From Candidatus Omnitrophota bacterium (lineage in GTDB: Bacteria > Omnitrophota > Gorgyraeia > B26-G9), in assembly GCA_043814605.1 (NCBI GenBank), contig JBDRJV010000007.1, forward strand, positions 3,354 through 67,353: a stretch of 64,000 bases of DNA. Direction: 5' to 3'. The position numbers were made by a program, and so were the translations under genes. This document shows, in pieces, positions 1 through 64,000 of the stretch. How positions within the stretch are numbered: the stretch's first letter is position 1; each line of letters opens with the position of its first letter. The notes under the pieces were generated by a model. It saw only the letters and a program-made list of their open reading frames with translations, did no database searches and was not told the DNA's origin.

Positions 1-124
1 AATATACGTAGGAAGTAAAAATAGTCCTTTGAAAAAAATAAGTATCACGATAATGGCAAACCATTCGAAAGGATGGGACAGGTAAGAATAAGCCTTCTCG
101 TAGAAATTTTCATAGATGTGAGCT

Positions 125-300
125 TATTAGTCGCAAGTTGCAAGTCACAAGTTACATGTAAAAGCAAAGACTAAAAGCTAATGATAAAGACTGCGGGAGC
201 AAAGCCACAAACCTAAACAGGTCGCAGGTCTCAAGTAGCAGGCTGCAAGTAAAAGCAATTAACTTGTAACTTGAAACTTGGAACTTGAAACTTGTATGGT
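125..300. repeat. Degenerate heptanucleotide-periodic intergenic repeat (GTNNCAA / CTTGNAA-type 7-mers, about 25 consecutive units)
   Basis: Read directly: gtcgcaa gttgcaa gtcacaa gttacat gtaaaag ... cttgtaa cttgaaa cttggaa cttgaaa cttgtat. The phase is maintained across about 175 nt. Confidence 0.7.
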
Positions 301-345
301 GGTTGGGTTGCCGAATGAAGCAGAGCTCATTTTGAGTCTGATAAA

Positions 346-382
346 AACCTGTTCTTAACTCTTTCGAGAACAGGTTTTTTTA
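346..382 (+). terminator. Rho-independent terminator-like hairpin (aacctgttc / gaacaggtt plus T7) 12 nt upstream of the next start codon
   Basis: 9-bp perfect stem, 10-nt loop and a TTTTTTT run, seen in the sequence. Confidence 0.45.
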
Positions 383-394
383 TTAGGCAAAAAA

Positions 395-2866
395 ATGAAA
401 AAATTAAAATATAAAAAATTAAATAAAAACTTAGCAACGCTAACAATTGCTTTATGTTGGATTTTGTTTTCTGCTTCATTAGCCTTGGCTGCTAATCAAA
501 TGAGTCAGGATAGTTATTCATTCAGCGTAATTGAGGATAATGCTGCTCCTTATCTAGATCATTGTTTGCCTACGGCTAACGCAACTGATGTTCCTCAGCA
601 CACAAATATTCAGTTTACTATTAAAGATGACGTTTCCGGCGTTGATAGTGGTTCAATTGATTTGACAGTTGAAGGGCAGTTGATTATTAATGATGGAGTC
701 GTTCAGTCCTTTGTTAATTCAATAGGCATAACAGTTGATTATGATGTTGAAATAATTGAGAAAAATTCTTGTGAATACGTAATTATGTATGATCCTGCAG
801 AGTATTTTGATTACAAACAAGTGGTAAATATAGCAGTTTCCGCTTCCGATTTAGAGAATAATACAGCAGCGGCAATAAATTATTCTTTTAAAACCCAGAA
901 ATTTGTTTATGGCGTGATAAGAAGTCTATCCAGGAGAAATATTTTAAGTGATGCGGCTGAAGGGGAACAGGATTATTCTGCTATTGCCACTTCCTCTGAT
1001 GGAAAAAAAGTTTATATTGTTTGGCAGGAATATTCTCAAGATGGGCAATGGAATATTTATTATATGCAATCGCTGGATTTTGGTCAGACCTATAGCAGTG
1101 CCCAACAAGTTCATCCAACTCAAATAGGAGTTGACCATTGTAATCCTCAAATCACAATTGATGCATTGGATAATGTTTATGTTGTCTGGCAGCAAAGAAA
1201 CCACAGTGCAGACTGGGACATTTATGTAGCAAGCTTAAATAATGGCGATATGGAATTCAGCGATAGTTATCTTGTTTATAATGATTCTGGGTTAACTGAC
1301 CAAACTAATCCCGTAATTTGTGTAAAAGATGCTTTGACTGATGATGGAGATAGTAATACGCAGGAACCTGCGACCCTGTATATCGGCTGGGTGGATGCAA
1401 ATGCCGGAATAAATAGCATAAAATTTATCCGGACAACTGCTAATTATCAGGATTATTGGTATGAATTTGTAAATAACCCAGTACGTGTTGATGATGATCG
1501 CTGGCCGCAACAGGCGGGTGGATTAGCTTTAGAAGTCGACGATGCGGGAAATATTATTATTGCTTGGTTAGGAATTAATGTTGACGGCACCAACAGTATT
1601 TATCTTGACCGGGCGCAAAAATCAATAATTGACAGCGGAGAAAATTTTGGTACAGATATTGAAGTTAGTGCAGCAACAGCAGCACAAATAGCTCCGCGAT
1701 TAGAAGTATCTAGTGATGGAAATAATGCCTATGTTTTATGGTTATCTGAAAATCAAACTCAATGCAATCTGAATTTTTCTGATTATTTGTACAGCCAGGG
1801 ACAAGGGATATTTAATTTAGACAGTAATCATCAAGTAAATGCCACCGCGATTACTCTGGATAGTGTGAGTGGATACGACTTAAAAGTTGATGAGCAATCA
1901 GATGTTTTTGTTGTTTGGCAGGAAATACAATCTGGTAACTATATTGTAAAGATTGCCGGTGCGAGTGAATCAGACTATAATTTCGAAGAATATGTTGATT
2001 TTGATACAAGCGGAACTCAAACCCATCCGGTGTTAGCTTTAGATAATAACGGTTATCATTATTATACCGCATGGTCAAATGATAGTGACGGGGTAAAAGA
2101 AATTAATTTATGCAGGAATACTTTTATTGAAACTGATTCTGTTAGTTCTCAAAAAATTGAAAATGATGTCGGCGGCAGTATTAATGTTACTAGCGGCGAT
2201 TTAAGCGGTACAAATGTTACGGTAATCCAAGATTCTGTAGAAACTCCTTTACAGGTCACAATTGCAGAAGTTGTTGCCGCTCCTTTAACAGCTGGGAATT
2301 TAGTTGTGGTTAGCAATGTTGTTGATTTTGGCCCGGGAGGGACTCAATTTGGTACTCCGGCTACAATAACAATCCCTTACACAGAGGTTCAATTAGATAG
2401 TGCGGGAATTACCAATAATGCTAGTTTAAAAATTTATTACTATAATTTAGCGGCTCAGGATTGGGAAGAAATGCCGGGATCAAGTATTGATTTAGCCGCG
2501 GAAAAAATATCTGTTTCTACAGATCACTTTTCTATGTATGCAATTTGCGGCGACCCGACAAGTACAGTAGATACAGGCAGTATTATTACCCCAGCAGTCT
2601 CAGCTTCATCAGGCGGTGGCGGCGGAGGAGGATGTTTTATTGCTACGGCAGCTTTTGGTACGAAGATGGCTAAAGAAGTCAAAATTCTCTGTGAATTTAG
2701 AGACCGGTATTTATTAACTAATTATTGGGGAACACAGTTTGTAAAGTTTTATTATAAGAACAGTCCGCCGATTGCAGATTATATCAGACAGAAAGAAGGT
2801 TTAAGAAGTATGATTAGATTCTGCTTAAAACCGTTGATTAGCCTGAGCAGAATGATATGTGATTAA
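395..2866 (+). CDS. Large secreted protein: signal peptide (ALA-AN cleavage site), six or more beta-propeller-like (Y/F)VVWQ repeats, poly-Gly linker and a Cys-containing C-terminal about 80-aa module (GGGGGGGCFIATAAFG...)
   Basis: 823-aa ORF. The N-terminus is basic then hydrophobic then AxA. Repeats recur: YIVWQEY..WNIYY, YVVWQQ..WDIYVA, YIGWVD, IIAWLG, YVLWLS, FVVWQE. It is the first gene of the exosortase locus. Confidence 0.6.
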   Translation: MKKLKYKKLNKNLATLTIALCWILFSASLALAANQMSQDSYSFSVIEDNAAPYLDHCLPTANATDVPQHTNIQFTIKDDVSGVDSGSIDLTVEGQLIINDGVVQSFVNSIGITVDYDVEIIEKNSCEYVIMYDPAEYFDYKQVVNIAVSASDLENNTAAAINYSFKTQKFVYGVIRSLSRRNILSDAAEGEQDYSAIATSSDGKKVYIVWQEYSQDGQWNIYYMQSLDFGQTYSSAQQVHPTQIGVDHCNPQITIDALDNVYVVWQQRNHSADWDIYVASLNNGDMEFSDSYLVYNDSGLTDQTNPVICVKDALTDDGDSNTQEPATLYIGWVDANAGINSIKFIRTTANYQDYWYEFVNNPVRVDDDRWPQQAGGLALEVDDAGNIIIAWLGINVDGTNSIYLDRAQKSIIDSGENFGTDIEVSAATAAQIAPRLEVSSDGNNAYVLWLSENQTQCNLNFSDYLYSQGQGIFNLDSNHQVNATAITLDSVSGYDLKVDEQSDVFVVWQEIQSGNYIVKIAGASESDYNFEEYVDFDTSGTQTHPVLALDNNGYHYYTAWSNDSDGVKEINLCRNTFIETDSVSSQKIENDVGGSINVTSGDLSGTNVTVIQDSVETPLQVTIAEVVAAPLTAGNLVVVSNVVDFGPGGTQFGTPATITIPYTEVQLDSAGITNNASLKIYYYNLAAQDWEEMPGSSIDLAAEKISVSTDHFSMYAICGDPTSTVDTGSIITPAVSASSGGGGGGGCFIATAAFGTKMAKEVKILCEFRDRYLLTNYWGTQFVKFYYKNSPPIADYIRQKEGLRSMIRFCLKPLISLSRMICD

Positions 2867-2869
2867 TAG

Positions 2870-3300
2870 TTATGAATGATGAGTTACGAGTTACGAGTGA
2901 CGAATTATAAGTGACGAGTTGCGAATTACGAATGACGAATTATGAATTAAAAGCGAATAGAAAAGCAGAGAAAAAAGAAAGGAGTTTTAGATAAACACAG
3001 ATCTAAAAGCTTAGATGAACAATGATAGGAAAGTAGATAGAAACCGAGAGACGAGGGACGAAGGAAGAGAGACGAGAAAATAGAAAATATATAAAGTTAC
3101 AAATTACAAGTGACGAATTACGAATTAAAAGCGAATAGAAAAAAACAAAAAAAGAAAAAACTAAAAAGCAAATAAGAGAGACGAAAAAGCGGATAAATTT
3201 TTTAAAAAATAGTTTTTTAAGCGAACGAAGAGAGCGTTCGTCCTTCATGCTAAAGAGTGGAACGAATGGTCGTCTTTCAGACATCGGTAAAAACAGGTAA
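2870..3300. repeat. Composite heptad-periodic intergenic repeat, copy 1 (a gagttac/gaattac tandem 7-mer run plus conserved blocks shared with 9040-9361)
   Basis: Read directly: gagttac gagttac gagtgac gaattat aagtgac gagttgc gaattac gaatgac gaattat, with the 7-nt phase kept for about 400 nt. Blocks 3082-3120 and 3205-3287 are near-identical to 9186-9225 and 9282-9361. Confidence 0.75.
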
Positions 3301-3550
3301 CGGGATTGCTGGAAACGGGTTAACTAGTTTAAAAAATAAGCTGACAAATAAGTGGGAGGCTTAAAAACGAGGGCTTGGTTTTTTAAATTCCAGGCTCTTG
3401 TTTTTTTTAAAAATCAGTGTTATAGTTAGAAAATAGCGAAGAGAAAAAATGCTGCAAGTTGCAGGACTCAGGCTACAAAAGAACGAAAAAACAATAACTG
3501 AAAAAAGTGAACAGCGTTTAGCGATTAGAAAAATCAAAAAATTAAAAATT

Positions 3551-4393
3551 ATGGATAAAAAATTAGTAGATTATTTAACAGTTTTGCTGATTGTATTGTT
3601 TTTAGCAATTATGTATTATCCTGCATTTATTTGGATGTGGGAAAGATGGCATGCTCCTGATACCAATTATAGCCATGGGATATTGATTCCTATTGTTTCT
3701 TTATTTTTGCTTTATTCAAGAAAAGAAAGACTTAAACAAATTCAAATTAAACCGGAAGGTTCAGGTATTATCTTCGTTTGTTTAGCAATTTTAGTGCATA
3801 TTACCGGGAACATGATAAATTTTCCCTTTGCCAGTGCTTTTTCGTTTATAATTATGTTAATCGGAATTGTGCTTTTTTTATTCGGAATAAAAATACTAAA
3901 AGCAGTTAAATTTGAAATATTGTTTTTATTATTCATGATTCCTGCACCGCTAATGTTAATTTCAAATTTAACAATAAGAATGAAATTATTTGCTGCGGGC
4001 ATTGCGACAAATTGTTTGAGTGTAATGGGATTAAAGGCAGTAAGAGAAGGCAGTATGATTCGTATGGGGCATTCATTTTTAGAAATTGAAGCGCCTTGCA
4101 GCGGGTTAAGGTCATTGATTTCCTTATTGGCTTTTGGCGCTGCCTTTGCCTATCTGACAAAACATAAATTTTGGAAAAAAGTAGTGCTTTTTGCAACAGC
4201 GCTACCCATTGCCCTAATTGCTAATGCCGGACGGATAGTCTTGCTAGGCTGGGTGAGTGAGGTATATGGTATGCAGGCAGCACAGGGATGGGTGCATGAT
4301 TTTTCTGGTTTTCTTTTATTCTTTTTTGCTGCTTGCGCGATGATTGCTGTAAATAGCATTTTAATAACACAAAAAATTGATGAACAAAAATAA
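3551..4393 (+). CDS. Exosortase (EpsH/XrtA-family transpeptidase)
   Basis: Polytopic membrane protein with exosortase signature motifs: YSHG (N-terminal), the catalytic Cys in EIEAPCSGLRSLISL, and NAGRIVLLG (Arg motif). I chose the MDKK start at 3551 because the upstream in-frame stretch from 3449 lies inside repeat sequence. Confidence 0.8.
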   Translation: MDKKLVDYLTVLLIVLFLAIMYYPAFIWMWERWHAPDTNYSHGILIPIVSLFLLYSRKERLKQIQIKPEGSGIIFVCLAILVHITGNMINFPFASAFSFIIMLIGIVLFLFGIKILKAVKFEILFLLFMIPAPLMLISNLTIRMKLFAAGIATNCLSVMGLKAVREGSMIRMGHSFLEIEAPCSGLRSLISLLAFGAAFAYLTKHKFWKKVVLFATALPIALIANAGRIVLLGWVSEVYGMQAAQGWVHDFSGFLLFFFAACAMIAVNSILITQKIDEQK

Positions 4394-5015
4394 TTTAGAA
4401 AAAGTAGTTTTAATCTGCTTATTACTAACCGGTATGGTTTTAAGTTTTGTTTTTAAACCAATTAAGTTAGACAATAGTAACGATAAGCGAATAATACAAT
4501 TTCCTCAGACTATCGGAGAATATACTTCAACCGATGTAGTGCTCGGAAAGGAAGTCTATGATATTTTAGAAACTAAAAATGTTATCATGCGTTACTATAA
4601 AAAAAATGCAGAACCGCCGATCTTGTTTTATTTGATTTTCTCCCAGCAAACTCATAAAACATCAGATCCTCCGGAAAATTGTCTTACCGGGGACGGAATC
4701 TTGATTTTACAAAAATCAAAAACTTTTCTTAAGCTTAGCAATAATGTAAAGTTAAGTGTAAATAAATTAATTACCGGTAGTCAGGATAAAAAACAGGTTT
4801 ATTTGTACTGGTTTTTAGCAGGAAATCAATTTGTGGATAGTTATATTACCCAACGGGTTAAATTAATTGCTTCTTATCTAATGCGCAAGCCTCTTAGTGG
4901 CGGACAAATCCGGATTTCTACTGATATAATTGAAGCAAATGAGACAGAAGCCTTGCAAAGGATTAATGCGTTTATTTCAGAATGCTTACCATTATTGGTT
5001 GGACTTCTTTCCTAA
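4377..5015 (+). CDS. EpsI-family exosortase-associated protein
   Basis: About 210 aa with an N-terminal TM helix. It lies immediately after, and overlaps, the exosortase gene, which is the canonical EpsH-EpsI arrangement. Confidence 0.55.
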   Translation: MMNKNNLEKVVLICLLLTGMVLSFVFKPIKLDNSNDKRIIQFPQTIGEYTSTDVVLGKEVYDILETKNVIMRYYKKNAEPPILFYLIFSQQTHKTSDPPENCLTGDGILILQKSKTFLKLSNNVKLSVNKLITGSQDKKQVYLYWFLAGNQFVDSYITQRVKLIASYLMRKPLSGGQIRISTDIIEANETEALQRINAFISECLPLLVGLLS

Positions 5016-5324
5016 AATTTAAAAAATCTTAAAAAAATACAATTACACTTGCAATATAATTTTTATGTGGTATACTTGCTTAACGTTTTTATTTAACTTG
5101 CTAAAAAAATAGTAAGTTAGGTTAATTATGGCAAAATAATAGTGTTGATTTAAACTATGAGTGTGTTGATTAAATTCAACAGTGAATCAGGTAAATTTCA
5201 TTAATAGAATTCAGAGTTATAAGTAAAAATCAACTGTATCTTTTATAAAGATTTTAATTAATTTGGTTGAAGTAAGTTATAGTTTCACTAAAAAATGCTT
5301 TAAATTATATAAATTATTAATGTT

Positions 5325-5341
5325 TGGCACAGAATATGCTT
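5325..5341 (+). promoter_or_regulatory. Sigma-54 (RpoN)-type promoter: TGGCAC-N5-ATGCT with the -24 GG and -12 GC spaced correctly
   Basis: The sequence tgGCacagaatatGCtt lies about 100 nt upstream of the sugar transferase start. A sigma-54-dependent activator is encoded 5 kb downstream. Confidence 0.45.
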
Positions 5342-5436
5342 AAGTATAACAGTCATACAAGAAATTTCTTAACTTAGAATTCAGAAAGCAAAAATGATGT
5401 TTTTGAGCAGTGCCTCAAAAAGGGAAAATAAAAAAA

Positions 5437-6222
5437 ATGAAAAGATTTAATGATTTTGCAAAAATAAATATTAGGATTTTAACTATAGCGGTAATAATGT
5501 TTTCGCTATTAGTAATTCCCAAAGTAATGGCAATGTCTTTGGAAGAGGTAATTGATCTTAAGCCATACGGCTTTTTTGCTTTTTTATTCGGTATAGGAAG
5601 CAGTATGCTGCGTTTTGCACAAACCAAATTTAAAAAAATTAAACGGGTTTTTGATATTATTATTGCTCTAGCGGCCCTAATAGTAACTTCACCTTTACTA
5701 TTAGTTTCTTCCCTATTAATTAAGTGGTTTTCACCAGAAGGCCAAATTTTTTATACACAAAAAAGAGTGGGAAAAGATGGAAAAGTGTTTGAAATTTATA
5801 AATTGCGTTCAATGAAACCAGATGCAGAAAAAACTACCGGAGCAGTATGGGCTAATGAAGATAATGATCCCCGAGTGATTCCGGTGATTGGAAATTTTTT
5901 AAGACAATCGCATATAGATGAAATTCCGCAGTTTTTTAATGTATTAATCGGGGATATGAGTGTTGTCGGCCCCAGGCCAGAGAGACCAGAAATCGTAGCA
6001 GATCTAAAGCATAAAATTAGGGAATATGAAAAAAGACTGTATGTGCGTCCAGGGATTACGGGTTTAGCGCAGATAAGAAACCGTTATGATAAAACATTAA
6101 GTGATGTTAAGAAAAAAGTAAAACTTGATCTAATGTATATTCGTAAAATGTGCTTGTTTGGAGAAATAAGCATTCTTTTGAGAACATTTGTTGTAATTTT
6201 TAAGGGAAAAGTTATTAGTTAA
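5437..6222 (+). CDS. Undecaprenyl-phosphate sugar phosphotransferase (bacterial sugar transferase family, exosortase-associated type)
   Basis: Conserved C-terminal catalytic region: KLRSM, DEIPQFFNVLIGDMSVVGPRPERP, GITGLAQ. The in-frame GTG at 5410 is an alternative start. Confidence 0.8.
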   Translation: MKRFNDFAKINIRILTIAVIMFSLLVIPKVMAMSLEEVIDLKPYGFFAFLFGIGSSMLRFAQTKFKKIKRVFDIIIALAALIVTSPLLLVSSLLIKWFSPEGQIFYTQKRVGKDGKVFEIYKLRSMKPDAEKTTGAVWANEDNDPRVIPVIGNFLRQSHIDEIPQFFNVLIGDMSVVGPRPERPEIVADLKHKIREYEKRLYVRPGITGLAQIRNRYDKTLSDVKKKVKLDLMYIRKMCLFGEISILLRTFVVIFKGKVIS

Positions 6223-6241
6223 AAAAGAAAGGTGTAGAGTT

Positions 6242-6931
6242 ATGGGAAAAGTTTTTGGGAAGTTAAGTATTTGTGTAGTAAGTTGTGTAGTGATTATGTC
6301 TCCAGTATTTAGTTATGCGGCATTTACTGAGCCGATTTTAAATAATTCAGGGGCGCAGTCATTAACAGGTGCAGGTGGAATTTTAGATACATTATACGGC
6401 TTAGAAAATTTAAGGCGTTTTGATGATGATCTAGATCAACTATGGTCACATAAAACAGAAAATTCTAGCGTGGTTACAGCAGAAGCAAAGTTTGCATCTT
6501 ATTCTCAAACATTTGGCTATATATACGGAGAAGAAGGCAATAGCTTTACAGAGCTTTTTACGGTTGGTTCTGGTAATTTGGGTTATGGCGTATCTAATAC
6601 AGCTATGTTTTCCGTAGGTGATTCTGGGGATCCTTTCCGCTTTGGTAATGATCCTTCTGGTCAATATGGTCCGGGATTATTTAGTTCTGTAGAAACCGAC
6701 AATCCAGATCAAGCAGATCATATGCTTACCTGGTATATTATTGGTGGTGAGAAAAAGGGTAATTTTGTGGTTGCCTGGGAAGATTTACTTAATTTAGGAG
6801 ACCGTGATTATAATGATTTAGTTGTTGAAGTATCTGGTGTACGGCCAAGTGCAGTGCCTGAGCCAGCAACAATATTGCTTTTAGGGCCGGCTTTATTAGG
6901 GTTATTAGGGTTAAAAAGGAAAAAAAGTTAA
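6242..6931 (+). CDS. PEP-CTERM sorting-domain protein with a DUF4114-like motif (predicted exosortase substrate)
   Basis: N-terminal signal peptide. The C-terminus VPEPATILLLGPALLGLLGLKRKKS is a textbook PEP motif followed by a TM helix and a basic tail. The protein also contains WEDLLNLGDRDYNDLVV. Confidence 0.85.
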   Translation: MGKVFGKLSICVVSCVVIMSPVFSYAAFTEPILNNSGAQSLTGAGGILDTLYGLENLRRFDDDLDQLWSHKTENSSVVTAEAKFASYSQTFGYIYGEEGNSFTELFTVGSGNLGYGVSNTAMFSVGDSGDPFRFGNDPSGQYGPGLFSSVETDNPDQADHMLTWYIIGGEKKGNFVVAWEDLLNLGDRDYNDLVVEVSGVRPSAVPEPATILLLGPALLGLLGLKRKKS

Positions 6932-6969
6932 TTATTGACATTATTATAAGTAAGTAGTAATATATATTT

Positions 6970-7020
6970 CACGCTCAGGGATGAGATATTCTGGGAAAAA
7001 TCCCTGAGCGTGTTTTTTTA
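6970..7020 (+). terminator. Rho-independent terminator (cacgctcaggga ... tccctgagcgtg plus T7)
   Basis: 12-bp perfect stem followed by a TTTTTTT run, directly after the PEP-CTERM gene. Confidence 0.65.
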
Positions 7021-7065
7021 TGTTTTAGCATATAGAACTGATTGAAAATACAAAGGTTAGGGGGC

Positions 7066-7094
7066 TTGACAAATAGGTTTACATAAGGTATACT
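7066..7094 (+). promoter_or_regulatory. Sigma-70-like promoter: TTGACA, 17-nt spacer, TATACT
   Basis: Consensus -35 hexamer with exact 17-nt spacing to a 5/6 match to the -10 hexamer. It lies about 160 nt upstream of the membrane-protein gene. Confidence 0.35.
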
Positions 7095-7252
7095 TCTGCA
7101 GCCTATTTTTTTTGGTCTTAATGTTGATAAAAATCAACACTGTTGAAAACGTTGAATCTTTTAAAAAGTTATTGATAAATATTAATTTTGTTTTTTATAA
7201 GTAGTATTTTTAAGACACAAATTCTTAAAAGATTTAATGGGGGTTAGTTTGT

Positions 7253-8125
7253 ATGTATACAAGGAAAATATCTGGTTTAAGGATTATTCAGAGATCATGG
7301 CTAGGATGTTTTAATCTGATATTTGGGAAACCCGTAATTGTCTATCCTTTTTTATTTATAAGTATTTTAGAATTAATAAGCATTTTAACTTTATTCCTAT
7401 TCATCCAGCCGCCTTTAGTTAAATATATTAATCCGATTGTGTTACGTTTCTGGGGAGAGAAATTTTTACATTATCCTTTAAATCTGGTTTTATTATCCCG
7501 TCTTTTTTCCTATCTTCAATTAGCAGTTTTAGTCATATTTGGCACTTTTGCTACGGGGATGACGATAAATATGTCTGCGGATTACTTCCTCAATAACCAG
7601 TTTTCCTTTAAAAAAGCGGTATTAGCCACGATTACTAAATATGTGAGTTTATTAATAATCTCATTATTAATATTCTTCCTTTTACATCAGAGCCAAGTAT
7701 TAGAAAATAGAGTACTGCTTAAAATATTAAATAGGGGAAGGTCTTTTTTAGGAGTGGGAGTAGAAGATTGGAAAACGCTTTTCCTTGTATTTTCTGTGGT
7801 TGTTTCGGGTATTATCCAAACAATATTTATATTTATACAGCCCGCAATCATGATTGAAAATAAGAACTTTTTTTTGGCTATTTTTAGGAATTTAAGTTTT
7901 GTAATGAGAAACTTATTTTCCGCTTTAATATTAACAATTATCCCTTTAACTGTATTTATTCCGGTTGTGTTGCTAAAAAGTAATATGATTGTTCTGATGA
8001 ATAGGCTTATTCCGGAAATAGTTTTTATCATACTTATTGCGGGGGTTTTTATTTCGTTTTTTATAAATTTAGTGATTACAATTTCTATAACTAAAGCATA
8101 TTTAGTAATAAAGAATGATAAATGA
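7253..8125 (+). CDS. Polytopic integral membrane protein, function unknown
   Basis: 290-aa ORF with eight or more hydrophobic helices. It sits in the exosortase locus. Confidence 0.45.
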   Translation: MYTRKISGLRIIQRSWLGCFNLIFGKPVIVYPFLFISILELISILTLFLFIQPPLVKYINPIVLRFWGEKFLHYPLNLVLLSRLFSYLQLAVLVIFGTFATGMTINMSADYFLNNQFSFKKAVLATITKYVSLLIISLLIFFLLHQSQVLENRVLLKILNRGRSFLGVGVEDWKTLFLVFSVVVSGIIQTIFIFIQPAIMIENKNFFLAIFRNLSFVMRNLFSALILTIIPLTVFIPVVLLKSNMIVLMNRLIPEIVFIILIAGVFISFFINLVITISITKAYLVIKNDK

Positions 8126-8141
8126 CAAAACTCGGAGCGAT

Positions 8142-9035
8142 ATGAAAAATTTAATACGCAGATGTGCTTTATCCGTAGTTTTAGCTTTAAGCCTGGGAGT
8201 TTTAAATTCTGGATGCATCCAGCAATATACTGTTGAACGAATGCTCTGGCAGGCAAATAAAGCGGCGGAACCGATATTTATAAATCAAGGTTCTGTCCCA
8301 AGTTATGAATTTAACAGGGTTATCGCATTATTTGATAAAGTTATTGAAAAAGTACCAGGATCAAGTTATGCATTAAAATCTAAACTGAGGAAAGCTTCAC
8401 TTTTTATTTCACAAAATTCGTATGAAAAAGCCTTTAAAATTTATGATGATGTAGTTACGGAATATAAAGAACAAAAAGAAATTTGCGCCAGAGTTATTTT
8501 TTTAAAAGGCCAAGCCTGTGAAAAACAAGGCCTGTGGGATAAGGCATTAGAATTTTTTAATCAGATATTATTAGAATATGAAAAAACACAAAAAAGCTTG
8601 GCGGTTCCTTTATATATCGCGAGGTATTATAGTGAAAACGGGCAGGATAGCCAAGCGCAGCAAGCGTATTTAGGAGCGGTTATGTATTTTCAGTCAATTG
8701 CAGATAAATACCCAAATACTAAAGGCGCGGTATTATGCGAAAATTTGATTGTGCGGACTTATTTGGAAATGGGAACCTGGGGAAAAGCTGCTGAATATAT
8801 AGAGCAATTAGATGGAAAATATAAATTGGGGCCAGATACTCTTCTGGTGCTTGCGAGAATTTATGATAATAAGGTAAAGGATCCAGTCCGCGCTAAGCAA
8901 ATTTATCAGCGAATTTTAGAAAATTATCCTAAACATAAAATTATTGAAGCGGTGAAAAAGGATATGAAAAAACTTATTACCAGTGAGCCGGTGGCCAATG
9001 AGCCGGTTGACAGTGAGCCGGTAAATAGTCAATAG
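8142..9035 (+). CDS. TPR-repeat lipoprotein
   Basis: Lipobox LNSGC after a signal peptide. TPR-like helical repeats follow, and the C-terminus carries an EPV repeat tail. Confidence 0.5.
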   Translation: MKNLIRRCALSVVLALSLGVLNSGCIQQYTVERMLWQANKAAEPIFINQGSVPSYEFNRVIALFDKVIEKVPGSSYALKSKLRKASLFISQNSYEKAFKIYDDVVTEYKEQKEICARVIFLKGQACEKQGLWDKALEFFNQILLEYEKTQKSLAVPLYIARYYSENGQDSQAQQAYLGAVMYFQSIADKYPNTKGAVLCENLIVRTYLEMGTWGKAAEYIEQLDGKYKLGPDTLLVLARIYDNKVKDPVRAKQIYQRILENYPKHKIIEAVKKDMKKLITSEPVANEPVDSEPVNSQ

Positions 9036-9039
9036 TCGA

Positions 9040-9361
9040 TGGTCAATGGGTTGAAGTAAAAAGGATAAAGGATAAAAATTGAATGCTGCAAGCTGCAGGG
9101 AAAAATCAATGATGAGTTACGAGTAAACTGAAGGACGAGGGACGACCGCTGCGCTAGGACGAGAGACGAAAAAACAGAAAATATATAAAGTTACAAATTA
9201 CAAGTGACGAGTTATGAGTGAAAAGCAGATAGAAACCGAGAGATGAAGGACGAGGGAAGAAAAAGTTGATAAATTTTACAAGAAATAGTTTTTAAAGCGA
9301 ATGAAGAGAGCGTTTGTCCTTCGTCCTAAAGAGCGGAGCGAATGGTCATCCTTCGGACTGC
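9040..9361. repeat. Composite heptad-periodic intergenic repeat, copy 2 (shares blocks with 2870-3300 and the aaaggataaaggataaa block with 19070)
   Basis: Near-identical blocks gaaaatatataaagttacaaattacaagtgacga and aatagtttttaaagcgaa.gaagagagcgtt.gtccttc...gagcgaatggtc. Two compensatory changes relative to copy 1 preserve the small hairpin. Confidence 0.7.
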
Positions 9362-9386
9362 GGTTAACACTAGTAACAGAGGATAT

Positions 9387-10517
9387 ATGCAGGAATTTTT
9401 AGAAATAATACTGAATCAATGTTTAAATATTTTAGAATCAGATAGCGGTTCGATTTTATTATTGGATAAAAATAATCAGGATATTGTTGTGCGCGTTGCC
9501 CGGGGCAAACATAAAACTTCGATCTTAGGCAAAAAAAACCGTCTGGGAGAAGGTATTTCCGGCATGGTTGCACAACAAAAAAAACCGCTTTTAATTGAAG
9601 ACTTACGTAAAGATGAAGCCATTAAAAATATGTGCCGGGAACAAAATTATCGCACGCATTCGTTTCTTTCGGTGCCGCTTGTTTTTTCCGGCCGCTTGTT
9701 AGGAGTCTTAAATATCACGGAAAAAACAAAAGGCGAACCTTTTTCAATTAAAGAATTATCATATGTCAGCGCCATCGCCAGTTGCGCCGCAGGGACAATT
9801 GACCGGATGTTTTATAACGAGCATTTAGAAAGGCAGTTGGAATCATTTAAAAATTCTACAGCGGTTAGTAAATTTACATCCGCGATTGCCCATGAATTAA
9901 ATAATCCGCTGGATGGAGTATTGCGTTATTTACGCCTGGCAATAATGCAAGTGCCGGAACAAAATGTGCTAAAAGAATATTTATTGGAAATCCTCTCAGG
10001 GGTAAAACGCATGTCGGAAATAATTAAATCTATGCTGGAATTTTCTTTTGCCGGCGATCGAAACCATAGTCCTATTGCACGGGATAAAGTTGATGTGAAT
10101 GAGATTATTCAAAAATCAATAACTTTTTATAAACAAGAGGCTTTTTTTAAAAATATTGAAATTAAAGCAGAATTAGCTCCGGCATTGCCAAAAATTAAAG
10201 ATTGCGGCTTAATTCAAGTATTTAATAATTTTATTAAAAATGCAATTGAAGCTATTCTTGAACAGGGGCAATTATCTATAAAAAGTTATCAGGAAAATGA
10301 TAATATTTTTGTGGATTTTATTGATACAGGTGTGGGTTTAAATAAAGACCTAAAGGATAAAATTTTTGAGCCGTTTTTTACAACAAAAACTAAAGGTAAA
10401 GGATTAGGATTAGCAATTGTGAAAGAAGTTGTTAGCTGTTATGAGGGAGAAGTGAAAGTGGAAAGTTTAATTCCTAAAGGAACAAAATTTACTTTAATGA
10501 TTCCAATACGGAGGTAA
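9387..10517 (+). CDS. Cytoplasmic sensor histidine kinase (GAF - HisKA - HATPase)
   Basis: H-box IAHELNNPL and G2-box GLGLAIVKEVV. The N-terminal region is GAF-like. The RBS agagga sits 6 nt upstream of the ATG. Confidence 0.8.
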   Translation: MQEFLEIILNQCLNILESDSGSILLLDKNNQDIVVRVARGKHKTSILGKKNRLGEGISGMVAQQKKPLLIEDLRKDEAIKNMCREQNYRTHSFLSVPLVFSGRLLGVLNITEKTKGEPFSIKELSYVSAIASCAAGTIDRMFYNEHLERQLESFKNSTAVSKFTSAIAHELNNPLDGVLRYLRLAIMQVPEQNVLKEYLLEILSGVKRMSEIIKSMLEFSFAGDRNHSPIARDKVDVNEIIQKSITFYKQEAFFKNIEIKAELAPALPKIKDCGLIQVFNNFIKNAIEAILEQGQLSIKSYQENDNIFVDFIDTGVGLNKDLKDKIFEPFFTTKTKGKGLGLAIVKEVVSCYEGEVKVESLIPKGTKFTLMIPIRR

Positions 10518-10522
10518 AAATT

Positions 10523-11938
10523 ATGAAAAGGCATATATTGATTACGGATGATGAGCCGCTAACCAGGAAGTCTCTAAAAGAGATTCTCAGATATGAAGGA
10601 TACAATGTTACCACGGCTGAAGACGGGGCAAAAGCTTGGGAAATTATGCAGCGTTTACCCGTAGATGTGATTATGGCTGACATGAAAATGCCTAAAATCG
10701 GCGGTATGGATTTACTGAAAAAGGTGCGGGAAAATTATCCCCAAACTCAGGTTGTGCTGATGAGTGCTTACGGAAATATTGAAAATGCAGTGGAAGCAAT
10801 GCGTTTAGGGGCTTTTGATTATGTAACTAAGCCCATCGAGGATGATCAGCTAAGATTATTAATGAAAAAAATTGATACACGCAGTAACTTAAGAACTGCA
10901 GAGGTTAGTCCTGACTCAGAAATCCAAGCTCCCAAAGAGATACGGTATAAGTTTTATACAGTTATGGGTAAAGATGAAAAAATGCAGAGAATTTATACAA
11001 TGATTGAAGCAATTGCTGATACTCCGTCAACGGTTTTGATTTGCGGTGAAAGCGGTACGGGCAAAAGAATGATTGCACAAGCAATCCATCAGGCAGATCA
11101 TGCTCGGGTGAATCAGCCGTTTATTGAAATCAGCTGTGGGGCACTTCCGGAAACCTTGCTGGAGAGTGAACTTTTTGGTCATGTCAAAGGATCATTCACG
11201 GGTGCGATTAAAGATCGGGCCGGAAGGTTTGAATTAGCTAATGGCGGGACAATATTACTGGATGAAATCGATACCTGTTCGCCTAGTTTACAGGTCAAGT
11301 TATTAAGAATTTTAGAAGAAGGGGAATACGAACGTGTCGGAGATATAAAAACACTTAAATCTGATGTCCGGGTGATTGCGGCGACGAATCAAAGTTTAGA
11401 AGAACTGGTGCAAAGACGCACATTTAGAGGTGATTTATTTTGGCGCTTAAATGTGATTAATATTAATTTACCGGCTTTAAGAGACCGTCTCGGTGATATT
11501 CCGCTCTTGATCGAACATTTTTTAGAAAAATATAATCGGATGCGCCAGAAATCCGGAAAAGGAATAGTGATCGAAAGAATTTCGGATTCGGCAATGAAGT
11601 TCATGTTGGATTACCCTTGGCCGGGGAATATCCGGGAATTAGAAAATACTGTAGAAAGAGCATGTATTTTAGTAAAAGGAGCAGTGCTGGAACCGCGAGA
11701 CTTACCGGATTCGATAACTCATTATAAAGCAAAAAATAATAATAGTTTTCCCACAAAAGAGGATTTTTCATTGAAAAATGCTTTAAAAAATCCCGAACGG
11801 GACATTGTGATTGATGCTCTTAAGCACAATAATTGGAATTGCACAAGAGCCGCAGCATTTTTAGGTATTAATCGAACAACTTTATATAACAAAATGAAGC
11901 TTTACAAAATAAAAAGAACAAACAGTGTAAGATTTTAG
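10523..11938 (+). CDS. Sigma-54-dependent response regulator (NtrC family; PrsR-like by context)
   Basis: REC domain (ITDDEP...D54). AAA+ sigma-54 interaction motifs GESGTGKR, GAFTGA and ESELFGH. C-terminal Fis-type HTH. Confidence 0.85.
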   Translation: MKRHILITDDEPLTRKSLKEILRYEGYNVTTAEDGAKAWEIMQRLPVDVIMADMKMPKIGGMDLLKKVRENYPQTQVVLMSAYGNIENAVEAMRLGAFDYVTKPIEDDQLRLLMKKIDTRSNLRTAEVSPDSEIQAPKEIRYKFYTVMGKDEKMQRIYTMIEAIADTPSTVLICGESGTGKRMIAQAIHQADHARVNQPFIEISCGALPETLLESELFGHVKGSFTGAIKDRAGRFELANGGTILLDEIDTCSPSLQVKLLRILEEGEYERVGDIKTLKSDVRVIAATNQSLEELVQRRTFRGDLFWRLNVININLPALRDRLGDIPLLIEHFLEKYNRMRQKSGKGIVIERISDSAMKFMLDYPWPGNIRELENTVERACILVKGAVLEPRDLPDSITHYKAKNNNSFPTKEDFSLKNALKNPERDIVIDALKHNNWNCTRAAAFLGINRTTLYNKMKLYKIKRTNSVRF

Positions 11939-11969
11939 TGATGGCCTAAGTTTTTGGATGATAAGATAA

Positions 11970-13055
11970 ATGATGGAACTAGGTTTTCTCGACCTAATAA
12001 ATAGTAATAGATGGCAGGTAATTCAAGATTACTTTTCCCAGGTAATTAATGCCGGAGTGCGTGTAGTTGATTGTAACGGAGAGCCGCTCACTTCGTTAAG
12101 TAAACCGTGTAGGTATTGCTATGAATTAATATCCAGCTCACCGCAGGCACTGAGTGAATGCAACCAATGTTCCTTACTGTCTCCTGTACCCCAAATAAAA
12201 GATGACCTATTTTTTAAAAAACAGAATTTTCTTGATCAAGAGGGAAATATTTATTATGATCAGTGTTCTTTTTTTGTTAACCGAATTTATATTCCTATAA
12301 AACTGCTGGAAGGTAATATCTGTGGATATATTATAATTGGGCCTGTGGTTCTAGGTAAAAGAAAAGCTTATACCGATTATTTTAATTTGAGTAAAAACTT
12401 AGAGCTGGATATTAATGAGGTTATTGATTACATTGAAACTATCCGCGTCTTTTCTTTTAACAGTATTGAATCTATAGTGAAATTATTTCAGGAAGTGGTC
12501 AATTGTATGGTGCGTTCTGGATATGAACGAATTAAGAATCGAACAAAAAATGCGGTATTTTTAACGGAGGATCAAAATAAAACTAACTTTTACAGGGGGA
12601 AAATGATTCAAGCCTTGTTTGAAACTGCGACAGAAGGGGTAAATGCCGAACGGGCATCGGTCATGCTTTTTGATGCAGATTCAGAAACTCTTTCTATAAA
12701 AGTGGCAAAAGGGATTCCGGATAAAATTTCTCGTAACGTAAAGATTAGAAAAGGAGAAGGATTAGCCGGGTGGGTAGCCGCAGAAAACCAAATTTTATTT
12801 ATTGATCATAATTTTAAAAATCCTCGATTAATAAGCCGTTTGCGCCAGCCGCAATTAAAAGCTTCTTTAATGGTGCCAATCCGGAGTGCAAAAAAGGTCT
12901 TAGGTGTATTAAGCTTAAGTACGCAAGCGGAAAATAATAAATTTACATCTGAAAATATAAATTCTATTATTCAATTGACTAAAATGGTAGATAGCGCCTT
13001 AGTCGGACTGAGTGCAGATAATCGGATCCAGGATTTACAGGATGAGGAGAGTTAA
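11970..13055 (+). CDS. PocR-like sensory domain plus GAF domain protein
   Basis: N-terminal Cys-containing PocR-like region (VVDCNGEPL...CRYC...CNQC). C-terminal GAF region (GEGLAGWVAAENQILFID). Confidence 0.45.
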   Translation: MMELGFLDLINSNRWQVIQDYFSQVINAGVRVVDCNGEPLTSLSKPCRYCYELISSSPQALSECNQCSLLSPVPQIKDDLFFKKQNFLDQEGNIYYDQCSFFVNRIYIPIKLLEGNICGYIIIGPVVLGKRKAYTDYFNLSKNLELDINEVIDYIETIRVFSFNSIESIVKLFQEVVNCMVRSGYERIKNRTKNAVFLTEDQNKTNFYRGKMIQALFETATEGVNAERASVMLFDADSETLSIKVAKGIPDKISRNVKIRKGEGLAGWVAAENQILFIDHNFKNPRLISRLRQPQLKASLMVPIRSAKKVLGVLSLSTQAENNKFTSENINSIIQLTKMVDSALVGLSADNRIQDLQDEES

Positions 13056-13059
13056 AATT

Positions 13060-13240
13060 AGTGGCTCATAGCTCATGGCTGATAGCGAATAAAAATTATG
13101 AGTGATGAGTTATAAGTGAAAAGCGAAAAAGCAGCGAATAGCGTTTAGCGATTAGGAAATACAAAGACAAAAGCAAAAAATAAAATAAAAACTAGAAAAC
13201 AGGTAACTGGCCAACAGGATAACTGGCTAACTGTATAAGA
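13060..13240. repeat. Heptad-periodic intergenic repeat between convergent genes
   Basis: Read directly: gtggctc atagctc atggctg atagcga ... ttatgag tgatgag ttataag tgaaaag cgaaaaa gcagcga atagcgt ttagcga. The gcgtttagcgattag block is also present at 3515. Confidence 0.65.
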
Positions 13241-13244
13241 GAGA

Positions 13245-15425
13245 CTAAAATTCATCAACTTGTTTTTTAATGTTTAAAGCAATTTCTTTCCCCACGTTTG
13301 GAACCTCTTGTAGTTTCTCTACCGAGACTGTTTTAAGATTAGAAATAGTTTTGTATCCATTATTGAATAAATTACGCGCACGTATGCGTCCAATTCCTTT
13401 TAAATTGACTAATTCCAGCAGTTCTGATTTTACCCCGTACTTAAGTTGAGTCCTCAGGTTAATCAGGGGTTTAGTGCCGGGAATTTTAAACAGTTTAGCC
13501 AACTCAATAGTTGAATATAATAACCATTCGGCAGTATCCATAAAACGGTAGATATCACCAGGGCCTGTGCCAAAAAAATCACAGATTGATTCTTCTTTTT
13601 CTTCATTAATCCATTGGGAAATCATCCAGACTGTTTTGATACGGGCTAAATGCGAATTAAAATCTTCACTTAATGGCAAAGGCAGCTGGAATTCATCTTT
13701 ATGCGAATCAATATAGGGGATAATTTTTTCTAGATCAGATTTATTTACACTTAAGGTGAACATGTCCGGGACACAGCAGATCAGATAAAGTAAAGTTAAG
13801 GGGGTGAACATTCTTTCCGTTCCCTTAAAACAATCTCTGATTATAACCGCTGTGATCGGGTCAATATATAAACGGCTGATTCGGCTGCCAAATGCAGTAG
13901 GTAATAATTTATCTTTTTTTTGTTGGATCATTTCCTGACGCGTTAAAAACGCAATAATTTCTAATACTATTTCCGTCAAGTCATAATATTTTTGTTCGTA
14001 ATAAAAAAAAGTTTTGTGAATAAAGTCAAAGGCAGTATTTATGCTGGAAATAAAACCTGTAACAATTGAAGCGAGAAGATGTACCCGTAGTGCGCTTTCA
14101 TTGCCCAGATGAGAATGAATGGGTTCAGAATCCGCAAATATGAAATCGTTAAATAATTCACTTTGCTCCTGTTTATTACGAGCATAAAGAATTGATTCTC
14201 CAAATTTATCATATTTAGGCCGTCCGGCGCGTCCGCTCATTTGTTTATATTCCATAACACTTATAGGCTTCATGCCTAGGCCGGAGGCATAACGGTACAA
14301 ACCGCGGATTATTGTCCGGCGGGAGGGAAGATTAACGCCGACAGCGAGTGTGGGAGTGGCGCAAATAACCTTGATAATATTTTTTCTAAAATTTTCTTCA
14401 ATTAATTTACGATGATTATGATGTAATCCAGCATGATGAAAAGCCACACCGCATTTTGTATATTCACTTAATTGTTTAGAAACCTTCGTAACTTCTGCAG
14501 AGCTTTTGGTCAATTCCTGGGCTAAAGAAGCTAATTGGGTACGGTCCTTAGGTGTTAAAAAAGCGGATAAGTCTTTAGAAATACGCCGAGCCTCAGCCTG
14601 GGCTGACCTGCGGGTATTAACAAAAACTAAGGTCTGGCCTTTCTCATAAACACAATCAATAGCCAAAGCACTGATATCATCATTAACTCTTTTTAAGTGT
14701 TGTGCATCAAGTTCCTTTGATGTACCATCCGCAAATTTAATTTTGCCTTGACAATAAACCCCTTCTTTTAAAACTACCGGCCGCCAGCTGCTGATGACTA
14801 AATTTGCATTTAACCAATTGGCGATTTGGTCAGCATTAGCAATTGTCGCGCTTAAACCGACTATTTTTAAATTGTCATTTAAACTGATTAATCTGGTTAA
14901 AACTGTTTCTAAAGTAGGCCCGCGGTGAGGATCACCAATATAGTGTATTTCATCAGAGATAACACAAGCTAATTTTGATCCCAGCCAAGATGAATTTTGA
15001 CGCAGCAGGGAATCAACTTTTTCCGCAGTAGCGATTAAAATATCATTTTTTGCTAAGGATGGATTGGAATGGTCAAAATCACTGGTAGCAATACCAATTT
15101 TTATGCCGATTTTTTCGTAACGCTCTTTAAATTCATCATATTTTTCCGAAGCTAAAGCACGTAAGGGTACAATATAAAGACAGTTGCCTTTTTTTGTTAA
15201 AATAGTTTCTAACATGACTAATTCAGCCAGTAAGGTTTTTCCGGAAGCTGTGGGCATAGCTAAAATCATGTTTTTATCAGTAAGCAGCCCTTGTTCAATT
15301 GCTTTTGCTTGTGGGGGATAAAGATCTGTGATTCCGTTATTTGTCAAAATTTCTTGTAAATTTTTCGGTAGTGTTTTGAAAATTGCTTTTGTGTTCATAA
15401 CGTTAGCTAATTGTACCAGTTCCAA
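13245..15425 (-). CDS. Hel308/Ski2-like superfamily-2 DNA helicase
   Basis: Motif I MPTASGKT, motif II DEIH, motif VI (xRxGR) MSGRAGRP (translated). A winged-helix/ratchet region and a C-terminal helix-hairpin-helix (LKGIGRIRARNL) follow. Confidence 0.8.
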   Translation of the reverse strand: MELVQLANVMNTKAIFKTLPKNLQEILTNNGITDLYPPQAKAIEQGLLTDKNMILAMPTASGKTLLAELVMLETILTKKGNCLYIVPLRALASEKYDEFKERYEKIGIKIGIATSDFDHSNPSLAKNDILIATAEKVDSLLRQNSSWLGSKLACVISDEIHYIGDPHRGPTLETVLTRLISLNDNLKIVGLSATIANADQIANWLNANLVISSWRPVVLKEGVYCQGKIKFADGTSKELDAQHLKRVNDDISALAIDCVYEKGQTLVFVNTRRSAQAEARRISKDLSAFLTPKDRTQLASLAQELTKSSAEVTKVSKQLSEYTKCGVAFHHAGLHHNHRKLIEENFRKNIIKVICATPTLAVGVNLPSRRTIIRGLYRYASGLGMKPISVMEYKQMSGRAGRPKYDKFGESILYARNKQEQSELFNDFIFADSEPIHSHLGNESALRVHLLASIVTGFISSINTAFDFIHKTFFYYEQKYYDLTEIVLEIIAFLTRQEMIQQKKDKLLPTAFGSRISRLYIDPITAVIIRDCFKGTERMFTPLTLLYLICCVPDMFTLSVNKSDLEKIIPYIDSHKDEFQLPLPLSEDFNSHLARIKTVWMISQWINEEKEESICDFFGTGPGDIYRFMDTAEWLLYSTIELAKLFKIPGTKPLINLRTQLKYGVKSELLELVNLKGIGRIRARNLFNNGYKTISNLKTVSVEKLQEVPNVGKEIALNIKKQVDEF

Positions 15426-15488
15426 GAGTAGAAGAGGAAAGGGTTTTTTTAGGAAAATTTAAATTTAAATTTAAAATAGTAAATTTTA

Positions 15489-15968
15489 CTAATTTTTCTT
15501 TTTACTTTTTACTATTTTTTCCATTAACTCATCTATTTTATCAATAAAGTCGTTACGCTGTTGGTTTATCGGGTCAATCTTTTTTTTGATTTCTCCGATA
15601 TAAGATAATGGCCTGTCAGTTCGGCGTGCTTCATCTTCTAAATGCCATAATTCAATGTTTTTTCGGGATAATCCTTCTATGGCCTGAGAAAGTTTTTCAT
15701 TTTTACCGATTCTGTTGATATCTTTTAAAGGGTTATAAAGTTTTAATTTTTCTTCTCGTAAAGTAACTTTTTCTGCAAAAGCTAACACGATAAATTGCTC
15801 TATCTCTTTTGTTAGCAACAGCTTTTGTTTTTTTAATAATTTCATTTTTGATTTAAGTTCTTTTTGAGAAAATTTTGATTTTTTACTTTGAATGCTTTTT
15901 TTTAAATAAAATTCCCGGATAGATTTTATGGTTAGCTTATCAACCAAGCTGCCAAGGGTTTCAGACAT
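15489..15968 (-). CDS. Hypothetical coiled-coil protein
   Basis: 159-aa ORF, strongly charged and helical. I recognise no motif. Confidence 0.35.
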   Translation of the reverse strand: MSETLGSLVDKLTIKSIREFYLKKSIQSKKSKFSQKELKSKMKLLKKQKLLLTKEIEQFIVLAFAEKVTLREEKLKLYNPLKDINRIGKNEKLSQAIEGLSRKNIELWHLEDEARRTDRPLSYIGEIKKKIDPINQQRNDFIDKIDELMEKIVKSKKKN

Positions 15969-16154
15969 AAATGCCTCCAGCTTTAAGATTAAAATTTACT
16001 TTAAAATTATAACTTGTATTTAAAAAATACTCAAGGTTTTTCTAAATTTCAAGTTAATTTTTTTAGGAAATAAAAGCAAAAATAATACTTAATTAATTTA
16101 TTTAACAAAATTCCAATTGACTCCAAGGTTAGTTTGTAGTATTTTATAAATGAT

Positions 16155-17129
16155 ATGAAAAATCAAATGATAAAATACATAAGAAAACCGCGTTTAAAAG
16201 ATCCTTATCTGGTGGCAGCTTGGCCCGGCATGGGGAATGTGGCGATTAAAGCTGCGGAGTATTTATGGGAAGCGCTAAAGCCAGTGGAATTTGCCCAATT
16301 AACTGCGGAGGGTTTTTTCTACCCGCATGATGCCTGGATCGTTAATAGCCAGATTGAATTTCCCCGGTTACCTGCAGGAAAGTTTTATTATTGGAGGAAC
16401 CCTCAGGGAGGCAGTGATATTATAATTTTTCTTTGTGAGGCACAGCCTTCTTTGGAAAAAGGATATAATTATGCTCAATTAGTTCTAGAAGTAGCTAAAG
16501 ATTTTAAAGTAAAAAAAGTTTTTACTTTTGCTTCTATGCCGACCCCAATTGATCATACTCAAACGGCTAAAGTTTGGGCTTCTGCGACCGATAAGAAAAT
16601 GCTGAAAGAATTAGAAAAAATTGATGTCGAACTAATGCGGGTCGGACAAATCAGCGGTCTTAACGGATTATTAATGAGTGTTGCTAAAGAACAAAAAATG
16701 CACGGGATTTGTTTTTTAGCGGAAATCCCGATGTATGCTATTCAAATTGAAAATCCTAAAGCTGCGAAAGCTGTGCTCAATATTTTTGCCCAATTAGTTG
16801 GCTTAAAAATTGATTTTACGGGGTTGGATGAAAGAGCAAAAATGGTGGAAGATGAAATAGAAAAATTAGTTGATTATTTTAAAACCGGGGCAACCTTAGG
16901 CCCGATTAGTGAGGAAGAAATTGAGAAAGTAAAACAAACCTTGTCTTTTAGCTCTCGGCTGCCGGAATCAGCAAAAGCAAAGATTGAAGAATTGTTTAAA
17001 GTGGCTCAAATTGATTTATCCCGGGCAAATGAATTGAAAGATGAATTAGACCGCTGGCATATTTATAAGGATTATGAAGATCGTTTTTTAGATTTGTTTA
17101 AGCCGAATAAAAAAGATAACCATTGTTAA
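16155..17129 (+). CDS. PAC2-family protein (COG1938, archaeal-type ATP-grasp-like / proteasome-assembly-chaperone family)
   Basis: N-terminal AAWPGMGNVAIKAAEYL matches the PAC2 G-P-G-x-G-x-V signature. Confidence 0.5.
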   Translation: MKNQMIKYIRKPRLKDPYLVAAWPGMGNVAIKAAEYLWEALKPVEFAQLTAEGFFYPHDAWIVNSQIEFPRLPAGKFYYWRNPQGGSDIIIFLCEAQPSLEKGYNYAQLVLEVAKDFKVKKVFTFASMPTPIDHTQTAKVWASATDKKMLKELEKIDVELMRVGQISGLNGLLMSVAKEQKMHGICFLAEIPMYAIQIENPKAAKAVLNIFAQLVGLKIDFTGLDERAKMVEDEIEKLVDYFKTGATLGPISEEEIEKVKQTLSFSSRLPESAKAKIEELFKVAQIDLSRANELKDELDRWHIYKDYEDRFLDLFKPNKKDNHC

Positions 17130-17173
17130 ATTCAAATAATTTTAGAAAATACCGAGAATATATAAAAATTTAA

Positions 17174-18157
17174 ATGCTTATCTATATTGTAAGACGTTTG
17201 TTTATGCTTATTCCGATGTTGCTGGGTATAAGCATAATTTCTTTTCTGGTAGTTTGTCTTTCCGGTGATCCTGTCGATGTGCAGTATCAGCTTAATCAAA
17301 AAGTGAGTTTAGAATTAAAGGAACGCATTAAAGAAGCAGAAGGCTTTAACCAGCCGCTCTGGCAGCAATATTTCCGGTGGCTTAAGGGAATCATTAAATT
17401 TAATTTTGGGATTTCTTTTATTGACCGTCGTCCGGTGATAGAGAAAATAAGAGAGCGAATCCCGATTACGTTAACAATAAATATCTTATCCCTGCTAATA
17501 ATTTTTTTAATCGCAATTCCTATCGGAGTTTTTAGTGCCGTATGGGAGCAGTCTTTTTTTGACCGGGTAATGACTGTTTTTGTTTTTATCGGCTTTTCCT
17601 TACCTACATTCTGGCTGGCCTTACTTTTAATGCAGTTTTTCGGGGTTAATCTGCATTGGCTGCCTGTGTCCGGGATAAGATCCCTAGAATTTGAATATTT
17701 TAGTATGTGGGGTAAATTTGTAGATTTAGCCCGGCATTTAATCCTACCAATTTGTCTTTCAGCTTTTACAAGCCTTGCGGGAATTTCACGTTATATGCGT
17801 ACAAATATGATTAATGTGCTTAAGCAGGATTATATTCGTACAGCCTATGCCAAAGGATTACCTAAAAATAGAATTTATTTTCGTCATGCTTTAAAAAATG
17901 CGATTTTACCAATTATTACAATCCTCGGATTATCTGTGCCGGGGTTAATCGGCGGCAGTGTAATTTTTGAATCAATATTTGGTATTCCAGGGATGGGTAA
18001 ATTAGCTTATGATGCGGTGATGTCCCGGGACCGTTATGTGATTATGGGCATTTTAATAATTAGTTCTTTGCTAACGCTTTTGGGTAATTTTCTCGCGGAT
18101 TTAGCCTATTGCTATGCTGATCCGAGAATTAGATATGAATCAAATAATGAAAAGTGA
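17174..18157 (+). CDS. ABC transporter permease, OppB/DppB-like
   Basis: Six TM helices, an EAA-loop region, and the conserved N-terminal MLxYIxRRL. Confidence 0.8.
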   Translation: MLIYIVRRLFMLIPMLLGISIISFLVVCLSGDPVDVQYQLNQKVSLELKERIKEAEGFNQPLWQQYFRWLKGIIKFNFGISFIDRRPVIEKIRERIPITLTINILSLLIIFLIAIPIGVFSAVWEQSFFDRVMTVFVFIGFSLPTFWLALLLMQFFGVNLHWLPVSGIRSLEFEYFSMWGKFVDLARHLILPICLSAFTSLAGISRYMRTNMINVLKQDYIRTAYAKGLPKNRIYFRHALKNAILPIITILGLSVPGLIGGSVIFESIFGIPGMGKLAYDAVMSRDRYVIMGILIISSLLTLLGNFLADLAYCYADPRIRYESNNEK

Positions 18158-18194
18158 TAAGTTATGAGTGATAAATTAAAAGTGAAAAGACAGG

Positions 18195-19007
18195 ATGAGA
18201 AAAATATTCAAGAATAAATTAGCAATTTCAGGAGCAATGATTATTATTCTCATGAGCTTGTTGGCAATTTTTGCTCCCTTTATCAGCCGGTATAGTCCCC
18301 AGGAAATTAATGTTGGCAAAAACCTTATGGCTCCTACATCTGAACATATTTTGGGTACAGATAGATTAGGCCGGGATTTATTCAGTCGGATGGCGTACGG
18401 GGCGCGAATATCTTTATCAGTAGGTTTTATTGCCGTAGGGATTTCTGTGATTCTGGGAATTTTTTTTGGCGCCATTGCCGGCTATTACGGAGGAATTTTA
18501 GATCAACTAATTATGCGTTTTGTGGATATCATGCTTTGTTTTCCCAAATTTCTTCTTATTTTATCCATGATTGTAATGCTTGATCCGAGTATTTATATTA
18601 TTATGTTTGTGATTGGCGTTACAAGCTGGATGGGAGTGGCACGTTTAGTCCGGGCAGAAATTTTAAGTTTAAAAGAACGAGATTTTATTCTCGCAGCCCG
18701 CGCTTGTGGTGTCTCCCACACAAAAATTATCATGCGCCACCTTGTGCCTAATGCTATTGGGCCGGTGATTGTGAGTGCAACTTTAGGTGTGGCCGCTGCA
18801 ATTTTAGTTGAATCGAGTTTAAGTTTTTTAGGTATTGGGGTGCAGCCGCCAACTCCGAGCTGGGGCAATATCCTGATGGATGCAAAGTCATGCTTAGGGG
18901 TGGCTTGGTGGATGACTTTTTTCCCGGGTTTGGCAATTTTTATTACTGTTTTAGGGTATAATTTATTAGGTGAGGGGCTAAGGGATGTGCTGATATCCCG
19001 GAAGTAG
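18195..19007 (+). CDS. ABC transporter permease, OppC/DppC-like
   Basis: TM topology and the EAA region AARACGVSHTKIIMRHLVPNA. Confidence 0.8.
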   Translation: MRKIFKNKLAISGAMIIILMSLLAIFAPFISRYSPQEINVGKNLMAPTSEHILGTDRLGRDLFSRMAYGARISLSVGFIAVGISVILGIFFGAIAGYYGGILDQLIMRFVDIMLCFPKFLLILSMIVMLDPSIYIIMFVIGVTSWMGVARLVRAEILSLKERDFILAARACGVSHTKIIMRHLVPNAIGPVIVSATLGVAAAILVESSLSFLGIGVQPPTPSWGNILMDAKSCLGVAWWMTFFPGLAIFITVLGYNLLGEGLRDVLISRK

Positions 19008-19178
19008 CGAATAGCATAAAACAGCGGATTACTTATAGTCCACAGTTAACAGTCGGCAGACCACAGGTAAAGGGATAAAGGATAAAGAAAAAAAGCAGTT
19101 ATGAGTGATGAATGATAAATTACAAGTAAAAAGCAGGAAAAACTAAAACATTTCAGTAACCATTATTAAATTTTTATT

Positions 19179-20153
19179 ATGCAAAGAATACTCGAGGTTA
19201 AAAATTTAAAAACTTGTTTTTATCAGGATGATCAGAAATTTGTTGTGGTTGATGATGTTTCTTTTTCTCTGGATGAAAATACTGTATTAGGTATTGTCGG
19301 CGAATCTGGCTGTGGAAAAACAATCACGGCTTTATCCCTGACAAAACTTTTACCTGATCGTGATTGTAAAATTATTGCGGGCACAGTTAACTTTAAAGGG
19401 GAAAATATTCTTGGGTTTGAAAGCAAGGAGCTGCGCAAAATTAGGGGTAAACAAATAAGTTATATATTTCAGGAGCCATCAACCTCACTTAATCCGGTAT
19501 TGTCAATTAATGAACAAATGAAGGAAGTGGTGCTTTTACACCGGCCGGATATAGAACAAAAATCGATTGACCAATTTTTGGTAAATCAATTGGAAAATGT
19601 GGGGATAAAACCAGCGCGAGATAAATTGAATGCTTATGCCCATCAATTATCCGGGGGCCAAAAACAAAGAGTGATGATTGCCATGGCTTTAATCAGCCAG
19701 CCGCAACTTTTGATTGCCGATGAACCAACAACTGCCTTAGATGTAACAGTTCAGGCTCAGATTTTAGAATTAATTACCGAGCTTAAAGCTAAACTTAAAC
19801 TTTCCATTATATTTATCAGCCATGACCTGGATGTTATTGCTCAGGTGTCTGATTATATTGCGGTAATGTACACCGGTGAAATTGTGGAACTTGCCCCCAC
19901 CCTTGAATTAATAAAAAATCCTAACCACCCCTACACGCAAGGATTACTGGCTTGTTTGGCCAAAGCACAGGTTAATCAACAAAAAAAACTTAAGGTAATT
20001 GACGGCCAAGTGCCGCAGCCGGGAACTCTGCTGTGTGGATGTTCCTTCTTTCCGCGTTGCGCTCAGGCTATGGCACGTTGTCAAAAAGAAAAACCTGAGC
20101 TTCGTAAATTTGGTGTTAATCAGGAGGTCCGCTGTTGGCTATACTCAAGTTGA
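19179..20153 (+). CDS. ABC transporter ATP-binding protein, OppD/DppD-like
   Basis: Walker A GESGCGKT, signature LSGGQKQR, Walker [13 protein letters not shown], and a C-terminal oligopeptide-type extension. Confidence 0.85.
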
Positions 20154-20947
20154 AAAATATACATAAACATTATAAATTACAGAAAACTATTTTTTCTAAA
20201 AGTAAATTTATTAAAGCTGTGCATAATGTTTCTTTTGAGATAGAACAGGGAGAAACTCTCGGATTAGTGGGAGAATCAGGCTGTGGCAAGTCGACTTTAG
20301 CCAAAATCATTCTGAAATTAATTGATGCCACAGAAGGTGATATTTTTCTGGAAAATATAAATATTACACGGCTCAAGAATGAAGCATTTCGTCCTTTACG
20401 TAAACAACTGCAGATTGTTTTCCAGGATCCCTACAGCAGCCTTTCTCCCGGGCTTAAAATAAAAGATATTATCAGCGAAGGATTGATAGCATTTAAATTT
20501 GAAAAATCTCAAATAGTAAACAGAGTAAATGAATTAATTCATCAAGTTGGCCTAACCCCAGAACATTTAAATCGTTTACCGCATCAGTTAAGCGGCGGAG
20601 AACGCCAGCGTGTGGGCATTGCACGGGCTATAGCAATAAATCCTAAACTAATTGTGCTGGATGAGGCAGTATCGAGTTTAGACTTGTCAATTCAGGCGCA
20701 AATTTTAAATTTACTGGTTGATTTACAAAAAAAATATAATTTAACTTATCTTTTTATTGCGCATAATTTACATGTGGTGCGTTTTATCAGTGACAGAATC
20801 GCAGTTATGTATCAAGGGGAAATTGTGGAGACAGGAAAAACAGAAGGTATCTGGCGTAATCCCCAACATCCCTACACAAAGCGCTTACTGAGCAGTATGC
20901 CATCAATGGAGAAGAAAAAAGCGAAGGACGAAGGACGAAAAAAATAA
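20135..20947 (+). CDS. ABC transporter ATP-binding protein, OppF/DppF-like
   Basis: Walker A GESGCGKST, signature LSGGERQR, Walker B IVLDEAVSSLD. Confidence 0.85.
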   Translation: MAILKLKNIHKHYKLQKTIFSKSKFIKAVHNVSFEIEQGETLGLVGESGCGKSTLAKIILKLIDATEGDIFLENINITRLKNEAFRPLRKQLQIVFQDPYSSLSPGLKIKDIISEGLIAFKFEKSQIVNRVNELIHQVGLTPEHLNRLPHQLSGGERQRVGIARAIAINPKLIVLDEAVSSLDLSIQAQILNLLVDLQKKYNLTYLFIAHNLHVVRFISDRIAVMYQGEIVETGKTEGIWRNPQHPYTKRLLSSMPSMEKKKAKDEGRKK

Positions 20948-21130
20948 AAAAAGTTATAAATTATAAGTGATGTGTGATAAATTAAAAGCTAAAAACTAAG
21001 AGCTAAATGCTAAATTGGCTAACAGCTGATAGTAAAAGCGAAAAAAGCAAAAAATTGGACGTAGATGGACGCAGATTAGCAGGATTAGAGCAGATTGAAA
21101 GAAATTTTCTGATAATCTAGTGCTCTGTTT
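20945..21130. repeat. Heptad-periodic intergenic repeat
   Basis: Read directly: gttataa attataa gtgatgt gtgataa attaaaa gctaaaa actaaga gctaaat gctaaat tggctaa cagctga ... Confidence 0.6.
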
Positions 21131-21371
21131 GCAACAGAGAATGCTAATTTTAAAAAACCAATAAAAAACAAAAATAAATTTTTATGTTTTAATCTGTGTG
21201 AACCAGTGTAAATCTGTGTCCTATGAATAAAGAGAGAATCAGTGTTCATCCGTGTACTATTAAACTTTGGTGTTTTTTTCTGTTTGCCCTGAGATTTTGT
21301 CAAAGGGGCTCATTAGAGATTAATCGAGTTTTTGTTCTAATCCTGCAAATCTTGTCAAAAAAGGAAATAAA

Positions 21372-22481
21372 ATGTTTGAATTTTTCGAAAGTAAAGAATT
21401 TCTCAAGTATAAACAGGAAAAGATTTTTGCCAAAATAAAAGAGCAGATTAAAACTCTGGCCATATATAAAGGCGGCGGGGGTTTGGGAGATTTAGTGGTT
21501 GCCAACCCATTATTTGCCAGTTTTAAAAAAGCGTTTCCCGATGCTAAAATAATGTATCTGGGTACAGTTTACCCGCGTTTTAAGAAAATATTCAAAGCAA
21601 TTAAAGCAATTGATGGGTACATTGATTTTAAGCGGCCAGACAGAGGTAAATCAAAAAAAGAATATCTTGAGTTTAGAAAAAATAATTTAGGCAAAATCGA
21701 TTTACTCATAGATACACAACGCCGTTGGGAGACCAGTTTTTGGCTAAAAAAGCTAAACCCTAGATATATGCTTAGTGCCAGTGTGTTTCTCTCTGATTGG
21801 AAAATGCCGAGGTTAAATTACAAGAAAATGCATATCCTAGAACAGATGTTGAGTTTACCGGCTCGATTAGGCATAAATAATTTTTCTCAATGGGGGGATG
21901 CAGATTGCAGTTTAAATATTGACTCTGAATACAAAGAAAATGCGGCAAAAATATTAAAAGGATATAAAGGTAAATTTATGGCTTTAATGCCGAGTTGCGG
22001 GATGCAGTTTAAAAACTGGATGCCGGAAAATTTTGCAAAATTAGGGGATTTATTTGCAAATTATGGATATATGGTTATAATATTAGGCAGTCCGCAGGAG
22101 CTGAATCTTTATAAGCAAATTGCCGCAAACATGAAACAGAGGAGTATTATCCCCGGTTTAATTGATTTAGAGTTTGCACAGGAATTAATGAATGATGCGG
22201 CAATTTTAAAACAATGTGAAATTGCCGTGGGTAATGATTCTGGAGGAATGCATTTAGCAAGTTGTTTAGGAAGTTTGTGTGCAACTGTTTTTGGTCCGAC
22301 AACGCCGCGTAAATTTGCTCCGATTGGACCACGTAACATAGTTTTTTATGAAAACATGCAATGTTCACCTTGCCGTTTTAAATGCTCAAGAAAAATAGAA
22401 AGAGAATGTTTAAGACGGATTACTCCGGAGCAGGTTTTTACTGCATGTATAAATAAACTGAAAAGCCAGAAAGAGGATTAG
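21372..22481 (+). CDS. Glycosyltransferase family 9 (heptosyltransferase-like)
   Basis: N-terminal LAIYKGGGGLGDLVV matches the GT9 RxGxxGD motif. Confidence 0.65.
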   Translation: MFEFFESKEFLKYKQEKIFAKIKEQIKTLAIYKGGGGLGDLVVANPLFASFKKAFPDAKIMYLGTVYPRFKKIFKAIKAIDGYIDFKRPDRGKSKKEYLEFRKNNLGKIDLLIDTQRRWETSFWLKKLNPRYMLSASVFLSDWKMPRLNYKKMHILEQMLSLPARLGINNFSQWGDADCSLNIDSEYKENAAKILKGYKGKFMALMPSCGMQFKNWMPENFAKLGDLFANYGYMVIILGSPQELNLYKQIAANMKQRSIIPGLIDLEFAQELMNDAAILKQCEIAVGNDSGGMHLASCLGSLCATVFGPTTPRKFAPIGPRNIVFYENMQCSPCRFKCSRKIERECLRRITPEQVFTACINKLKSQKED

Positions 22482-22483
22482 AA

Positions 22484-23260
22484 ATGTCAGAAAAGCTGCC
22501 AATCAGTATTGTGATTATCACCTGCAATGTTGCGGCGAATATAAAGGAATGCTTAGAATCTGTAAAATGGGCGGATGAAATAGTAATTGTGGATAATCAT
22601 TCTACAGATAAAACATTAGATATTGCCCAAGCATACACAAAAAGCATTTACCATGATACTTGGGATAGGGAAGGTTCAATTCGTAATCGGGCTTACAAAA
22701 AAGCGAAAAATGAATGGGTTCTGACTTTAGATCCGGATGAACGTGTGAGTGATCAGTTAAAAGAGCAAATTAAAGATTTTATATCTCAGGGCACAGAGTT
22801 TAATGCTTTTTCTGTTTCGATGAGGAATATTTTTGGCCGTAAATTTTGGATAAAAAACGGCGGTTGGTATCCGGCAAGCCGCATAAAAATATTTAAAAAA
22901 AGTAAGTTTTATTATGAAGATGCAGAAATCCATCCCCGCGCATATCTTGACGGTAAAGAAGGGAGATTAACCGGGGAGATTATTCATTATTGCTATGATG
23001 ATTTTACGCAAGTTGTATCTAAAATGAATGTGCAGAGCACGCTGGAAGCAGAAAAATGGATTCGGGATAAACGTAAAATGAGTTTCAGTATTGCATTAAT
23101 CAGAACTTTTTCCCGGTTTTTTAAGATGTATTTGCAGAAAAATGGCTACAAAGATGGGATGGTAGGTTTTATGATGGCTTGGCAATGGGCAACCTATCAG
23201 TTGCTTAGTTACGCAAAATATTGGTTAATAAAAAATATGCGCAATAGTAATGATGCTTAA
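22484..23260 (+). CDS. Glycosyltransferase family 2
   Basis: ISIVIITCN...VDNHSTD...LDPDE GT-A fold motifs (DxD). Confidence 0.75.
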   Translation: MSEKLPISIVIITCNVAANIKECLESVKWADEIVIVDNHSTDKTLDIAQAYTKSIYHDTWDREGSIRNRAYKKAKNEWVLTLDPDERVSDQLKEQIKDFISQGTEFNAFSVSMRNIFGRKFWIKNGGWYPASRIKIFKKSKFYYEDAEIHPRAYLDGKEGRLTGEIIHYCYDDFTQVVSKMNVQSTLEAEKWIRDKRKMSFSIALIRTFSRFFKMYLQKNGYKDGMVGFMMAWQWATYQLLSYAKYWLIKNMRNSNDA

Positions 23261-23409
23261 AATAAAAGCTAAAAAAAGTTTTGATAATGTTGAGTTAAAA
23301 AACTGTAATTAGATTCAAAATTTTAATAAATACTATTTACTGCATAATATTGCCGCGACCATTATCTATCCGGATAATTTTTTTAATTCAAGAAAGATTA
23401 TGAAAAAAA

Positions 23410-23934
23410 ATGATTGAATTATACATTCTCCTTTTGATTATGATTATCGCTTCAATTGCGGCGCTGGAAGTTAACGATTTGCTTTCTTCTGTGGTTGTAA
23501 TTGGTGCGGTAGGGTTATGTTTAAGTGTCGGATTTTTGCTTTTAAAAGCTCCGGATTTAGCAATTACACAATTGATTGTAGAAATTGTGCTGGTAACAAT
23601 CCTGCTCAGAGCTACATTGACACAGGATCAACATTGTTTTAAAAATAAAAGAGATTTTTATAAACTATTCTTAGTTATTCTGTTAATTAGTTTATTCTTG
23701 TCGGCTGCGTACGTTGTGATTAATGACCTGCCTATTTTTGGCAAACCTTTAATGCGTGCAAGTGAAACTTATTTAATGCAGGAATTAAAAAATAAAAAAG
23801 TTACTAATTTGGTATGTTTAATCAATCTAAAGTACATGATTTTAGACACATTTGGGGCAATGGTTACGTTATTCAGCTGTGTAATCAGCGTTATTTTATT
23901 GAGCCGAAAAAATCCAGAGGAGGATGATTTTTGA
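23410..23934 (+). CDS. Mrp/Mbh-type membrane subunit (MrpB-like DUF4040; MbhD-like)
   Basis: LLKAPDLAITQLIVE matches the DUF4040 APDVALTEA motif. Three or four TM helices. Confidence 0.55.
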   Translation: MIELYILLLIMIIASIAALEVNDLLSSVVVIGAVGLCLSVGFLLLKAPDLAITQLIVEIVLVTILLRATLTQDQHCFKNKRDFYKLFLVILLISLFLSAAYVVINDLPIFGKPLMRASETYLMQELKNKKVTNLVCLINLKYMILDTFGAMVTLFSCVISVILLSRKNPEEDDF

Positions 23935-24419
23935 AAAAAGAAAATCTAAACACAAAGCAAAAAACAGCAGATATGAACACAGAGAAAGGCATGAGCATTA
24001 TTATTAAGACAATTACCCGAATAACTGTGGGAATACTTTTTCTTTATGGAGTGAATATGGTTTTACATGGGAATATTAATCCGGGGGCAGGATTTGCCGG
24101 AGGCGGGATTATTGCCTTGGCTTTTATTAATTTAATTTTAGCTTTTGGCAAGGATGCGGCATTAGAAAAACTGAACCACACCGGGGCGGGAATTATTGCG
24201 GGATTAGGTTTATTTATGTTTTTAGTTTTGAGCATTATTGGTTTCTACGAAGACAGCTTTATCAAATATTTTAAACAGGACAACACATTGATTACAGAAT
24301 TTATGGCGGGAAGCAGGGTTACATTATTTAATATTAGTATTTGTGTGGAAGTCGGAGTAGGAATTTTTGCAATTTTTTTTAGCTTAATTACTTTAAAAAT
24401 TATCGAGGGCAGGAAATGA
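23931..24419 (+). CDS. Na+/H+ antiporter subunit B homologue (MnhB/MrpB; MbhE-like)
   Basis: HGNINPGAGFAGGGI matches the MnhB HGxxTPGGGFQGG motif. TTG start with a GGAGGA RBS. Confidence 0.7.
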   Translation: MKKENLNTKQKTADMNTEKGMSIIIKTITRITVGILFLYGVNMVLHGNINPGAGFAGGGIIALAFINLILAFGKDAALEKLNHTGAGIIAGLGLFMFLVLSIIGFYEDSFIKYFKQDNTLITEFMAGSRVTLFNISICVEVGVGIFAIFFSLITLKIIEGRK

Positions 24420-24742
24420 TATACTTTTTATGTTTTGTTCTGTTTTGCGTAGGAATATACGGGTTGTTGATAAAGAAAAATATTATCAAATTAATCATAA
24501 GTTTAATTATTATTAATTATTCAATTCATATTTTTCTGATCCTGATCGGGTTTAGATGGCAGGGGGCAGCGCCGGTACTCGAAACCGGGGGCAAATTAAC
24601 GCTTATTGTGGATCCTTTGCCGCAAGCAATTGTTCTGGTTTTGCTAATTGTGAATATGTCGGCAATAGCATTATTAATTGCCGTAGCGATGAAGCTTTAC
24701 CAGAAATTTAAAACATTTAATATTAAAGAAATGAAAAATTAA
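24416..24742 (+). CDS. MrpC/NuoK-like small membrane subunit
   Basis: 108 aa, three TM helices, NuoK-like. Its position is after MrpB. Confidence 0.55.
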   Translation: MIYFLCFVLFCVGIYGLLIKKNIIKLIISLIIINYSIHIFLILIGFRWQGAAPVLETGGKLTLIVDPLPQAIVLVLLIVNMSAIALLIAVAMKLYQKFKTFNIKEMKN

Positions 24743-24747
24743 AACAA

Positions 24748-26265
24748 ATGCAATTATTACCTTTATTTATAATCATCCCTGTATTGGCCAGTTTAATCAC
24801 GGCAATTATTGCGCGTCAGAATAATAAAATTGCTGATTTTATTTGTTTTTTAGCCGGAATATCCTTATGGGGATTATCAGTATATTTGCTTATTGTTTTT
24901 AAAAATCAGGCGTTGCTTGTTTTTGCGCAAAGCAGATGGGGGTGGTCGGAAGGAGTTTTATTAGTCGCAGATGGGTTAAGCATAGTTTTATTAAGCATGG
25001 TTTATTTTTTATTTATGAGTATGTTCATATATAATTTTAGATTCCTAAAGGCAGCGGAACAAAGATGGGGATATCACGTAATAGTTTTATTATTGTTAAC
25101 CGGCATTAACGGAGTATTAATAGCGGCAGATATATTTACAATGTATGTTTTTCTGGAAGTCGCGGTTATTGCTTCTTATGCTTTGGTAATTTTTAGAAAT
25201 AAAACAAGAGCATTTTTGAGTTTTTTTAAATATATGGTTACGGGAATATTTGCTTCGGCTTTAATTTTAATGGCAATTGCGGTTTGTTATAGTTATGTGG
25301 CTACCTTAAACATGGCGGAAATCTCGCGTCAAATATCAATACGCGCTGTAAATAGTAATCTTTTATCTGAGAATCCCGTAGTTTGTTTCATGGGAATTTT
25401 ATTTGCTTTAGGTATTGGCTTAAAAACAGGGTTGATTCCTTTTTTAAGTTCGATTTCTAATATCCAGGTGCAAACGAAAACTCCGGCAACAAATATACTT
25501 TCCGTCCTTTTCCTGCCGGTGATTGGAATATACCTTTTTCTGCGGATATTTTTCAATGTACTTATGTTAGGAACAGAATTTTCTAATTTTATTATTTTTT
25601 GGGCAGTTATGTTAATATTCACAGGCATAATTCGGGCGATGTTTAAAAATAATTTTAAGGAAGTTTTAGCTTGCGTTTATATTACAGAAATTGGTATTTG
25701 CTTATTAGCTATCGGTATTGGCAACCTGCTGACAATTACGGCTGGGTTAATGCATCTTTTTCATTATATGATTAACCGGGCTGTTTTAAATTCTTATGCG
25801 GGTATTTTTGAATATACACAGGGAACTACAGATTTTATTCTGATAAAAGGTTTTAAAGTTAAAATGCCGGTAATCGCAATCACTTCGCTGATTGGGAGTT
25901 TTTCATTTGTGGGTATTCCTCCGTTTTCTGGCTTTTGGACAAAGGCTGCAATTGTGGCCGGAGCAGAGCAAGCGGGTTTTCAGTGGGCCCTGCCGTTTAT
26001 GGTAATTGTAAGTTTAGGGAGTTTTATTATTTTTTTTAAAGTCCAATCCCGCATATTTTTTAATTTTAATAAAAATAATGAAAAGCTGCCTTCCCGGCAA
26101 GGAATACCTTTGCTTATGAAAACTGCAATGGTTATCTTAGCTTTTGTATCTTTATTAATTAATGTTTTGTGGTTAATCCCAGAGGAAGAAATGTTTTTAA
26201 CTCCCATTGCGAAAACGATCAAAAACAGTAAGGATTATGCAAGCCGTATCATGGATATATTTTAA
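24748..26265 (+). CDS. MrpD/NuoL/M/N-family proton-translocating antiporter-like subunit (the only one in the cluster)
   Basis: 505 aa with about 14 TM helices and complex I antiporter-family topology. Confidence 0.75.
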   Translation: MQLLPLFIIIPVLASLITAIIARQNNKIADFICFLAGISLWGLSVYLLIVFKNQALLVFAQSRWGWSEGVLLVADGLSIVLLSMVYFLFMSMFIYNFRFLKAAEQRWGYHVIVLLLLTGINGVLIAADIFTMYVFLEVAVIASYALVIFRNKTRAFLSFFKYMVTGIFASALILMAIAVCYSYVATLNMAEISRQISIRAVNSNLLSENPVVCFMGILFALGIGLKTGLIPFLSSISNIQVQTKTPATNILSVLFLPVIGIYLFLRIFFNVLMLGTEFSNFIIFWAVMLIFTGIIRAMFKNNFKEVLACVYITEIGICLLAIGIGNLLTITAGLMHLFHYMINRAVLNSYAGIFEYTQGTTDFILIKGFKVKMPVIAITSLIGSFSFVGIPPFSGFWTKAAIVAGAEQAGFQWALPFMVIVSLGSFIIFFKVQSRIFFNFNKNNEKLPSRQGIPLLMKTAMVILAFVSLLINVLWLIPEEEMFLTPIAKTIKNSKDYASRIMDIF

Positions 26266-26759
26266 TGAAAAGAAAAACAGTTTTGTTTATAATTTGTGTT
26301 CTAATTTGGTGCGGATTAAATTGGCCAATCAATCGGAAATGGTTAATTATCGGCTTGGGAGTGAGCACGATTATTGCTTTAGGCTCAGGTGATATTTTTA
26401 TCCGGCGCCCCCATATTTTAATTCATTTTAAAAGATATTTTTGGCTGATTTACTATTTAGCTTTTCTTTCAACTCAAATAATAAAAGCTAATATTTATAT
26501 TATTTATTGTCTTTGCCAGCCGGCTTTATCACTGCATCCGGGGATTGTAAAAGTTAAAACAAGAATAAGAAGTGAAATGGGTCTGACTGTTTTGGCTAAT
26601 TCGATAACTTTTTCCACAGGAACTTGCGTTGTTGATATCGATAACGCTAATGGATATATATATGTACATTGGATGGATGTTAAAAGTCAAAGTATAAAAC
26701 CGGCAACTGAACTGATTGTTGAGAAATTCGAAAAAATATTAAGAGAGGTGTTTGATTAA
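26265..26759 (+). CDS. MrpE-like subunit
   Basis: 164 aa with an N-terminal TM pair. Size and position are typical of MnhE. Confidence 0.5.
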   Translation: MKRKTVLFIICVLIWCGLNWPINRKWLIIGLGVSTIIALGSGDIFIRRPHILIHFKRYFWLIYYLAFLSTQIIKANIYIIYCLCQPALSLHPGIVKVKTRIRSEMGLTVLANSITFSTGTCVVDIDNANGYIYVHWMDVKSQSIKPATELIVEKFEKILREVFD

Positions 26760-27117
26760 TAAAATGGTTGAAGATAAAATAGGGCAAAGAATTTATTGGT
26801 TAATGGGAATAATATTTTTAAGCTTAATGCTGATTGCTACGTTTTTATTATTTCCCTATTTTTTAGAACGGGCTTTATTTTTTCTTTTGATTTGTTGTTT
26901 ATTTGTTCTGATGCGAATGCTTATCGGGCCGGGAGCATGCCAAAGAATAGTTGCGGTAACAATCATTAGCATGCTGATTATCGGATTTTGCGGCATTCTC
27001 GCGTTCTTTACCCAAAAGAACTGGTATATTGATATTGCTTTAGTTTGGGTTTTTCAGTCTTTTATTGCCACACTTACTTTTGCAAAATTTCTCGAAGGAA
27101 AAAGATTTGATGATTAA
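26752..27117 (+). CDS. MrpF-like subunit
   Basis: Small three-TM protein in the MnhF position. Start is TTG 26752 or ATG 26764. Confidence 0.4.
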   Translation: MINKMVEDKIGQRIYWLMGIIFLSLMLIATFLLFPYFLERALFFLLICCLFVLMRMLIGPGACQRIVAVTIISMLIIGFCGILAFFTQKNWYIDIALVWVFQSFIATLTFAKFLEGKRFDD

Positions 27118-27145
27118 ATGATTATTGTAAAGCAGGAAGGAAGTT

Positions 27146-27493
27146 ATGATTGAATTAGGAAAAATATTTTTAATTTTAGGGTTGATATTTGATTTGATCG
27201 GAACAATTAGTTTAATGCGCATGCCGGATATTTATAGCCAATTACAAAGCGCGGCAAAAAGTGTAACCTTAGGGACTTGCTTGATTCTCTTTGGTGTGTT
27301 TTTAAGCCGGGGGATGAGTAGCGCTGGGTTCAAAACACTTTTGGTCCTGGGGTTTTTAATCCTGATCAGTCCTGTTTCTGTACATGCTTTAGCACGGGGA
27401 ATTCATAAAAGCCGAAACATAAACCTTAAAAACTATGTATGTGATCAATACCATGATGATCAATTAAGGAAAAAAGATAACATTTCTAATTAG
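27146..27493 (+). CDS. MrpG-like subunit (MnhG/PhaG)
   Basis: LMRMPDIYSQLQSAAKSVTLG matches the MnhG LRxPDxYTRLHAAxK core. Confidence 0.65.
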   Translation: MIELGKIFLILGLIFDLIGTISLMRMPDIYSQLQSAAKSVTLGTCLILFGVFLSRGMSSAGFKTLLVLGFLILISPVSVHALARGIHKSRNINLKNYVCDQYHDDQLRKKDNISN

Positions 27494-27554
27494 TTACTAT
27501 TAAATAAGTTATAACATAATAGTAATTATTTATGAATTTTTAGCAATTTATACA

Positions 27555-27660
27555 TCCGCGGCCTAAAACCGCTCCCATTTATGGCGCGGATAAAAGGAGG
27601 CCGCTTGAGTATTCCAGGCCAGGAACACGGGCTTTAGCCCGTGAGGGGGTCCATTAGGCA
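27555..27660 (+). ncRNA. GC-rich structured intergenic element, a candidate small RNA or cis-regulatory RNA
   Basis: GC content is locally far above the flanks. Perfect hairpin cacgggc-ttta-gcccgtg. Imperfect stem atccgcggcc...ggcgcggat. No ORF. Confidence 0.3.
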
Positions 27661-27708
27661 AAATTATATATTTTGCCCAGTTGCTTTTTTGATTAAAACT
27701 GGTAAAAT

Positions 27709-27744
27709 TAAGAACTTAAACAGATTAATTTGTTTAAGTTCTTA
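27709..27744. promoter_or_regulatory. Candidate operator: 14-bp perfect inverted repeat TAAGAACTTAAACA-N8-TGTTTAAGTTCTTA abutting a TATAAT -10 box at 27751-27756
   Basis: Perfect 14/14 arms. The spacer contains ATTAAT. It ends 34 nt upstream of the hypA ATG. Confidence 0.4.
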
Positions 27745-27777
27745 GATACCTATAATTTATTTTAAAAAAGGATAAAT

Positions 27778-28020
27778 ATGCACGAAATGGGGATAGCGCA
27801 GGAAGTTTTTAAATCTGTTTTACTGGAACTGAAGGACTATGAATATAAAAAAATTAATAAAATTGTCCTGGAAGTTGGTGAATATAATTTAATTGAGCCA
27901 GAGTCTCTTCAAAATGCGTTTAGGCTGATTGCAGAAAACTCCCGGGCAAATAATGCTATCCTTGAAATAAAACAAATCCCGGGAATGGAAATAAAAATAA
28001 TACACATTGATGCAGAGTAA
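27778..28020 (+). CDS. hypA: HypA-like nickel metallochaperone lacking the zinc-finger domain
   Basis: N-terminal MHE nickel-binding motif. The N-domain and the final beta-strand (IKIIHIDAE, compare E. coli LQIRRIEIDQE) are present. There are no cysteines, so the CxxC...CxxC Zn site is precisely absent. Confidence 0.6.
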   Translation: MHEMGIAQEVFKSVLLELKDYEYKKINKIVLEVGEYNLIEPESLQNAFRLIAENSRANNAILEIKQIPGMEIKIIHIDAE

Positions 28021-29212
28021 AATTGAGCAAATTCAAATACCATTAAATAATATTTACCAAAAATCTTGGATAAAAAATAAAACGGTTTTGGCTTTAGGTC
28101 CGGAACTTAAGTCAAATTATGCTGTTATTATAAATTCTCAGGCTATTGTTTACACCGGGTTTGGAGATTTAAAAAACCCGGATAATTTTACGAGATACAA
28201 AAAACATATTTTAAAAACAATCAAAAATTTATCAAAAAAACCGCAAGTTATAGCCTGTGATTTTAATCCGATATTTTTAAGCTCCCAATTTGCCCGTAAG
28301 TTACAAGCTTCAACTTTAGGTAAAAGCAAATTAAATCCTGTATTGCATCATTATGCGCATATTGCGGCCAGCTGTGCGGTTTTAAATCTAATGCAGACAC
28401 AAGTTTTAGGTATTGTTTGTGATGGTACGGGATTGGGCGATGATGATCAGACTTGGGGCTGTGAGTTTATCAAAAAATCGGCAGGCAATTTTACACGCTG
28501 CGGACACTTAAATTATATTCCTTTGCCTGGTGCGGATTATGCGGTTATTGAGCCTTGGCGCGTCGGGCTTTCCTTGCTTTATCAAACTTTTGGTGATAAA
28601 ATATTTACTCTGGATTTAGCTTTGCTTAAACATCACCAGGATAAAACAAATATATTAGTTAAAATGATCAAACAGGGTTTTAATACGCCGATGGCTTCCA
28701 GTGCAGGTAGATTATTTGATGGAGTTGCGGCAATTTTGGGTTTTTTTAAAAAAATAAAATTTGAAGCTCAGGCAGCTGTACTTTTAGAGCAGCAGGCACA
28801 AAAAGTTATAAATTATGAAAAAGGCAAGTATGCTTATAAGATACAAAAAGCAGGTTTAAAGTTTATTCTGAACACAAATGAGTTAATTGAGGATATTGTG
28901 GCAGACTTAAGGGCTAATCAACCTAAAGAAATTATAGCCGCGCGTTTTCATAATACATTTAGCGATATGATAATAAAAATGGCGGGAAAAATTACGCAAC
29001 AAAAAGAAAATAGTAAGATTAAGGATATTGTTTTATCCGGAGGAGTTTTTTTTAATAGGATAATTTCCGATAAAGTAATCAGGGGCTTAGAAAAGTATGG
29101 ATTTAAAGTACATAAACCAGAGAACTTAATTTTATCTGATGCGGGTTTATCATTAGGGCAGGCGGTGATAGGGTATGTGTTTAGGAATTCCGGTAAAGGT
29201 AAAAAAAATTAA
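28007..29212 (+). CDS. hypF: HypF C-terminal (Kae1/TsaD-like carbamoyltransferase) domain only; the acylphosphatase, Zn-finger and YrdC domains are absent
   Basis: HHYAHIAAS, GIVCDGTGLGDDDQTWGCEF, PLPGADYAVIEPWR, SSAGRLFDGVAAILG and LSGGVFFN match the HypF C-terminal domain. Only about 25 aa precede it. Confidence 0.75.
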   Translation: MMQSKIEQIQIPLNNIYQKSWIKNKTVLALGPELKSNYAVIINSQAIVYTGFGDLKNPDNFTRYKKHILKTIKNLSKKPQVIACDFNPIFLSSQFARKLQASTLGKSKLNPVLHHYAHIAASCAVLNLMQTQVLGIVCDGTGLGDDDQTWGCEFIKKSAGNFTRCGHLNYIPLPGADYAVIEPWRVGLSLLYQTFGDKIFTLDLALLKHHQDKTNILVKMIKQGFNTPMASSAGRLFDGVAAILGFFKKIKFEAQAAVLLEQQAQKVINYEKGKYAYKIQKAGLKFILNTNELIEDIVADLRANQPKEIIAARFHNTFSDMIIKMAGKITQQKENSKIKDIVLSGGVFFNRIISDKVIRGLEKYGFKVHKPENLILSDAGLSLGQAVIGYVFRNSGKGKKN

Positions 29213-29408
29213 AGGGAATACGGCTACAGTCAGTACCGGATCTGTAGAAAAACAGATTGGTATTGAACTGACTCCGGATGTAAAAGTAGGTGATTATGTG
29301 CTTTTACATGCTGGGTTTGCGATAGAAATTATAAATGAAAAAGTTGCTCAAGAGACCTTGAAATTATTAGAAGAAATGTTTTCAATGGAAATAGATGATC
29401 AAAAATAA
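29175..29408 (+). CDS. hypC: HypC/HupF hydrogenase maturation factor
   Basis: N-terminal MCLGIP (essential Cys2), about 77 aa, OB-fold. Confidence 0.8.
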   Translation: MCLGIPVKVKKIKGNTATVSTGSVEKQIGIELTPDVKVGDYVLLHAGFAIEIINEKVAQETLKLLEEMFSMEIDDQK

Positions 29409-29428
29409 TATGGTTAAGGCAAAGGCAA

Positions 29429-30520
29429 TTGAAGCTTATGGATAAAACTAGAAATAATAAATTAGCCAGTCAGCTCCGGCAAACGATTACCCGTTTTTGT
29501 AAAAAAATAGAAAAAAATATATCAATCATGGAAGTCTGCGGTACGCATACAGTGGCTTTGTTTCGTTCCGGGATTAGAGAAATGCTGCCTTCTAATATGA
29601 GAATCATCTCCGGGCCCGGATGTCCGGTTTGCGTAACCGATCAAGCTGATGTTGACCGCGCCATCGGTCTTTGTCAATTAGAGAATACTATTGTTACCAC
29701 TTTTGGTGATATGATGCAGGTTCCGGGGACTGAAGTTAGTTTAGAACAGATGAAAGCACAGGGCCGAGATGTACGGGTTGTATATTCTGCGTTGGATGCT
29801 TTAGAAATTGCTAAAACTAATAATGAAAATGTTATTCATATTGCGGTTGGATTTGAAACTACAGCTCCGACAATTGCAGCAGTTTTAAAAAGAGCTAAAC
29901 AAGAAAAGGTAAATAATTTTTATGTATTGAGTGCGAATAAAATTGTACCGCCGGCTTTGGAGTGTTTGGTTGCTTGCGCAAAAAGCAGGATTAATGCGTT
30001 TATTTTACCCGGACATGTTAGTGCCATTATTGGAGCAAAACCATACCAATTTCTTGCGGATAAGTATAATAAACCCTGTGTGATTGCCGGATTTGAGCCT
30101 GTAGATATTTTGCAGGCAATCGCAATGTTGTGTAAACAAATAGTCGAACAAAAATCGAGGATTGAGATACAATATACACGTTGTGTGCAAAGGGAGGGAA
30201 ACATTTTAGCTCAGAAAATATTAAGAGAAGTTTTTGAGGTTCGGGATGCACAATGGCGCGGCTTGGGGGTAATGAAGAAAAGTGGATTTTTTTTAAATAA
30301 AAATTATGCAGGATTTGAGGCGCGAGAAAATTTTAAGGTAAAAATTCCTAAGCCAAAAAAAACGCCTTGCCGCTGCGGTGATGTTTTGCAGGGGGTAATT
30401 TTGCCGCCGGAATGCAAACTGTTTCAGAATAAATGTACGCCAGAGAATCCGATTGGACCGTGTATGGTTTCAACAGAAGGAACTTGCGCAGCATATTATC
30501 GTTACGCCAGAGTTTCTTAA
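29429..30520 (+). CDS. hypD: HypD hydrogenase maturation factor (Fe-S)
   Basis: CGTHT, GPGCPVCVT, FETTAP and the C-terminal CPVC-type cysteines. ATG 29438 is an alternative start. Confidence 0.9.
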   Translation: MKLMDKTRNNKLASQLRQTITRFCKKIEKNISIMEVCGTHTVALFRSGIREMLPSNMRIISGPGCPVCVTDQADVDRAIGLCQLENTIVTTFGDMMQVPGTEVSLEQMKAQGRDVRVVYSALDALEIAKTNNENVIHIAVGFETTAPTIAAVLKRAKQEKVNNFYVLSANKIVPPALECLVACAKSRINAFILPGHVSAIIGAKPYQFLADKYNKPCVIAGFEPVDILQAIAMLCKQIVEQKSRIEIQYTRCVQREGNILAQKILREVFEVRDAQWRGLGVMKKSGFFLNKNYAGFEARENFKVKIPKPKKTPCRCGDVLQGVILPPECKLFQNKCTPENPIGPCMVSTEGTCAAYYRYARVS

Positions 30521-30540
30521 CTTATTATCAGAGGAAAAAA

Positions 30541-31569
30541 TTGAATGACCAATTAAAAAATAAAAACGTTACATTAGCTTACGGTAATGGCGGACAATTA
30601 ATGCAGCAGCTGATCAATAATTTGATCAAGGCTAATTTTGGCAATCCGATATTAAATAAACTGGATGATGCTGCTGTTTTAAACGGGGTTGGCTTTAGGG
30701 AACATCTTGTATTTACTACAGATTCTTTTGTGGTGAGTCCGATATTTTTTCCGGGTGGCGATATCGGTAAGCTGGCGGTTTGCGGTACAATAAATGACCT
30801 TTGCATGATGGGTGCAAAACCATTATATTTAAGTCTGAGTATGATTATTGAGGAGGGATTTGCTTTTAAAGATCTAGAAAGAATTGTTAGCTCCATTAAG
30901 AAAACAATTAAAATAGCTGGGGTTAAAATAGTTTGCGGTGATACTAAGGTTGTAAATAAAGGTAATTGTGATAAAATATTCATTAATACATCTGGAATCG
31001 GCAGTATTGATAATCGCACAAATATTAGTGCATCTAAGGCTAAACCTGATGACCTAATTATCGTGAGCGGGCCAATTGGTGAACATGGAATTGCAATTAT
31101 TAGTCAACGAAAGGGGCTCGGGTTTAAAACAAAATTGAAAAGTGATTGTGCGCCTTTAAATGATCTTGTCCTAAATTTAATGAAATATAAAAATAAAATT
31201 CATGTTTTCAGAGATCCGACACGCGGGGGGCTTGCGAGTGTATTAAATGAAATTGCGCAACTTTCCAATGTTGGCATAGAAGTTGATGAAGTAAAGATTC
31301 CCGTGAGTAATGCAGTAAAGGGCGCGAGTGCAATTTTGGGATTGGATCCTTTGTACCTGCCGTGTGAAGGAAGATTAGTCGCTGTGGTTAGCCCGGATAA
31401 AATGCCGCAAATTTTAAACTTAATGCAAAAAAATAAAAAAGGCAGGGGAGCAAGAGTTATTGGCCGAATAAAAGCCGGGCACAAAAAAGAGGTATATTTA
31501 AATACTGTAATTGGCGGCAGGCGGATTCTTGATTTACCGATCCGGGAACAAACACCGCGAATTTGTTAA
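30541..31569 (+). CDS. hypE: HypE (carbamoyl dehydratase, PurM-like)
   Basis: PurM-like fold motifs and the invariant C-terminal PRIC. TTG start 7 nt after an AGAGGA RBS, with no overlap with hypD. Confidence 0.85.
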   Translation: MNDQLKNKNVTLAYGNGGQLMQQLINNLIKANFGNPILNKLDDAAVLNGVGFREHLVFTTDSFVVSPIFFPGGDIGKLAVCGTINDLCMMGAKPLYLSLSMIIEEGFAFKDLERIVSSIKKTIKIAGVKIVCGDTKVVNKGNCDKIFINTSGIGSIDNRTNISASKAKPDDLIIVSGPIGEHGIAIISQRKGLGFKTKLKSDCAPLNDLVLNLMKYKNKIHVFRDPTRGGLASVLNEIAQLSNVGIEVDEVKIPVSNAVKGASAILGLDPLYLPCEGRLVAVVSPDKMPQILNLMQKNKKGRGARVIGRIKAGHKKEVYLNTVIGGRRILDLPIREQTPRIC

Positions 31570-31594
31570 GTATTAAGAGGAAAAAGGAGATAAC

Positions 31595-32401
31595 ATGATC
31601 GTAAGAGAAGCAGATATTACCCGGGCAATAATCAAAACAGCTACGGATGAATTACTTGATAATATTGAAGTGGATGTGATCATTGCTGGCGGCGGTCCCG
31701 CCGGACTTACGTGTGCGCGTTACTTAGGTCAAGCGGGGAAAAAAGTTGTACTTTTTGAGCGTAAATTAAATTATGGGGGGGGAATGCCGGGCGGAGGGAT
31801 GTTATTTCCCCGGATAGTGATTGAGAAACAAGCAAAATCAATCCTTTCTGAAATAAATGTGAGATTAAAACCTTATGATAAAAATTATTACACTGCAGAT
31901 TCAGTGGAAGCAATTTCTAAAATGGGTGTTGCAGCAATCGATGCTGGATTAAGAATATATCCTGCAGTTACAGTTGAAGATTTGGTGATTCGAGCGAATA
32001 ATAAAGTGCAAGGTGCAGTAATAAATTGGTCTGCAGTACAAATTGCCGGATTACATGTTGATCCATTAGTAATTATGTCTGAATACGTTGTGGATGCGAC
32101 CGGGCATGATGCCGATATTACAAATACGTTATTAAGAAAGAATCCTAATGTAAAACTAAAAACAAAAACAGGTAAAGTTATAGGTGAAAAATCAATGTGG
32201 GCTCAGCAGGGAGAAAATTTAATTCTGTCTAATACAAAGGAAGTTTTTCCCGGGCTTTTTCTGGCGGGTATGGCGGTTAATGCTGTTGCCGGGGTACCAC
32301 GGATGGGAGCTGTTTTTGGCGGTATGCTGCTTTCGGGAAAAAAAGCGGCAATGCTAATTTTAGCCAGATTAAATAATAAAAAGAAAAGAAAGTTAAATTA
32401 A
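31595..32401 (+). CDS. thi4: Thiamine thiazole synthase, Thi4 family (archaeal/eukaryotic type)
   Basis: VDVIIAGGGPAGLTCA FAD/NAD Rossmann motif and Thi4-family spacing. AGGAGA RBS. Confidence 0.8.
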   Translation: MIVREADITRAIIKTATDELLDNIEVDVIIAGGGPAGLTCARYLGQAGKKVVLFERKLNYGGGMPGGGMLFPRIVIEKQAKSILSEINVRLKPYDKNYYTADSVEAISKMGVAAIDAGLRIYPAVTVEDLVIRANNKVQGAVINWSAVQIAGLHVDPLVIMSEYVVDATGHDADITNTLLRKNPNVKLKTKTGKVIGEKSMWAQQGENLILSNTKEVFPGLFLAGMAVNAVAGVPRMGAVFGGMLLSGKKAAMLILARLNNKKKRKLN

Positions 32402-32419
32402 TTACCGGAGGTTAGAAAA

Positions 32420-33619
32420 ATGGCCAAAACTATAGCTGAAATTAATAATAAAATTAAAAAAGGCGAAGCTGTTGTTGTTACTAAAGAGGAAATGCTGGAA
32501 ATTGTGAAAAAAAAGGGGACAAAAAACAGCGCAGAATATGTAGATGTTGTTACAACAGGAACTTTTGGCCCGATGTGTTCCTCAATGGCAATTTTTAATA
32601 TTGGCCATTCAAAACCAAAAATTAAAATACAAAAGGCTTGGCTGAACGATGTTGAATGCTATTGCGGCTTGGCAGCGGTGGACATGATTATCGGAGCTAC
32701 TGAATTATCAACTAAAGATCCGGCTAATACTTTTGGGCCCGGAGAGTTTAAATACGGGGGAGCGCATGTAATTGAAGATTTGGTGGCGCATAAGGATCTT
32801 AAACTAAAGGCAATTGGTTATGGAACAGATTGTTATCCCCGTAAAGAATTAGAAACTTTTATAAATTTAGATGATTTAAATGAAGCCTGGCTGACTAATC
32901 CGCGTAACGCCTATCAAAACTATAATGTTGCCGTGAATCTTTCGGATAAAACAATTTACACTTATATGGGTGTTTTAAGGCCGGATTTATCAAATGCAAA
33001 TTATTGCAGTGCCGGCCAGCTTTCTCCGTTATTAAATGACCCAGGTTTTAGAGCCATAGGTATTGGTACAAGAATTTTTCTCGGGGGAGGAATCGGGTAT
33101 ATTTTCTGGCACGGGACTCAGCATACCACTGATGTTAAGCGTACAAAAGGCGGAGTGCCTGTTACGCCTTCCGGAACTTTGGCCGTCAACGGCGATTTAA
33201 AAGGCATGAGCCAAGAATGGTTAAGGGCAGCTTCAATGCAGGGTTACGGAGTAAGTCTGGCAGTAGGGATTGGGGTGCCGATACCGATTATTGATGAGGA
33301 AATGGTCAACAGTGTATGCGTACGGGATGAGGAAATTTTTACGCAGATTATTGATTATAGCCATGATTATCCTGATGGTAAATCAAATTCCTTAGGACAG
33401 GTTAATTATGAACAGCTTAAGTCCGGATTGATCAATATTAAAGGCAAAACTGTGCCTACAGCAGGGCTTTCCAGCTACTACAAAGCTAAGCAAATATGCC
33501 AAATTTTAAAGGAAAATATTCTTAAAGGAGATTTTAGTTTAACCGAACCAGTACACCCCCTGCCACGGGAAGGTTCCGGCGTTAATTTTAAAGCTTTAAA
33601 AATGAAAAATGTTAAGTAA
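32420..33619 (+). CDS. COG1900 / DUF39 protein (homocysteine-biosynthesis / L-aspartate-semialdehyde sulfurtransferase family)
   Basis: The N-terminus EINNKIKKGEAVVVTKEEM...VDVVTTGTFGPMCSSMA is characteristic of COG1900. Confidence 0.7.
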   Translation: MAKTIAEINNKIKKGEAVVVTKEEMLEIVKKKGTKNSAEYVDVVTTGTFGPMCSSMAIFNIGHSKPKIKIQKAWLNDVECYCGLAAVDMIIGATELSTKDPANTFGPGEFKYGGAHVIEDLVAHKDLKLKAIGYGTDCYPRKELETFINLDDLNEAWLTNPRNAYQNYNVAVNLSDKTIYTYMGVLRPDLSNANYCSAGQLSPLLNDPGFRAIGIGTRIFLGGGIGYIFWHGTQHTTDVKRTKGGVPVTPSGTLAVNGDLKGMSQEWLRAASMQGYGVSLAVGIGVPIPIIDEEMVNSVCVRDEEIFTQIIDYSHDYPDGKSNSLGQVNYEQLKSGLINIKGKTVPTAGLSSYYKAKQICQILKENILKGDFSLTEPVHPLPREGSGVNFKALKMKNVK

Positions 33620-33633
33620 TTTTCAAATTGTCT

Positions 33634-34245
33634 TTATTTTAAAGAACCTTCTAAAAATTCTTTAACATTATTGGGAGAAAACATAATAAAAAAACTGCCT
33701 TTAATATTTTTTCGCTCAATTTCAAAAAATGTTTCCAAGAGAATAATCTGAACCTCATCCTGTAAAACTTCATTAAAGGCAATATTGCAGACAGTTTCTA
33801 ATGTGCCGCAAATTAAGCTAGGAGTTGAATGCAGAATTACTTTTTTGCTCAGGCTGGAGAGTGTTCCCAAATAAGCAGAAATGACAATATTGCCAATTTC
33901 TTTTAAAAGTGAAACACCGTATTCAGTCTTAGTTCCTAGATTATCCTTATTCTGTTCTGAACATACAGTGTCAATTAAACTATAGGCGCTTTTTTCGGGA
34001 AATATTAATAAAATATTACCAGTAAGATTACTGAGAAGCTGCATTCTTATTCCTACTAAAATATCTGGTATATCTTTTAGTTCAGAGATTAGTTTATCCC
34101 GATCAATGATTTTTAATCCAGGAATGCTCAATCCAATTTTCTGATTTAAAACTTGCGATAAAGCAACAGCGGCATTTCCGATGCAAATATTACCGACTTC
34201 CTTAAGCATATCAATAAAATCAGCATCAATTTTTACTTTTTTCAT
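33634..34245 (-). CDS. CheC-like protein (CheC/CheX/FliY phosphatase family)
   Basis: Duplicated EVGNICIGNAAVALSQ and EIGNIVISAYLGTLS motifs, which are the CheC D/ExxN...GxxAxALS signature. Confidence 0.65.
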   Translation of the reverse strand: MKKVKIDADFIDMLKEVGNICIGNAAVALSQVLNQKIGLSIPGLKIIDRDKLISELKDIPDILVGIRMQLLSNLTGNILLIFPEKSAYSLIDTVCSEQNKDNLGTKTEYGVSLLKEIGNIVISAYLGTLSSLSKKVILHSTPSLICGTLETVCNIAFNEVLQDEVQIILLETFFEIERKNIKGSFFIMFSPNNVKEFLEGSLK

Positions 34246-34296
34246 GAAATTTTAAAACCTCGAGTTTAAATTTATTTTCTTATTAATTATATGCTG

Positions 34297-36051
34297 TTAG
34301 TTAGACTTTTCCTTTAATTTAATAAATTTCTTTTTTATTAATTCCACAAAAATATCCACAATTTTTGGATCCAATTGATCCGGAGTGCATTTTTTTAATA
34401 ATTTAATTGCTTTTTGCACGGAAAAAGCCTTACGGTAAGGCCGGTCCGCAGTCATGGCTTCAAAAGTATCCGCAACAGCTAAAATACGCGAACCAATAGG
34501 GATCTGATCACCTTTAATGCCGTTGGGATATCCACCTCCGTTATGGCGTTCATGGTGGTGATAAATCATAGTTTTAATTTCATTAGATAAATCTGTATTA
34601 TTAATAATGCTAAGAGTTGCAGAAAGCGGATGAATAACTTTTTCTAATAATTTTTTATTAATTATCACGTTATTCATTAAATCTTGGGGAGTATCTTTTG
34701 CCGGTTCGTTCAATTCTCCTAAATAAAAATTTACCGGTTCTAAAATTCGCTTGCCGATTGCCGGGTGATTCTTAATAATTTCATATTCTGCATAAGTTAA
34801 GGTACTCGGTTTTGCCAGGATTTTTTCCGGGATTCCGATTTTTCCAATATCATGTAGTATCCCGGCAATTTGGATGCCTTCGATCATTATTTTGGGCAAA
34901 TTAAGGGCTTGAGCAATGGATACTGCATAATAAGAAACTAAATCAGAATGGCCACGGGTACAGGGGTCTTTTTCCTCAATTGCTTGCGCTAAGGCTTTGA
35001 TTGTACTTAAATAAGTTGTTCTTAAATTTCTGTAAAGAATTGTATTTTCAATAGCTACGGCTACATGATTAGAAAGTGTAATTAAAGACTGCTGATTTTT
35101 TTGATTAAAACCATCATTTTTTAATGAATAAATACTTAACATTCCCCGGGTATTTCCTTTTGATGTTATCGGAGTATTAAGTATAGATTTTATATCTTTA
35201 GGTAAAACTTTTTTCTTAAAACGTTTTGTGGGGCCGGGCACTTTTTTAAGAATTACTTCAATACTGCGTGCATTAATTTTTTTCTTTTTTAACCCGTAGA
35301 TGACTAAACTGAGGTTTCTTTTTAAAAAGTTGATTGTCTTATGGCTTAAAGAGTTTTGGGAACAAATCAATAAAGTATATTTATTTTTTTCAATAATCAA
35401 GAGAGAATAAATATCAAAAGGAAAAAGCTCAAATATACAAACATTCAAAACTTCAAATAAACTCTCTTGATTTGTCGCGGAGTTAAGGGCACAGCTGATC
35501 ACATTGAATCTGAATAAATGCTGGATTTTTTCTTCGGCATCAATATAAAGTTTAGCGTTTTCAATAGCAATAGAACTTTCCGAAGCAAATTTTGCAAAAA
35601 TATTTAATTCCTCCTCTGTGAATTCTTTTGCGCCGGGAATCCGGTTTAAATTGATTACGCCGATTAATTTATCCGCTAAAAGCAGGGGAATAGAAATTGA
35701 GGATTTTAGATTTTTGCGGGGTTTTTTCTTGAAAATAGTATAAAAATTTGTATTATCAATAATTAAAGGCTTTTTGCTGCGAGCAACAATCCCAGCAATC
35801 CCTTTGCCGATTTTTATGTGTGCTCTTTTAACAATGGATTTTTTTATGCCACGGAAGGCTTTGATCCTTAATTCTTTTTGTTTTTTATCAAAAAGCATGA
35901 GAGAGCCAGAATTTGCATGAGTTTGTCTGAGCATTGTTTCCAGGATAATATTAAGCAATTTATTAAAATCATAGGAAGCACCCAGTACATTGCTAATTTC
36001 CTGCAGGCTGGCAAGTTTTAATGTTTTTTCCGTAGATTTAGGTCTATTCAT
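34297..36051 (-). CDS. GAF-GAF-HD-GYP domain protein (predicted c-di-GMP phosphodiesterase)
   Basis: Two GAF-like regions. HD motif GILHDIGKIGIP. HHERHNGGGYPNG is the GYP motif. Confidence 0.8.
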   Translation of the reverse strand: MNRPKSTEKTLKLASLQEISNVLGASYDFNKLLNIILETMLRQTHANSGSLMLFDKKQKELRIKAFRGIKKSIVKRAHIKIGKGIAGIVARSKKPLIIDNTNFYTIFKKKPRKNLKSSISIPLLLADKLIGVINLNRIPGAKEFTEEELNIFAKFASESSIAIENAKLYIDAEEKIQHLFRFNVISCALNSATNQESLFEVLNVCIFELFPFDIYSLLIIEKNKYTLLICSQNSLSHKTINFLKRNLSLVIYGLKKKKINARSIEVILKKVPGPTKRFKKKVLPKDIKSILNTPITSKGNTRGMLSIYSLKNDGFNQKNQQSLITLSNHVAVAIENTILYRNLRTTYLSTIKALAQAIEEKDPCTRGHSDLVSYYAVSIAQALNLPKIMIEGIQIAGILHDIGKIGIPEKILAKPSTLTYAEYEIIKNHPAIGKRILEPVNFYLGELNEPAKDTPQDLMNNVIINKKLLEKVIHPLSATLSIINNTDLSNEIKTMIYHHHERHNGGGYPNGIKGDQIPIGSRILAVADTFEAMTADRPYRKAFSVQKAIKLLKKCTPDQLDPKIVDIFVELIKKKFIKLKEKSN

Positions 36052-36677
36052 GACTTTTTCATGCTTTTAGCAAAAGCTTTACAAGCTTTTAAGATTAACC
36101 GCATTGAATTGGGATCAAAAGCAATAAAAAATTTTCCCTTAACAGAATTTGTGAATTCATTAAAATATGTTTCAATCAGGATAACATTAGGATTTTGTTT
36201 TTTGCTTGTTCCAAAAACGCTTTTTATTACCATTTCGGGAACTCCGTCTGTAAATTGGGGGCAGGATAAGTATACTGGCAATTTAGACATTGCGCTTAAT
36301 GTTGAGACGTAAGCAGAAATAACAATGTTTCCGATTTCCTTGAGTGAGGAAATTCCGATTTGTGTAATTAGCTTGGTTTTTTGCATTTTAGGACTGCCTA
36401 CGAGAAGCTCCATTAGTTGATATGCGCTTTCCTGCGAAAAAAGCAGTAATATTTGACTGTTAATCATCCCTAAAGTTTCCATTTGAATGCCAATTATGGG
36501 GATACCGTCTTTATCAATCGTGGAAGCTAGTTTTACCAGTGGTACGGATTTAAGGGTAGGGACTTGGAGTTCGATTTTTTTAAATAAAATTTGAGCTAAC
36601 GCAACGGCAGCATTACCGGCACAGATATTTCCTACTTCTCTTAAAATATCGCGCTGATTTTTATTAAATTTGTTCAT
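36048..36677 (-). CDS. CheC-like protein, second paralogue
   Basis: EVGNICAGNAAVALAQ and EIGNIVISAYVSTLS. The gene overlaps the HD-GYP gene by 4 nt. Confidence 0.65.
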   Translation of the reverse strand: MNKFNKNQRDILREVGNICAGNAAVALAQILFKKIELQVPTLKSVPLVKLASTIDKDGIPIIGIQMETLGMINSQILLLFSQESAYQLMELLVGSPKMQKTKLITQIGISSLKEIGNIVISAYVSTLSAMSKLPVYLSCPQFTDGVPEMVIKSVFGTSKKQNPNVILIETYFNEFTNSVKGKFFIAFDPNSMRLILKACKAFAKSMKKS

Positions 36678-36888
36678 ATTTTGTAAATCCGTTTGATTTT
36701 AAAAAAATCGTTAACTCCTTTATTTTTAAACTATAACATAAACATCAACCAGTGTCAATAAATTTTGTTTTCATTTTTGAGTATTTATGATATTATATGT
36801 ATTCAGTTTGTTTGCAAAAGAGTACCGAGGCGAATTTTTTCCGATTTAATCAGTTTTAAGGATAAAAAAAGGGTAAAAGAGGCTAAAC

Positions 36889-38190
36889 ATGGGCGAAACT
36901 TTTACAGGTGGAAAACATTTAGAAAATTATAAATATTTGAGTAAAGATGCCCGGATTACAGTGATGCCAATACCTGATCAAGTAATCATTCCTTTATCTC
37001 AACATACAGGATCAATAACTCAACCTGTTGTAAAAAAAGGGGATAGGCTAAAAGTAGGCACTGTTATTGGTACAACAGATAAGTTTATTTCCGCAATTGT
37101 GCATTCGAGTGTTTCCGGGACAGTAAGTAATATTGTTGATTATAATCATCCTGTTTTAGGGCAATCTCCCTCTGTAATTATTGATTCTGATGGAAAAGAT
37201 GAGCGGGAAAATACAATAATTCCGAGAAAAGTAGTGGATTCTTTAGATAAAGATAAATTACTAGAAATTATTAAACAAGCAGGTATTGTAGGTTTAGGCG
37301 GAGCAGCTTTTCCCACGCATGTGAAATTGAATCCGCCTAATCCAGTAGATACATTAGTGATTAATGGGGCTGAATGCGAGCCGTATTTAACCTGTGATTA
37401 TCGTTTAATGATTGAACATACTAATGATATTTTAAAAGGAATTTTACTGCTAAAAAAAATACTTTCTGTTTCTTTAGTGCTGATTGGTATTGAAGAAGAT
37501 AAATCAGAAGCAATGAGTATGATGCGGAATAAAATTGTTGAAAGGGGTTTAGCGGCATTAAAAGTTATCCCGCTTCAGGCAAAGTATCCGCAGGGAGCAG
37601 AAAAACAATTGATTAAGGCTACTTTAGACCGGGAAGTTCCCTCAGGCAAGCTTCCTTTTGATGTCGGCGTGGTTGTGTGTAATGTGGGAACAGCCTATGC
37701 AGTATACGAAGCCGTATATTTAAGTAAGCCACTTTATGAAAGAGTTATTACTGTAACCGGAAATCCGATTAAGAATCCCTCCAATCTAAGAGTAAGAATC
37801 GGGACTAGATTTTCTGAGATAATTTCTTATTGCGGTTTAAAGACTCAGGCCATAGGAAAAATAATTATGGGAGGGCCGATGATGGGCTTGGCCCAATTTA
37901 CAGACGATGTTCCAGTAATTAAAGGGACTTCGGGGATTCTTTTGCTAAGCTCAAAAGACAGTACAATGAGTGAACCAGGGCCATGTATTCGTTGTGGCCG
38001 CTGCGCTACTTTATGTCCTGTAGGGATGTTACCTTATGCGTTAAGCTTATGTGTCGAAGCAAAAAAAATAGATCAAACGCAAATTTATAATGCGCAAGAT
38101 TGCATGGAGTGCGGAATTTGCACTTATGTTTGCCCGGCAAAAAGAAAAATTTTAGAAAGTATCCGGTTGGTAAAGGCGGTTATGAAATGA
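36889..38190 (+). CDS. rnfC: Rnf/Nqr-type complex subunit C
   Basis: GIVGLGGAAFPT (NADH/FMN site), NGAECEPYLTCD, and two 4Fe-4S motifs CIRCGRCATLCP and CMECGICTYVCP. Confidence 0.85.
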   Translation: MGETFTGGKHLENYKYLSKDARITVMPIPDQVIIPLSQHTGSITQPVVKKGDRLKVGTVIGTTDKFISAIVHSSVSGTVSNIVDYNHPVLGQSPSVIIDSDGKDERENTIIPRKVVDSLDKDKLLEIIKQAGIVGLGGAAFPTHVKLNPPNPVDTLVINGAECEPYLTCDYRLMIEHTNDILKGILLLKKILSVSLVLIGIEEDKSEAMSMMRNKIVERGLAALKVIPLQAKYPQGAEKQLIKATLDREVPSGKLPFDVGVVVCNVGTAYAVYEAVYLSKPLYERVITVTGNPIKNPSNLRVRIGTRFSEIISYCGLKTQAIGKIIMGGPMMGLAQFTDDVPVIKGTSGILLLSSKDSTMSEPGPCIRCGRCATLCPVGMLPYALSLCVEAKKIDQTQIYNAQDCMECGICTYVCPAKRKILESIRLVKAVMK

Positions 38191-39170
38191 CATTAAATTT
38201 TAAAAATAATATTATTTTGAGCAGTTCCCCTCACTTACGGAGTCCGGAAACAACATCTAAAATTATGTGGACTGTATTCTTTTGTTTGATTCCTTCAGGG
38301 CTTGTCAGTATCTATGTTTTTGGTATTTCAACCTTGTGGATTATGCTCAGCGCAGTACTGGGGGCAATGCTCAGTGAATGGATATGTTCACAAATACAAA
38401 AAAAACCCGCTACACTTAGTAACGGAAGTGCGGTTTTAACGGGATTATTATTAGCTTATAATCTGCCGCCGGGCTCTCCTTTGTGGATGGCTTTTTTAGG
38501 ATCATGTGTTGCCATAATTTTGGGAAAAGTTGTTTTTGGCGGTTTAGGTTTCAATATTTTTAATCCTGCTTTAATCGGCCGCGTATTTTTAATGGCGAGC
38601 TTTCCGGTATTAATGACACGCTGGCCAGCACCTTTTCAGTTAGACGCTGTAACTGCTCCTACGCCATTAGCTATACTTAAAGATAGTTTTAGTCAAGCCC
38701 CCATTCTAGATAAAGCAGAAATTATTCATTACTCAATACGAGATTTAATCCTCGGGTTTAGGGGCGGATGCATAGGAGAAGCATGTATTTTAGCTTTAGT
38801 GATTGGCGCAGCTTTTTTAATGCTTAAAGGATATATTTCCTGGCATATCCCAGGTAGTTTTATCGGCACGGTTGCTGTTTTTACCTGGATTTTTGCGGGA
38901 GAAAGTTTATTTACCGGTAATTTTTTACTGCATATTCTCTCCGGCGGACTTGTTCTCGGAGCTTTCTATATGGCCACGGATTATGTTACCGGGCCCATAA
39001 CTGTTTATGGAAAAGTACTTTTTGGTATTGGTTGTGGAATTATTACCTGTGTAATCCGGCTGTGGGGAGGATATCCGGAAGGAGTATCTTATTCAATTTT
39101 ATTAATGAATATTCTAACTCCTTTGATGGATAAATTTATCCGGCCGCGAAGATTGGGAGAGAAAAAGTGA
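38187..39170 (+). CDS. rnfD: Rnf/Nqr-type complex subunit D (covalent-FMN membrane subunit)
   Basis: SSPHLRS near the N-terminus. SGGLVLGAFYMATDYVTGP contains the FMN-attachment Thr. Start ATG overlaps the rnfC stop as ATGA. Confidence 0.85.
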   Translation: MTLNFKNNIILSSSPHLRSPETTSKIMWTVFFCLIPSGLVSIYVFGISTLWIMLSAVLGAMLSEWICSQIQKKPATLSNGSAVLTGLLLAYNLPPGSPLWMAFLGSCVAIILGKVVFGGLGFNIFNPALIGRVFLMASFPVLMTRWPAPFQLDAVTAPTPLAILKDSFSQAPILDKAEIIHYSIRDLILGFRGGCIGEACILALVIGAAFLMLKGYISWHIPGSFIGTVAVFTWIFAGESLFTGNFLLHILSGGLVLGAFYMATDYVTGPITVYGKVLFGIGCGIITCVIRLWGGYPEGVSYSILLMNILTPLMDKFIRPRRLGEKK

Positions 39171-39961
39171 ACGCAGTAATTCTGGCGCTATTATCACTAT
39201 CTGGATTAGGTTTTTGTTTTGGATTGTTATTAGCTTGGGCATCAAAAAAATTTCAGCTAAAAGTTGATCCGCGTATTATTGAGATTAATGATTTATTGCC
39301 GCAAGCAAATTGTGGTGCTTGTGGGTTGGCGGGTTGTACAAACTTTGCGGAAGCATTGGTTGAGGAAAAAGTAGAATTGAATGCTTGTGTTGTTTGTAGT
39401 TCTGATAACAAAAAGCAAATTGCACATGTACTGGGGCTGGATTCAGAAGGGGCTAAACTTGCGGCTAGATTAGCTGTGGTCAGTTGTGGCGGTGGCGTTA
39501 ATTGCAAAGATAAGTTTGAATACAGAGGTTTAAAAGACTGCCGTGTTGCCGTATTAACTATGCAAGGGAATAAGCAATGTAGATTTGCTTGTGTTGGCCA
39601 GGGCAGCTGCGTGGATGTTTGTCCCTTTAATGCAATTAAAATGGCTGATACCGGATTGCCGATAATTGATCAAGCGGCGTGTCGAGGTTGCCAGAAATGT
39701 GTGGCGATTTGCCCGCGTCAGCTAATTTTTATGATTGATCGGGAAAAGAAAATTTATATAAACTGCAATTCCCATGATAAAGGATTTGTGGTTACAAAAA
39801 ATTGTAAAGTCGGGTGTATTGGATGCGGAAAATGTGTAAAAACGTGTCCGACAAAAGCGATAAAGCTGGTGGATAATCTCGCGGTTATTGATTATAAAAA
39901 ATGCATAAATTGTACGAAGTGTGTAAAGGAGTGCCCCACAAAAACAATTGCAATTTTATGA
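39167..39961 (+). CDS. rnfB: Rnf subunit B (membrane-anchored polyferredoxin)
   Basis: N-terminal TM helix, the CGACGLAGC cluster, and three or more further 4Fe-4S Cx2Cx2Cx3CP motifs. GTG start with a GGAGAG RBS. Confidence 0.8.
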   Translation: MNAVILALLSLSGLGFCFGLLLAWASKKFQLKVDPRIIEINDLLPQANCGACGLAGCTNFAEALVEEKVELNACVVCSSDNKKQIAHVLGLDSEGAKLAARLAVVSCGGGVNCKDKFEYRGLKDCRVAVLTMQGNKQCRFACVGQGSCVDVCPFNAIKMADTGLPIIDQAACRGCQKCVAICPRQLIFMIDREKKIYINCNSHDKGFVVTKNCKVGCIGCGKCVKTCPTKAIKLVDNLAVIDYKKCINCTKCVKECPTKTIAIL

Positions 39962-41280
39962 ATGCCAGAAAAACATCTCATTTCCCAAAAAAAGTTGCGG
40001 CAATTATAAAAAGGGTTAATTTCAAATCTGGATTATCTTTCCTGTTAGATAATGATGAGTTGATTAAAATCGAAAAAACTCAAGCAGATCATATTTTCGG
40101 AATTGCGGTTGATTTAGGCACGACATCAATTTGTGTTAGCTTGTGTAATTTAGAAAACAAACAGGAGCTAGCCCAAGTTATCGTGAGAAATAAACAATAT
40201 ATTTACGCACAAGATATCCAGGATTTTTCGCAAACGGCGGATAAGCTGCAGCATAATCAGCAATCATTATCTCGGGAACTTATTTACTCTGTAAATAAAG
40301 CAATTAAAGATTGCCTGCGAAAATCAGGCGTAGAAGAAAATAGAATTTTTACAGCGATAGTGGCCGGCAATCCGGTAATGATCAATTTATTGTTACAGAC
40401 TGCAATAAAGACGAACCTGCTTAAAAAACAAAAAAATCAATATCAGGAAAGCTATTTATTTAAGGCTGCCATGCTCGGGCTAAATATTAATCCTCAGGCA
40501 AATATTAGATTTTTGCCAGGCATAGATTCAGTGATTGGTTCGGATACGGTTTCCGCTATTTTAAAACTAGGAATGTTTAAAACTAAAGACCAGATTCTTT
40601 GCATTGATGTGGGGATAAACAGTAAAATTATTTTGGGTAATAATAAGAAAATTACTGTAGCTTGTTCAAAGAGTAGTTCTTCTTTTGAAGGCCACTTGCT
40701 AAAATGCGGCATGATTGCTAAACCTGGGGCGATTGAATGGGTAAGAATAAATAAAGGAGAAATTAAAATATTAACCGTGGGGCATATCCGGCCGGTCGGC
40801 ATTAGCGGAAGCGGGGTTATTGATACGATCAGTGAACTGTTGAAAAATAAAATTATTAATTCTCAAGGACAGATGAAATCTGATTCTTTCGTTGTTTATC
40901 AGGATAAAAGTTCCTGCGTGGAATTAACCGCTGATGATATTCGAAAGATTCAAGTGAGTAAGGCGATAATTTTTGCGGGAATAAAAATATTAATGAAAAA
41001 TTTAAATGTGGGGTTTGATCAGATAAAGAAAGTATTTATTTGCGGGGAATTGGGCAGTTATTTGAATACTGAGCATATTGTTCTCCTGGGAATGGTACCG
41101 GTTGAATTAAAAAATAAAATCAATTTTGGCGGTAATGCCGCATTTTTAGGGGCAAAAATGGTATTGCTGAATAAAAAATATTTAAACCAAATGAATAAAA
41201 TCCAAAAATTAATTAAACATATTGATTTAAAGCAAGATCAGGAATTTTTAGGTTTGTATAAAAGAGCATTAAATTTTTAG
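39958..41280 (+). CDS. ASKHA-superfamily ATPase (DUF4445 / RACo C-terminal-domain-like), lacking a ferredoxin domain
   Basis: GIAVDLGTTSI phosphate-1 motif and an ASKHA-like second half (GISGSGVID). Translationally coupled to rnfB through an ATGA overlap. I reject the 19-aa N-terminal extension of the listed ORF. Confidence 0.5.
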   Translation: MNARKTSHFPKKVAAIIKRVNFKSGLSFLLDNDELIKIEKTQADHIFGIAVDLGTTSICVSLCNLENKQELAQVIVRNKQYIYAQDIQDFSQTADKLQHNQQSLSRELIYSVNKAIKDCLRKSGVEENRIFTAIVAGNPVMINLLLQTAIKTNLLKKQKNQYQESYLFKAAMLGLNINPQANIRFLPGIDSVIGSDTVSAILKLGMFKTKDQILCIDVGINSKIILGNNKKITVACSKSSSSFEGHLLKCGMIAKPGAIEWVRINKGEIKILTVGHIRPVGISGSGVIDTISELLKNKIINSQGQMKSDSFVVYQDKSSCVELTADDIRKIQVSKAIIFAGIKILMKNLNVGFDQIKKVFICGELGSYLNTEHIVLLGMVPVELKNKINFGGNAAFLGAKMVLLNKKYLNQMNKIQKLIKHIDLKQDQEFLGLYKRALNF

Positions 41281-41289
41281 GATAATAAG

Positions 41290-42339
41290 ATGAAGTTGAA
41301 AAAGGCAATTGTCGCAATGAGTGGGGGAATAGATTCATCTTTTTGTGTTCATTTTTTGCAAAAAGCTGGTTATCAAGTCAGTGGATTGACAATGCGGCTG
41401 AGTAATGATTCAGAAACAATCACCCGGGCAAAAAAAATGGCTGAAGTTTTGGGGATTAAACATCAGATTGTAGACATTAGAGATGTTTTTAAAAAGGCAA
41501 TCATGGATTATTTTGCTTATGAGTATACGCAGGCGAGAACACCTAATCCTTGCTTAAGGTGTAATAAATTTATAAAATTTGGCATTCTTATGCAGATTGC
41601 TAAAAAGGCGAAATCTTTTTTTGCTACAGGGCACTATGCGCGTGTATTACGGGATAGGGAAAAAAATATTTATGAATTGAGAAAAGGCATCGATGCAAAA
41701 AAAGATCAGTCCTATGTTTTATACGCTTTAAAACAAGACCATTTATCCAGATTATTATTGCCCCTAGGGGATTTTACCAAAGAGCAAGTTTACCGCGAGA
41801 TTAAAAAATTAAAGCTTCCTTTAAGACCAGGAAAGGAAAGCCAGGATATTTGTTTTATTCCGGATCGGGATTATGCGGGATTTATTAAAAAACATATTCC
41901 AAATTATGTGCCGCATGCGGGTAATATTGTTACTCCAGAGGGGGAAGTTTTAGGTCGGCATAAAGGGATAATTCATTATACAATAGGACAAAGAAAAGGA
42001 CTGGGCATTGCCCATAATGAACCTTTATTTGTTTGTGGTTTTGATGTTAAAAAAAATCAAGTAGTTGTTACCACAAATAAGAATTTAGGCGCCAGTACAT
42101 TTTTAGTCCGGGAAGTATCTTTTATGCACCGAAAATATCTGCGGGATGATTTTATCGTGCGTGTTAAAATTCGGTATCATCATATTCCTCAAACAGCCAG
42201 GGTTAAAAGAATTGGTTCAAAAATTGTACAGGTAAAATTTAAGAATTTACAACGGGCAATAACTCCGGGACAAGGGGCTGTATTTTATAAAAACGATTTA
42301 GTCTTAGGCGGGGGAGTAATTGCTCAAGTTATAAGATAA
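41290..42339 (+). CDS. mnmA: tRNA-specific 2-thiouridylase
   Basis: PP-loop AMSGGIDSS, catalytic Cys region, and a C-terminal beta-barrel. Confidence 0.9.
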   Translation: MKLKKAIVAMSGGIDSSFCVHFLQKAGYQVSGLTMRLSNDSETITRAKKMAEVLGIKHQIVDIRDVFKKAIMDYFAYEYTQARTPNPCLRCNKFIKFGILMQIAKKAKSFFATGHYARVLRDREKNIYELRKGIDAKKDQSYVLYALKQDHLSRLLLPLGDFTKEQVYREIKKLKLPLRPGKESQDICFIPDRDYAGFIKKHIPNYVPHAGNIVTPEGEVLGRHKGIIHYTIGQRKGLGIAHNEPLFVCGFDVKKNQVVVTTNKNLGASTFLVREVSFMHRKYLRDDFIVRVKIRYHHIPQTARVKRIGSKIVQVKFKNLQRAITPGQGAVFYKNDLVLGGGVIAQVIR

Positions 42340-42350
42340 TTTTCTTGAGC

Positions 42351-42599
42351 TTAATCTTTTTCATTTATTTCTTTATCTGATTCAAGGTAAATAATATTTT
42401 TAGGTAAAGGTTTAGCTTTTCCTTTTGGCTGCCAGTGTAAAAGCTCAATTTTTTGTTTATCCTTATTCCAGACAATTTTAAAATGTCCGCCGTTAGGCAG
42501 GGTGCATTCGTATTCATGCCCACTATAAATAAATCCGAATATTAAGATAGCAATTATTAAAAGTGCGGCAAAGAATTTAAAGAAGGTATTTAATCCCAT
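42351..42599 (-). CDS. Small membrane-anchored hypothetical protein
   Basis: 82-aa ORF with one N-terminal TM helix. Confidence 0.3.
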   Translation of the reverse strand: MGLNTFFKFFAALLIIAILIFGFIYSGHEYECTLPNGGHFKIVWNKDKQKIELLHWQPKGKAKPLPKNIIYLESDKEINEKD

Positions 42600-42715
42600 A
42601 ATTTTTTTTATGAATAGATTTTTTGGCCGCTGGTTTAAACATAAGAAATTTTTCTTTTACTTTATTTTCAACATTTACTTTTCTTTTCTGTTTACAGCTT
42701 CAAGGCGCAGACGAA

Positions 42716-42801
42716 TGGTACCGAAGGTGGGATTCGAACCCACACGAGCGTAAACTCAATGGTTTTTGAGACCACCGCGTATGCCATTCCGCCACTTCGG
42801 C
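42716..42801 (-). tRNA. tRNA-Leu (anticodon CAA), class II with a long variable arm
   Basis: My reverse complement folds as a cloverleaf: acceptor GCCGAAG/CTTCGGT-A-CCA, T-arm GTGGGTTCGAATCCCAC, anticodon loop CTCAAAA, and a 17-nt variable arm. CCA is encoded. Confidence 0.8.
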
Positions 42802-42821
42802 TTAAGTATTATTTTTAAAAA

Positions 42822-43355
42822 TTAAAAAATTAATGGTATTTGTTTGTACTGCTTTATTTTAGCTCTGGGCGGACCTAAAATAATAGACCATATTATACCT
42901 TCTTTTATATTACTTTTCAAGCTGAGGGAGTCAGTTTTTTTTACAATTGGTTTTTCTTCCTTTAACTTAGATGGTTCCGGAAGTACAAAATCTGTTTTTT
43001 TTGTTTGAATTTGTTCTGTTTTTGCTTTTGTTAGTGAAATTTTTTTTAAGCTTTTTTGCTTTAAATCATTGAACTTTTTCCGGCGTACAGCCAGGCGTTC
43101 TTCATAACTTTGATCAGATTGAACATCTTTTAAAAAATCTCCCTCACGCTGGGGCAGATCTTTTATTTGATAATCCTGGACAAATTGCTCCAAACCAAAA
43201 TCTCCTGCTGCTAAGTTGCTTTTTGTTAAGGCATCAGGCACATAAGGTTTAGGAGGTTTCTTTATGGTATTGAATTTTTCTTGTTTTTTTAAATTAGAAA
43301 CAACCCAAATTACCATGATCAGTAAATAAAAAATTAATTTAATTAATCCTTCCAT
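42822..43355 (-). CDS. Hypothetical membrane-anchored, charged protein
   Basis: 177-aa ORF with an N-terminal TM helix followed by a K/E-rich region. It is the last gene of the floA operon. Confidence 0.4.
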   Translation of the reverse strand: MEGLIKLIFYLLIMVIWVVSNLKKQEKFNTIKKPPKPYVPDALTKSNLAAGDFGLEQFVQDYQIKDLPQREGDFLKDVQSDQSYEERLAVRRKKFNDLKQKSLKKISLTKAKTEQIQTKKTDFVLPEPSKLKEEKPIVKKTDSLSLKSNIKEGIIWSIILGPPRAKIKQYKQIPLIF

Positions 43356-43386
43356 TATTTTCCTCTTGAAATATTAACCATTTTTT

Positions 43387-44367
43387 TTACTTATCATTTT
43401 CCGGGTTATGGCCTTCACCGCCGATTTTATCCCGCATTTTTGTATCCGCTTGTATATTCTTAATATTATAATAATCCATTATGCCTAATTTACCTTCCCG
43501 AAAAGCTTGGGCAATAGCTTTCGGTACTTCGGATTCAGCTTCCACAACCCGCGCTCTCATTTCTTGCGTTTTTGCACTCATTTCCTGTTCCTGAGCTACA
43601 GCCATAGCACGCCTAGTTTCCGCACGGGCTTGGGCAACTTTGAGGTCCGCTTCTGCCTGGTCAATTTGTAATTTTGCGCCGACATTCCTTCCGACATCCA
43701 CATCGGCAATATCAATGGAAAGAATTTCAAAAGCTGTTCCAGCATCCAAGCCGCGTTCAAGCACATTTTTAGAAATTTTATCCGGATTCTCTAATACACC
43801 TTTATAAGTGTCTGCGGAGCCGATTGTTGTCACAATGCCTTCTCCTACACGAGCAATAATCGTATCTTCAGTTGCTCCGCCTACAAGTCTTTCAATGTTC
43901 GCCCGCACGGTAACCAGAGCACGCACTCTTACTTCAATACCGTCTTTGGCTACAGCAGAAAGCAGACCCTGTTTGGGAGCATCAATCACTTTTGGGTTAA
44001 CAGATGTTTTCACTGCTTCTAATACATTGCGTCCGGCTAAGTCAATGGCACAGGCTTTTTCAAATTTTAAATCTAAATTCGCTTTATCCGCTGAAATTAA
44101 AGCTTTAACCACACGGATTACATCTCCGCCGGCTAAATAATGTGCTTCCAGAGCATCAGAGTTAACGCTTAAACCAGCTTTATGCACCATAATAATTGAT
44201 GGGACAATAACAAATGGATCAACCTTTCTTAACCGCATCCCCAATAAACTAAATAAAGAAATTTTAACACCAGATGCAATTGCCGATACCCAAAGCCTTA
44301 CCGGAATAAAGTACGCAAATAAAAATAAAAATCCGACAAAAAATATTATCACTAAAAACATTGCCAT
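43387..44367 (-). CDS. floA: Flotillin-like protein FloA (UPF0365/YqfA family, SPFH domain)
   Basis: [44 protein letters not shown] and NPKVI are collinear with B. subtilis YqfA. Confidence 0.85.
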
Positions 44368-44537
44368 AACAGCCTCCTTTAAATGAGCACATCACTTAGG
44401 GAACGAAGTGACCTAAGTAATAAGTGCGAATTTACCCCTTTGTTTAGATTTGCGCAAGCAAATCTGAATGGGGTCAATTTAATTAACAACCAATAGTAAT
44501 CAAATGTAAATTTTATCGCAGTTCAGTTAAATAATTT

Positions 44538-45023
44538 TTAGACTTTATCCGTTTTTTTTACAACAATTTTGTTGCCTTCAACATCGTAGACAATTATTTC
44601 CTGATCTTTTTCAATAAATTCACCATCCGTAACAACATCGTAGCGTTTATTTTCTATAATTATGGTGCCGCTGGGGCGGAGCATAGTTAAGGCAATACCT
44701 TTTTTATTGATCAGTTCCTTAAATTCAGGTTGTGCTACTTGATAACCCTGAGATTTATTTTGAATCAAAGAAAGCCGGGTTTTTTGCCAGAACGCGGTTT
44801 TAGGTAAAATTTTAAAAAAAATAACCGTGAGAATAATACTGGTTAAGCTGATTAAAATTCCGGCAAACGTGCTGAGAGATTCAAATGCAGTATAGCATGC
44901 CGCAACCAAAGATATTGCTCCTAAAATACCCGCGAACCCAATTCCCGGGATAAGCACTACTTCAATAAAAATCAAAACAAAACCAATAATAAAAAGTGAG
45001 GTAATTACAAACAATGTTGACAT
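44538..45023 (-). CDS. NfeD-like membrane protein, short form (C-terminal OB-fold)
   Basis: N-terminal TM helices plus a C-terminal beta-rich NfeD-type domain. Adjacent to floA. Confidence 0.6.
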   Translation of the reverse strand: MSTLFVITSLFIIGFVLIFIEVVLIPGIGFAGILGAISLVAACYTAFESLSTFAGILISLTSIILTVIFFKILPKTAFWQKTRLSLIQNKSQGYQVAQPEFKELINKKGIALTMLRPSGTIIIENKRYDVVTDGEFIEKDQEIIVYDVEGNKIVVKKTDKV

Positions 45024-46514
45024 TTAAAGCTCCCTTATTTTTTCTACAAAAATTTTATTTCCAGATATCCTGACGATTTTTATTTTTTCACCTTTGGGGA
45101 TAAAATCACCCTGAGTTGTTACATCAATGGAAATATTATTAAATTGGGCCCGGCCGGAGGGGCGTAAAATAGATTGAGCTGTGCCTATTGCATCAATATT
45201 GATATTTTCTGGGATTGATTTAACCTCAAATCCTAAATTTTTCTCTTCCCGATTACTCAGAAGGATATGTTTCCAAACTTTGCTTTGAGGGAAAAATCTG
45301 AATAATAATATGAAAAAAATAAATAAAGCAATTAAAGTAAATCCTAAAGTGCTTAACGCGCTGCCCAGTTGAAGTGAAGGAAAAGTAAGCGGGTATTTTA
45401 TTAAAGATAGAGTTAACCCGCTAATGATCAGGATTATTCCGGTGATGCCAAAAACACCGAATCCGGGAATGATGAAAAGTTCAATGAATAATAAAATTAC
45501 ACCGATTACCAGAATGAGAATATCCAGCCAGCTGGCTAACCCTACTAAATAATGCCCCCAAAAAAATAAAATGATAAAAATCACTCCCAGTGTACCGCTA
45601 ATTCCCCAACCGGGGATTTTTAATTCAAAAATAAGGCCGAGAAAACCCAGACTTAATAACAGAGAACTAACAATAGGATGAGTTAAAAACCGTACTAGAT
45701 TTTCAGACCAGGTCGGCTGAGGCCGAAAAATATCTAAATTTTTTAAGACTGGGTTTATTGTTTGCTTGAGATATTCTATAAAATCTTTTTCAGAATCAAC
45801 AATTAAAACAGCCAGTTTTAAATCAAAAGCTTCCTGGGCTGTGAGATTCAGTAATTTTTCTTTTTTATTAATAATTTTTTCATCTTTGTTTTTTAATTTT
45901 AATTCACTTTTTTTTGCAGTTAATTCATCACGGGTTAAGATCAGAAATCCGTCTTTTTCAAGAATCTTAATTAATTCAACATCTTTATCAACCATAGCTA
46001 CCGCTAAAGCAGAATTGTGATTACTCGCTTCTGCAGTCGCCTTGAATTTAGCCCTTAATGCAGAAATAGTTTTTTCATCAACACTCTCAGCCCCGGGGGT
46101 TAGTCCCAGAATCCGTGGTTCTGCCGAACCAATCGAAGCCCCTTTTTTCATAATAATATTTTTGCAGGATAGAGCAATGAGTGCTCCGGCAGACCAGGCA
46201 GAATTTGTGATATAAGCAAACGTGGGTAGAGGAGAAATTTTCTGAATGCTGGTGACAATGTCATTAGCAGCATCAACCCGTCCGCCGAAAGTATCAATTT
46301 CCAGCACAATTGCCAAAGCTTTTTTTTCTTGTGCCTCTTGAACACATTTTACAATAAAAGAAGATAAACCTAAGTCAATTGTTCCTTTTACCGGGATAAA
46401 GTAAACGCTATCAGAATTAATTTGTGTAGGTTCATTACATAAAGCAGGAATAGATAATAGTATAATAAAATTAGTAATAAGGATTAATTTGAGTATTAAT
46501 TTTGAATTTTCCAC
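45024..46514 (-). CDS. NfeD-like membrane-bound ClpP-class serine protease, long form (YqeZ-like)
   Basis: ClpP/crotonase-like region (AIVLEIDTFGGRVDAAN...SAWSAGALIA), multi-TM middle and C-terminal OB domain. Confidence 0.7.
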   Translation of the reverse strand: MENSKLILKLILITNFIILLSIPALCNEPTQINSDSVYFIPVKGTIDLGLSSFIVKCVQEAQEKKALAIVLEIDTFGGRVDAANDIVTSIQKISPLPTFAYITNSAWSAGALIALSCKNIIMKKGASIGSAEPRILGLTPGAESVDEKTISALRAKFKATAEASNHNSALAVAMVDKDVELIKILEKDGFLILTRDELTAKKSELKLKNKDEKIINKKEKLLNLTAQEAFDLKLAVLIVDSEKDFIEYLKQTINPVLKNLDIFRPQPTWSENLVRFLTHPIVSSLLLSLGFLGLIFELKIPGWGISGTLGVIFIILFFWGHYLVGLASWLDILILVIGVILLFIELFIIPGFGVFGITGIILIISGLTLSLIKYPLTFPSLQLGSALSTLGFTLIALFIFFILLFRFFPQSKVWKHILLSNREEKNLGFEVKSIPENINIDAIGTAQSILRPSGRAQFNNISIDVTTQGDFIPKGEKIKIVRISGNKIFVEKIREL

Positions 46515-46569
46515 ATGTATTACTCCGTTTAATCTTATAGGTGTGCCCTGAACCCGAACATAGTGAGTG

Positions 46570-46591
46570 GTTCAGGGTGGAGCTGGGGGGA
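46570..46591 (-). repeat. Direct repeat of the tRNA-Ala 3' end (CGAGTCCCCCCAGCTCCACC), 135 nt downstream of the tRNA
   Basis: 20/20 identity to the T-arm and acceptor 3' strand of the tRNA at 46726-46801. It is followed by a 9-bp perfect hairpin (46545-46576 region). Confidence 0.6.
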
Positions 46592-46725
46592 CTCGCCTAC
46601 TACGTTCGCAACATCGTGTTGCTCACTGCGCAGGCCCACCCGGCTCACTGTTGCTCACAGTCCTGCTCGCTTTTCCTCCTAAGGGTCGGCGTTCGCCTTG
46701 CTTCGAATCCCCAGAGAGAAATTTT

Positions 46726-46801
46726 TGGTGGAGCTGGGGGGACTCGAACCCCCGACCAACAGACTGCCAGTCTGCTGCGCTCCCAACTGCGCTACAGCCC
46801 C
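46726..46801 (-). tRNA. tRNA-Ala (anticodon GGC)
   Basis: Reverse complement GGGGCTGTAGCGCAGTTGGGAGCGC...CTGGCAG...GGGGGTTCGAGTCCCCCCAGCTCCACCA. It has the G3-U70 identity pair. CCA is encoded. Confidence 0.85.
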
Positions 46802-47070
46802 ATAAAGTATTATCAACTATATCAAAAAAGTAAATTTAAGTCAAATAAAATAGGGTGGAAAACAATTGGTTTTTTAAATTAAGAGAAAAAAATAAATGTC
46901 GGTTTTTTTTAAATAATAATAGGGTAAAAAACAGAATGAGATATTTTATACTGAAAATTGCGCTTGCTCAATCAATCATAGCTGTGTTAAAATAGCATTC
47001 ATTAAATTTAATTTTGCAACTAAATTATGCGAAATATTAGACTTCATGCTGAGAAGGAAGTGATTTTTTT

Positions 47071-49557
47071 ATGAAGACTTATGATTTTTTAAAAATCGAA
47101 AAAAAATGGCAGGAATATTGGCAGAAAAAAGAGGTTTTTAAATCTGTGCCGGATAAAAATAAGCCAAAGTATTATATTTTAGAAATGTTTCCTTATCCGT
47201 CGGGAAGAATTCATATGGGGCATGTGAGGAATTACACAATTGGGGATGTAATTGCCCGTTATCGCATGCAAGCCGGGTTTAATGTTTTGCATCCTATTGG
47301 TTTTGATGCTTTTGGCCAACCTGCAGAAAATGCGGCTATAAAACACAATGCCGACCCCCAGGAATGGACAGAAAAATGTATTAATTGGATGGTTAAAGAA
47401 TTAAAGCAAATGGGGTTTTCTTATGATTGGCTCAGGGAGTTATCAACGCATCGAGAAGAGTACTACAAGTGGAATCAATGGATTTTCTTAAAGATGCGGG
47501 AGAAAGGATTAGCTTATAAAAAAAGCTCGAGTGTAAATTGGTGCCCGGATTGTCAGACAACATTAGCAAATGAAGAAGTTGTTGATGGTGGCTGTTGGCG
47601 TTGTCAAACAAAGGTCATTCAAAAAGAACTAGAACAATGGTATTTAAAAATAACCGATTTTTCCGATTGCCTGCTGGAAGATTTAAAAACTCTTGAAAAT
47701 TGGCCGGAGCGGGTTATTACAATGCAGCAGAATTGGATTGGGAAAAGTTATGGAGTGGAAATTTATTTTCAGGAATCAGGAACAAAAAAACAAATTCCTG
47801 TTTTTACAACGCGTCAGGATACAATTTTTGGCGCAACATATGTGGTATTAGCTTGTGAACATCCGTTATTAAAAGATTTAATTAAAAATAAACCGGAAGA
47901 AAAAAAAGTGCTTGATTTTATTGAGCAGGTTTCACAGAAAAGTAAAATTGTACGGATTTCCACGGATGTGAAAAAAGAAGGTGTTTTTACCGGTTGTTAT
48001 GCGATCAATCCGGTGAACAATGAAAAGATTCCAATCTGGACAGCAGATTATGTTTTAATGGATTATGGAACGGGTGCGATTATGGCTGTGCCGACACACG
48101 ATCAAAGAGATTTTCTTTTTGCCAAAGAACATAATTTACCGATGCGTATTGTAATTGCAGATCCGGATAACCCGGATTTAAATGTATCAGATTTAAAATC
48201 AGCTTATGAGGAAAACGGCAGGCAAGTTAATTCCGCACAATTTGATGGGTTAACTAATGAGCAGGCAAAGGTTAAAATTGCGGATTGGATGGAACAAACA
48301 GGAATTGGTAAAAGAAAAACATTTTTTCGATTGCGCGATTGGCTGATTTCCCGCCAGCGGTATTGGGGAACCCCGATCCCGATAATTTATTGCCAAAAAT
48401 GCGGTACCGTGGGTGTCCCGGATTCGGAATTACCGGTTAAATTACCAAAAAAAATAGAAATTACCGGAACCGGCGGCAGCCCTTTATCTAAAGTAAAAGA
48501 CTTTGTTGAGGTAAGTTGTCCGCAATGTTCGGGGCTGGCACTGCGGGAAACAGATACAATGGCCACGTTTATTGATTCATCCTGGTATTTTTTGCGTTTT
48601 TGCAGCCCCAGGAATGATAAAAATATTTTTGATCCTGATGCAGTTAGTTATTGGATGAAAGTAGACCAGTATGTTGGCGGAATTGAACATGCTGTATTAC
48701 ATCTTCTCTATTCCCGTTTTTTTACAAAATTTTTTCAGTCAATAGGATTGATTAATTTTAGCGAACCGTTTGAAAAACTCCTGACGCAAGGTATGGTTTT
48801 AAAAGATGGTGAAGTCATGTCTAAATCTAAGGGTAATGTTATTGATCCGGATGAAATGATTAAAAAATACGGAGCGGATGCATTACGGGTTTGTATTTTA
48901 TTTGCTGCTCCGCCAGAAGCAGAATTTGACTGGAATGAAAAAGGTATGGATGGGGCCTGGCGATTTTTAAATCGCGTTTGGACGCTGGTGCAAAATTTGA
49001 TTGAATTAAAACAATTAAGCCCAGTAAAACATGAAACTAAAATATCAGAGCAAGATAAAAAACTAGAATTTAAATTACATCTGACAATTAAAAAAGTCAG
49101 CGAAGAAATGTCCGGTGGATTTAAATTTAATACAGCAATTAGTGCAATGATGGAATTGACTAATGAAGTTACAGCTGTATTACGCTCGGCTTGTGAAAAT
49201 AAAATCTGCCCGCCGGTTTTACAAGAAACTGTGGAAAAATTAGTTATTTTACTTTCGCCGATCGCACCGCATATCTGCGAGGAACTCTGGAAAATGCTTA
49301 ATCCGCAGAATTCCGCGAGTATTACTAATACCCGTTGGCCCCGGTATGATGCGCAGAAATTAATGCAGGATGAAGTTATGATAGTTGTCCAGGTAAATAG
49401 TAAAGTGCGGGCAAAAATCACTGTTGCGGCAAACCTGCAAGGTTATGACCTGGAACAAGCTGTCTTAAGCGATGAAAAAATTCAAAGCTGGGTTAAAGAT
49501 AAAAAAATAAAAAAATTTATTGTGGTTCCGAATAAATTAGTAAATATTATTATTTAG
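47071..49557 (+). CDS. leuS: Leucyl-tRNA synthetase
   Basis: HMGH (HIGH) motif, VMSKSKGN (KMSKS), and a CP1 editing domain. 828 aa. Confidence 0.95.
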
Positions 49558-49570
49558 CTGATTTTTTTAA

Positions 49571-49951
49571 ATGAAAGAATTCACTTTAGATGAAAGAAAA
49601 ATATTAATTTTTATCCTGGTTGCTTTGATTTTTGGCCTGGGGTTATCCTGGTTCAATAAAACCTATCCGCAAAAATCTCAGAATTTAATTTTTCTTCCTG
49701 CCCCGATTATAGAAGAAAAAAATAACTTTAACCCTAATGATACTAATTCGGTTAGGCGAAAATTAATCAACATAAATACAGCTGATCTTAGTGCTCTGAT
49801 TGATTTGCCGGGGATAGGGGAGGTTATTGCTAAACGGATTATCTCTTTTCGTAAAGCTAACGGTCCTTACCGGCAGAAAGAAGATTTGATAAAAGTTAAA
49901 GGGATTGGTCCTAAAAAATTTGAAAAGTTTAAAAATCAGATTTCCATTTAA
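49571..49951 (+). CDS. comEA: ComEA-like helix-hairpin-helix DNA-binding protein
   Basis: N-terminal TM helix and tandem HhH (LPGIGEVIAKRII ... VKGIGPKKFEKFK). Confidence 0.75.
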   Translation: MKEFTLDERKILIFILVALIFGLGLSWFNKTYPQKSQNLIFLPAPIIEEKNNFNPNDTNSVRRKLININTADLSALIDLPGIGEVIAKRIISFRKANGPYRQKEDLIKVKGIGPKKFEKFKNQISI

Positions 49952-49965
49952 AAGGTTTAAGTCAA

Positions 49966-51537
49966 TTGTTTAAAAATTTTTTAAGGATACAGATACTGCT
50001 AATCAGGGAATTGTTTATTAAGCGGCCGTTATTATTTATCTGCAGCGGATTTATCCCGGGAATTTTAACAGCAAATTTTATTCCCAGTAAATTTTTTTTA
50101 TATTTTTTTTGTTTGCAGGTCGTCTGTTTAATTATTCTTTTTAAAAATATTAATAATTTTAAAATTTTTTTGACATTGCTTTTGGTGGTTAGTTTTTTAC
50201 TGGGGATTTGTGTATTTTTAAATTCCGTGACGTTTCCCGCTAACCATATAAAAAATTTAGTGCCGCAAAAAAGTATAATTGTAAAAATCAGGGGCAAAAT
50301 TATAACCACTCCTAAACAAAAAAAGCACAAACATGTTTTTGTGCTAGAAGCGCAGGAATTAATCACAAAAAAGACAATTACTCCTATTGTGGGTAAAATA
50401 CTCGTATGGGATTTTAAAAAAGATATTAAAGAAAGTTATCAGCGGGGGCAAACACTGATTTTAAAGGGGAGTTTTTACCGTCCTTTCCCATTTCGTATTT
50501 CAAAGCAGCTGGATTACCGTACCTATCTGTCCCGTAAGAATATTTATGCAATGTTGAATATCGGTCAGCAAGGGGAAGTTGTTTTTCTTAAAACGCCAGA
50601 GTTGAATTTTGTCCTGAAATCAGCACTGCAGTTAAAAGCGAAAATTCAAAAAATTTTTGAAAACAATTTATCTTTTGCCGCCGCAGGAATAATGAAAGCC
50701 ATGGTTATCGGGGAAAGGGAAGAAGTGAGTGATTTTTTTAACAGCGTATTGCAAAAAACCGGCACAGTACATATTCTGGCTGTTTCCGGATTACATGTGG
50801 GAATCATAACAGTGATTATGATTTTACTGATCCGATTACTGATGATTCCTTATCGGGTTCAATATCTGGCAGTAATTTTTGCGTTAATTTATTACTGTTT
50901 TATCACTGATTTTAGGATTTCTGTAATCCGGGCTACAATTATGGCGGTTTTATTACTTTTCGGTAAAGTCATCAGCCGTGATTATGATGCACTGAATGCT
51001 TTAAGCTTAGCGTTTCTGATTATTGCTGGCCGAGATCCCCAGGAGGTTTTTGCTTTAGGTTTTCAATTATCATTTGTGAGTGTTTTTTTTATTTTGCTAT
51101 TATTTCAAGATATTACCGATCTTTTTCCTAACTTGATGAAAGAAAACAGTTTTTTAAATTATTTAACTACAAGCTTAAGTGTATCTTTAGCTGCTTGGTT
51201 TGGGACGTTAGGTATAATCATCTATAATTTTGGAATTTTTTCTCCGGTTACAATTATGTCAAATATTTTTTCCGTAAGTTTGTTATTCCTGATTATTGCT
51301 AATGGACTGGTTCTGATTATAACCGGGATAGTTGTGCCTTTTTTTACTGGACCGGTTGCTTTAACCTGTGAATTTCTGATTAATCTCTTATATCGCAGTA
51401 ATGCTTTAATGTTAAAAATTCCGGGAGCTTGTTTCCTAGGACTTGATTTTAATTTTTCGTTAATACTATTATATTACTCATTATTAATTTTATTGATATT
51501 TATTTTTAAAAATTATAAGTACAAAAATTTTTTATAA
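49966..51537 (+). CDS. comEC: ComEC/Rec2-family membrane channel protein (no metallo-beta-lactamase domain)
   Basis: DUF4131-like N-terminal region plus a competence domain (ILAVSGLHVGII). TTG start, uncertain. Confidence 0.65.
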   Translation: MFKNFLRIQILLIRELFIKRPLLFICSGFIPGILTANFIPSKFFLYFFCLQVVCLIILFKNINNFKIFLTLLLVVSFLLGICVFLNSVTFPANHIKNLVPQKSIIVKIRGKIITTPKQKKHKHVFVLEAQELITKKTITPIVGKILVWDFKKDIKESYQRGQTLILKGSFYRPFPFRISKQLDYRTYLSRKNIYAMLNIGQQGEVVFLKTPELNFVLKSALQLKAKIQKIFENNLSFAAAGIMKAMVIGEREEVSDFFNSVLQKTGTVHILAVSGLHVGIITVIMILLIRLLMIPYRVQYLAVIFALIYYCFITDFRISVIRATIMAVLLLFGKVISRDYDALNALSLAFLIIAGRDPQEVFALGFQLSFVSVFFILLLFQDITDLFPNLMKENSFLNYLTTSLSVSLAAWFGTLGIIIYNFGIFSPVTIMSNIFSVSLLFLIIANGLVLIITGIVVPFFTGPVALTCEFLINLLYRSNALMLKIPGACFLGLDFNFSLILLYYSLLILLIFIFKNYKYKNFL

Positions 51538-51615
51538 AAGTTTAACTTATTTGCAAATTTGACAAGCTTGTATTGTTGATATATAATAACCCCTTCTAGC
51601 GAATAGGAGTTTTTT

Positions 51616-52191
51616 ATGCAAGCTTTTGAAAAAGTAATTTTTTTAGACCGCGACGGGGTAATCAATAAGAATGTTAAGTATGAATATGTTACTTCCTGGG
51701 CAAAATTTAATTTTTTACCCAATGTTTTTGAAGCACTTAAGTTACTAAAAGACAATGAGTTCAAGGTAATAATTATCTCTAATCAGCAGGGGGTTGGTAA
51801 AGGGCTTTATACAGAAGCAGCGCTTGCGGATATGACTGAAAGAATGCTTGCCCGGATCCAAAGCCGGGGAGGTAAAATTCATTCTGTACATTATTGCCCG
51901 CATCTTAAGGAAGCTGATTGTGTTTGCCGTAAGCCAAAGGTAGGATTATTTAAGCAGGCTCTAGTAGGAAAATCGGTAGATATTAAAAATACATTTTTTA
52001 TCGGAGATACAGAACGAGACGTAGAAACCGGTAAAAAATTAGGCTGCCGGACAATACTGGTTTTAAGCGGTAATACAGAAAGCCAGGCTGCGGTAAGTGA
52101 TTTTAAATTTCAGCCTGATTTTATTGCGAAAGATTTATTAGCAGCGGTAAAGAATGTAGTGCTGAAGGGAAAGGTTAAGTCATGGGAATAA
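51616..52191 (+). CDS. gmhB: D-glycero-D-manno-heptose-1,7-bisphosphate phosphatase (HAD-IIIA)
   Basis: FLDRDGVIN (motif I), ISNQ (motif II), the CxC...CRKPK Zn/motif III region, and GDTERD (motif IV). Confidence 0.8.
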   Translation: MQAFEKVIFLDRDGVINKNVKYEYVTSWAKFNFLPNVFEALKLLKDNEFKVIIISNQQGVGKGLYTEAALADMTERMLARIQSRGGKIHSVHYCPHLKEADCVCRKPKVGLFKQALVGKSVDIKNTFFIGDTERDVETGKKLGCRTILVLSGNTESQAAVSDFKFQPDFIAKDLLAAVKNVVLKGKVKSWE

Positions 52192-52757
52192 TTAGTTCTG
52201 TATTAATTAGTTTTTTTGGCTTGTTTCTGGCAATTGATGCTCTGGGGAAAATTCCGAATTTTAATTTAATCATTCAAGGAGGGCCGGAAAAAGAACAAAA
52301 TAAAGCTTTAAAAAATTGGATACAATATGTTTTAGGGATAAGTTTAGGAATAATTTTTTTAGGGGTAATCTTATTTTGGATTATGGGAGTATCTTTAGCA
52401 GATTTTAAGATCGCCGGCGGAATTTTATTGTTTATCCTGATTGTGCGTGCTTTAATGGGTAATCCCGAAGTTAAAAAGACGCAGGACAAATTTTTTGCCG
52501 AAATTCTACTTTTTGTGCTTAATCCTAGGGTTATTATAATGTTATTAATTTTGGCGGATGCTTTTGGCATAATCATAGCGTTCATAACTTATGCCTTAAA
52601 TATTTTATTTTGTTTTTATATTTTTAAACATCAGAATTATTTTATGAAAAAAATCGACATGGCCGGTATTAATTTGTGTTCAAAAATTACAAATATTATT
52701 TTAGCCGGCTTTGCCGTAACTTTAATCAGAGAAGGAATTTTATTAATAATCCGGTAA
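52182..52757 (+). CDS. MarC-family (UPF0056) integral membrane protein
   Basis: Six TM helices. The N-terminal FLAIDALGKIP matches the MarC signature. Confidence 0.5.
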   Translation: MGIISSVLISFFGLFLAIDALGKIPNFNLIIQGGPEKEQNKALKNWIQYVLGISLGIIFLGVILFWIMGVSLADFKIAGGILLFILIVRALMGNPEVKKTQDKFFAEILLFVLNPRVIIMLLILADAFGIIIAFITYALNILFCFYIFKHQNYFMKKIDMAGINLCSKITNIILAGFAVTLIREGILLIIR

Positions 52758-52833
52758 AAAAGACGTCCTATAATGGGAAAGAAGGAGGATGTCTTGATTA
52801 TATAGATTAAAGTTATTTTATCAGAAGATTGCA

Positions 52834-53206
52834 GTGATTAAGGAAAGGGCTTCGTTAACTGATAAAATAATCGCTTGTGCTTATAATGTGCATAGTAAGC
52901 TTGGTCCTGGATTTAGCGAAAGTATAATACCATAAGGCATTAAAAATAACCTTAAAAGAACAGGGTTTAAAGTATCAAACTGAGAAAAGTTTTGATGTTT
53001 GTTTTCAAGGTAAAAACATTGGTAAATGTAGGCTCGATTTAGTCATCGCCGACAAGATTGTAACAGAACTGAAAGCTTTTAGCGGGAATATTCCTGCTGT
53101 ATTTGAATCGCAGGTTTTATCTTATCTAAAAGCATCAGGATATAAAGTTGGACTATTGATAAACTTTGACAACAAGAGTTGTCAAGTTAGAAGATTAATG
53201 GTTTAA
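52834..53206 (+). pseudogene. GxxExxY-family (PD-(D/E)xK-like) protein gene interrupted by a +1 frameshift near 52917
   Basis: My two-frame translation gives ...KLGPGFSESI / YHKALKITLKEQGLKYQTEKSFDVCFQGKNIGKCRLDLVIADKIVTELKAFS...SQVLSYLKASGYKVGLLINFDNKSCQVRRL. This is collinear with the GxxExxY family, with one extra A in agtataATAcc. Confidence 0.55.
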
Positions 53207-53284
53207 TCTTCGTAATCTATTGTTAATCGTGGTAATCAGGGATAATCCATTCCAGGAGTGAGGATTATACCAGCTGAGGTGAAT

Positions 53285-53692
53285 ATGGAAAAGAAAAGAG
53301 TTGTCTTAACGTTTCCGCATGATTTATTAGGTAAGCCGATAACTTATCATCTAATCAAAGATTATAATCTAATCGTAAATATTCTCAAAGCCAAAATTAC
53401 CCCGAAAGAGCAGGGGTTGCTGGTACTGGAAATTGAAGGAGATAAGCATCAATTACAGGAAGGGGTTAACTTTTTAAAAAAAACCGGAGTTAAAATTGAG
53501 GCTTTAATTGAAGATATTAAATGGGATTCGGATAAGTGTATCCATTGTACGGAATGCGTAACTGTCTGCCCGACACAAGCTTTTATTTTAGATCGCCAAA
53601 AAATGGAAATTAGTTTTTATAAAGATAAATGTATTGCTTGCGGATTGTGTGTTTCTCTGTGTCCCTATCGGGCCATAGAAATAATCATATAA
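53285..53692 (+). CDS. NIL-domain / 2x[4Fe-4S] ferredoxin protein (the usual partner of COG1900 proteins)
   Basis: N-terminal NIL-like region and C-terminal CIHCTECVTVCP...CIACGLCVSLCP. Confidence 0.6.
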   Translation: MEKKRVVLTFPHDLLGKPITYHLIKDYNLIVNILKAKITPKEQGLLVLEIEGDKHQLQEGVNFLKKTGVKIEALIEDIKWDSDKCIHCTECVTVCPTQAFILDRQKMEISFYKDKCIACGLCVSLCPYRAIEIII

Positions 53693-53708
53693 CTATTTTA
53701 GGTGCCCG

Positions 53709-54158
53709 ATGATTAGAAAAGCAAATATCAGTGATGTAACTAAAATCCAGGAACTGATTAAAACTTGTGCAAAAAGTGGTGAGGTACTGCCGCGTTCCTT
53801 AAATAATATTTATGAAAATTTACGTGATTTTTTTGTATTTGAAAAAGATGGCCGCATCGTAGGTTGCTGTGCATTACATATTACCTGGGATGATTTGGCG
53901 GAAATCCGCTCACTTGTGGTTGAAGCTTCTGTTCAAGGACAGGGGATTGGGAAAAAACTTATTGAAGCCAGTATTAAAGAAACGCAAGCATTTAAGATCA
54001 GAAAAGTTTTTTTGCTGACAGAAAAACTTGATTTTTTTAAAAAAATGGGTTTTATCCCCACCGATAAATCACTTCTGCCGCATAAGATCTGGAGTGATTG
54101 CGTACATTGTATTCATTTTCCTAATTGTAATGAAGAAGCAATGATTATGGAAGTTTAG
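53709..54158 (+). CDS. GNAT-family N-acetyltransferase (N-acetylglutamate-synthase-like, COG1246 type)
   Basis: Acetyl-CoA motif [12 protein letters not shown]. Confidence 0.65.
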
Positions 54159-54234
54159 GGCAATATGTTTTTATTACAGATTTTTTGGCAAGGTGGTAAA
54201 AATTTGGGCAGATGATGGGAGGCTAAAGAAAAAA

Positions 54235-55521
54235 ATGGGATTTACGATTTCTGAGAAAATATTTTGTAATCATTTAAAGAAAAAAGGCCCAAAAGTCCGC
54301 GCCGGTGAGTTTATCTATGCAGCGGTTGATTTAACATTAGGTAATGATATTACCGCTCCGATTGCAATTGATCAATTTAAAAAATTAGGGGCAAAAAAAG
54401 TTTTTGATTGTAAAAAAGTAGTGCTTGTGCCGGATCATTTTACTCCGGCCAAAGATATTAAAAGCGCAATGCAGGCTCAACAATTAAGAGAGTTTGCCCA
54501 GGAGCATAAGATTAAACACTATTTTGAAATAGGCAGAATGGGGATCGAACATGCGCTTTTGCCAGAAGCCGGGCTGATCCGCCCGGGGGACTTAATTATT
54601 GGCGCAGATTCACACACTTGTACTTACGGGGCATTAGGCGCTTTTTCAACCGGGGTGGGTTCAACTGATTTAGCGGCAGCTTGGGCAACAGGTTTTTGTT
54701 GGTTTAAAGTTCCCGAAACAATCAAATTTATCTATAAAGGAAAAATGAACAAATGGGTTTCGGGAAAAGATTTAATTCTTTTTACAATCGGAAAAATTGG
54801 AGTTGATGGTGCGCTGTATATGGCCATGGAATTTACCGGTCCGGTAATTGAAAAATTAGCGATTGATCAGCGGTTTACAATGTCCAATATGGCTATTGAA
54901 GCCGGTGGTAAAGCCGGAATGATCGCGCCGGATAAAATCACTTTTGAATATTTAAAATCCCGCGGTATAAAATTCTCCGCTGCCCAGGAAAATATTTGGA
55001 AAAATTTAAAATCAGATAAGGACGCTGAATTTAAAAAAGTTATCGAGATTGATGTGGCGAAAATTAAGCCGCAGGTAGCTCTGCCGCATTTACCCAGTAA
55101 TACAAAAAATGTAGATAAGCTTAGAAAAATAAGAGTTGATCAGGTTGTTATTGGTTCTTGTACTAACGGCAGAATTTCTGATTTAAGGATAGCGGCAAAA
55201 ATTTTAAAGGGTAAAAAAGTCCATCCCCATGTGCGTTGTATTATTTTTCCCGCAACCCAGGAAATCTATTTGCAAGCGGTGAAAGAAGGGTTAGTGGAAA
55301 TTTTTGTCAAAGCGAATGCCGTTGTGTCAACGCCAACCTGCGGGCCTTGTTTAGGAGGGCATATGGGAATTCTGGCAAAAGGGGAAAGAGCCATTGCTAC
55401 AACCAATAGAAATTTTATCGGCCGCATGGGGCATCCGAAAAGTGAAGTTTGTTTAAGCTCACCAGCTGTTGCGGCAGCGAGTGCAATTACGGGTAAAATT
55501 ACGCATCCTGAATCTGTCTAA
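54235..55521 (+). CDS. leuC: 3-isopropylmalate (or homoaconitate) dehydratase large subunit, type 2
   Basis: Aconitase family. The three cluster cysteines lie in GSCTNGR and CGPCLG. About 420 aa, the short archaeal type. Confidence 0.85.
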
Positions 55522-55544
55522 AAATAACAGGTAGAGAGTAGCCC

Positions 55545-55640
55545 TCCTACGCTAAAGCTTCGGAGGGTAAAAGAGTAGAGAGTAGAGAGAAAGATCGCAT
55601 ATAGGTGTTTGATAATAAGAGTATAAATTTCAATATAAAA
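55545..55640. repeat. Heptad-style intergenic repeat containing a hairpin (ccctcc...ggaggg) and a gtagaga gtagaga tandem
   Basis: Seen in the sequence between leuC and leuD. Confidence 0.45.
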
Positions 55641-55669
55641 TTTAAAGTGTGAGGATAAAGAGAAAAAAT

Positions 55670-56170
55670 ATGAAAATAAAAGGAAAGGCTTGGAAGTTTG
55701 GTGCAAATATCAATACCGATGAAATAATTGCGGCAAGATATTTAAATACATTTGATTCGCAGGAGTTAGGGGTGCATTGCCTGGAAGATATTGATGAGAA
55801 GTTTTCGGATAAAATTAAAAGGGGAGATCTAATTGTTGCCGGTCGTAATTTTGGCTGCGGGTCTAGCCGTGAACATGCTCCGATTGCAATTAAAGGCTGC
55901 GGAATTTCTTGTGTTATTGCGGAAAGTTTTGCGAGAATTTTTTACCGCAATGCCATAAATATTGGGTTGCCGATTTTAGTGAGTAAAGAAGCGCCCGGCC
56001 GGATTAAAGAAAAAGATCAAATTGAGGTTGATATCAACGCTGGTCTGATTTATAATCGAACTCAAAATAAAACGTATAAAACAGATAAATTTGCGGATTT
56101 TATGCAGCAAATTATTAGTCATAACGGATTGTTAAACTGGATTAAAAGAAAAGGATTAATTAAAAAATGA
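55670..56170 (+). CDS. leuD: 3-isopropylmalate dehydratase small subunit, type 2
   Basis: Short LeuD form (about 166 aa). GDLIVAGRNFGCGSSREHA. Confidence 0.85.
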   Translation: MKIKGKAWKFGANINTDEIIAARYLNTFDSQELGVHCLEDIDEKFSDKIKRGDLIVAGRNFGCGSSREHAPIAIKGCGISCVIAESFARIFYRNAINIGLPILVSKEAPGRIKEKDQIEVDINAGLIYNRTQNKTYKTDKFADFMQQIISHNGLLNWIKRKGLIKK

Positions 56171-56403
56171 AGGTATCCCAGACCGAAGTTGAAGTGACAA
56201 TTTTTATGCAGAATTCTCGTATTGAAGGAAAAATTCATTTACCGGAACAGGGACGATTAACAGATTATTTAGCTTTAGTCGAGCGGAAATTTATTCCGGT
56301 AACAAATGCGAGTATCTATTTAATTCCGAGTAACGAATTGCTGTACTCTGTAGATTTTTTAAGCCTGAATAAGGATTTTATTATTTGTATTTTTCCTAAA
56401 TAG
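56167..56403 (+). CDS. Hypothetical small protein inside the leuCDB cluster
   Basis: 78-aa ORF with coupled start and stop codons. No recognisable motif. Confidence 0.3.
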   Translation: MKVSQTEVEVTIFMQNSRIEGKIHLPEQGRLTDYLALVERKFIPVTNASIYLIPSNELLYSVDFLSLNKDFIICIFPK

Positions 56404-56436
56404 AATATGTGATAAAAAAATAGAGAGGTGGTTTAA

Positions 56437-57489
56437 ATGTATAAAATTGCCGTTATTCCCGGGGATGGAACAGGCCCGGAAGTTGTTAAAGAAGGGTTAA
56501 AGGTTTTGGCAGCCGTAAGTAAAATTCATAAATTCTCGTACCAGACGAAAATATTTGATTGCGGGGGAGACCGTTATCTGGCAACCGGAAAAACAATTAC
56601 CGATGAGGAACTGGGAGCATTAAAAACATTTGATGCGATTTTTCTCGGAGCAATTGGCCACCCGGATGTAAAACCGGGGATTTTAGAACAGGGAATTTTA
56701 CTTAAAACTAGATTTGCTTTAGATCAATACATTAATTTAAGGCCGGTACGGTTGTATAACGAAACTTTCTGTCCGTTAAAAAATAAAAAAGAGGCTGATA
56801 TTGATTTTGTTGTTGTCCGGGAAAATTCAGAAGGCCTGTACAAAGGGATGGGAGAATTTAAAGATAAAGATACTGCGAATGAGGTTGCCATTCAAATTTC
56901 TTATAATACCCGTAAAGGAGTAGAACGCTGTATCCGCTATGCTTTCGAATATACGCGAAAACGTAATCGCAGAAAGAATCTTACCCTTTGCGGAAAAACT
57001 AATGTTTTAACTTATGCTTGGGATCTTTGGCAAAGAGTTTTTGACGCAGTAGCAAAAGAATATCCGGATATTACAACTGATTATGCGCATATTGATGCAA
57101 CAACAATGTGGTTTGTAAAAAATCCAGAATGGTTTGATGTAATTGTTACGGATAACATGTTTGGCGATATTATTACAGATCTGGGGGCAATGATTCAAGG
57201 GGGTATGGGTATTGCCGCGGGAGGAAATATTAATCCGCAAGGCGTATCGATGTTTGAACCCATCGGCGGTTCCGCGCCTAAGTATACGGGAAAAAATGTA
57301 ATCAATCCTCTGGCAGCAATTTGTGCCCTGGGTATGTTGCTGGAGACCATAGGCGAAAAAGCAGCCGCAGGTAATATTGAAAATTCAGTGATTAATATTG
57401 CTAAAAATAAGCTAACAAATTTAAGTGCGGGAAAAATGGGGTATGCGACAACGGAAATAGGGGATTTAGTAGTTAAAAATTTAAAATAG
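56437..57489 (+). CDS. leuB: 3-isopropylmalate dehydrogenase (isocitrate/isopropylmalate DH family)
   Basis: The N-terminus [13 protein letters not shown] and the NMFGDIITD motif. Confidence 0.85.
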
Positions 57490-57534
57490 AAATTAATTAT
57501 AAATCTTGAATTATATTTTAAAAAGGAGCTGTAC

Positions 57535-58593
57535 ATGAAGAAAAAAGAAAAATATAATGTCGCAGTTGTGGGTGTGGGAGCAGTAGGAGTGGAAATGATT
57601 CGTGTGCTTAAACAGCATAAGTTTCCTTTAAATAAATTAAAAATTCTCGCCCGCAGTGAAAGAAAGATAATCATTGACGGAAAAGCTTATAATGTTGAAA
57701 AAATTACGCCGGATTCATTTAATAATATGGATTTTGCTCTTTTTGCCGGAACCGAAGGGGAAAAAGGCGCGGCGGTTACTTATGCTCAGGAAGCCGTAAA
57801 AAGAGGTGCGATTGTTATTGATAACGGAGCTGATTTTAGATTAAAAAAAGATGTACCGCTGGTTGTGCCGGAAGTTAACGGGATTGAGGCTAAACAAAAT
57901 AAGGGAATAATTTCTAATCCGAATTGTTCAACAATTCAGATGGTTGTAGCTTTAGCTCCGATTTATAAAAAAGCCGGGATTAAGCGGATTATTGTTTCTA
58001 CTTATCAAGCGGCATCAGGCGCAGGCCGTAGTGCGTTAAAACAGCTTTGGGATGAAGCTGGCCAGCTCTATGAAAAATCTAACTTAGTGAGTGTGGCACA
58101 TAATCCGATGCAAATTAAATATGATAAGCAGAGCCAGCCGGCATTTAGCCATCAGATTGCGTTTAATGTGCTGGCGCAAATCGGCGGATTCGGCCAAGAT
58201 AATTATACTTCAGAAGAATGGAAAATGGTCCATGAAACGCATAAAATATTGGGTTCAAATAAGATTAAGATTTCGGCGACATGTATTCGGGTACCGGTAC
58301 TGAATGCGCATTCAGAAGCAATTTATATCGAAACCAATAGATCAATTACTCCGGCTGAGATTATCAGGCTTTTAAAAAAATCAAAGGGCATAGTTGTAAT
58401 TGATGAACCAAAAAAAGGTAAATATCCTATGCCGGGATATGCTTCTAACCGGGATGAAGTATTTGTCGGCAGAATCCGTAAAGATCCTTATGTAAAAAAT
58501 GGTTTTTGGCTTTGGGTTGTCAGCGATAATTTACGCAAGGGAGCTGCAACTAATGCTGTGCAAATTGCGGAATTTTTAATTGGTAAACATTAA
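57535..58593 (+). CDS. asd: Aspartate-semialdehyde dehydrogenase
   Basis: NVAVVGVGAVG Rossmann motif and the catalytic Cys in SNPNCSTI. Confidence 0.9.
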   Translation: MKKKEKYNVAVVGVGAVGVEMIRVLKQHKFPLNKLKILARSERKIIIDGKAYNVEKITPDSFNNMDFALFAGTEGEKGAAVTYAQEAVKRGAIVIDNGADFRLKKDVPLVVPEVNGIEAKQNKGIISNPNCSTIQMVVALAPIYKKAGIKRIIVSTYQAASGAGRSALKQLWDEAGQLYEKSNLVSVAHNPMQIKYDKQSQPAFSHQIAFNVLAQIGGFGQDNYTSEEWKMVHETHKILGSNKIKISATCIRVPVLNAHSEAIYIETNRSITPAEIIRLLKKSKGIVVIDEPKKGKYPMPGYASNRDEVFVGRIRKDPYVKNGFWLWVVSDNLRKGAATNAVQIAEFLIGKH

Positions 58594-58653
58594 TTTTGCC
58601 CCATTTTTTGTCGAGAATTAAAAGTATTTTTAAGTTATTTATGAGCTTGGAGA

Positions 58654-59412
58654 TTGCCGGAATTGAGAAATTTATTATTAAAGATTGAATATGATGGAAC
58701 AAATTATCAGGGTTGGCAAACACAAAGAGTAAAAGGTAATATCCATAAAAATACTGTTCAAGCGACAATAGAAAAAAAACTCATGCAGATCCTGCAGCAT
58801 AAAATTATTCTTTGTAGCTCAGGCCGCACCGATTCCGGAGTCCATGCACGGGCGCAATATGCAAACTTTAGAACTCCTTCAGCCATTCTGCCTGCCAAAT
58901 TAAAAAAATCAATTAATGCTCTTTTGCCGAAAGATATCAGAGTTATTAGTATCAAAGAAGTAGGTACAGATTTTCACGCTAGGTTTTCGGCGAAAAGTAA
59001 GGTTTACCGGTACACGATTTTAAACCGGTCTTACCATTCTGCTTTTTTAAAAAATCATGTTTGTTTTATCGGACAAAAACTGAATGTAAATAAAATGCAG
59101 CAACAAGCAAAAATGCTAAAGGGCAGGCATGATTTTAAATCTTTTCAAGCTAGCGATAGAAAAATACGTGGTTCGATAAGGACGATAAAAAATATTGATG
59201 TTAAGAAAAAGGGCAGCCAAATTATAATTGATATTGAAGCAGATGGCTTTGTTTATAATATGGCCAGAAATATTGTGGGAACTTTAATCGAATTTGGTCG
59301 TGGTAAGCTTAGCGGCACCAATATGAAAAAAATTTTAAAAGCAAAAAATAGGTGTCAGTCTGGGCCAACCGCTAGTGCTTGTGGCTTGTGTCTCATTAAA
59401 GTTAATTACTGA
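58654..59412 (+). CDS. truA: tRNA pseudouridine(38-40) synthase
   Basis: KIEYDGTNYQGWQ and the GRTDSGVHA catalytic Asp motif. TTG start, with 58666 as an alternative. Confidence 0.85.
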   Translation: MPELRNLLLKIEYDGTNYQGWQTQRVKGNIHKNTVQATIEKKLMQILQHKIILCSSGRTDSGVHARAQYANFRTPSAILPAKLKKSINALLPKDIRVISIKEVGTDFHARFSAKSKVYRYTILNRSYHSAFLKNHVCFIGQKLNVNKMQQQAKMLKGRHDFKSFQASDRKIRGSIRTIKNIDVKKKGSQIIIDIEADGFVYNMARNIVGTLIEFGRGKLSGTNMKKILKAKNRCQSGPTASACGLCLIKVNY

Positions 59413-59541
59413 TGTTAAGTATTTTTTAAGAGTGAAGTTTCGGATAAAATCATTGACAATATTTGCTAAATCTGTTATTTTAAATTAAATATGATGGTAG
59501 CATATTTAGTTTAATGGGGGAAATTTAACCAAGGGGGAACA

Positions 59542-60573
59542 ATGACTCCAGAACTTAAAGGTCATGGCATTCCGTTTGATCCGATTGATTTTGATTTAGA
59601 AGAACCCATCAAGCAAGATTTCGTACAATCCCAAGAACCAGCCCTAGGGGATAAGCCTACACTGGCTGATGCTAAAAAGCCGCAGTTACCAAAGAAAAAA
59701 TTTGCAACCCGTTTTGTTTTAATTTTCTTTGTTCTTTTAGCCTTATCTGCTATAGGTGTTGCGGCGTATTATTATTTAGGTAAAGAAGAAGAAATTAGTA
59801 AAAGAATAGAAGTCGAAGCAACTTTAGCTACGGTTAAAGAGGAAAAAGTAATTGTGGAAAAAAATTTAGATGAAATTACTTTACAACGGGATCAGCTGCA
59901 GGTAGATGTGGAAGAAAGTAAAAGCAATTATAAAAGATTGTTAGTGGATTTTGAACAAGAACAAAACGCTAACAAAAAACTTGCCTCAGAGCTTGATAAA
60001 AGTGTAAAACAAATAACTTCGCTTAAGAAAGTTCTGGATAAGGAAGTAGAAAATAATGCCAAAATTAGCGCAAAGTTAACAATGTCTTCACGTGAATATG
60101 AAGACATAAAGCTGCAATTAAGCCAAATTAGAATGGCTAAAGAAGCTTTGGAGAATAGAATTTTGCAAATGAATAAAAAACAATCTCACAGCGGTGTGGA
60201 ATTGGAAAAAATTGTGGTTAATTCCAGCCCGCAAGATTTGCAACCGGAGACAGACTTAACACAAGAAACAACCAAGGTTAATTTTCAAAACTCACCGCTG
60301 CAAGCGTCAAAGCCCGTGTTTATTCCTTTGCCCCCTCCGGCTCGTTTGGAAGGGCAAGTGCTGGTGGTAAATAAAGAATTTGCTTTTGTGGTAATCAATA
60401 TCGGAGAAAAAGATGGCATAAAAAATTCAGAAGTTTTAGATGTTTATCATGGGCTGGAAAAAGTCGGGAAAGTTCAAATTGAAAGAATTTATGACACAAT
60501 GTCATCCGCGATTATTATTCCGGAGTCGACAAAACAGCAAATCAAAGAAGGCGATATTGTAAGGCTAATGTAG
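59542..60573 (+). CDS. Membrane-anchored coiled-coil protein with a C-terminal beta-rich domain, function unknown
   Basis: One TM helix (FVLIFFVLLALSAIGVAAYYY), about 150 aa of coiled coil, and a C-terminal GxVLVVNKEFAFVVINIG..DGI domain. Confidence 0.45.
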   Translation: MTPELKGHGIPFDPIDFDLEEPIKQDFVQSQEPALGDKPTLADAKKPQLPKKKFATRFVLIFFVLLALSAIGVAAYYYLGKEEEISKRIEVEATLATVKEEKVIVEKNLDEITLQRDQLQVDVEESKSNYKRLLVDFEQEQNANKKLASELDKSVKQITSLKKVLDKEVENNAKISAKLTMSSREYEDIKLQLSQIRMAKEALENRILQMNKKQSHSGVELEKIVVNSSPQDLQPETDLTQETTKVNFQNSPLQASKPVFIPLPPPARLEGQVLVVNKEFAFVVINIGEKDGIKNSEVLDVYHGLEKVGKVQIERIYDTMSSAIIIPESTKQQIKEGDIVRLM

Positions 60574-60660
60574 TATTTTTAGTAAAATAATTAATAAGGG
60601 GGAGTCTTAACTTCCCCTTATTCCTTTTTTTAGTTGAATTAATTTTAGTGGTGATTATTT

Positions 60661-61974
60661 ATGATGCAAATAAAAATAAAAAAAATCAATCGGATTTCCG
60701 GTGAATTTACAGTTCCGGCGGATAAGTCTGTTTCACAGCGGGCAATAATTTTAAGTGCTGTAGCTACTGGGACAACAATTATTGATAATTTTCTTAAAAG
60801 TGATGATACACAAAGAACAATTGCGGCATTTCAGGCAATGAAAATCCCCATAAAAATTAAGAGAATTAATAACCGTATCAGGGTAACTGTAAAGGGCAAA
60901 GGATTAACCGGGCTAAAAGTTCCGGCAACAGATCTGTTTATGGGTAATTCTGGTACAACAATGCGGCTGATTACGGGAATGTTAGCTGCGCAAAATTTTA
61001 AAACAAAACTAACCGGAGATTATTCTTTATCCCGCCGTCCAATGCAAAGAATTGTTAACCCGCTTAAAAAAATGGGGGCAAATATTCAGGGAAAATTTAA
61101 ATTCGGCCAAATTTATCCGCCCTTAGTGATTCAGGGGAAAAAATTAAAAGCAATAAATTATCGATTACCCGTAAAGAGTGCCCAGGTAAAATCAAGCATT
61201 TTGTTAGCGGGTCTTTATGCTAACGGAAAAACAGCAGTGAAAGAAATTTTAAAAACACGTGACCATACGGAAAGAATGCTTAAGCTTTTTAAGGCTGAAA
61301 TTTTAATTCAAGGGTTAAAGATTAAAATCTCCGGTGGCAGAGAATTAATCAGCCCTAAAAAAATGTTTATTCCGGGAGATCTTTCTTCTGCAGCTTTTTT
61401 TATGGTGGCAGCAGCAATAATTCCGGGGTCAAAATTAATCATCAGAGATGTAGGATTGAATCCCACCCGTATCGGGGTCATAAAATTGTTAAAAAAAATG
61501 GGTGCGAACATTAAAATTATAAAGAAAAATGCCCATTTAAAAGCTTATGAACCTTATGCGGATATTATAATTAAATCCAGTAATCTTAAAGGTATTACAA
61601 TCCGGGAAAAAGAGGTTGCGTTTTGTATTGATGAGTTACCGATTATTTGTGTTGCCGCCTGCTTGGCTACTGGCCGAACAAAGATTTTACGGGCAGATGA
61701 GCTAAGAATAAAAGAAACTGACCGAATTTTTTCAATGGTGAGTAATTTAAAAAAAATGGGCGCAGATATCAGAAATCAGGGAAATGATCTGATCATCAAG
61801 GGGAAAAGTGAGCTAACTGGAGCAATTGTGGATAGTTTTGGCGACCATCGCACAGCAATGTGTATGGCTATCGCGGGATTAAAAGCCTCCGGCGAGACGA
61901 TTATAAAAAATACTGATTGTATCAATAAATCTTTTCCGAATTTTCTGGAAATTTTAAGATTAATCCAGAATTGA
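60661..61974 (+). CDS. aroA: 3-phosphoshikimate 1-carboxyvinyltransferase (EPSP synthase)
   Basis: GNSGTTMRL and DHRTAM motifs. Confidence 0.9.
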   Translation: MMQIKIKKINRISGEFTVPADKSVSQRAIILSAVATGTTIIDNFLKSDDTQRTIAAFQAMKIPIKIKRINNRIRVTVKGKGLTGLKVPATDLFMGNSGTTMRLITGMLAAQNFKTKLTGDYSLSRRPMQRIVNPLKKMGANIQGKFKFGQIYPPLVIQGKKLKAINYRLPVKSAQVKSSILLAGLYANGKTAVKEILKTRDHTERMLKLFKAEILIQGLKIKISGGRELISPKKMFIPGDLSSAAFFMVAAAIIPGSKLIIRDVGLNPTRIGVIKLLKKMGANIKIIKKNAHLKAYEPYADIIIKSSNLKGITIREKEVAFCIDELPIICVAACLATGRTKILRADELRIKETDRIFSMVSNLKKMGADIRNQGNDLIIKGKSELTGAIVDSFGDHRTAMCMAIAGLKASGETIIKNTDCINKSFPNFLEILRLIQN

Positions 61975-62163
61975 CAGACCGAATTGATTGTGATATAACA
62001 ATAATACTATTTTAAAAGGTTTTTTTGGGCAATAGACAAAAAAAGGCGAAATTTTAATTTTAAACACAGTTTAAAATTTTGCGCTGGCTGTGTTTCTGAG
62101 CTAAAAGCAGATGTATTTATAACTAAAAAAATCCGGACCTTTTTAATTAAATGAGAGAGGTAA

Positions 62164-63231
<1,068 letters not shown>

Positions 63232-63247
63232 ATATTAAAAACTTGTT

Positions 63248-64000
63248 GTGTTTAGACAGAAAAAAATCCATTCAATCATCCCATTAGTTTTTATTTTTAT
63301 TGTAATATTTATCGTTAGCCCTCATAAATTAGTGCATTTAAAAAGTCATTTCTTATCTTTAATCAAAATACCTTTAAACTTTTCCATGCGTACTTATTTC
63401 ACTTTTTTAAATGCAAATCGCATATTTACGATTTACGCTGATTTTAAAGAAAACGAGAAAGAATTAAAAAATTTAAAATTTCAACTTAATAATTTTAATG
63501 AACTAAAACTTGAAAATGAGCGTTTACGTAAGTTATTGGAATTAAAACAGAATTTTGAATTTGCATTCCAACCCGCACAGGTTATCGGAAAAGAACCGAC
63601 AAATTGGTTGGACAGTTTAATTATCAATAAAGGGACAAATCACAACATTTTTATAAATCAGCCGATCATGGATGCTTCGGGGCTAATTGGAAAAATAATT
63701 GAGGTGGGTAATGATTGGGCAAAAGTGCTTTTGATCAGCGATTTAAATTCTCGAGTAGTTGTTTTGGTGCAGAGGACACGTGAAGAAGGGATGCTCGAAG
63801 GAATCGGCCGCGGTATGTGCCGTTTAAAATATTTACCGCTGGATGCGGATGTAAAATTAAATGATATTGTGATCAGTGCAGGAGTGGGCGGAGTTTATCC
63901 GAAAGGATTATTAGTGGGCCGGGTTGAGAGCATTCGCTTGCAGCGCGGCGGTATTTATAAGAGCTGTATTATTAAGCCCGCGGTTAAACTGTCCCAGGTG
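63248..64000 (+). CDS. mreC: Rod-shape-determining protein MreC (3' end beyond the window)
   Basis: GTG start. N-terminal TM helix, coiled coil, then the MreC beta-domain (GLIGKIIEV...LLVGRVESI). Confidence 0.75.
   Translation, partial: MFRQKKIHSIIPLVFIFIVIFIVSPHKLVHLKSHFLSLIKIPLNFSMRTYFTFLNANRIFTIYADFKENEKELKNLKFQLNNFNELKLENERLRKLLELKQNFEFAFQPAQVIGKEPTNWLDSLIINKGTNHNIFINQPIMDASGLIGKIIEVGNDWAKVLLISDLNSRVVVLVQRTREEGMLEGIGRGMCRLKYLPLDADVKLNDIVISAGVGGVYPKGLLVGRVESIRLQRGGIYKSCIIKPAVKLSQV

Follow-up and report, generated by a model that had tools for sequence, protein, structure and literature searches.

An 80-residue HypA without the zinc module in a hyp operon of Omnitrophota: a putative minimal nickel chaperone

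Introduction

HypA is described as a two-domain protein that binds nickel and zinc in reviews from 2019 and 2025 and in a primary paper from 2026. Its nickel ligands are the N-terminal amine, His2, and Glu3 (PMC7055735), and this nickel-binding site is also touched by the immature large subunit HyhL through its N-terminal tail (PMC7055735; PMC12134894). [quoted passage not shown] In the HypAB complex of T. kodakarensis, a nanomolar nickel site uses His98 (PMC7055735). The role of the zinc domain is debated; it has been regarded as a structural scaffold, as a pH or nickel sensor, and as a protein-interaction surface. In H. pylori, single cysteine substitutions in the zinc site left a hydrogenase activity of 9-60% of the wild type (PMC5557546), so a canonical HypA cannot readily do without the domain. 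Such point mutants are hard to interpret because the protein is also destabilised.

Here, we analysed a stretch of 64,000 nucleotides, referred to as the window, from a contig of a Candidatus Omnitrophota bacterium (GCA_043814605.1, JBDRJV010000007.1). It contains a hyp operon whose first gene (positions 27778-28020, forward strand) encodes a cysteine-free HypA of 80 residues that comprises only the nickel-binding domain and is called mini-HypA below. Pfam, AlphaFold2, Foldseek, dN/dS values, and sequence alignments were used in its assignment. A preliminary description, made from the sequence, had presented a HypA without the zinc domain as not characterised. This agrees with the full-text literature searched, in which no description of a zinc-less HypA was found; a paper on Thi4 in Omnitrophica mentions HypA merely as a generic example (PMC13325395). 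The subclass is new to the literature searched, and its sequences are already public under the HypA name.

Results

The mini-HypA gene and protein

The mini-HypA gene starts with ATG, and a Shine-Dalgarno-like AAGGA was read from the sequence 6-10 nucleotides upstream of the start codon. The complete protein sequence of 80 residues is MHEMGIAQEVFKSVLLELKDYEYKKINKIVLEVGEYNLIEPESLQNAFRLIAENSRANNAILEIKQIPGMEIKIIHIDAE. It consists of the MHE N terminus, the elements alpha-beta-alpha-beta-beta, and then the terminal strand GMEIKIIHIDAE. The cysteine count was zero, as first reported. The proposed homology to HypA was borne out by Pfam, where the HypA family PF01155 matched residues 1-69 with profile positions 1-69 of 112 (E = 1.2e-15). 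The score of 57.9 bits, compared with a gathering cut-off of 28.9 bits, was far beyond chance. The NCBIfam equivalog TIGR00100 was matched at positions 1-68 of 116 with 48.9 bits, which is below its cut-off of 88.1 bits, as expected for a protein with one third missing. The public record of the identical protein reads [quoted passage not shown].

Among the features that define the HypA family, the PF01155 match, Met1-His2-Glu3, the nickel-domain fold including the C-terminal strand, and the neighbourhood of hyp genes were all present, whereas the structural zinc site of two CxxC motifs was absent. Mini-HypA is thus a HypA by homology, fold, nickel motif, and context, yet it lacks one textbook-defining feature. 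Because HypA is defined as a nickel and zinc protein, the missing zinc domain led us to file mini-HypA as a zinc-less HypA subclass without canonical status.

Boundaries of the deletion

For the comparison of the two classes, 235 HypA sequences (96 short and 139 long) were aligned. Short and long HypAs had all columns in common except one block. In the short sequences the gap began directly behind the "...LEIxxxP" strand and reached as far as the "G-xEL-V--IE-E" strand, and both CxxC motifs were gone. The consensus of the long HypAs was "...LEI..VP....C..CG..F... ...CP.CG... ....SG-.EL.I..IE.-E", compared with "...LEIE... G-.EL.V.S.EG-E" for the short HypAs. Judged by HypAs of 111-113 residues, the absent CxxC-Xn-CxxC module comprises about 31-33 residues and was lost in frame. 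The alignment thereby confirmed the boundaries of the in-frame loss that had been proposed at the outset. Retention of the MHE motif, the N-domain, and the terminal strand, likewise proposed, was evident from the sequence, the 235-sequence alignment, and the fold match described below.

A profile of 55 short HypAs was also aligned with individual canonical proteins. Profile positions 1-65 aligned to residues 1-65 of T. kodakarensis HypA. In a second segment, positions 65-80 paired with residues 119-134 of the same protein (EVVKGRGVYVAGIKIE) and, in the case of H. pylori HypA, with residues 99-114 (VIITQGNEMRLLSLEM). Both second segments were sub-threshold (-2.5 and 1.6 bits; i-Evalue >1e3) and not significant alone, so that the last strand of mini-HypA was placed by the 235-sequence alignment and the fold match and not by the HMMER second segments.

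The preliminary description had weighed a designed short form against a pseudogene with a frameshifted zinc-finger segment near the 3' end. Neither a CxxC motif nor a zinc-finger remnant was found in the three forward frames of positions 27950-28130, and a frameshifted remnant was rejected on these grounds. There is also no room for such a remnant 3' of hypA, because the next open reading frame (28007..29212) matches HypF_C from its residue 24. Together with the conserved orthologues described below, this speaks against a pseudogene.

Predicted structure

An AlphaFold2 model of mini-HypA was built with a 55-sequence alignment and had a mean pLDDT of 95.6 and a pTM of 0.83. The model contained a helix (residues 2-17), a strand (26-34), a second helix (41-52), and two further strands (61-67 and 72-79). 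A four-residue turn, Pro68-Gly69-Met70-Glu71, connected the strands on either side of the position taken by the zinc module in canonical HypA. In a Foldseek comparison of the model with the PDB, the top 14 matches were all HypA. The best match, chain 3a43_B (T. kodakarensis HypA), had a query-normalised TM of 0.90 and an rmsd of 1.8 Å, and the structural alignment of 113 columns bridged the zinc domain. The question whether the beta-sheet closes without the zinc loop had been raised in the preliminary description; closure through a tight Pro-Gly-x-Glu hairpin is predicted with high confidence. Within the last strand, His76 was common to the three Omnitrophota sequences inspected (the window and the relatives P0002 and P0003, see below) and was absent from other mini-HypAs.

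A family of zinc-less short HypAs

A phmmer search with the 80-residue mini-HypA against 1.84 billion cluster representatives yielded 168 proteins at E ≤ 1e-3. Among the best 150 of these 168 matches, 66 were not longer than 95 residues, and most of them matched end to end; the eight best matches after the query were short HypAs aligned end to end. Most of the short HypAs from this search contained 0-2 cysteines, and none contained a CxxC pair. Met1, His2, Glu3, and Gly34 were at least 90% conserved among 55 short HypAs. A profile search of a collection of 5.8 billion proteins yielded 481 proteins at E ≤ 1e-5, many of them exactly 80 residues long and labelled HypA/HybF by JGI/NCBI. Among the 263 sequences collected from public data, about 96 were distinct zinc-less short HypAs of 76-95 residues. 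Every mini-HypA found originated from a metagenome or a metagenome-assembled genome (MAG).

Zinc-less HypA is therefore a recurrent family and not an accident of one genome. The protein belongs to a sizeable, recurrently evolved class with a length of 78-88 residues that is already labelled "HypA" in databases. For annotation, this means that the label conceals an architectural subclass.

Mini-HypA in other lineages and independent losses of the zinc module

In Spirochaetota MAGs, mini-HypA heads an operon of hypA, hypB (cobW family), full hypF, hypC, hypD, and hypE, which is divergent from a HoxF/U/Y/H-type [NiFe]-hydrogenase. The full-length hypF beside mini-HypA encodes 763-768 residues with all five HypF Pfam families. 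On a 236-kb JGI contig (L003), a group-4 Mbh/Mrp-type hydrogenase cluster ends with the HycI protease gene and, directly after it, mini-HypA. Short contigs carried HycI followed by mini-HypA, mini-HypA followed by HypB, or mini-HypA followed by full-length HypF. With ordinary partners and several hydrogenase classes adjoining it on the Spirochaetota, JGI, and short contigs, mini-HypA occupies ordinary HypA positions.

The Spirochaetota were compared further by scanning one genome per GTDB species with the Spirochaetota mini-HypA subclade. An 80-residue HypA was found in seven species (L016-L022) and a 111-residue HypA with two CxxC motifs in four species (L023, L024, L026, and L027). The C terminus ELxxxSFEGD was common to both forms. 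Downstream of both forms followed hypB-hypF-hypC-hypD-hypE, and the HypB proteins were 64-74% identical (tblastn with the Hyp proteins of L001). The N terminus of the Spirochaetota HypB (MKVNVMSDILKANDLLA), which carries the aliphatic-x-aliphatic motif, hardly differed between operons with mini and with long HypAs, which argues for docking that is independent of the zinc module.

Over the 80 shared columns, the mean identity between the mini and long HypAs of Spirochaetota was 59%, compared with 29% between the mini-HypAs of Spirochaetota and Omnitrophota. A clade of all mini-HypAs appeared in 0 of 100 neighbour-joining (NJ) bootstraps. On a larger NJ tree the short HypAs were more clustered than expected by chance, with 31 changes between the short and long states compared with about 74 after label shuffling, and clades of 30, 15, and 7 sequences consisted of short HypAs only; these trees rest on the 80 shared columns and are weak. 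A single origin of all mini-HypAs was rejected, since they were never monophyletic and the Spirochaetota mini-HypAs group with the Spirochaetota long HypAs by identity. Because the Spirochaetota mini-HypAs are 59% identical to their long orthologues and only 29% identical to those of Omnitrophota, the sequence comparison indicates that the zinc module was lost independently at least two times, in at least two phyla, and that the zinc-less forms persisted and diversified.

A HoxFUYH-type hydrogenase was located divergently upstream of hypA in all mini-HypA Spirochaetota species whose contig reaches there. No HoxH, HoxY, or HoxF match was found in the 8 kb upstream in L023 and L027 or in the short upstream stretches of L024 and L026. 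There are thus hints that loss of the zinc domain correlates with a particular hydrogenase or operon arrangement.

Omnitrophota orthologues and selection

The closest relative of the window mini-HypA, P0002 (GCA_043806135.1, locus L006), has 80 residues and 59% identity. A second relative, P0003 (GCA_043826625.1, locus L009), which is labelled Candidatus Omnitrophota, also has 80 residues and is 46% identical to the window protein. The gene order in L006 is GT9, GT2, hypA, hypF (385 residues, HypF_C domains only), hypC, hypD, hypE, HcyBio, CheC, RnfC/D/B, and RACo. L009 has the same order (GT9-GT2-hypA-hypF(C)-hypC-D-E-HcyBio-CheC-Rnf), and in both L009 and the window the locus is preceded by helicase, PAC2, and Opp transporter genes. 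The overlap of hypA and hypF is kept in the three Omnitrophota, with 14 nucleotides in the window and L006 and 17 nucleotides in L009. For hypA of the window and L006, pN was 0.26 and pS was 0.70, corresponding to a dN of 0.32, a dS of about 2.0, and a dN/dS of about 0.16. Mini-HypA is under purifying selection. A single large deletion or a pseudogene was rejected in view of the conserved orthologues and this ratio.

All of the sequences stem from metagenome assemblies, where a normal hypA could appear truncated through mis-assembly, a frameshift, or a collapsed repeat in the MAG. However, three independent assemblies, namely one NCBI MAG and two Logan runs, gave the same 243 nucleotides for the P0002 gene, and the P0180 and P0161 mini-HypAs were each present on 10-11 contigs. 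In addition, the deletion is exactly in frame with intact flanking genes and no zinc-finger remnant in any frame. An artefact is already refuted by the independent recovery, and we assign it practically no probability. The conserved length, overlap, and synteny, the dN/dS value, and the identical independent recovery together exclude that the gene is a pseudogene, the product of a recent deletion, or an assembly artefact.

The hyp operon of the window

The gene that follows hypA (28007..29212, forward strand) overlaps its end by 14 nucleotides and encodes a truncated HypF, which comprises only the Kae1-like carbamoyltransferase (HypF_C and HypF_C_2). The acylphosphatase, zinc-finger, and YrdC domains, by which carbamoyl-AMP is made, are missing. 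TIGR00143 was matched at positions 389-739 of 741 with 239 bits, compared with a cut-off of 466 bits, and the four-domain architecture of HypF is not present. The Kae1-only HypF has 401 residues in the window, 385 residues in L006 (2763-3920), and 393 residues in L009 (10227-11408). The window protein is 47-50% identical to the two orthologues and keeps the HHYAH metal motif; pN of the gene was 0.34, with synonymous sites saturated.

HypC (29175..29408, forward strand; PF01455, E = 4.9e-26) has the N terminus MCLGIP. HypD (29429..30520, forward strand; PF01924, E = 5.7e-147) contains the motifs CGTHT, GPGCPVC, and FETT. For HypE (AIRS and AIRS_C), the longest open reading frame is 30433..31569 on the forward strand, with the canonical C-terminal end ...PRIC; the true start is probably a TTG near 30553, which gives 338 residues as in the relatives L006 and L009. 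The intact catalytic motifs of HypC, HypD, and HypE argue that the [NiFe] cofactor is being made.

When nearly all non-nested open reading frames of at least 110 residues in the 64 kb were searched with Pfam, no HypB/cobW, hydrogenase subunit, FKBP/SlyD, or N-terminal half of HypF was found. The absence of hypB had been pointed out in connection with the short HypA. The absence itself was confirmed and extends to the whole 64 kb, but it is a property of the Omnitrophota lineage and is not tied to the short form, since mini-HypA directly precedes hypB in Spirochaetota and on other contigs. Omnitrophota commonly encode group 4g [NiFe]-hydrogenases (PMC10066038), which makes a client hydrogenase elsewhere in the genome plausible.

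Compared with the Spirochaetota arrangement hypA-hypB-hypF(full)-hypCDE, the window lacks hypB and the first approximately 380 codons of hypF. A deletion might have removed the zinc-finger portion at the 3' end of hypA together with hypB and the 5' half of hypF, leaving the remnant of a dying hyp operon in a genome from which the hydrogenase was lost. The lack of a hydrogenase within 64 kb would fit such decay, as would a neighbouring Mrp module without the catalytic subunits that accompany its counterpart in L003. However, the length of 80 residues, the C-terminal strand, and the overlap of hypA and hypF-C are kept in lineages that are only 46-59% identical, and dN/dS is about 0.16 for hypA, with a pN of 0.34 and saturated synonymous sites for hypF-C. 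The end point of hypA is the same as in all other mini-HypAs, including those located before an intact hypB and a full hypF. All motifs are kept in HypC, HypD, and HypE, and a Kae1-only HypF has a precedent in HypF1 of C. necator (PMC9100943). Decay is thus largely refuted by conservation, and we consider it highly improbable.

A different explanation for the tight translational coupling to hypF-C and for the absent hypB would be repurposing, in which the Omnitrophota mini-HypA has abandoned the chaperone role for nickel, or combines it with another role, and acts as a small partner subunit in the Kae1-only HypF/HypE machinery or serves another metalloenzyme. The overlap with the truncated hypF is kept in three lineages, none of which has an adjacent hypB, and His76 is confined to the three Omnitrophota sequences inspected. 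Elsewhere HypA paralogues do serve nickel enzymes other than hydrogenases, with examples in the urease of H. pylori (PMC7055735) and in a putative isoprene reductase operon (PMC10134865). On the other hand, mini-HypAs of the same length and with the same motifs stand in standard positions (before hypB or after HycI) beside hydrogenases in other phyla, and the MHE nickel motif is strictly kept. Overlapping genes are common in hyp operons and do not imply a physical complex, and no HypA-HypF contact was found in the literature searched. Repurposing appears unlikely on balance.

Other features of the window

A seven-gene Mrp/Mbh-type antiporter module (MbhD, MnhB, C, D, E, F, and G; 23410-27493, forward strand) separates the GT2 gene from hypA, whereas the syntenic loci L006 and L009 have no such module at that position. 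The window module and its Mrp counterpart in the L003 group-4 hydrogenase cluster that ends with HycI-miniHypA are collinear, with identities of 28-45%; hydrogenase catalytic subunits are present beside the module in L003 and missing in the window. Downstream, a gene for a Thi4-family thiazole synthase (31595-32401, forward strand) is inserted between hypE and HcyBio, whereas hypE leads directly to HcyBio in L006 and L009.

The intergenic region 5' of hypA contains a GC-rich island (27550-27660) with 58% GC, compared with 18-30% in its flanks. A structured RNA at this site was rejected, as Rfam gave only a chance snoRNA match, the fold z-scores were only -1.6 and -1.7, or about -1.7 on either strand, and the island was not conserved in the relatives. 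It is not considered part of the mini-HypA feature. The equivalent place in L006 and L007 contains different GC-rich palindromic repeats (CTCCCACCCCCGGGGTGGGAG). A terminator-like hairpin (27657-27677) probably ends the Mrp operon. Just after the hairpin, a near-perfect palindrome of 18+18 nucleotides (27709-27744; TAAGAACTTAAACAGATT/AATTTGTTTAAGTTCTTA) lies 33 nucleotides before the hypA start codon and may serve as an operator; no copy of it was found in front of hypA in L006 or L009.

At 46726-46801 (reverse strand), Rfam reported a tmRNA with 47.3 bits, just above the gathering score and over 76 nucleotides only, and ARAGORN reported tRNA-Ala(GGC). The tmRNA call was rejected as a false positive that is due to the tRNA-like part of the model. 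Four open reading frames had no Pfam match at E ≤ 1e-5, namely 395-2866 (forward strand, 823 residues), 7253-8125 (forward, 290 residues), 59542-60573 (forward, 343 residues), and 42822-43355 (reverse, 177 residues). The first of these is located upstream of an exosortase (EpsH)/DUF3485 pair.

Discussion

From sequence comparison and the structural model, the product of the gene at 27778-28020 is most likely a functional, naturally occurring mini-HypA with no more than the nickel-binding domain. The absence of a hydrogenase, HypB, and SlyD within 64 kb and the missed TIGR00100 cut-off were weighed against this assignment, as were the zinc-site mutants of H. pylori, the lost His98, and the metagenomic origin of every example. 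The parts of HypA that are named for nickel binding and for contact with the large subunit all lie within the portion kept by mini-HypA. The protein would bind Ni(II) via the N-terminal amine, His2, and Glu3, as in canonical HypA. The recipient of the metal would be a [NiFe]-hydrogenase whose genes lie elsewhere in the genome, namely its large subunit once loaded with Fe(CN)2CO. Docking to HypB, where present, and to the large subunit may proceed through the nickel domain, and the zinc module would hence be dispensable in these lineages. A high-affinity nickel site of the His98 type cannot operate in mini-HypA, because His98 lies inside the missing segment.

In the present Omnitrophota lineage, synthesis of mini-HypA would be translationally coupled to that of the Kae1-only HypF, followed by HypC, HypD, and HypE, and HypB would be encoded elsewhere or not used. 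By the reasoning put forward for HypF1, a truncated HypF needs carbamoyl-adenylate from elsewhere (PMC9100943). A more far-reaching proposal, which we regard as speculative and rather doubtful, is a pared-down [NiFe]-cofactor pathway that consists of the zinc-less HypA, the Kae1-only HypF, and HypCDE without HypB. Mini-HypA might then insert nickel without the aid of a dedicated NTPase, or it might have gained another partner, for instance the truncated HypF.

On the same speculative reading, the zinc module, having been lost repeatedly and independently, would be a lineage-specific regulatory add-on outside the core mechanism of nickel delivery. The zinc-site cysteine mutants of H. pylori keep a misfolded domain, whereas the domain is cleanly excised in mini-HypA. 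The mini and long HypAs of Spirochaetota, which occupy the same operon slot beside nearly identical HypBs, are ready-made matched pairs for the role of the zinc domain. With such pairs it can be asked what share the domain has in nickel affinity, in coupling to HypB, and in docking to the large subunit. As a predicted minimal nickel chaperone of 80 residues, mini-HypA could also simplify the heterologous maturation of hydrogenases.

Among the known systems, HypF1 of C. necator (R. eutropha) was the only precedent found for a Kae1-only HypF. It resembles the neighbour gene of mini-HypA (28007-29212), not HypA itself, in that only the C-terminal Kae1-like carbamoyltransferase domain is present. 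C. necator differs from the window in that a full-length HypF2 and a normal two-domain HypA are also encoded. The mini-HypA of Spirochaetota (P0180, L016-L022) agrees with the window protein in its 80-residue architecture and in the boundaries of the deletion. It differs in its low identity of about 29% to the window protein, in the hypB and full hypF that follow, and in the adjoining HoxFUYH-type hydrogenase, and it arose separately from a long HypA of the Spirochaetota type (L023, L024, L026, and L027; 59% identity). Canonical HypA/HybF (PF01155; 3A43 and 5AUN from T. kodakarensis, 6G81 and 2KDX from H. pylori) has a CxxC-Xn-CxxC zinc module, whereas mini-HypA has neither the module nor any cysteine. 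Because the whole module is absent, mini-HypA is without the zinc site, the equivalent of T. kodakarensis His98, and domain-swap dimerisation. The MHE motif, the alpha/beta nickel domain, and the terminal strand are common to both, and both stand in the same gene position, either first in the hyp operon or directly after the maturation protease.

Follow-up and report, generated by a model that had tools for sequence, protein, structure and literature searches.

HypF counts among the six maturases considered indispensable for every [NiFe] hydrogenase, and the tunnel in which it shields carbamate and carbamoyl-AMP belongs to the textbook mechanism. To our knowledge, HypF1 of Cupriavidus necator is the only described exception to the multidomain form of the protein. 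In a MAG of Candidatus Omnitrophota, a first-pass annotation read one gene of a hyp operon as a HypF reduced to its Kae1-like carbamoyltransferase domain. This reading raises the question of whether such a short gene is real, whether its product is a HypF, and, if so, where its carbamoyl-AMP would come from. We addressed it with the whole 64-kb stretch of DNA around the operon (the window) and with related proteins and loci from sequence databases.

The open reading frame can start at a TTG at 28007 (401 aa) or at an ATG at 28010 (400 aa). The NCBI call is the 400-aa ATG form (P0001, locus tag ABIG64_01650), a 'hypothetical protein' on a 264-kb contig of the Candidatus Omnitrophota MAG; the ATG is the probable start, and we number residues from it. 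The 14-nt overlap with hypA noted in the first-pass annotation is correct if translation begins at the TTG; counted from the ATG to the hypA stop at 28020, it is 11 nt. This overlap probably couples the translation of the two genes. The coordinates of the operon and of its upstream neighbour are collected in Table 1.

Table 1. Features of the hyp operon and the adjoining antiporter module, in window coordinates.
Feature	Coordinates	Strand	Evidence
Mrp/Mbh-type antiporter module	23410..27493	+	Pfam MbhD, Proton_antipo_M, PhaG_MnhG_YufB
hypA, 80 aa	27778..28020	+	Pfam HypA, profile positions 1-69 of 112
hypF, Kae1-like domain only	28007..29212	+	HypF_C + HypF_C_2; TIGR00143 389-739/741; AF2 model
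hypC	29175..29408	+	Pfam HupF_HypC, 91 bits, full profile
hypD	29429..30520	+	Pfam HypD, 490 bits, full profile
hypE	30541..31569 (maximal ORF from 30433)	+	Pfam AIRS + AIRS_C

Pfam assigns HypF_C to residues 24-123 of the short HypF (73.6 bits) and HypF_C_2 to residues 135-385 (237 bits), and nothing else; both C-terminal Kae1-like halves (PF17788 and PF22521) are matched over the full length of their profiles. The TIGR00143 hypF model scores 239 bits, below the equivalog cut-off of 466 bits set for the full-length protein, with a match that covers only model positions 389-739 of 741. Pfam finds no acylphosphatase (PF00708), neither of the two HypF zinc fingers (PF07503) and no YrdC domain (PF01300) in the short protein; the first two of these families are present in the control P0135. 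Carbam_trans_N (PF02543) likewise has no Pfam match at E<=0.01. These data bear out the claim that only the Kae1-like domain is encoded, and the four motifs quoted in its favor, HHYAHIAAS, DGTGLGDDDQTWG, PLPGADYAVIEPWR and GGVFFN, are all found in the translation.

The first-pass annotation had also allowed that the protein might align better to TsaD/Kae1 than to the C-terminal domain of HypF. Scores and fold both decide for HypF: the TIGR03723 TsaD model reaches only 25.5 bits against a family cut-off of 296, compared to the 239 bits of the hypF model. An AF2 model of the short protein (pLDDT 93.8) has as its best PDB matches in Foldseek 3vth, 3vti (HypE-HypF complex), 3tsq and 4g9i, with TM scores of 0.78-0.84; 3vth and 3vti rank at the top with a TM of 0.83, whereas TsaD, Kae1 and Qri7 reach about 0.5. 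We therefore rejected the identification as a TsaD/Kae1 enzyme.

To look for the missing domains, we built an HMM from the zinc-finger and YrdC parts of 11 longer HypFs, which scores 280-340 bits on full-length HypFs as a positive control. Against the six frames of the whole 64-kb window, its best hit has E=0.25, which is no match, and no YrdC, zinc-finger or acylphosphatase remnant is present in any frame of the window. A YrdC-like region upstream in another frame, the finding that the annotation had named as fatal to its own reading, is thus absent, and a frameshifted or split gene is ruled out. Pfam also finds no PF01300 domain, hydrogenase subunit or hypB among the other window ORFs scanned, namely those of at least 100 aa and free of overlap with a longer ORF, minus four small Mrp-like subunit ORFs (108-164 aa).

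The short gene lies in an operon with the order hypA-hypF-hypC-hypD-hypE. Translation of hypE probably starts at the TTG at 30541, which has an AGAGGA ribosome-binding site ahead of it, and the protein ends in ...REQTPRIC, the canonical PRIC tail; in five related loci (L001, L002, L087, L088, L089) HypE is 330-338 aa long. HypA is also unusual: the MHE nickel motif at its N-terminus and the last beta-strand are retained, but the zinc-finger (CxxC...CxxC) domain is missing, with zero CxxC motifs. A HypA of this 80-aa form precedes the short hypF in L001, L002, L003, L073 and L089. A homologue search with this HypA matched only the query itself, which is too short for the word index. An Rfam search of the GC-rich intergenic element upstream of hypA returned only noise. 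Directly upstream of the hyp genes, the antiporter module contains MbhD-like, MnhD-like and MnhG-like members by Pfam; it is context and no part of HypF, and in L089 the same module lies within a group-4 hydrogenase operon whose last genes are hycI-hypA-hypF(short)-hypCDE.

The short form is not peculiar to this genome. We found at least 64 complete relatives of 352-407 aa, 32-51% identical, which form a clade of their own and stand apart from the YrdC-containing HypFs in a simple neighbor-joining distance tree without support values. Complete M-start proteins with the two HypF_C domains only, 352-407 aa long, make up more than 70 clusters among the matches listed. All source-named short relatives among these matches are from Omnitrophota, and, conversely, every Omnitrophota-named HypF in the best 120 database matches is short. 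Many short HypFs carry the pipeline label 'hypothetical protein'. A library of 50%-identity representatives holds 5560 HypF Kae1 domains at E<=1e-30; among the 150 representatives that match the clade profile best, about 40 are short forms with complete sequences. Proteins of 430-620 aa were considered as intermediates with YrdC and Kae1 domains and rejected: in 7/7 scanned, residue 1 already lies within a cut leading Pfam domain, which marks them as N-terminal fragments of ordinary HypFs.

As a control set, we scanned GTDB species representatives with the clade alignment, a search that missed 50%-identical relatives. It returned at least 80 loci, mostly full-length HypFs of other phyla. About 70 loci of other phyla among the matches listed either are full length or have YrdC sequence that runs to the end of the contig or to a frameshift, whereas the four Omnitrophota loci listed (L008, L057, L073, L075) are all short, with no YrdC signal in their flanks; L051 and L076 begin at a contig end and are unclassifiable. 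These results confirm that the short HypF is a conserved gene common to the lineage, neither a frameshift nor an assembly artefact.

Three loci (L001, L002, L003) are syntenic with the window: a PAC2 gene, an Opp-type ABC transporter and two glycosyltransferases come before a hyp operon with the order hypA(80 aa)-hypF(393 aa)-hypC-hypD-hypE. Group-4 hydrogenase genes come after short hypF-hypCDE in L087 and L088, and in L089 a complete group-4 hydrogenase, an Mrp module and a HycI protease lead directly into hypA(80 aa)-hypF(358 aa)-hypCDE. The large subunits of these last three loci have both Ni-Fe cysteine motifs, RICGIC and DPCYCC, intact; they belong to real [NiFe] hydrogenases, in need of Fe(CN)2CO. 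Group 3b, 3d and 4g [NiFe] hydrogenases have been reported from Omnitrophota (PMC8542988, PMC10066038). No YrdC gene lies within 10 kb on either side in 10 related loci or in the window (11 neighborhoods), and no full-length HypF paralogue was seen in the window or in the 10-kb flanks of related loci. In the loci compared there is also no conserved extra gene near the short hypF that could replace the YrdC module; the flanks vary by lineage, with glycosyltransferases in some, arginase with arginine decarboxylase or aminotransferases in others.

The active site is well preserved. In the 64 clade members, H113, H114, H117, D138, G139, G141, G143, G344, G345, N349 and D377 are invariant, and the HxxxH...D...D metal site together with G344 and G345 is common to the 64 short relatives and 62 full-length HypFs. 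Alignment to solved HypFs and the HxxH...D motif of Kae1 (PMC9654439) identify H113, H117, D138 and D377 as the predicted metal ligands. The short clade and the 62 full-length HypFs share 48 conserved positions, and compared to the latter the short clade has no new conserved charged residue, which argues for unchanged chemistry.

In contrast, five positions that are near-invariant in full-length HypFs, S48, H50, H115, P374 and G378, have lost this constraint or carry other residues in the short clade, and only G50 and F51 are conserved residues specific to it. The effect is sharpest at position 50, where His or Tyr occurs in 3/40 complete short sequences compared to 85/87 long ones (50%-identity representatives; Fisher p=5e-26). 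His/Tyr-50 is also gone in separate short lineages around P0076 and P0074, and in C. necator HypF1 His-50 is shifted by one position; pseudo-short sequences, produced by a mis-called start or a contig end, retain His-50. As far as we can judge from the alignments, the five residues probably take part in the hand-off by the YrdC domain and would become dispensable once that domain is lost. Alternatively, the reaction may not be the same, and their loss could mark a changed substrate or a changed way of entry. The loss of these five residues from short forms is newly described here.

Taken together, we favor, with some reservation, the reading that the lineage-wide short HypF is a stand-alone Kae1-like S-carbamoyltransferase to which carbamoyl-AMP is supplied in trans. 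The short protein would perform the last HypF step only. Carbamoyl-AMP, which a canonical HypF produces with its own acylphosphatase and YrdC modules, would arrive through solvent and bind at the metal/nucleotide site, and the carbamoyl group would be passed to the C-terminal Cys of HypE (tail ...PRIC). Dehydration by HypE would then turn the carbamoyl into the thiocyanate needed for the Fe(CN)2CO unit, which is assembled on HypCD. The supplier could be a stand-alone YrdC-family enzyme, possibly TsaC/Sua5, or a second HypF elsewhere in the genome. Several points speak against supply in trans: a 64-kb window in which we found no supplier of carbamoyl-AMP, the lability of this compound, the inactivity of HypF1 in E. 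coli, the five relaxed positions, and a window without hydrogenase genes or hypB. In canonical HypF an internal tunnel protects carbamoyl-AMP, which is labile when free (PMC12134894).

Comparison with canonical HypF (E. coli 3tsp/3tsq; Caldanaerobacter 3vth/3vti; T. kodakarensis 4g9i) makes clear what is kept and what is lost. The Kae1-like fold (TM 0.78-0.84), the metal site, the 48 joint positions and the HypE partner are the same; the short form differs in the conservation lost at the five positions above and in having no acylphosphatase, zinc-finger or YrdC domain, so it has no internal tunnel to protect carbamate and carbamoyl-AMP. A separation of this kind is normal in t6A synthesis, where YrdC and Kae1 folds reside in TsaC/Sua5 and TsaD/Kae1 (PMC9654439). 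There too, a YrdC-fold adenylate former stands apart from a Kae1-fold transferase and a labile acyl-adenylate passes between them, so that supply in trans to the short HypF would resemble the passage of TC-AMP from free TsaC/Sua5 to TsaD; the difference is that the substrate is threonylcarbamoyl-AMP and the acceptor tRNA A37. The O-carbamoyltransferases TobZ, NodU and CmcH also carry out a two-step carbamoylation via carbamoyl-AMP with Kae1-like and YrdC-like modules. In these enzymes the modules are fused in reverse order and the acceptors are small molecules, and their PF02543 domain is absent from the short HypF.

A stronger version of the proposal is possible, and we put it forward tentatively, as one that may well not hold. 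It takes the Kae1-only protein as the sole HypF in Omnitrophota, so that the cyanide ligands would be synthesized without the acylphosphatase and YrdC modules of HypF and without its tunnel. Either the housekeeping YrdC-fold enzyme TsaC/Sua5 would moonlight as the source of carbamoyl-AMP or the Kae1 domain would take carbamoyl phosphate directly, and the lost His-50, Ser-48, His-115, Pro-374 and Gly-378 would mark a re-routed entry of the substrate.

Direct use of carbamoyl phosphate, or of another activated carbamate, is also a rival to supply in trans in its own right, one that needs neither an adenylate nor a YrdC partner. The absence of a YrdC-type gene from 11/11 neighborhoods fits such a donor. 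So does the loss of His/Tyr-50, which is tightly tied to the loss of the N-terminal domains and accompanied by changes at S48, H115, P374 and G378; a separate YrdC protein that docks like the fused domain should have kept these positions constrained. On the other hand, the nucleotide-binding glycines and N349 are still invariant, and no new conserved basic residue has appeared that could hold the phosphate, given that G50 and F51 alone are specific to the clade. We know of no Kae1/ASKHA carbamoyltransferase that uses carbamoyl phosphate directly. We consider this donor unlikely.

The other rival has a precedent in C. necator. The Kae1-only architecture has been known since 1998 from HypF1 of this organism. 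HypF1, encoded on megaplasmid pHG1 of strain H16 (Ralstonia eutropha; WP_011153939.1), is 394 aa long and contains Pfam HypF_C and HypF_C_2 only, which contradicts the statement in the first-pass annotation that all characterised HypF proteins need at least a YrdC-like domain. The two proteins are much alike: both are complete ORFs of the same size class, about 360-400 aa (400 and 394 aa), with identical domain content and conserved metal ligands, and both genes occupy the slot directly before hypC-hypD-hypE, the order in C. necator being hypA-hypB-hypF1-hypC-hypD-hypE. HypF1 has been described as 'an unusually truncated version' (PMC5350229) that has one canonical domain only and 'likely requires carbamoyl adenylate' (PMC9100943, PMC5350229). 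The expectation that adenylation would come from another protein or route is the same as the one published for HypF1.

The differences are also clear. HypF1 is 32% identical to the short Omnitrophota HypF and falls outside the Omnitrophota clade in the neighbor-joining tree, which carries no support values. It has the full-length-type S48 and HHH at 113-115, whereas the Omnitrophota clade has G50/F51 and mostly E, Y or F at 115. Since HypF1 keeps full-length-type residues that the Omnitrophota clade lacks, the truncation in Omnitrophota appears to be independent and older; independence from HypF1 is probable from these residues. C. necator lives aerobically and has enzymes of groups 1/2/3; besides HypB, it makes a HypA of normal length (119 aa) and the two full-length paralogues HypF2 and HypF3. 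In contrast, the short Omnitrophota HypF comes from a MAG of an anaerobic lineage, with group-4 linkage in its relatives, no hypB in the operon and a HypA without the zinc domain.

By the C. necator precedent, a full-length HypF that we did not see could do the essential work or supply the adenylate in Omnitrophota, the short copy being redundant or modulating HypE. HypF1 was inactive in E. coli hypF mutants, which it did not complement (PMC5350229), so a short HypF may not work without a helper; HypF1 competed with E. coli HypF and did not replace it (PMC9100943). There is room for a paralogue, as the window is about a quarter of the contig and a few percent of the genome. However, all Omnitrophota-named HypFs in the best 120 matches, and 4/4 of the Omnitrophota GTDB loci listed, are short; in the only hyp operon seen, the usual place of hypF is taken by the short gene, also where the operon is fused to hydrogenase genes; and the catalytic residues do not vary, even though the clade is deep. 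An accessory role seems to us less likely again than a different donor. Finally, we give almost no credence to a frameshifted, split or decaying hypF or a TsaD/Kae1 tRNA-modification enzyme: hypA is shortened too, and one deletion over its 3' end and the 5' half of hypF is imaginable, but no N-terminal remnant exists in any frame, more than 60 independent assemblies contain complete M-start proteins with the same boundary, which makes loss of the N-terminal half through misassembly very unlikely, the scores (25 bits for TsaD, 239 for hypF) and TM values (about 0.5 and 0.83) exclude TsaD, and the single deletion is ruled out by a HypA that lacks exactly the zinc domain, keeps its last strand and MHE, and recurs in distant loci.

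Because the same architecture has been known since 1998 from HypF1, the short HypF of Omnitrophota is a new lineage of an already known, HypF1-type oddity. We found no description of the Omnitrophota short-HypF clade in the literature, and a review from 2025 on how the [NiFe] cofactor is assembled covers the HypF tunnel and leaves short HypFs unmentioned (PMC12134894). HypF1, which sits beside full-length paralogues, could be dismissed as redundant. The question of the carbamoyl-AMP source is harder to avoid with a deep clade whose only hyp operon seen contains the short form and is in some cases fused to a hydrogenase operon, and interest in it would rise if Omnitrophota turn out to lack both another HypF and a dedicated YrdC partner. 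The clade offers natural minimal proteins of 352-407 aa with which to test that source. The signature at positions 48, 50, 115, 374 and 378 gives a practical means of sorting genuine short HypFs from truncated metagenome calls, and it also points out residues with a probable part in the hand-off from YrdC to Kae1 within canonical HypF.

Among the HypF proteins that we compared (from the surveyed hyp loci L007-L086 and the database set P0122-P0266), the Kae1-domain residues S48, H/Y50, H115, P374, and G378, numbered as in the window protein, are near-invariant in full-length HypFs. In the short HypF lineages, in contrast, these positions are relaxed or replaced. Fragments of long HypFs still carry the full-length-type residues. 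The signature is a usable marker of whether a short HypF is real or a truncated gene call.

Features in and around the short-hypF region (window positions unless a related locus is named)
Feature	Coordinates	Strand	Remarks
ORF without Pfam family	395-2866	+	823 aa
ORF without Pfam family	7253-8125	+	290 aa
Mrp/Mbh-type antiporter module	23410-27493	+	Pfam: MbhD-, MnhD-, MnhG-like subunits
GC-rich island	27555-27690		intergenic, mnhG-like gene to hypA; AT-rich genome around
Short hypA, 80 aa	27778-28020	+	MHE motif kept, zinc-finger domain missing
80-aa-type hypA in relatives	L001:9772-10014; L002:7048-7290; L073:2937-3176; L089:9769-10011
Thi4-family gene and HcyBio gene	31595-33619	+	directly 3' of hypE
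RnfC-like, RnfD-like, polyferredoxin (RnfB-like), then RACo-type ASKHA protein	36889-41280	+
tmRNA match (Rfam)	46726-46801	-	score 47.3, gathering 47
ORF without Pfam family	59542-60573	+	343 aa

Downstream of the hyp genes, HcyBio (homocysteine biosynthesis, sulfur incorporation) lies at the same position in the syntenic locus L002 as it does in the window. L001, which is also syntenic, and L002 both share the arrangement of Rnf-like genes with a gene of the RACo type (reductive activator of corrinoid protein); we saw no RnfG, RnfE, or RnfA between the Rnf-like genes and the RACo-type gene in this stretch of the window. Further along, the tmRNA match covers model positions 1-374 in a span of only 76 nt and falls within the ORF at 46541-46882. 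The match may represent a tmRNA that is partial or in two pieces, or the tRNA-like part only. For the ORFs of 823, 290, and 343 aa, the Pfam scan at E <= 1e-4 returned no family.

Upstream of hypA, the window differs from L001 and L002 in carrying the Mrp/Mbh module as an insertion that separates the glycosyltransferase genes from hypA. The Pfam assignment of this module is based on the MbhD-, MnhD-, and MnhG-like genes, which have four small ORFs between them. No hydrogenase catalytic subunits adjoin the module in the window. A similar module in the related locus L089 is part of a group-4 [NiFe] hydrogenase operon with the hyp genes at its end. The GC-rich island, too, is missing from L001 and L002, where the glycosyltransferase is directly followed by hypA. 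It occurs once in the window and contains several strong hairpins, with a hairpin and T-run at its end; its folding z-scores are -2.2 on the plus strand and -3.4 on the minus strand, and it matched no Rfam family. The element may be the terminator of the Mrp operon plus a leader or small RNA.

In the 80-aa HypA of the window, the nickel-binding MHE motif at the N-terminus is retained, as is the last beta-strand; the zinc-finger domain, with its two CxxC pairs, is wholly absent. HypA of this type is found upstream of short hypF in two separate lineages. Zn-less HypA-like ORFs also adjoin full-length hypF in loci from Streptomyces (L061), Terriglobia (L068), and Chloroflexia (L085), and one Omnitrophota locus with a short HypF (L075) has a normal HypA of 115 aa. 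We found no hypB, the nickel GTPase gene, in the window (1-64000) or in the short-hypF operons of the related loci L001-L005 and L087-L089. With the short HypF and the missing zinc finger of HypA added to this result, the Hyp set seems to be a pared-down one.

Follow-up and report, generated by a model that had tools for sequence, protein, structure and literature searches.

The arrangement in which a CheC gene directly precedes the gene for a GAF-GAF-HD-GYP protein is conserved in Omnitrophota, and the operon in which we find it here consists of real, correctly identified genes whose apparent isolation from chemotaxis is only local. Within the window (the whole 64,000-nucleotide, or 64-kb, stretch of Candidatus Omnitrophota DNA analyzed, numbered from its first letter), the three open reading frames lie exactly where the original prediction had placed them, all on the minus strand:

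36048 to 36677, minus strand: cheC-A, 209 residues, predicted stand-alone CheC-type phosphatase
34297 to 36051, minus strand: GAF-GAF-HD-GYP gene, 584 residues, predicted c-di-GMP phosphodiesterase
33634 to 34245, minus strand: cheC-B, 203 residues, CheC paralog

The domain assignments (CheC, GAF-GAF-HD-GYP, CheC) are borne out by Pfam, and the description of the two flanking proteins as paralogs agrees with the 40% identity between them. Orthologs of the operon genes number about 20–50, with their order conserved.

CheC-A and CheC-B both consist of a stand-alone CheC fold and carry catalytic E-x2-N motifs. Both match the Pfam CheC family (PF04509) over two stretches (3.4e-16 and 1.9e-15, respectively), with scores of 59.3 and 57.0 bits that pass the cut-off of 22. 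Comparison with T. maritima CheC (1XKR) gave values of 4.9e-20 for CheC-A (phmmer) and 1.8e-24 for CheC-B (residues 5–191). AF2 models of the two proteins (pLDDT 84 for each, pTM 0.81–0.82) found the CheC structures 2F9Z_A and 1XKR as their top Foldseek matches, at TM scores of 0.80–0.86 for CheC-A and 0.75–0.79 for CheC-B, in agreement with the CheC fold, a pseudo-twofold alpha/beta sandwich. Two motifs in each protein align with the active sites of T. maritima CheC:

36627 to 36650, minus strand: CheC-A site 1, DILREVGN, containing E14 and N17
36327 to 36350, minus strand: CheC-A site 2, SSLKEIGN, containing E114 and N117
34189 to 34212, minus strand: CheC-B site 1, DMLKEVGN, containing E16 and N19
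33889 to 33912, minus strand: CheC-B site 2, SLLKEIGN, containing E116 and N119

Full matches to the pattern [D/S]x3-E-x2-N-x22-P cover residues 10–40 and 110–140 of CheC-A and residues 12–42 and 112–142 of CheC-B. This pattern is reportedly the full CheC consensus set out by Park and colleagues in 2004. Loss of the Glu and Asn residues, on which the original prediction would have fallen, is therefore not seen in the window's CheC proteins, as all four E-x2-N-x22-P motifs are present. EXXN is the catalytic motif of the CheC family (PMC12799141). Across 30 CheC sequences the Glu and Asn of site 2 are invariant, and all A-type orthologs retain both sites, CheC-A standing alone among the CheC paralogs of these genomes in having two canonical ones. 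Most CheC-B orthologs have exchanged the site-1 Asn for His while site 2 is invariant. The CheC-B of the window retains both motifs, unlike the majority of its orthologs, in which site 1 is degenerate.

The CheC fold is common to the middle domains of FliM and FliY (Foldseek TM 0.74–0.84 for 4HYN and about 0.65 for FliM), and the two proteins might accordingly serve as structural parts of a motility switch, like FliM or FliY, and not as enzymes. We consider this highly improbable, given that CheC itself is the best match in both sequence and fold, that the catalytic motifs are conserved, and that proteins of 203–209 residues have neither a FliN-type C-terminal domain nor an extra N-terminal segment like the one bearing the CheY-binding peptide of FliM. 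CheC and CheX were the only Pfam families found in either protein, and matches to the FliY models of NCBIfam were confined to residues 3–145 and lay far under the cut-offs. The scores against the Thermotoga CheC equivalog model (NF041093, CheC_Thtogales) were 114 and 112 bits for a cut-off of 250, so that CheC-A and CheC-B are not orthologs of the characterized Thermotoga protein. What they share with the CheC of T. maritima and B. subtilis (1XKR, 2F9Z) is a stand-alone length of about 205 residues, an internally duplicated fold and two active-site motifs; they differ in being only 24–30% identical to it and below the equivalog cut-off, in being encoded apart from cheD and the che operon, and in occurring as two paralogs on either side of an HD-GYP gene. 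Several CheC paralogs per genome, with cheC2 outside the che cluster, are also found in H. salinarum (CheC1, CheC2 and CheC3; PMC3579733), although these archaeal proteins have no HD-GYP partner and the single-domain CheCs differ in architecture.

The middle gene of the operon encodes three domains:

35560 to 35970, minus strand: GAF-1, about residues 28–164 (Pfam GAF_2)
35032 to 35499 (approximate), minus strand: GAF-2, about residues 185–340 (Pfam GAF_2)
34321 to 35016, minus strand: HD-GYP domain, about residues 346–577 (Pfam HD_5/HD)

Pfam returned HD_5 at 6.9e-40 (137 bits) and GAF_2 at 5.6e-23 over two stretches, with no match to a REC domain (Response_reg) anywhere in the protein, the N-terminus of which is GAF-GAF. 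HD-GYP domains are defined by the ligands H...HD...H...HHE...D together with HHExh[D/N]GxGYP, and a GAF-HD-GYP architecture class has been described (bioRxiv 10.1101/2021.11.05.467447). The metal-ligand set H/HD/H/HHE/D and the GYP motif are both intact here (GHS367, HDIGK400, NHP428, HHHERHNGGGYP498–509 with GYP at 507, and ADTF527), and the HHE motif is preceded by a variable insert (residues 440–492, about 50 in length). The closest solved relative is PmGH of Persephonella marina (4MCW, 1.3e-40), which likewise has a GAF sensor followed by HD-GYP and with which the H, HD, H, HHE, D and GYP elements align. The window protein differs from PmGH in having two GAF domains instead of one, in its insert, in the CheC gene that is always upstream, and in a Cys at the position of Glu185, which we take to be the third-metal ligand of the trinuclear site. 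Given that this position is Cys in the window protein and Tyr in its orthologs, the third-metal Glu is missing, a two-metal site is more likely, and the residues present suggest that the HD-GYP domain is of the binuclear subtype. GAF-1 resembles cNMP-type GAFs only generally (5W10, 1.5e-11), and inspection by eye showed no clean NKFDE motif in the GAF domains; for these reasons we name no GAF ligand.

All three genes had been thought to overlap at their start and stop codons, and this proved correct for cheC-A and the HD-GYP gene but not for the HD-GYP gene and cheC-B, which are separated by a spacer:

36048 to 36051, minus strand: ATGA, in which the stop codon of cheC-A overlaps the start codon of the HD-GYP gene
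34246 to 34296, minus strand: spacer between the HD-GYP gene and cheC-B, 51 nt without overlap, with a GAGG Shine-Dalgarno-like element inside
36730 to 36758, minus strand: candidate sigma-70-like promoter, TTGACA-17-TATAGT with an extended -10 TG, 11/12 matches

As read from the ATGA overlap in the sequence, cheC-A and the HD-GYP gene are predicted to be translationally coupled. The GAGG element is situated about 13 nt ahead of the cheC-B ATG, and the equivalent spacer measures 8–36 nt in orthologs. The candidate promoter, which ends 53 nt before the ATG of cheC-A, lies in the 211-nt divergent intergenic region between cheC-A and rnfC; it is the region's top-scoring match, but the region holds no more promoter matches than shuffled sequences do, and it is consequently a candidate only.

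The evidence for conservation of the pair comes from its orthologs, in which co-occurrence of CheC and HD-GYP in other genomes could be followed. CheC is the gene directly upstream of the HD-GYP ortholog in 19 of the 19 loci with a visible upstream side, at junctions of -4 to +12 nt and mostly with an overlap of 4 nt or 1 nt. The loci fall into three flanking contexts:

Context T1: CheC-A, HD-GYP and CheC-B, with RnfC on one side and HcyBio/Hyp on the other, both in the opposite orientation
Context T2: NrdR, BFN, metallophosphoesterase and CCA-adding enzyme, followed in the same orientation by CheC and HD-GYP
Context L088: PilZ, CheC-A and HD-GYP, the PilZ gene being directly upstream of the pair

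Junctions of -4 or -1 nt occur in most of the orthologous pairs of both T1 and T2, and the pair is still kept in T2, where the proteins are 37–41% identical to those of the window. A functional link between CheC and HD-GYP, as originally proposed, is thus supported by gene order in three flanking contexts and down to 37–40% identity.

It could be argued that descent alone has placed a GAF-HD-GYP gene beside an orphan paralog of CheC, in an order inherited within one clade and with no functional link. The flanks of T1 (Rnf-like and hypothetical genes) are themselves conserved over 20 kb in the clade, which amounts to strong inherited synteny, and members of the triad have been lost independently in some lineages. 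However, the pair persists although its flanks differ completely between T1, T2 and L088, it has survived divergence to about 40% identity with its 4-nt overlap, and the HD-GYP ortholog never occurs without CheC, all of which makes this reading very unlikely. The coupling is nevertheless not obligatory, as three sets of loci demonstrate: L082–84, in which an in-frame deletion has removed the whole HD...HHE...GYP core and CheC-A, GAF-GAF and CheC-B are retained; six T2 loci with CheC and without any HD-GYP gene; and L110/L111, where only the CheC-B ortholog is left and its site 1 is degraded. Apart from the deletion variant, every full-length ortholog in T1, T2 and L088 retains the HD-GYP motifs. 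Among 80 loci of other genomes with relatives of the HD-GYP protein, CheC flanks were seen only at one Omnitrophota locus (L001), and a whole-word literature search, which as a search of incomplete coverage gives a weak negative, returned no description of a CheC/HD-GYP operon.

A Pfam scan of all plausible open reading frames in the 64-kb window detected no cheA, cheW, cheY, cheR, cheB, cheD or MCP gene, and no flagellar, pilus or GGDEF/EAL/PilZ gene. The view that the operon stands away from any che or fla cluster is therefore upheld for 33 kb on one side and 27 kb on the other; cheA, cheW, cheY and MCP are not co-located with it in the window, so that it is no canonical che operon, and its three genes encode no receiver protein. 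The window's only REC protein is found elsewhere:

10523 to 11938: sigma-54 regulator, with a GAF-HisKA kinase adjacent, in an exosortase locus

This regulator had been described as nearby and put forward as a possible CheC partner. In fact it is 22 kb away beside its own kinase, it is outside the conserved neighborhood of the triad with no positional link to the operon, and we rejected it as a partner on position and context.

A different picture emerges from the genomes of relatives. These carry a Che cluster of MCP, CheW, CheA, CheY, CheB, CheR, CheD and two degenerate CheCs, which adjoins type IV pilus genes. The T2 pair and the che-pilus cluster share one contig in four cases, 75–100 kb apart (L096 and L129, L103 and L134, L102 and L139, L105 and L141), and assembly SDBU01 contains a T1 locus (L093) as well as L140, which reads MCP-CheW-CheY-CheC-CheD-CheB-CheA-CheC-PilM-like. 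CheC-A and the HD-GYP protein of the window are 100% identical to proteins of an NCBI Candidatus Omnitrophota MAG, encoded there on a 264,263-bp contig, and CheC-A (MFH1459074.1) is 1,265 accession numbers from a CheA (MFH1460339.1). The corresponding gap between a triad protein and a CheA ortholog is 82–1,599 in all nine of the nine genomes checked, the window's included, and by this accession proximity the window's own genome probably encodes a CheA system. The idea that the operon stands alone in a genome lacking chemotaxis consequently does not hold, as a Che cluster shares its contig or assembly in relatives, and with a complete cluster in these relatives there is no requirement for a CheC repurposed for a non-Che receiver.

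These observations enabled us to propose a model, to which we give roughly an even chance of being correct, in which the operon is an accessory arm of the chemosensory network of the cell, serves to lower its signal, and brings down CheY~P and c-di-GMP together. The network itself, encoded elsewhere and linked to type IV pilus genes, would comprise CheA, CheW, MCP, several CheY-like receivers, CheB, CheR and CheD. CheC-A and CheC-B would hydrolyze the acyl-phosphate of one or more CheY-like receivers phosphorylated by that CheA, while the HD-GYP enzyme would hydrolyze c-di-GMP once a ligand binds its GAF domains, and co-expression would result in receiver phosphorylation and c-di-GMP falling together. 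A possible result is the resetting of a pilus or adhesion decision; alternatively, a REC-GGDEF cyclase may be shut off while its product is destroyed. As the CheCs inside most che clusters have degenerate sites (N to V/I/L/S/H/T), CheC-A is the best candidate phosphatase. Also in favor of the model, c-di-GMP functions recur near the CheC genes of Omnitrophota: a PilZ gene is upstream in L088, ComFB, a c-di-NMP receptor (PMC12448109), and ComFB-CheR surround the CheC of L087, and REC-GGDEF genes adjoin che-pilus clusters. Against the model, the che clusters already hold CheC and CheD, the latter located in the separate che cluster of relatives, and extra phosphatases are therefore not obviously needed.

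The receiver in question may instead lie outside the CheA pathway, with the CheCs acting on a REC-GGDEF cyclase or another response regulator, the sigma-54 activator included, in a module unrelated to taxis. REC-GGDEF genes adjoin the che-pilus clusters in seven loci, CheB, which contains a REC domain, is an interaction partner of CheC1 in H. salinarum (PMC3579733), and one locus (L161) combines genes for a HAMP-HD-GYP protein, a REC-GAF-PAS-PAS histidine kinase and a REC protein with a pair of CheC genes and lacks CheA over 16 kb. We nevertheless judge a non-CheA receiver unlikely: the sole REC protein of the window is distant, paired with its own kinase and outside the conserved neighborhood, and all triad genomes in which a CheA system could be looked for have one. 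Moreover, the characterized CheC-family enzymes all act, to our knowledge, on CheY-type receivers.

A further alternative, which we hold to be possible but doubtful, shares the chemosensory input of our preferred model and assigns the CheCs a role mainly as sensors of CheY~P. Here CheY~P-bound CheC-A (and CheC-B) would bind and switch the GAF-GAF-HD-GYP phosphodiesterase, so that an adaptor with the CheC fold would relay the output of a pilus-linked chemosensory system to c-di-GMP hydrolysis in trans, whereas RpfG achieves this in cis through a fused REC domain. The resemblance to RpfG (REC-HD-GYP) lies in the joining of phosphorylation-type signaling with c-di-GMP hydrolysis by HD-GYP; as the window protein has no REC domain, the phospho-signal would have to come in trans. 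In favor of such an adaptor, the constant upstream CheC (19 of 19 loci), usually with overlapping codons, is typical of subunits made in a fixed ratio, and the persistence of the L082–84 triad as GAF-GAF after loss of the catalytic core fits a CheC-GAF complex. In B. subtilis, the CheC-CheD interaction is modulated by CheY-P, which also speaks for a sensing role. The PilZ protein PlzC of V. cholerae provides a parallel, as it directly inhibits the CheC-family phosphatase CheX (PMC12799141); in both cases a protein of the c-di-GMP network would be joined to a CheC-family phosphatase (compare the PilZ gene of L088). The partner of CheX is, however, a c-di-GMP receptor that inhibits independently of c-di-GMP, while the putative partner in the window is a predicted c-di-GMP-degrading enzyme. 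Three points count against the adaptor. The strict conservation of the catalytic Glu and Asn argues for selection on catalysis itself, several lineages have CheC without an HD-GYP gene, and no fusion of CheC to GAF or HD-GYP came up in the 120 best HD-GYP homologs or in the best 150 of 3,035 CheC representatives, where the long matches were CheW-CheC(-CheC) or tandem CheC proteins.

Chemosensory systems are linked to c-di-GMP in other bacteria, as in Wsp with WspR. Further cross-talk involves the Pch phosphodiesterase at CheA, MapZ-CheR1 and the Cle proteins (PMC12799141). The Omnitrophota loci resemble these systems in combining Che and c-di-GMP functions, with REC-GGDEF genes adjoining the che-pilus clusters, but none of the four pairs a CheC-type phosphatase with an HD-GYP enzyme in one operon. 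The Che/c-di-GMP junctions that we know of are PilZ receptors, REC-GGDEF outputs and an EAL enzyme at CheA, none of which consists of a CheY~P phosphatase and a co-made phosphodiesterase. If the coupling of CheC and HD-GYP is functional, it would represent a new kind of chemosensory/c-di-GMP junction, and if the CheCs serve as adaptors, the CheC fold would have a new role and Che signaling would be wired to second-messenger turnover in a new way; if the coupling is not functional, the operon is an ordinary orphan CheC paralog beside a common type of sensor phosphodiesterase. The attachment and pilus biology of Omnitrophota, an uncultured phylum, is of current interest.

The CheC/HD-GYP operon consists of three consecutive minus-strand ORFs, lying exactly where they had originally been predicted:

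36677..36048, minus strand, cheC-A, 209 aa
36051..34297, minus strand, GAF-GAF-HD-GYP gene, 584 aa
34245..33634, minus strand, cheC-B, 203 aa

Start and stop codons had been thought to overlap throughout. This holds for cheC-A and the HD-GYP gene, which are translationally coupled and share an ATGA overlap, but not for the HD-GYP gene and cheC-B, which are separated by a 51-nt spacer with GAGG ahead of the ATG. A candidate promoter, and no more than that, is the region's top sigma-70-like match, TTGACA-17-TATAGT with TG; it lies within the 211-nt divergent intergenic region that cheC-A shares with rnfC, 53 nt 5' of cheC-A.

Both CheC proteins contain two stretches of Pfam CheC (PF04509), align with Thermotoga maritima CheC (1XKR/2F9Z; E 5e-20 for CheC-A and 2e-24 for CheC-B), and carry two exact copies of [D/S]x3-E-x2-N-x22-P. 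Sites 1 and 2, the two catalytic E-x2-N motifs, are E14/N17 and E114/N117 in CheC-A; for CheC-B the corresponding residues are E16/N19 and E116/N119. Scores of 112-114 bits against an NCBIfam cut-off of 250 indicate that neither is an equivalog of characterised CheC. Compared with the PDB, the AlphaFold2 models of both (pLDDT 84, pTM 0.81-0.82) match CheC best (TM 0.75-0.86), followed by FliY, an archaeal CheC-like protein, FliM and CheX; with FliM ranking behind CheC and both motifs intact, we hold a structural, FliM-like role for these proteins to be highly improbable.

Pfam detects GAF_2 (two stretches) and HD_5/HD in the middle protein, whose closest solved relative is PmGH, a GAF-HD-GYP phosphodiesterase (4MCW, 1.3e-40). 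The position of PmGH Glu185, which we take to be the third-metal ligand, is occupied by Cys in the window protein and Tyr in orthologs, so the window HD-GYP probably has a two-metal site. The protein retains GHS367, HDIGK400, NHP428, HHHERHNGGGYP498-509 and ADTF527, in agreement with HHExh[D/N]GxGYP as defined by Galperin and Chou (bioRxiv 10.1101/2021.11.05.467447).

NCBI proteins identical to CheC-A and the HD-GYP protein come from a 264,263-bp contig of a Candidatus Omnitrophota MAG, and public annotation describes the pair just as 'chemotaxis protein CheC' and 'HD domain-containing phosphohydrolase'. CheC homologs form two groups that occur on the same contigs: A, with 51-69% identity to CheC-A, and B, with 36-42%. 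Retrieved loci, clustering of neighbouring ORFs and Pfam calls on cluster representatives defined three contexts for these CheC relatives.

Genomic contexts of the CheC/HD-GYP pair (L numbers denote homologous loci from other genomes or metagenomes)
T1 (window type): RnfC< / CheC-A, GAF-GAF-HD-GYP, CheC-B / <HcyBio/HypE; L001, L081-84, L089, L091, L093, L094 (partial views: L090, L092, L095, L108, L109, L112)
T2: PurD ... NrdR, BFN nuclease, metallophosphoesterase, CCA-adding enzyme, then CheC, GAF-GAF-HD-GYP; no second CheC; L096, L098-L102
L088: PilZ, CheC-A, HD-GYP, then unrelated kinase

The upstream neighbour of the HD-GYP ortholog is a CheC in 19/19 loci with that side visible, at a junction of -4 to +12 nt, mostly -4 or -1. 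The T2 proteins share only 37-41% identity with those of the window, and the pair and its overlap are nevertheless kept despite unrelated flanks. On comparative grounds, gene order kept at such divergence argues well that the upstream CheC and the HD-GYP enzyme are functionally linked, and it seems very unlikely that they are not. CheC-B is an addition specific to T1. At 80 loci in other genomes that carry HD-GYP relatives, CheC flanks are confined to the Omnitrophota locus L001. L088 (94-2987) comes from a more divergent Omnitrophota MAG without CheC-B, and its PilZ-domain gene lies immediately 5' of CheC-A/HD-GYP.

The composition of the module varies. CheC-B is absent from L002 and L088, six T2 loci (L097, L103-L107) have no HD-GYP gene beside CheC, and in L110 (6419-7054) and L111 (7953-8588) a CheC-B ortholog, 59% identical and with site 1 degraded to K...H, stands alone in the T1 RnfC/HcyBio slot, that lineage having neither CheC-A nor the HD-GYP gene there. 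In L082-84, which represent one species in three samples (protein cluster P0194, four members), an in-frame internal deletion in the middle gene (10636-11889) has removed the whole HD...HHE...GYP core; the remaining 417 aa keep both GAF domains, the first HD-GYP helix and the last ~55 residues, and are still flanked by CheC-A and CheC-B. That the triad outlives the loss of its catalytic core, together with the strict dependence of the HD-GYP gene on an upstream CheC, favours a split RpfG, in which CheC would partner the phosphodiesterase and regulate it in a CheY~P-dependent way. Protein-protein regulation has precedents in CheC-CheD and CheC1-CheC2 (PMC3579733) and in the inhibition of CheX by PlzC (PMC12799141). 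However, no CheC-GAF or CheC-HD-GYP fusion was found among the best 120 HD-GYP homologs or the best 150 of 3,035 CheC representatives, and we consider a split RpfG, though the main rival reading, unlikely.

The operon had also been described as standing apart from all other chemotaxis genes. This is correct for the 64-kb window, where a Pfam scan of every plausible ORF found no other che gene and no MCP, flagellar, pilus, GGDEF, EAL or PilZ gene, but Che clusters occur in related genomes and probably in the window's own. One flank of the triad carries convergent hypA-F-(C)-D-E, Thi4 and HcyBio genes and the other a divergent RnfC-RnfD-RnfB-like-RACo-MnmA block. The sole receiver protein in the window is a REC-sigma54-HTH activator (10523..11938) adjoining a GAF-HisKA kinase and exosortase/EpsH genes. 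It had been proposed as a nearby CheC partner, but it lies 22 kb from the operon in a PEP-CTERM-type locus that follows a logic of its own, and a non-Che receiver as the CheC substrate appears distinctly unlikely.

About 40 of the metagenome loci examined are Che clusters, which when pooled encode CheA, CheW, MCP, CheY-like REC proteins, REC-CheB, two CheR, CheD and two CheC paralogs, together with a 713-aa PilM/FtsA-like protein, PilM, PilC (T2SSF) and pilins and, in seven loci, a REC-GGDEF protein. The clusters thus lie amid type IV pilus genes. The usual order (L113-L157, e.g. L129 at 1-16585, L139, L141 and L147; L140 at 5173-14997) is PilC/T2SSF, PilM, pilins, CheY, CheC, CheA, CheC, 713-aa PilM/FtsA-like, CheR x2, REC, CheD, REC-CheB; MCP, CheW and sometimes REC-GGDEF lie close to the Omnitrophota Che-pilus clusters, and no flagellar genes were seen in L113-L157. 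On four contigs (Ga0315276_10000003, Ga0074199_1000048, Ga0315275_10000006 and the 1.87-Mb Ga0209340_1000001) a T2 pair and a Che cluster are 75-100 kb apart, and assembly SDBU01 contains both a T1 triad (L093) and MCP-CheW-CheY-CheC-CheD-CheB-CheA-CheC-PilM-like genes (L140). A search with the L140 CheA returned ~40 Omnitrophota orthologs at 57-66% identity. In 9/9 cases the accession gap between a triad protein and a CheA ortholog is only 82-1,599, which places both in the same submitted genome.

Accessions of triad proteins and CheA orthologs (P numbers denote proteins)
P0001 (window CheC-A) MFH1459074; CheA P0084 MFH1460339; difference 1,265
P0181 MFH1061744; CheA P0072 MFH1062969; difference 1,225
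P0188 MFH2145681; CheA P0064 MFH2145001; difference 680
P0294 MBU0634900; CheA P0297 MBU0633634; difference 1,266
P0295 MBU1925530; CheA P0069 MBU1924582; difference 948
P0296 MBU2063231; CheA P0073 MBU2063313; difference 82
P0180 MBU1086615; CheA P0067 MBU1088214; difference 1,599
P0183 MBU1043535; CheA P0068 MBU1044688; difference 1,153
P0193 (L088) MCM8814045; CheA P0089 MCM8812697; difference 1,348

A Che system is therefore present elsewhere in related genomes and, judged by accession proximity, probably in the window's own, and little is left of the puzzle of a CheC in a genome lacking chemotaxis. The T1-lineage Omnitrophota CheA (P0054) has its closest relatives from beyond the phylum in archaeal CheAs (Methanoperedens, Methanolobus; 44-47% identity), which rank on par in the CheA search with a second Omnitrophota CheA lineage (~44%).

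Active sites of the CheC groups, compared in a neighbour-joining tree with active-site columns read out
HD-GYP-linked CheC-A and T2 CheC: site 1 canonical (Asn to Thr in one T2 locus without HD-GYP); site 2 canonical
CheC-B orthologs: site 1 Asn to His in most, the window copy retaining Asn; site 2 canonical
Che-cluster CheC between CheY and CheA: site 1 canonical; site 2 Asn to Val/Ile/Leu/Met
Che-cluster CheC between CheA and PilM-like gene: site 1 Thr or Ser in half of loci; site 2 degenerate everywhere except in one locus, mostly His

From these residues, the orphan CheC-A is predicted to be the most competent phosphatase among the CheC paralogs of these genomes. A few other Che-cluster CheCs retain one or both sites (e.g. 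L146). In most Che-pilus loci both in-cluster CheCs have degenerate E-x2-N sites, and these proteins may be CheY-P binders rather than enzymes.

In the reading we prefer, CheC-A and CheC-B would dephosphorylate the CheY-like receiver(s) of the genome's Che system, and the HD-GYP enzyme, gated by its GAF domains, would lower c-di-GMP. Through co-expression the operon would form a joint 'off' module of a pilus/adhesion-linked chemosensory pathway, possibly opposing a REC-GGDEF output. We judge this combined lowering of CheY-like phosphorylation and c-di-GMP to be evenly poised between right and wrong.

All components fall in known families, namely CheC/CheX/FliY phosphatases and PmGH-type GAF-HD-GYP enzymes. 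Halobacterium salinarum has several CheCs in its genome, orphan paralogs among them (PMC3579733), and Che pathways are known to communicate with c-di-GMP in various ways (listed in PMC12799141). The literature searched contains no account of a CheC/HD-GYP pair that is conserved and translationally coupled and, in one lineage, has a second CheC at its side; the conserved coupling is real and testable.

Related gene combinations occur elsewhere. On the unrelated metagenome contig L161 (2-9288), HD-GYP and REC co-occur independently with a CheC pair. Two CheC genes stand side by side there, in the company of PilM/PilN, an AAA ATPase, HAMP-HD-GYP, a REC-GAF-PAS-PAS histidine kinase and a REC protein, and 16 kb of sequence contain no CheA. 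Another Omnitrophota MAG (L087, 5133-6948) has ComFB, CheC and a ComFB-CheR fusion in that order; ComFB is a c-di-GMP/c-di-AMP receptor family, and a ComFB-CheR fusion in Omnitrophota has been mentioned (PMC12448109).

Several other window loci deserve mention. The exosortase (EpsH) locus at 3449-13055 resembles a PEP-CTERM/PrsK-PrsR-type system; besides the GAF-HisKA kinase and the REC-sigma54 activator it includes DUF3485, a sugar transferase and DUF4114, TPR and PocR-GAF proteins. At 36889-41280 a RACo-type (corrinoid activase-like) ASKHA protein comes after the RnfC-RnfD-RnfB-like trio, and the next gene is mnmA, with no RnfG/E/A; this block is conserved and adjoins the triad across the whole T1 clade. 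Mrp/Mbh-type antiporter subunits at 23410-31569 (MbhD, MnhB, NuoK-like, proton-antiporter M subunit, MnhE, MrpF, MnhG) precede hypA, hypF, hypC, hypD and hypE, hypC being only probable and assigned via synteny with relatives; the Pfam scan found no hydrogenase catalytic subunit in the 64-kb window. A 726-aa DEAD/Helicase_C helicase at 13245-15425 (minus strand) combines the archaeal 'Helicase_dom4_arc' domain with HHH motifs and so is Hel308-like, though the genome is bacterial. Four sizeable ORFs have no Pfam family: 395-2866 (823 aa), 7253-8125 (290 aa), 42822-43355 (minus strand, 177 aa) and 59542-60573 (343 aa). The 177-aa ORF is retained downstream of FloA throughout the clade.

Follow-up and report, generated by a model that had tools for sequence, protein, structure and literature searches.

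The 64-kb window, by which the whole stretch of DNA analysed is meant, belongs to a MAG of Candidatus Omnitrophota. Its proteins are identical to ones deposited at NCBI for Omnitrophota MAGs (MFH1459075-78 in the MAG of the window). It carries four plus-strand genes joined by 4-nt overlaps. These are, in order, rnfC (36889..38190, 433 aa) for the NADH/FMN-binding subunit with two [4Fe-4S] motifs, rnfD (38187..39170, 327 aa) for the polytopic membrane flavoprotein subunit, rnfB (39167..39961, 264 aa) for the membrane-anchored polyferredoxin, and a gene (39958..41280) for a 440-aa RACo-type ASKHA protein of the DUF4445 family that lacks [2Fe-2S] and linker domains. The three rnf genes are hereafter called the trio. 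Direct reading of the sequence gave ATGA at the rnfC/rnfD junction, GTGA at rnfD/rnfB and ATGA at rnfB/DUF4445, in agreement with the translational coupling described in an earlier note on this DNA. A divergent CheC-like gene on the minus strand is separated from rnfC by a 211-nt AT-rich gap (36678..36888), the presumed promoter region. Promoter-like hexamers were found on both of its strands (minus, 36758..36730, TTGACA-17-TATAGT; plus, 36768..36796), and with a hexamer count across the whole region no higher than in shuffles they are no more than suggestive.

The Rnf complex RnfCDGEAB is a ferredoxin:NAD+ oxidoreductase (EC 7.2.1.2) in which RnfA/E form the iron-sulfur gate and RnfG the flavin shuttle, represented by the structures 7ZC6 of C. 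tetanomorphum, 9ERI of A. woodii and 8AHX of A. vinelandii. The trio resembles it in having rnfC at the head of translationally coupled genes and in encoding three complete subunits, RnfC, RnfD and RnfB, that fit the family models. Together with the RACo-type fold of the fourth product, these matches bear out the gene identities first proposed (rnfC, rnfD, rnfB and a RACo-like ATPase). RnfC matched TIGR01945 with 524 bits (cutoff 246), has the domains RnfC_N, Complex1_51K and SLBB and holds the CxxCxxCxxxCP motif twice, at aa 366-377 and 405-416 (nt 37984-38019 and 38101-38136). RnfD matched PF03116 with 382 bits, TIGR01946 with 325 bits (cutoff 207) and the C. tetanomorphum RnfD chain 7zc6_D with 281 bits. 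RnfB combines a PF04060 FeS domain with more Fer4 motifs, 27 Cys in all, and an N-terminal hydrophobic segment (residues 1-26); it passed TIGR01944 with 113 bits (cutoff 69), and its top NCBIfam match was the Methanosarcina-type rnfB model, at 262 bits under that model's own cutoff.

Relaxed constraint was sought in RnfC, RnfD and RnfB and was found in none of them. RnfC retained 78 of 79 canonical-conserved positions with N204D as the sole change, RnfD 70 of 71, the one change being Ala to Pro beside the flavinylated Thr, and RnfB 46 of 47. At columns conserved in other phyla, the trio clade deviated in 3.3% for RnfD, 3.2% for RnfC and 6.6% for RnfB, against 3.2%, 5.9% and 5.1% in canonical Omnitrophota. 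The dN/dS of the trio Rnf subunits was 0.13-0.23, and the RnfC+RnfD neighbour-joining tree had no long stem branch under the trio clade. Judged by their sequences, RnfC, RnfD and RnfB of the trio prove orthodox and are constrained like subunits of six-subunit complexes.

The covalent FMN of RnfD normally takes electrons from RnfG. Its acceptor Thr had been placed in the YMATDYVT motif, which lies at residues 261-268 and is not the site; the Thr that aligns with the flavinylated stretch LDGVTTATPL of C. tetanomorphum RnfD is T159, in D153-A-V-T-A-P-T159 (38643..38663, plus strand). Compared with the ApbE flavinylation motif D-x-x-[S/T]-G-A-[S/T] (PMC12052999), D153 and T159 are present and Pro occupies the Ala slot. 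The acceptor Thr was present in all 14 trio-type RnfD scored, and the residue preceding it was Pro in 13 of these 14 in contrast to Ala in 151 of 151 canonical RnfD, so that the trio departs from the known complex at an otherwise invariant position. An Ala-to-Val change in another flavinylation target halved flavinylation (PMC12052999). The conserved periplasmic loop of RnfD is kept in the trio. That the sole changed conserved position of RnfD adjoins the Thr carrying the RnfG-fed FMN fits an altered periplasmic partner.

The DUF4445 protein consists of Raco_middle (PF17651) and RACo_C_ter (PF14574), matched RACo (4c1n/3zyy) with 179 bits, and gave an AF2 model (pLDDT 88) for which RACo 3zyy_X was the top Foldseek match (TM 0.89, rmsd 2.2). 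It shares the fold, both domains, phosphate-1 DxGTT and DxG/GxxG with the RACE-type ATPases, namely RACo (3ZYY, 4C1N), RamA and the RamA-like DUF4445 proteins that MetH requires to have its B12 reactivated (Price et al. 2018). It differs from RACo and RamA in lacking the N-terminal [2Fe-2S]/linker part and the C-terminal 2x[4Fe-4S], in having SSSFEG for GPAFEG, and in lying in an rnf operon with no corrinoid protein or methyltransferase nearby. No Fer2, linker or Fer4 domain was detected in it, and its 8 scattered Cys make no cluster motif; basal members of the trio-linked DUF4445 clade (P0013, P0014 and P0020) still have Fer2.

The phosphate-binding motifs, whose lack would by the earlier note weaken its reading, are kept only in part. 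Phosphate-1 (AVDLGTTS, 40105-40128, plus strand) is kept, as are the invariant residues D217, G219, G363 and G366 of DxG/GxxG, but phosphate-2 is the derived DVGINSK (40606..40626, plus strand), with I, N and K at the Thr, Asn and Glu positions of the canonical DxGTNxE. In a motif census 171 of the 172 non-trio RACo-like proteins that could be scored had DxGTNxE, while Lys replaces the phosphate-2 Glu in 18 of 23 members of the trio-linked clade. The adenosine motif reads GELG instead of the usual G[AGS]FG (canonical GxFG). From these motifs nucleotide binding appears possible and catalysis uncertain, the Lys in the sub-clade of the window putting ATP hydrolysis in doubt. The gene is clearly under purifying selection and maintained, with a dN/dS of 0.15-0.26 among close relatives. 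The protein belongs to a clade of 28 database clusters, and the 12 members examined for genomic context all come from the trio lineage.

The trio operon lacks the three membrane-subunit genes at the loci read. With RnfG, RnfE and RnfA of one canonical Omnitrophota operon as queries, tblastn returned only noise in the 64-kb window (best E 0.04), leaving none over 37 kb upstream or 23 kb downstream of the trio, and none in 15 related trio loci searched over about 10 kb on each side. For the locus, the absence of these genes reported in the earlier note is upheld. Likewise, no Rnf-Nqr, FMN_bind or ApbE domain emerged when the majority of the larger ORFs in the window were annotated with Pfam. The operon differs from that of the known complex both in this lack over tens of kilobases and in the DUF4445 gene joined to it.

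The trio marks one monophyletic and syntenic lineage of Omnitrophota, roughly at family level. The window and the 15 related loci (n=16) have about 25 kb of synteny in common, and the 11 trio loci that have both rnfC and rnfD grouped as one clade in the RnfC+RnfD neighbour-joining tree, sister to the canonical Omnitrophota. Throughout this deep clade the D/B overlap junction is retained and clean. In canonical Omnitrophota, all 6 contexts examined (L026, L084-L087 and L105) had the arrangement rnfCDGEAB-(trx)-DUF4445-purN, an operon for which no description was found in the literature searched. The trio operon resembles it in phylum, in the sister clades of RnfC+D and in a ferredoxin-less DUF4445 gene directly after rnfB, but there G, E and A, and usually a thioredoxin gene between rnfB and DUF4445, are present that are gone in the trio lineage, and the flanking genes and the chromosomal position differ. 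The canonical Omnitrophota DUF4445 family comprises about 100 clusters with motifs intact; its members are of about 396 aa, begin at phosphate-1 and keep DxGTNGE, whereas the protein of the window is extended by 49 residues at its N terminus and has DVGINSK. A neighbour-joining tree placed the L026 DUF4445 as sister to the trio-linked clade.

An orthodox Rnf with rnfG, rnfE and rnfA encoded elsewhere in the genome is the most likely explanation, and we give it about an even chance. An operon of the sister type, rnfC-D-G-E-A-B(-thioredoxin)-DUF4445, would have been deprived of the G-E-A block and the thioredoxin gene in the trio lineage, leaving a tightly overlapped rnfC-rnfD-rnfB-DUF4445(-mnmA) operon at another chromosomal position. 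RnfC would then serve as the NADH side, RnfD as the membrane flavin carrier and RnfB as the ferredoxin side of an Rnf-type ferredoxin:NAD+ oxidoreductase, to which another genomic locus would contribute RnfG, RnfE and RnfA. Split rnf operons exist in Omnitrophota, as in Ca. Kaelpia, where rnfB is on a separate contig from rnfCDGEA (Williams 2021 Table S5). Across about 150 canonical loci of numerous phyla, G, E and A never stood apart from rnfD where the sequence sufficed, so that a move of just these three internal genes would be out of the ordinary.

A true three-subunit Rnf, in a lineage without any RnfG, RnfE or RnfA, is the alternative that survives best, and we regard it as possible though rather improbable. 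The membrane enzyme would be RnfC-RnfD-RnfB with no RnfA/E [2Fe-2S] gate, working either as a one-way conduit from NADH through RnfC, then the riboflavin and FMN in RnfD, and on to an acceptor in the periplasm, or as a non-pumping ferredoxin:NAD+ oxidoreductase in which RnfB passes electrons directly to RnfC or RnfD. The absence of G, E and A from 16 of 16 loci and the whole window, the clean D/B overlap kept over a deep clade and the clade-specific Ala-to-Pro change at the motif of the RnfG-fed FMN all favour it, as does the loss of the thioredoxin gene and the remodelling or loss of DUF4445 in the same lineage. On the other side, constraint is unrelaxed in all three proteins, RnfB included, and the RnfA/E cluster is the only known electron acceptor of RnfB. 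The retained flavinylated Thr and periplasmic loop imply a periplasmic partner. No candidate for a conserved replacement partner was seen in the neighbourhood of the trio, and the literature search turned up no three-subunit Rnf. A conceptual precedent is offered by the one-way NQR/RNF-like systems, in which RnfD-type proteins operate without RnfA/E next to a cytosolic NAD(P)H-side module (PMC8238504). As defined by Meheust et al. (2021, PMC8238504), NqrB/RnfD is there fused to an NqrF-like NAD-binding domain and the clusters also encode ApbE together with an FMN-binding protein outside the cytosol, whereas the trio RnfD (327 aa) is unfused and paired with RnfC and RnfB, and neither PF00175 nor ApbE or FMN_bind was found in the window. 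Many Omnitrophota are described as ultra-small cells (PMC10066038), and gene loss in such cells would in our view be unsurprising. Tentatively, then, there may be an Omnitrophota lineage with a minimal RnfC+RnfD+RnfB, devoid of the RnfA/E gate and the RnfG shuttle, with a retuned RnfD flavin site and a remodelled, ferredoxin-less RACo-type protein translationally coupled to RnfB. If true, the minimal RnfCDB would be a new architecture for an ancient redox pump that was supposed to be indivisible.

The earlier note had instead proposed RnfC, RnfD and RnfB as a possible electron input of the DUF4445 ATPase, ATP-driven low-potential reduction replacing ion-gradient coupling and a dedicated module thus explaining the subunit loss. 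The ATGA coupling of rnfB and DUF4445, a DUF4445 without Fe-S donor domain beside a polyferredoxin, the purifying selection on the gene and the uphill electron transfer powered by RACE-type ATPases (PMC7317905) speak for this model. We nevertheless consider it unlikely. The rnfB-DUF4445 adjacency is found also in full six-subunit operons (6 of 6), and a ferredoxin-less DUF4445 in that place makes the link to Rnf independent of the missing subunits. Moreover, 4 of the 16 trio loci (L004, L005, L008 and L011) have an intact rnfCDB and no DUF4445, which amounts to at least three independent losses. The model is undercut further by Lys in DVGINSK at the place of the Glu shared by 171 of 172 scorable relatives, by the lack of any sign of a changed role in RnfC, RnfD and RnfB, and by the lack of a substrate-protein gene nearby, no B12-binding, CoFeSP, methyltransferase or MetH gene being among the window ORFs scanned. 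Improbable too is a specialised paralogue, that is an incomplete duplicate serving some side function in a genome that also has a complete rnfCDGEAB, for example at the ancestral MFS...purN-PGM-eno position: the flanks unlike those of canonical Omnitrophota operons and the RnfC+D tree, in which the trio clade is the sister of all canonical Omnitrophota, are compatible with an old duplication, but a redundant partial copy should show relaxed constraint and none was seen, and, as a weak point, no genome was in both groups among the matches listed (species representatives of Omnitrophota, 8 with the trio and about 10 canonical, in a pattern-limited scan).

Under the preferred reading of an orthodox Rnf with its remaining subunits encoded elsewhere, DUF4445 would be no substitute for the missing subunits but a derived copy of an accessory commonly co-transcribed with rnfB in Omnitrophota. 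It probably takes electrons from RnfB or the ferredoxin pool, since it carries no Fe-S domain itself, and re-reduces a corrinoid enzyme, on the model of the RamA-like DUF4445 proteins required by B12-dependent methionine synthase; DUF4445 has been tied genetically to B12 reactivation of MetH (PMC5764234). It is plausible that RnfB or the ferredoxin pool replaces the Fe-S domain of the ATPase in the whole Omnitrophota family and not specifically in the trio.

Downstream, mnmA for the tRNA 2-thiouridine synthase (41290..42339, plus strand; NF001138, 377 bits) starts 9 nt past the DUF4445 stop and is probably co-transcribed with the operon, with no functional tie to rnf evident. Of the 16 trio loci, 10 have it downstream of the rnf genes, and in two that lack DUF4445 (L005 and L011) it comes directly after rnfB; the same position is taken by purN in the canonical lineages.

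Four open reading frames on the plus strand, at 36889-41280, encode RnfC, RnfD, RnfB and a DUF4445 protein. The rnfC gene (36889-38190) matches TIGR01945 with 524 bits and encodes RnfC_N, Complex1_51K and SLBB domains with two CxxCxxCxxxCP motifs, rnfD, the second ORF, matches PF03116 with 382 bits, and rnfB (39167-39961) encodes an N-terminal hydrophobic helix, a PF04060 FeS domain and more ferredoxin motifs, with 27 Cys. The fourth ORF gives a protein of 440 aa from its ATGA start, having Raco_middle and RACo_C_ter as its only domains. The junctions are ATGA at rnfC/rnfD, GTGA at rnfD/rnfB and ATGA at rnfB/DUF4445, and together with the profile matches they bear out the overlapping gene set described in the earlier note. 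RnfC, RnfD and DUF4445 are identical to NCBI entries from an Omnitrophota MAG (MFH1459075.1, MFH1459076.1 and MFH1459078.1, respectively). Promoter and terminator scans gave counts not above those of shuffles. The start of mnmA lies 9 nt past the DUF4445 stop; neither mnmA nor the nearby sulfur-incorporation genes (Thi4, HcyBio) served as a functional clue, since mnmA merely happens to come next here, in the place that purN takes in canonical lineages.

The absence of rnfG, rnfE and rnfA from the locus, also claimed previously, held across the window. Only noise was obtained for the three proteins by tblastn of the whole 64 kb with queries from a canonical, six-subunit Omnitrophota operon, and a Pfam scan covering the majority of the larger window ORFs revealed no Rnf-Nqr, FMN_bind or ApbE domain. 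Two tandem ORFs of 191 aa (51616 and 52182), considered as RnfE and RnfA, proved instead to encode a HAD phosphatase and a MarC-family protein. RnfD scans of species-representative genomes and JGI metagenomes, plus contig look-ups, gathered at least 16 distinct loci with this rnfC-rnfD-rnfB trio (the window, L001, L003-L011, L088-L090, L168 and L169). In all 16 rnfB directly follows rnfD, and at none is rnfG, rnfE or rnfA found within 10 kb. The other loci, about 150 from many phyla with roughly a dozen from other Omnitrophota among them, have all three genes next to rnfD where sequence suffices. Trio and canonical rnfD did not overlap in any genome among the matches listed in the GTDB and JGI scans, which is weak evidence against co-occurrence because these scans rest on exact 8-mer peptide patterns and on the listed matches only.

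About 25 kb of synteny is common to the trio loci. Upstream lie hyp genes, Thi4, HcyBio and a divergent CheC/GAF-HD-GYP/CheC cluster, followed by rnfC-D-B-(DUF4445)-(mnmA), by a small ORF, FloA and two NfeD genes on the opposite strand, and then by LeuRS. None of the flanking genes is common to the canonical Omnitrophota operons, and the canonical flanks (MFS, purN, PGM, enolase) were not found in the window. The earlier note had asked whether the trio forms a separate clade; in a tree of RnfC and RnfD it is monophyletic and sister to canonical Omnitrophota, on a stem branch that is not long. In the window the CheC-like / GAF-GAF-HD-GYP / CheC-like genes occupy 33634-36677 on the minus strand, divergent from rnfC; the three are kept in most trio loci, and some loci of the lineage have a single CheC gene only. 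Throughout the lineage, HcyBio and, where present, Thi4 closely precede the rnf genes. At L008, a basal trio locus, rnfB is followed by a multi-pass membrane protein of 649 aa (8778-10727) in place of DUF4445 and mnmA; judged by eye, this protein has an apparent C-terminal GGDEF (diguanylate cyclase) domain.

Judged by their sequences, the RnfC, RnfD and RnfB of the trio are orthodox subunits. Among the columns conserved in 90-93 % or more of canonical sequences, the trio clade retains 78 of 79 in RnfC, the exception being N204D, 70 of 71 in RnfD and 46 of 47 in RnfB, where the exception is G141A. When conservation was defined on other phyla only, the deviation of the trio clade and of canonical Omnitrophota was 3.2 % and 5.9 % in RnfC, 3.3 % and 3.2 % in RnfD, and 6.6 % and 5.1 % in RnfB. 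Both exceptions are fixed in the trio clade; position 204 of RnfC is Asn in 62 of 63 canonical sequences, and position 141 of RnfB, which directly precedes a cluster Cys, is Gly in 44 of 46. The flavinylated Thr of RnfD had been placed in the SGG...YMATDYVT motif (aa 261-268), which is wrong: alignment to the RnfD of C. tetanomorphum and A. woodii sets D153-A-V-T-A-P-T159 opposite LDGVTTATPL and thus gives T159. D153 and the acceptor T159 fit the ApbE motif D-x-x-[S/T]-G-A-[S/T] (PMC12052999). The Thr itself is kept in 14/14 trio-type RnfD, and the residue before it is Ala in all 151 canonical RnfD and Pro in 13 of the 14 trio-type proteins, a striking single change beside the flavinylated residue.

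The DUF4445 protein of the window matches RACo (4C1N, 3ZYY) with 179 bits, and its AlphaFold2 model (pLDDT 88) superimposes on 3zyy_X with a TM of 0.89 and an rmsd of 2.2 A. Its RACo-type fold is upheld, and it keeps a phosphate-1 motif, AVDLGTTS, together with the invariant D217, G219, G363 and G366. Unlike RACo, however, it has no [2Fe-2S] domain or linker, and its phosphate-2 motif reads DVGINSK; a census of the retrieved proteins gave DxGTNxE in 171 of the 172 non-trio RACo-like sequences that could be scored. With Lys in place of the phosphate-2 Glu, ATP hydrolysis by the window sub-clade is uncertain. The closest homologues, 28 database clusters with 38-51 % identity and 282-457 bits, form a tight clade, below which scores fall sharply to ordinary RACo-like proteins of 600 aa (at most 219 bits). 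In a neighbour-joining tree the cluster members P0013 and P0020, with Fer2 and the canonical motif, branch at the base of this clade, and the forms with Lys and no Fer2 are derived. The gene is absent from 4 of the 16 trio loci (L004, L005, L008 and L011), and the RnfC+D tree implies that it was lost independently three times or more, as in L011 versus its sister L003. Its dN/dS of 0.15-0.26 is the same as that of the three rnf genes when identical genome pairs are compared (0.13-0.23), which indicates purifying selection and rules out pseudogene decay; DUF4445 is dispensable to the trio yet not decaying.

The adjacency of rnfB and DUF4445 pointed out in the earlier note is real, but it is also present with complete six-subunit operons, in all six contexts examined. 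In the canonical Omnitrophota locus L026, a thioredoxin gene comes after rnfC-D-G-E-A-B, and the gene overlapping it encodes a ferredoxin-less DUF4445 protein of 396 aa. A search with this protein gave about 100 clusters of 37-99 % identity, mostly unnamed or Omnitrophota-labelled proteins and almost all of about 396 aa, with DxGTNGE intact. DUF4445 likewise stands directly after canonical rnfCDGEAB for four diverse family members on long contigs, whose identity to the L026 protein is 60, 51, 47 and 40 %, and at one further locus. The thioredoxin gene stands between rnfB and DUF4445 in 5/6 of these operons and purN comes next in 6/6; in canonical Omnitrophota operons without DUF4445, rnfB is directly followed by purN. 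The neighbour-joining tree places the L026 protein as sister of the trio-linked clade, and from this position and the canonical rnfCDGEAB-DUF4445 operons it follows that the adjacency predates the loss of rnfG, rnfE and rnfA and is more widespread. These operons lie at L026:8688-14993, at about 2800-9200 in each of L084, L085, L086 and L087, and in L105; the thioredoxin has 109 aa and the downstream order is purN-PGM-enolase-divIC. No paper on DUF4445 together with Rnf, and no published description of the Rnf-thioredoxin-DUF4445 operon of Omnitrophota, was found in the literature searched.

Known Rnf mechanisms send electrons via the RnfA/E cluster and the RnfG shuttle, the former being the only known acceptor from RnfB and RnfG the only known donor to the periplasmic FMN of RnfD (PMC12174285). 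The unchanged constraint on all three trio proteins, including RnfB and the FMN site of RnfD, makes it most likely, though at about even confidence, that rnfG, rnfE and rnfA are encoded elsewhere in the genome. A full six-subunit complex would then still form with subunits from another locus, and the constraint on the trio would stay unchanged accordingly. Split rnf operons do occur in the phylum, since Ca. Kaelpia has rnfB on another contig than rnfCDGEA (Williams 2021). A true three-subunit enzyme of RnfC, RnfD and RnfB is less probable given that constraint, but it stays a serious alternative because relocation of exactly the three internal genes was seen in none of the about 150 canonical loci, the clade-specific RnfD change falls exactly at the RnfG-facing flavin site, and the same lineage lost the thioredoxin and remodelled DUF4445; NqrB/RnfD-based one-way systems without RnfA/E provide a precedent (PMC8238504). 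A second, full rnf operon elsewhere is improbable.

The mechanistic reading of the earlier note, an electron-input module for ATP-dependent low-potential reduction, stands in part only: the gene arrangement and the fold agree with it, but the link to DUF4445 extends beyond the trio and 4/16 loci lack the gene. In RACE-type ATPases, ATP drives electron transfer from the enzyme's own Fe-S domain to Co(II)-corrinoids (PMC7317905), and by genetic evidence methionine synthases without an activation domain need RamA-like DUF4445 proteins for their B12 reactivation (PMC5764234). Since the Omnitrophota DUF4445 lacks an Fe-S domain and is co-transcribed with the polyferredoxin RnfB, often with thioredoxin, RnfB or the ferredoxin pool may most economically be taken as the electron source for a similar reactivation. 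The corrinoid proteins that the earlier note proposed to look for nearby were not present among the window ORFs scanned.

The feature is a variant of a known Rnf system and not a new kind of system. If rnfG, rnfE and rnfA are truly lacking, the lineage would reveal what the RnfC-RnfD half does alone and would offer a natural minimal system for dissecting coupling. Regardless of that outcome, the canonical rnf operon of many Omnitrophota is co-transcribed with the gene for a ferredoxin-less RACE-type ATPase and often with a thioredoxin gene, which suggests that Rnf or ferredoxin feeds corrinoid reactivation or similar low-potential repair in these uncultured bacteria, and metabolic reconstructions in which RnfC, RnfD or RnfB matches count as 'Rnf present' would mis-score the trio lineage. 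The possible minimal RnfCDB enzyme and the conserved Rnf-thioredoxin-DUF4445 operon are both worth specialist pursuit.

Elsewhere in the window, a Mrp/Mnh-type antiporter module (MbhD, MnhB, NuoK-like, MnhD, MnhE, MrpF and MnhG; 23410-27493) is followed by hypF, as its C-terminal part, and by hypD and hypE (28007-31569), and no hydrogenase catalytic subunit gene was found among the window ORFs of at least 100 aa scanned. At 31595-33619, 53258-53692 and 57535-58593, genes for a COG1900-type HcyBio, a NIL-domain 2x[4Fe-4S] ferredoxin and an aspartate-semialdehyde dehydrogenase, scattered around the locus, could be part of a sulfide-dependent homocysteine route; a Thi4-type thiazole synthase is encoded as well. 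At 46726-46801 (minus) ARAGORN predicts tRNA-Ala(GGC), and the tmRNA match kept by Rfam there, at 47.3 bits against a gathering score of 47 and spanning model positions 1-374 in 76 nt, is almost certainly just the tRNA-like part and not a tmRNA gene. A helicase of 726 aa (13245-15425, minus) has an 'archaeal helicase domain 4' and a C-terminal HhH, and such a Hel308/Ski2-like protein is unusual in a bacterial genome. An 823-aa ORF without a Pfam match lies upstream of exosortase (EpsH), DUF3485 (EpsI-like) and sugar transferase genes (395-2866, 3449-5015 and 5410-6222), and this group may be an exosortase/PEP-CTERM-type export cluster.
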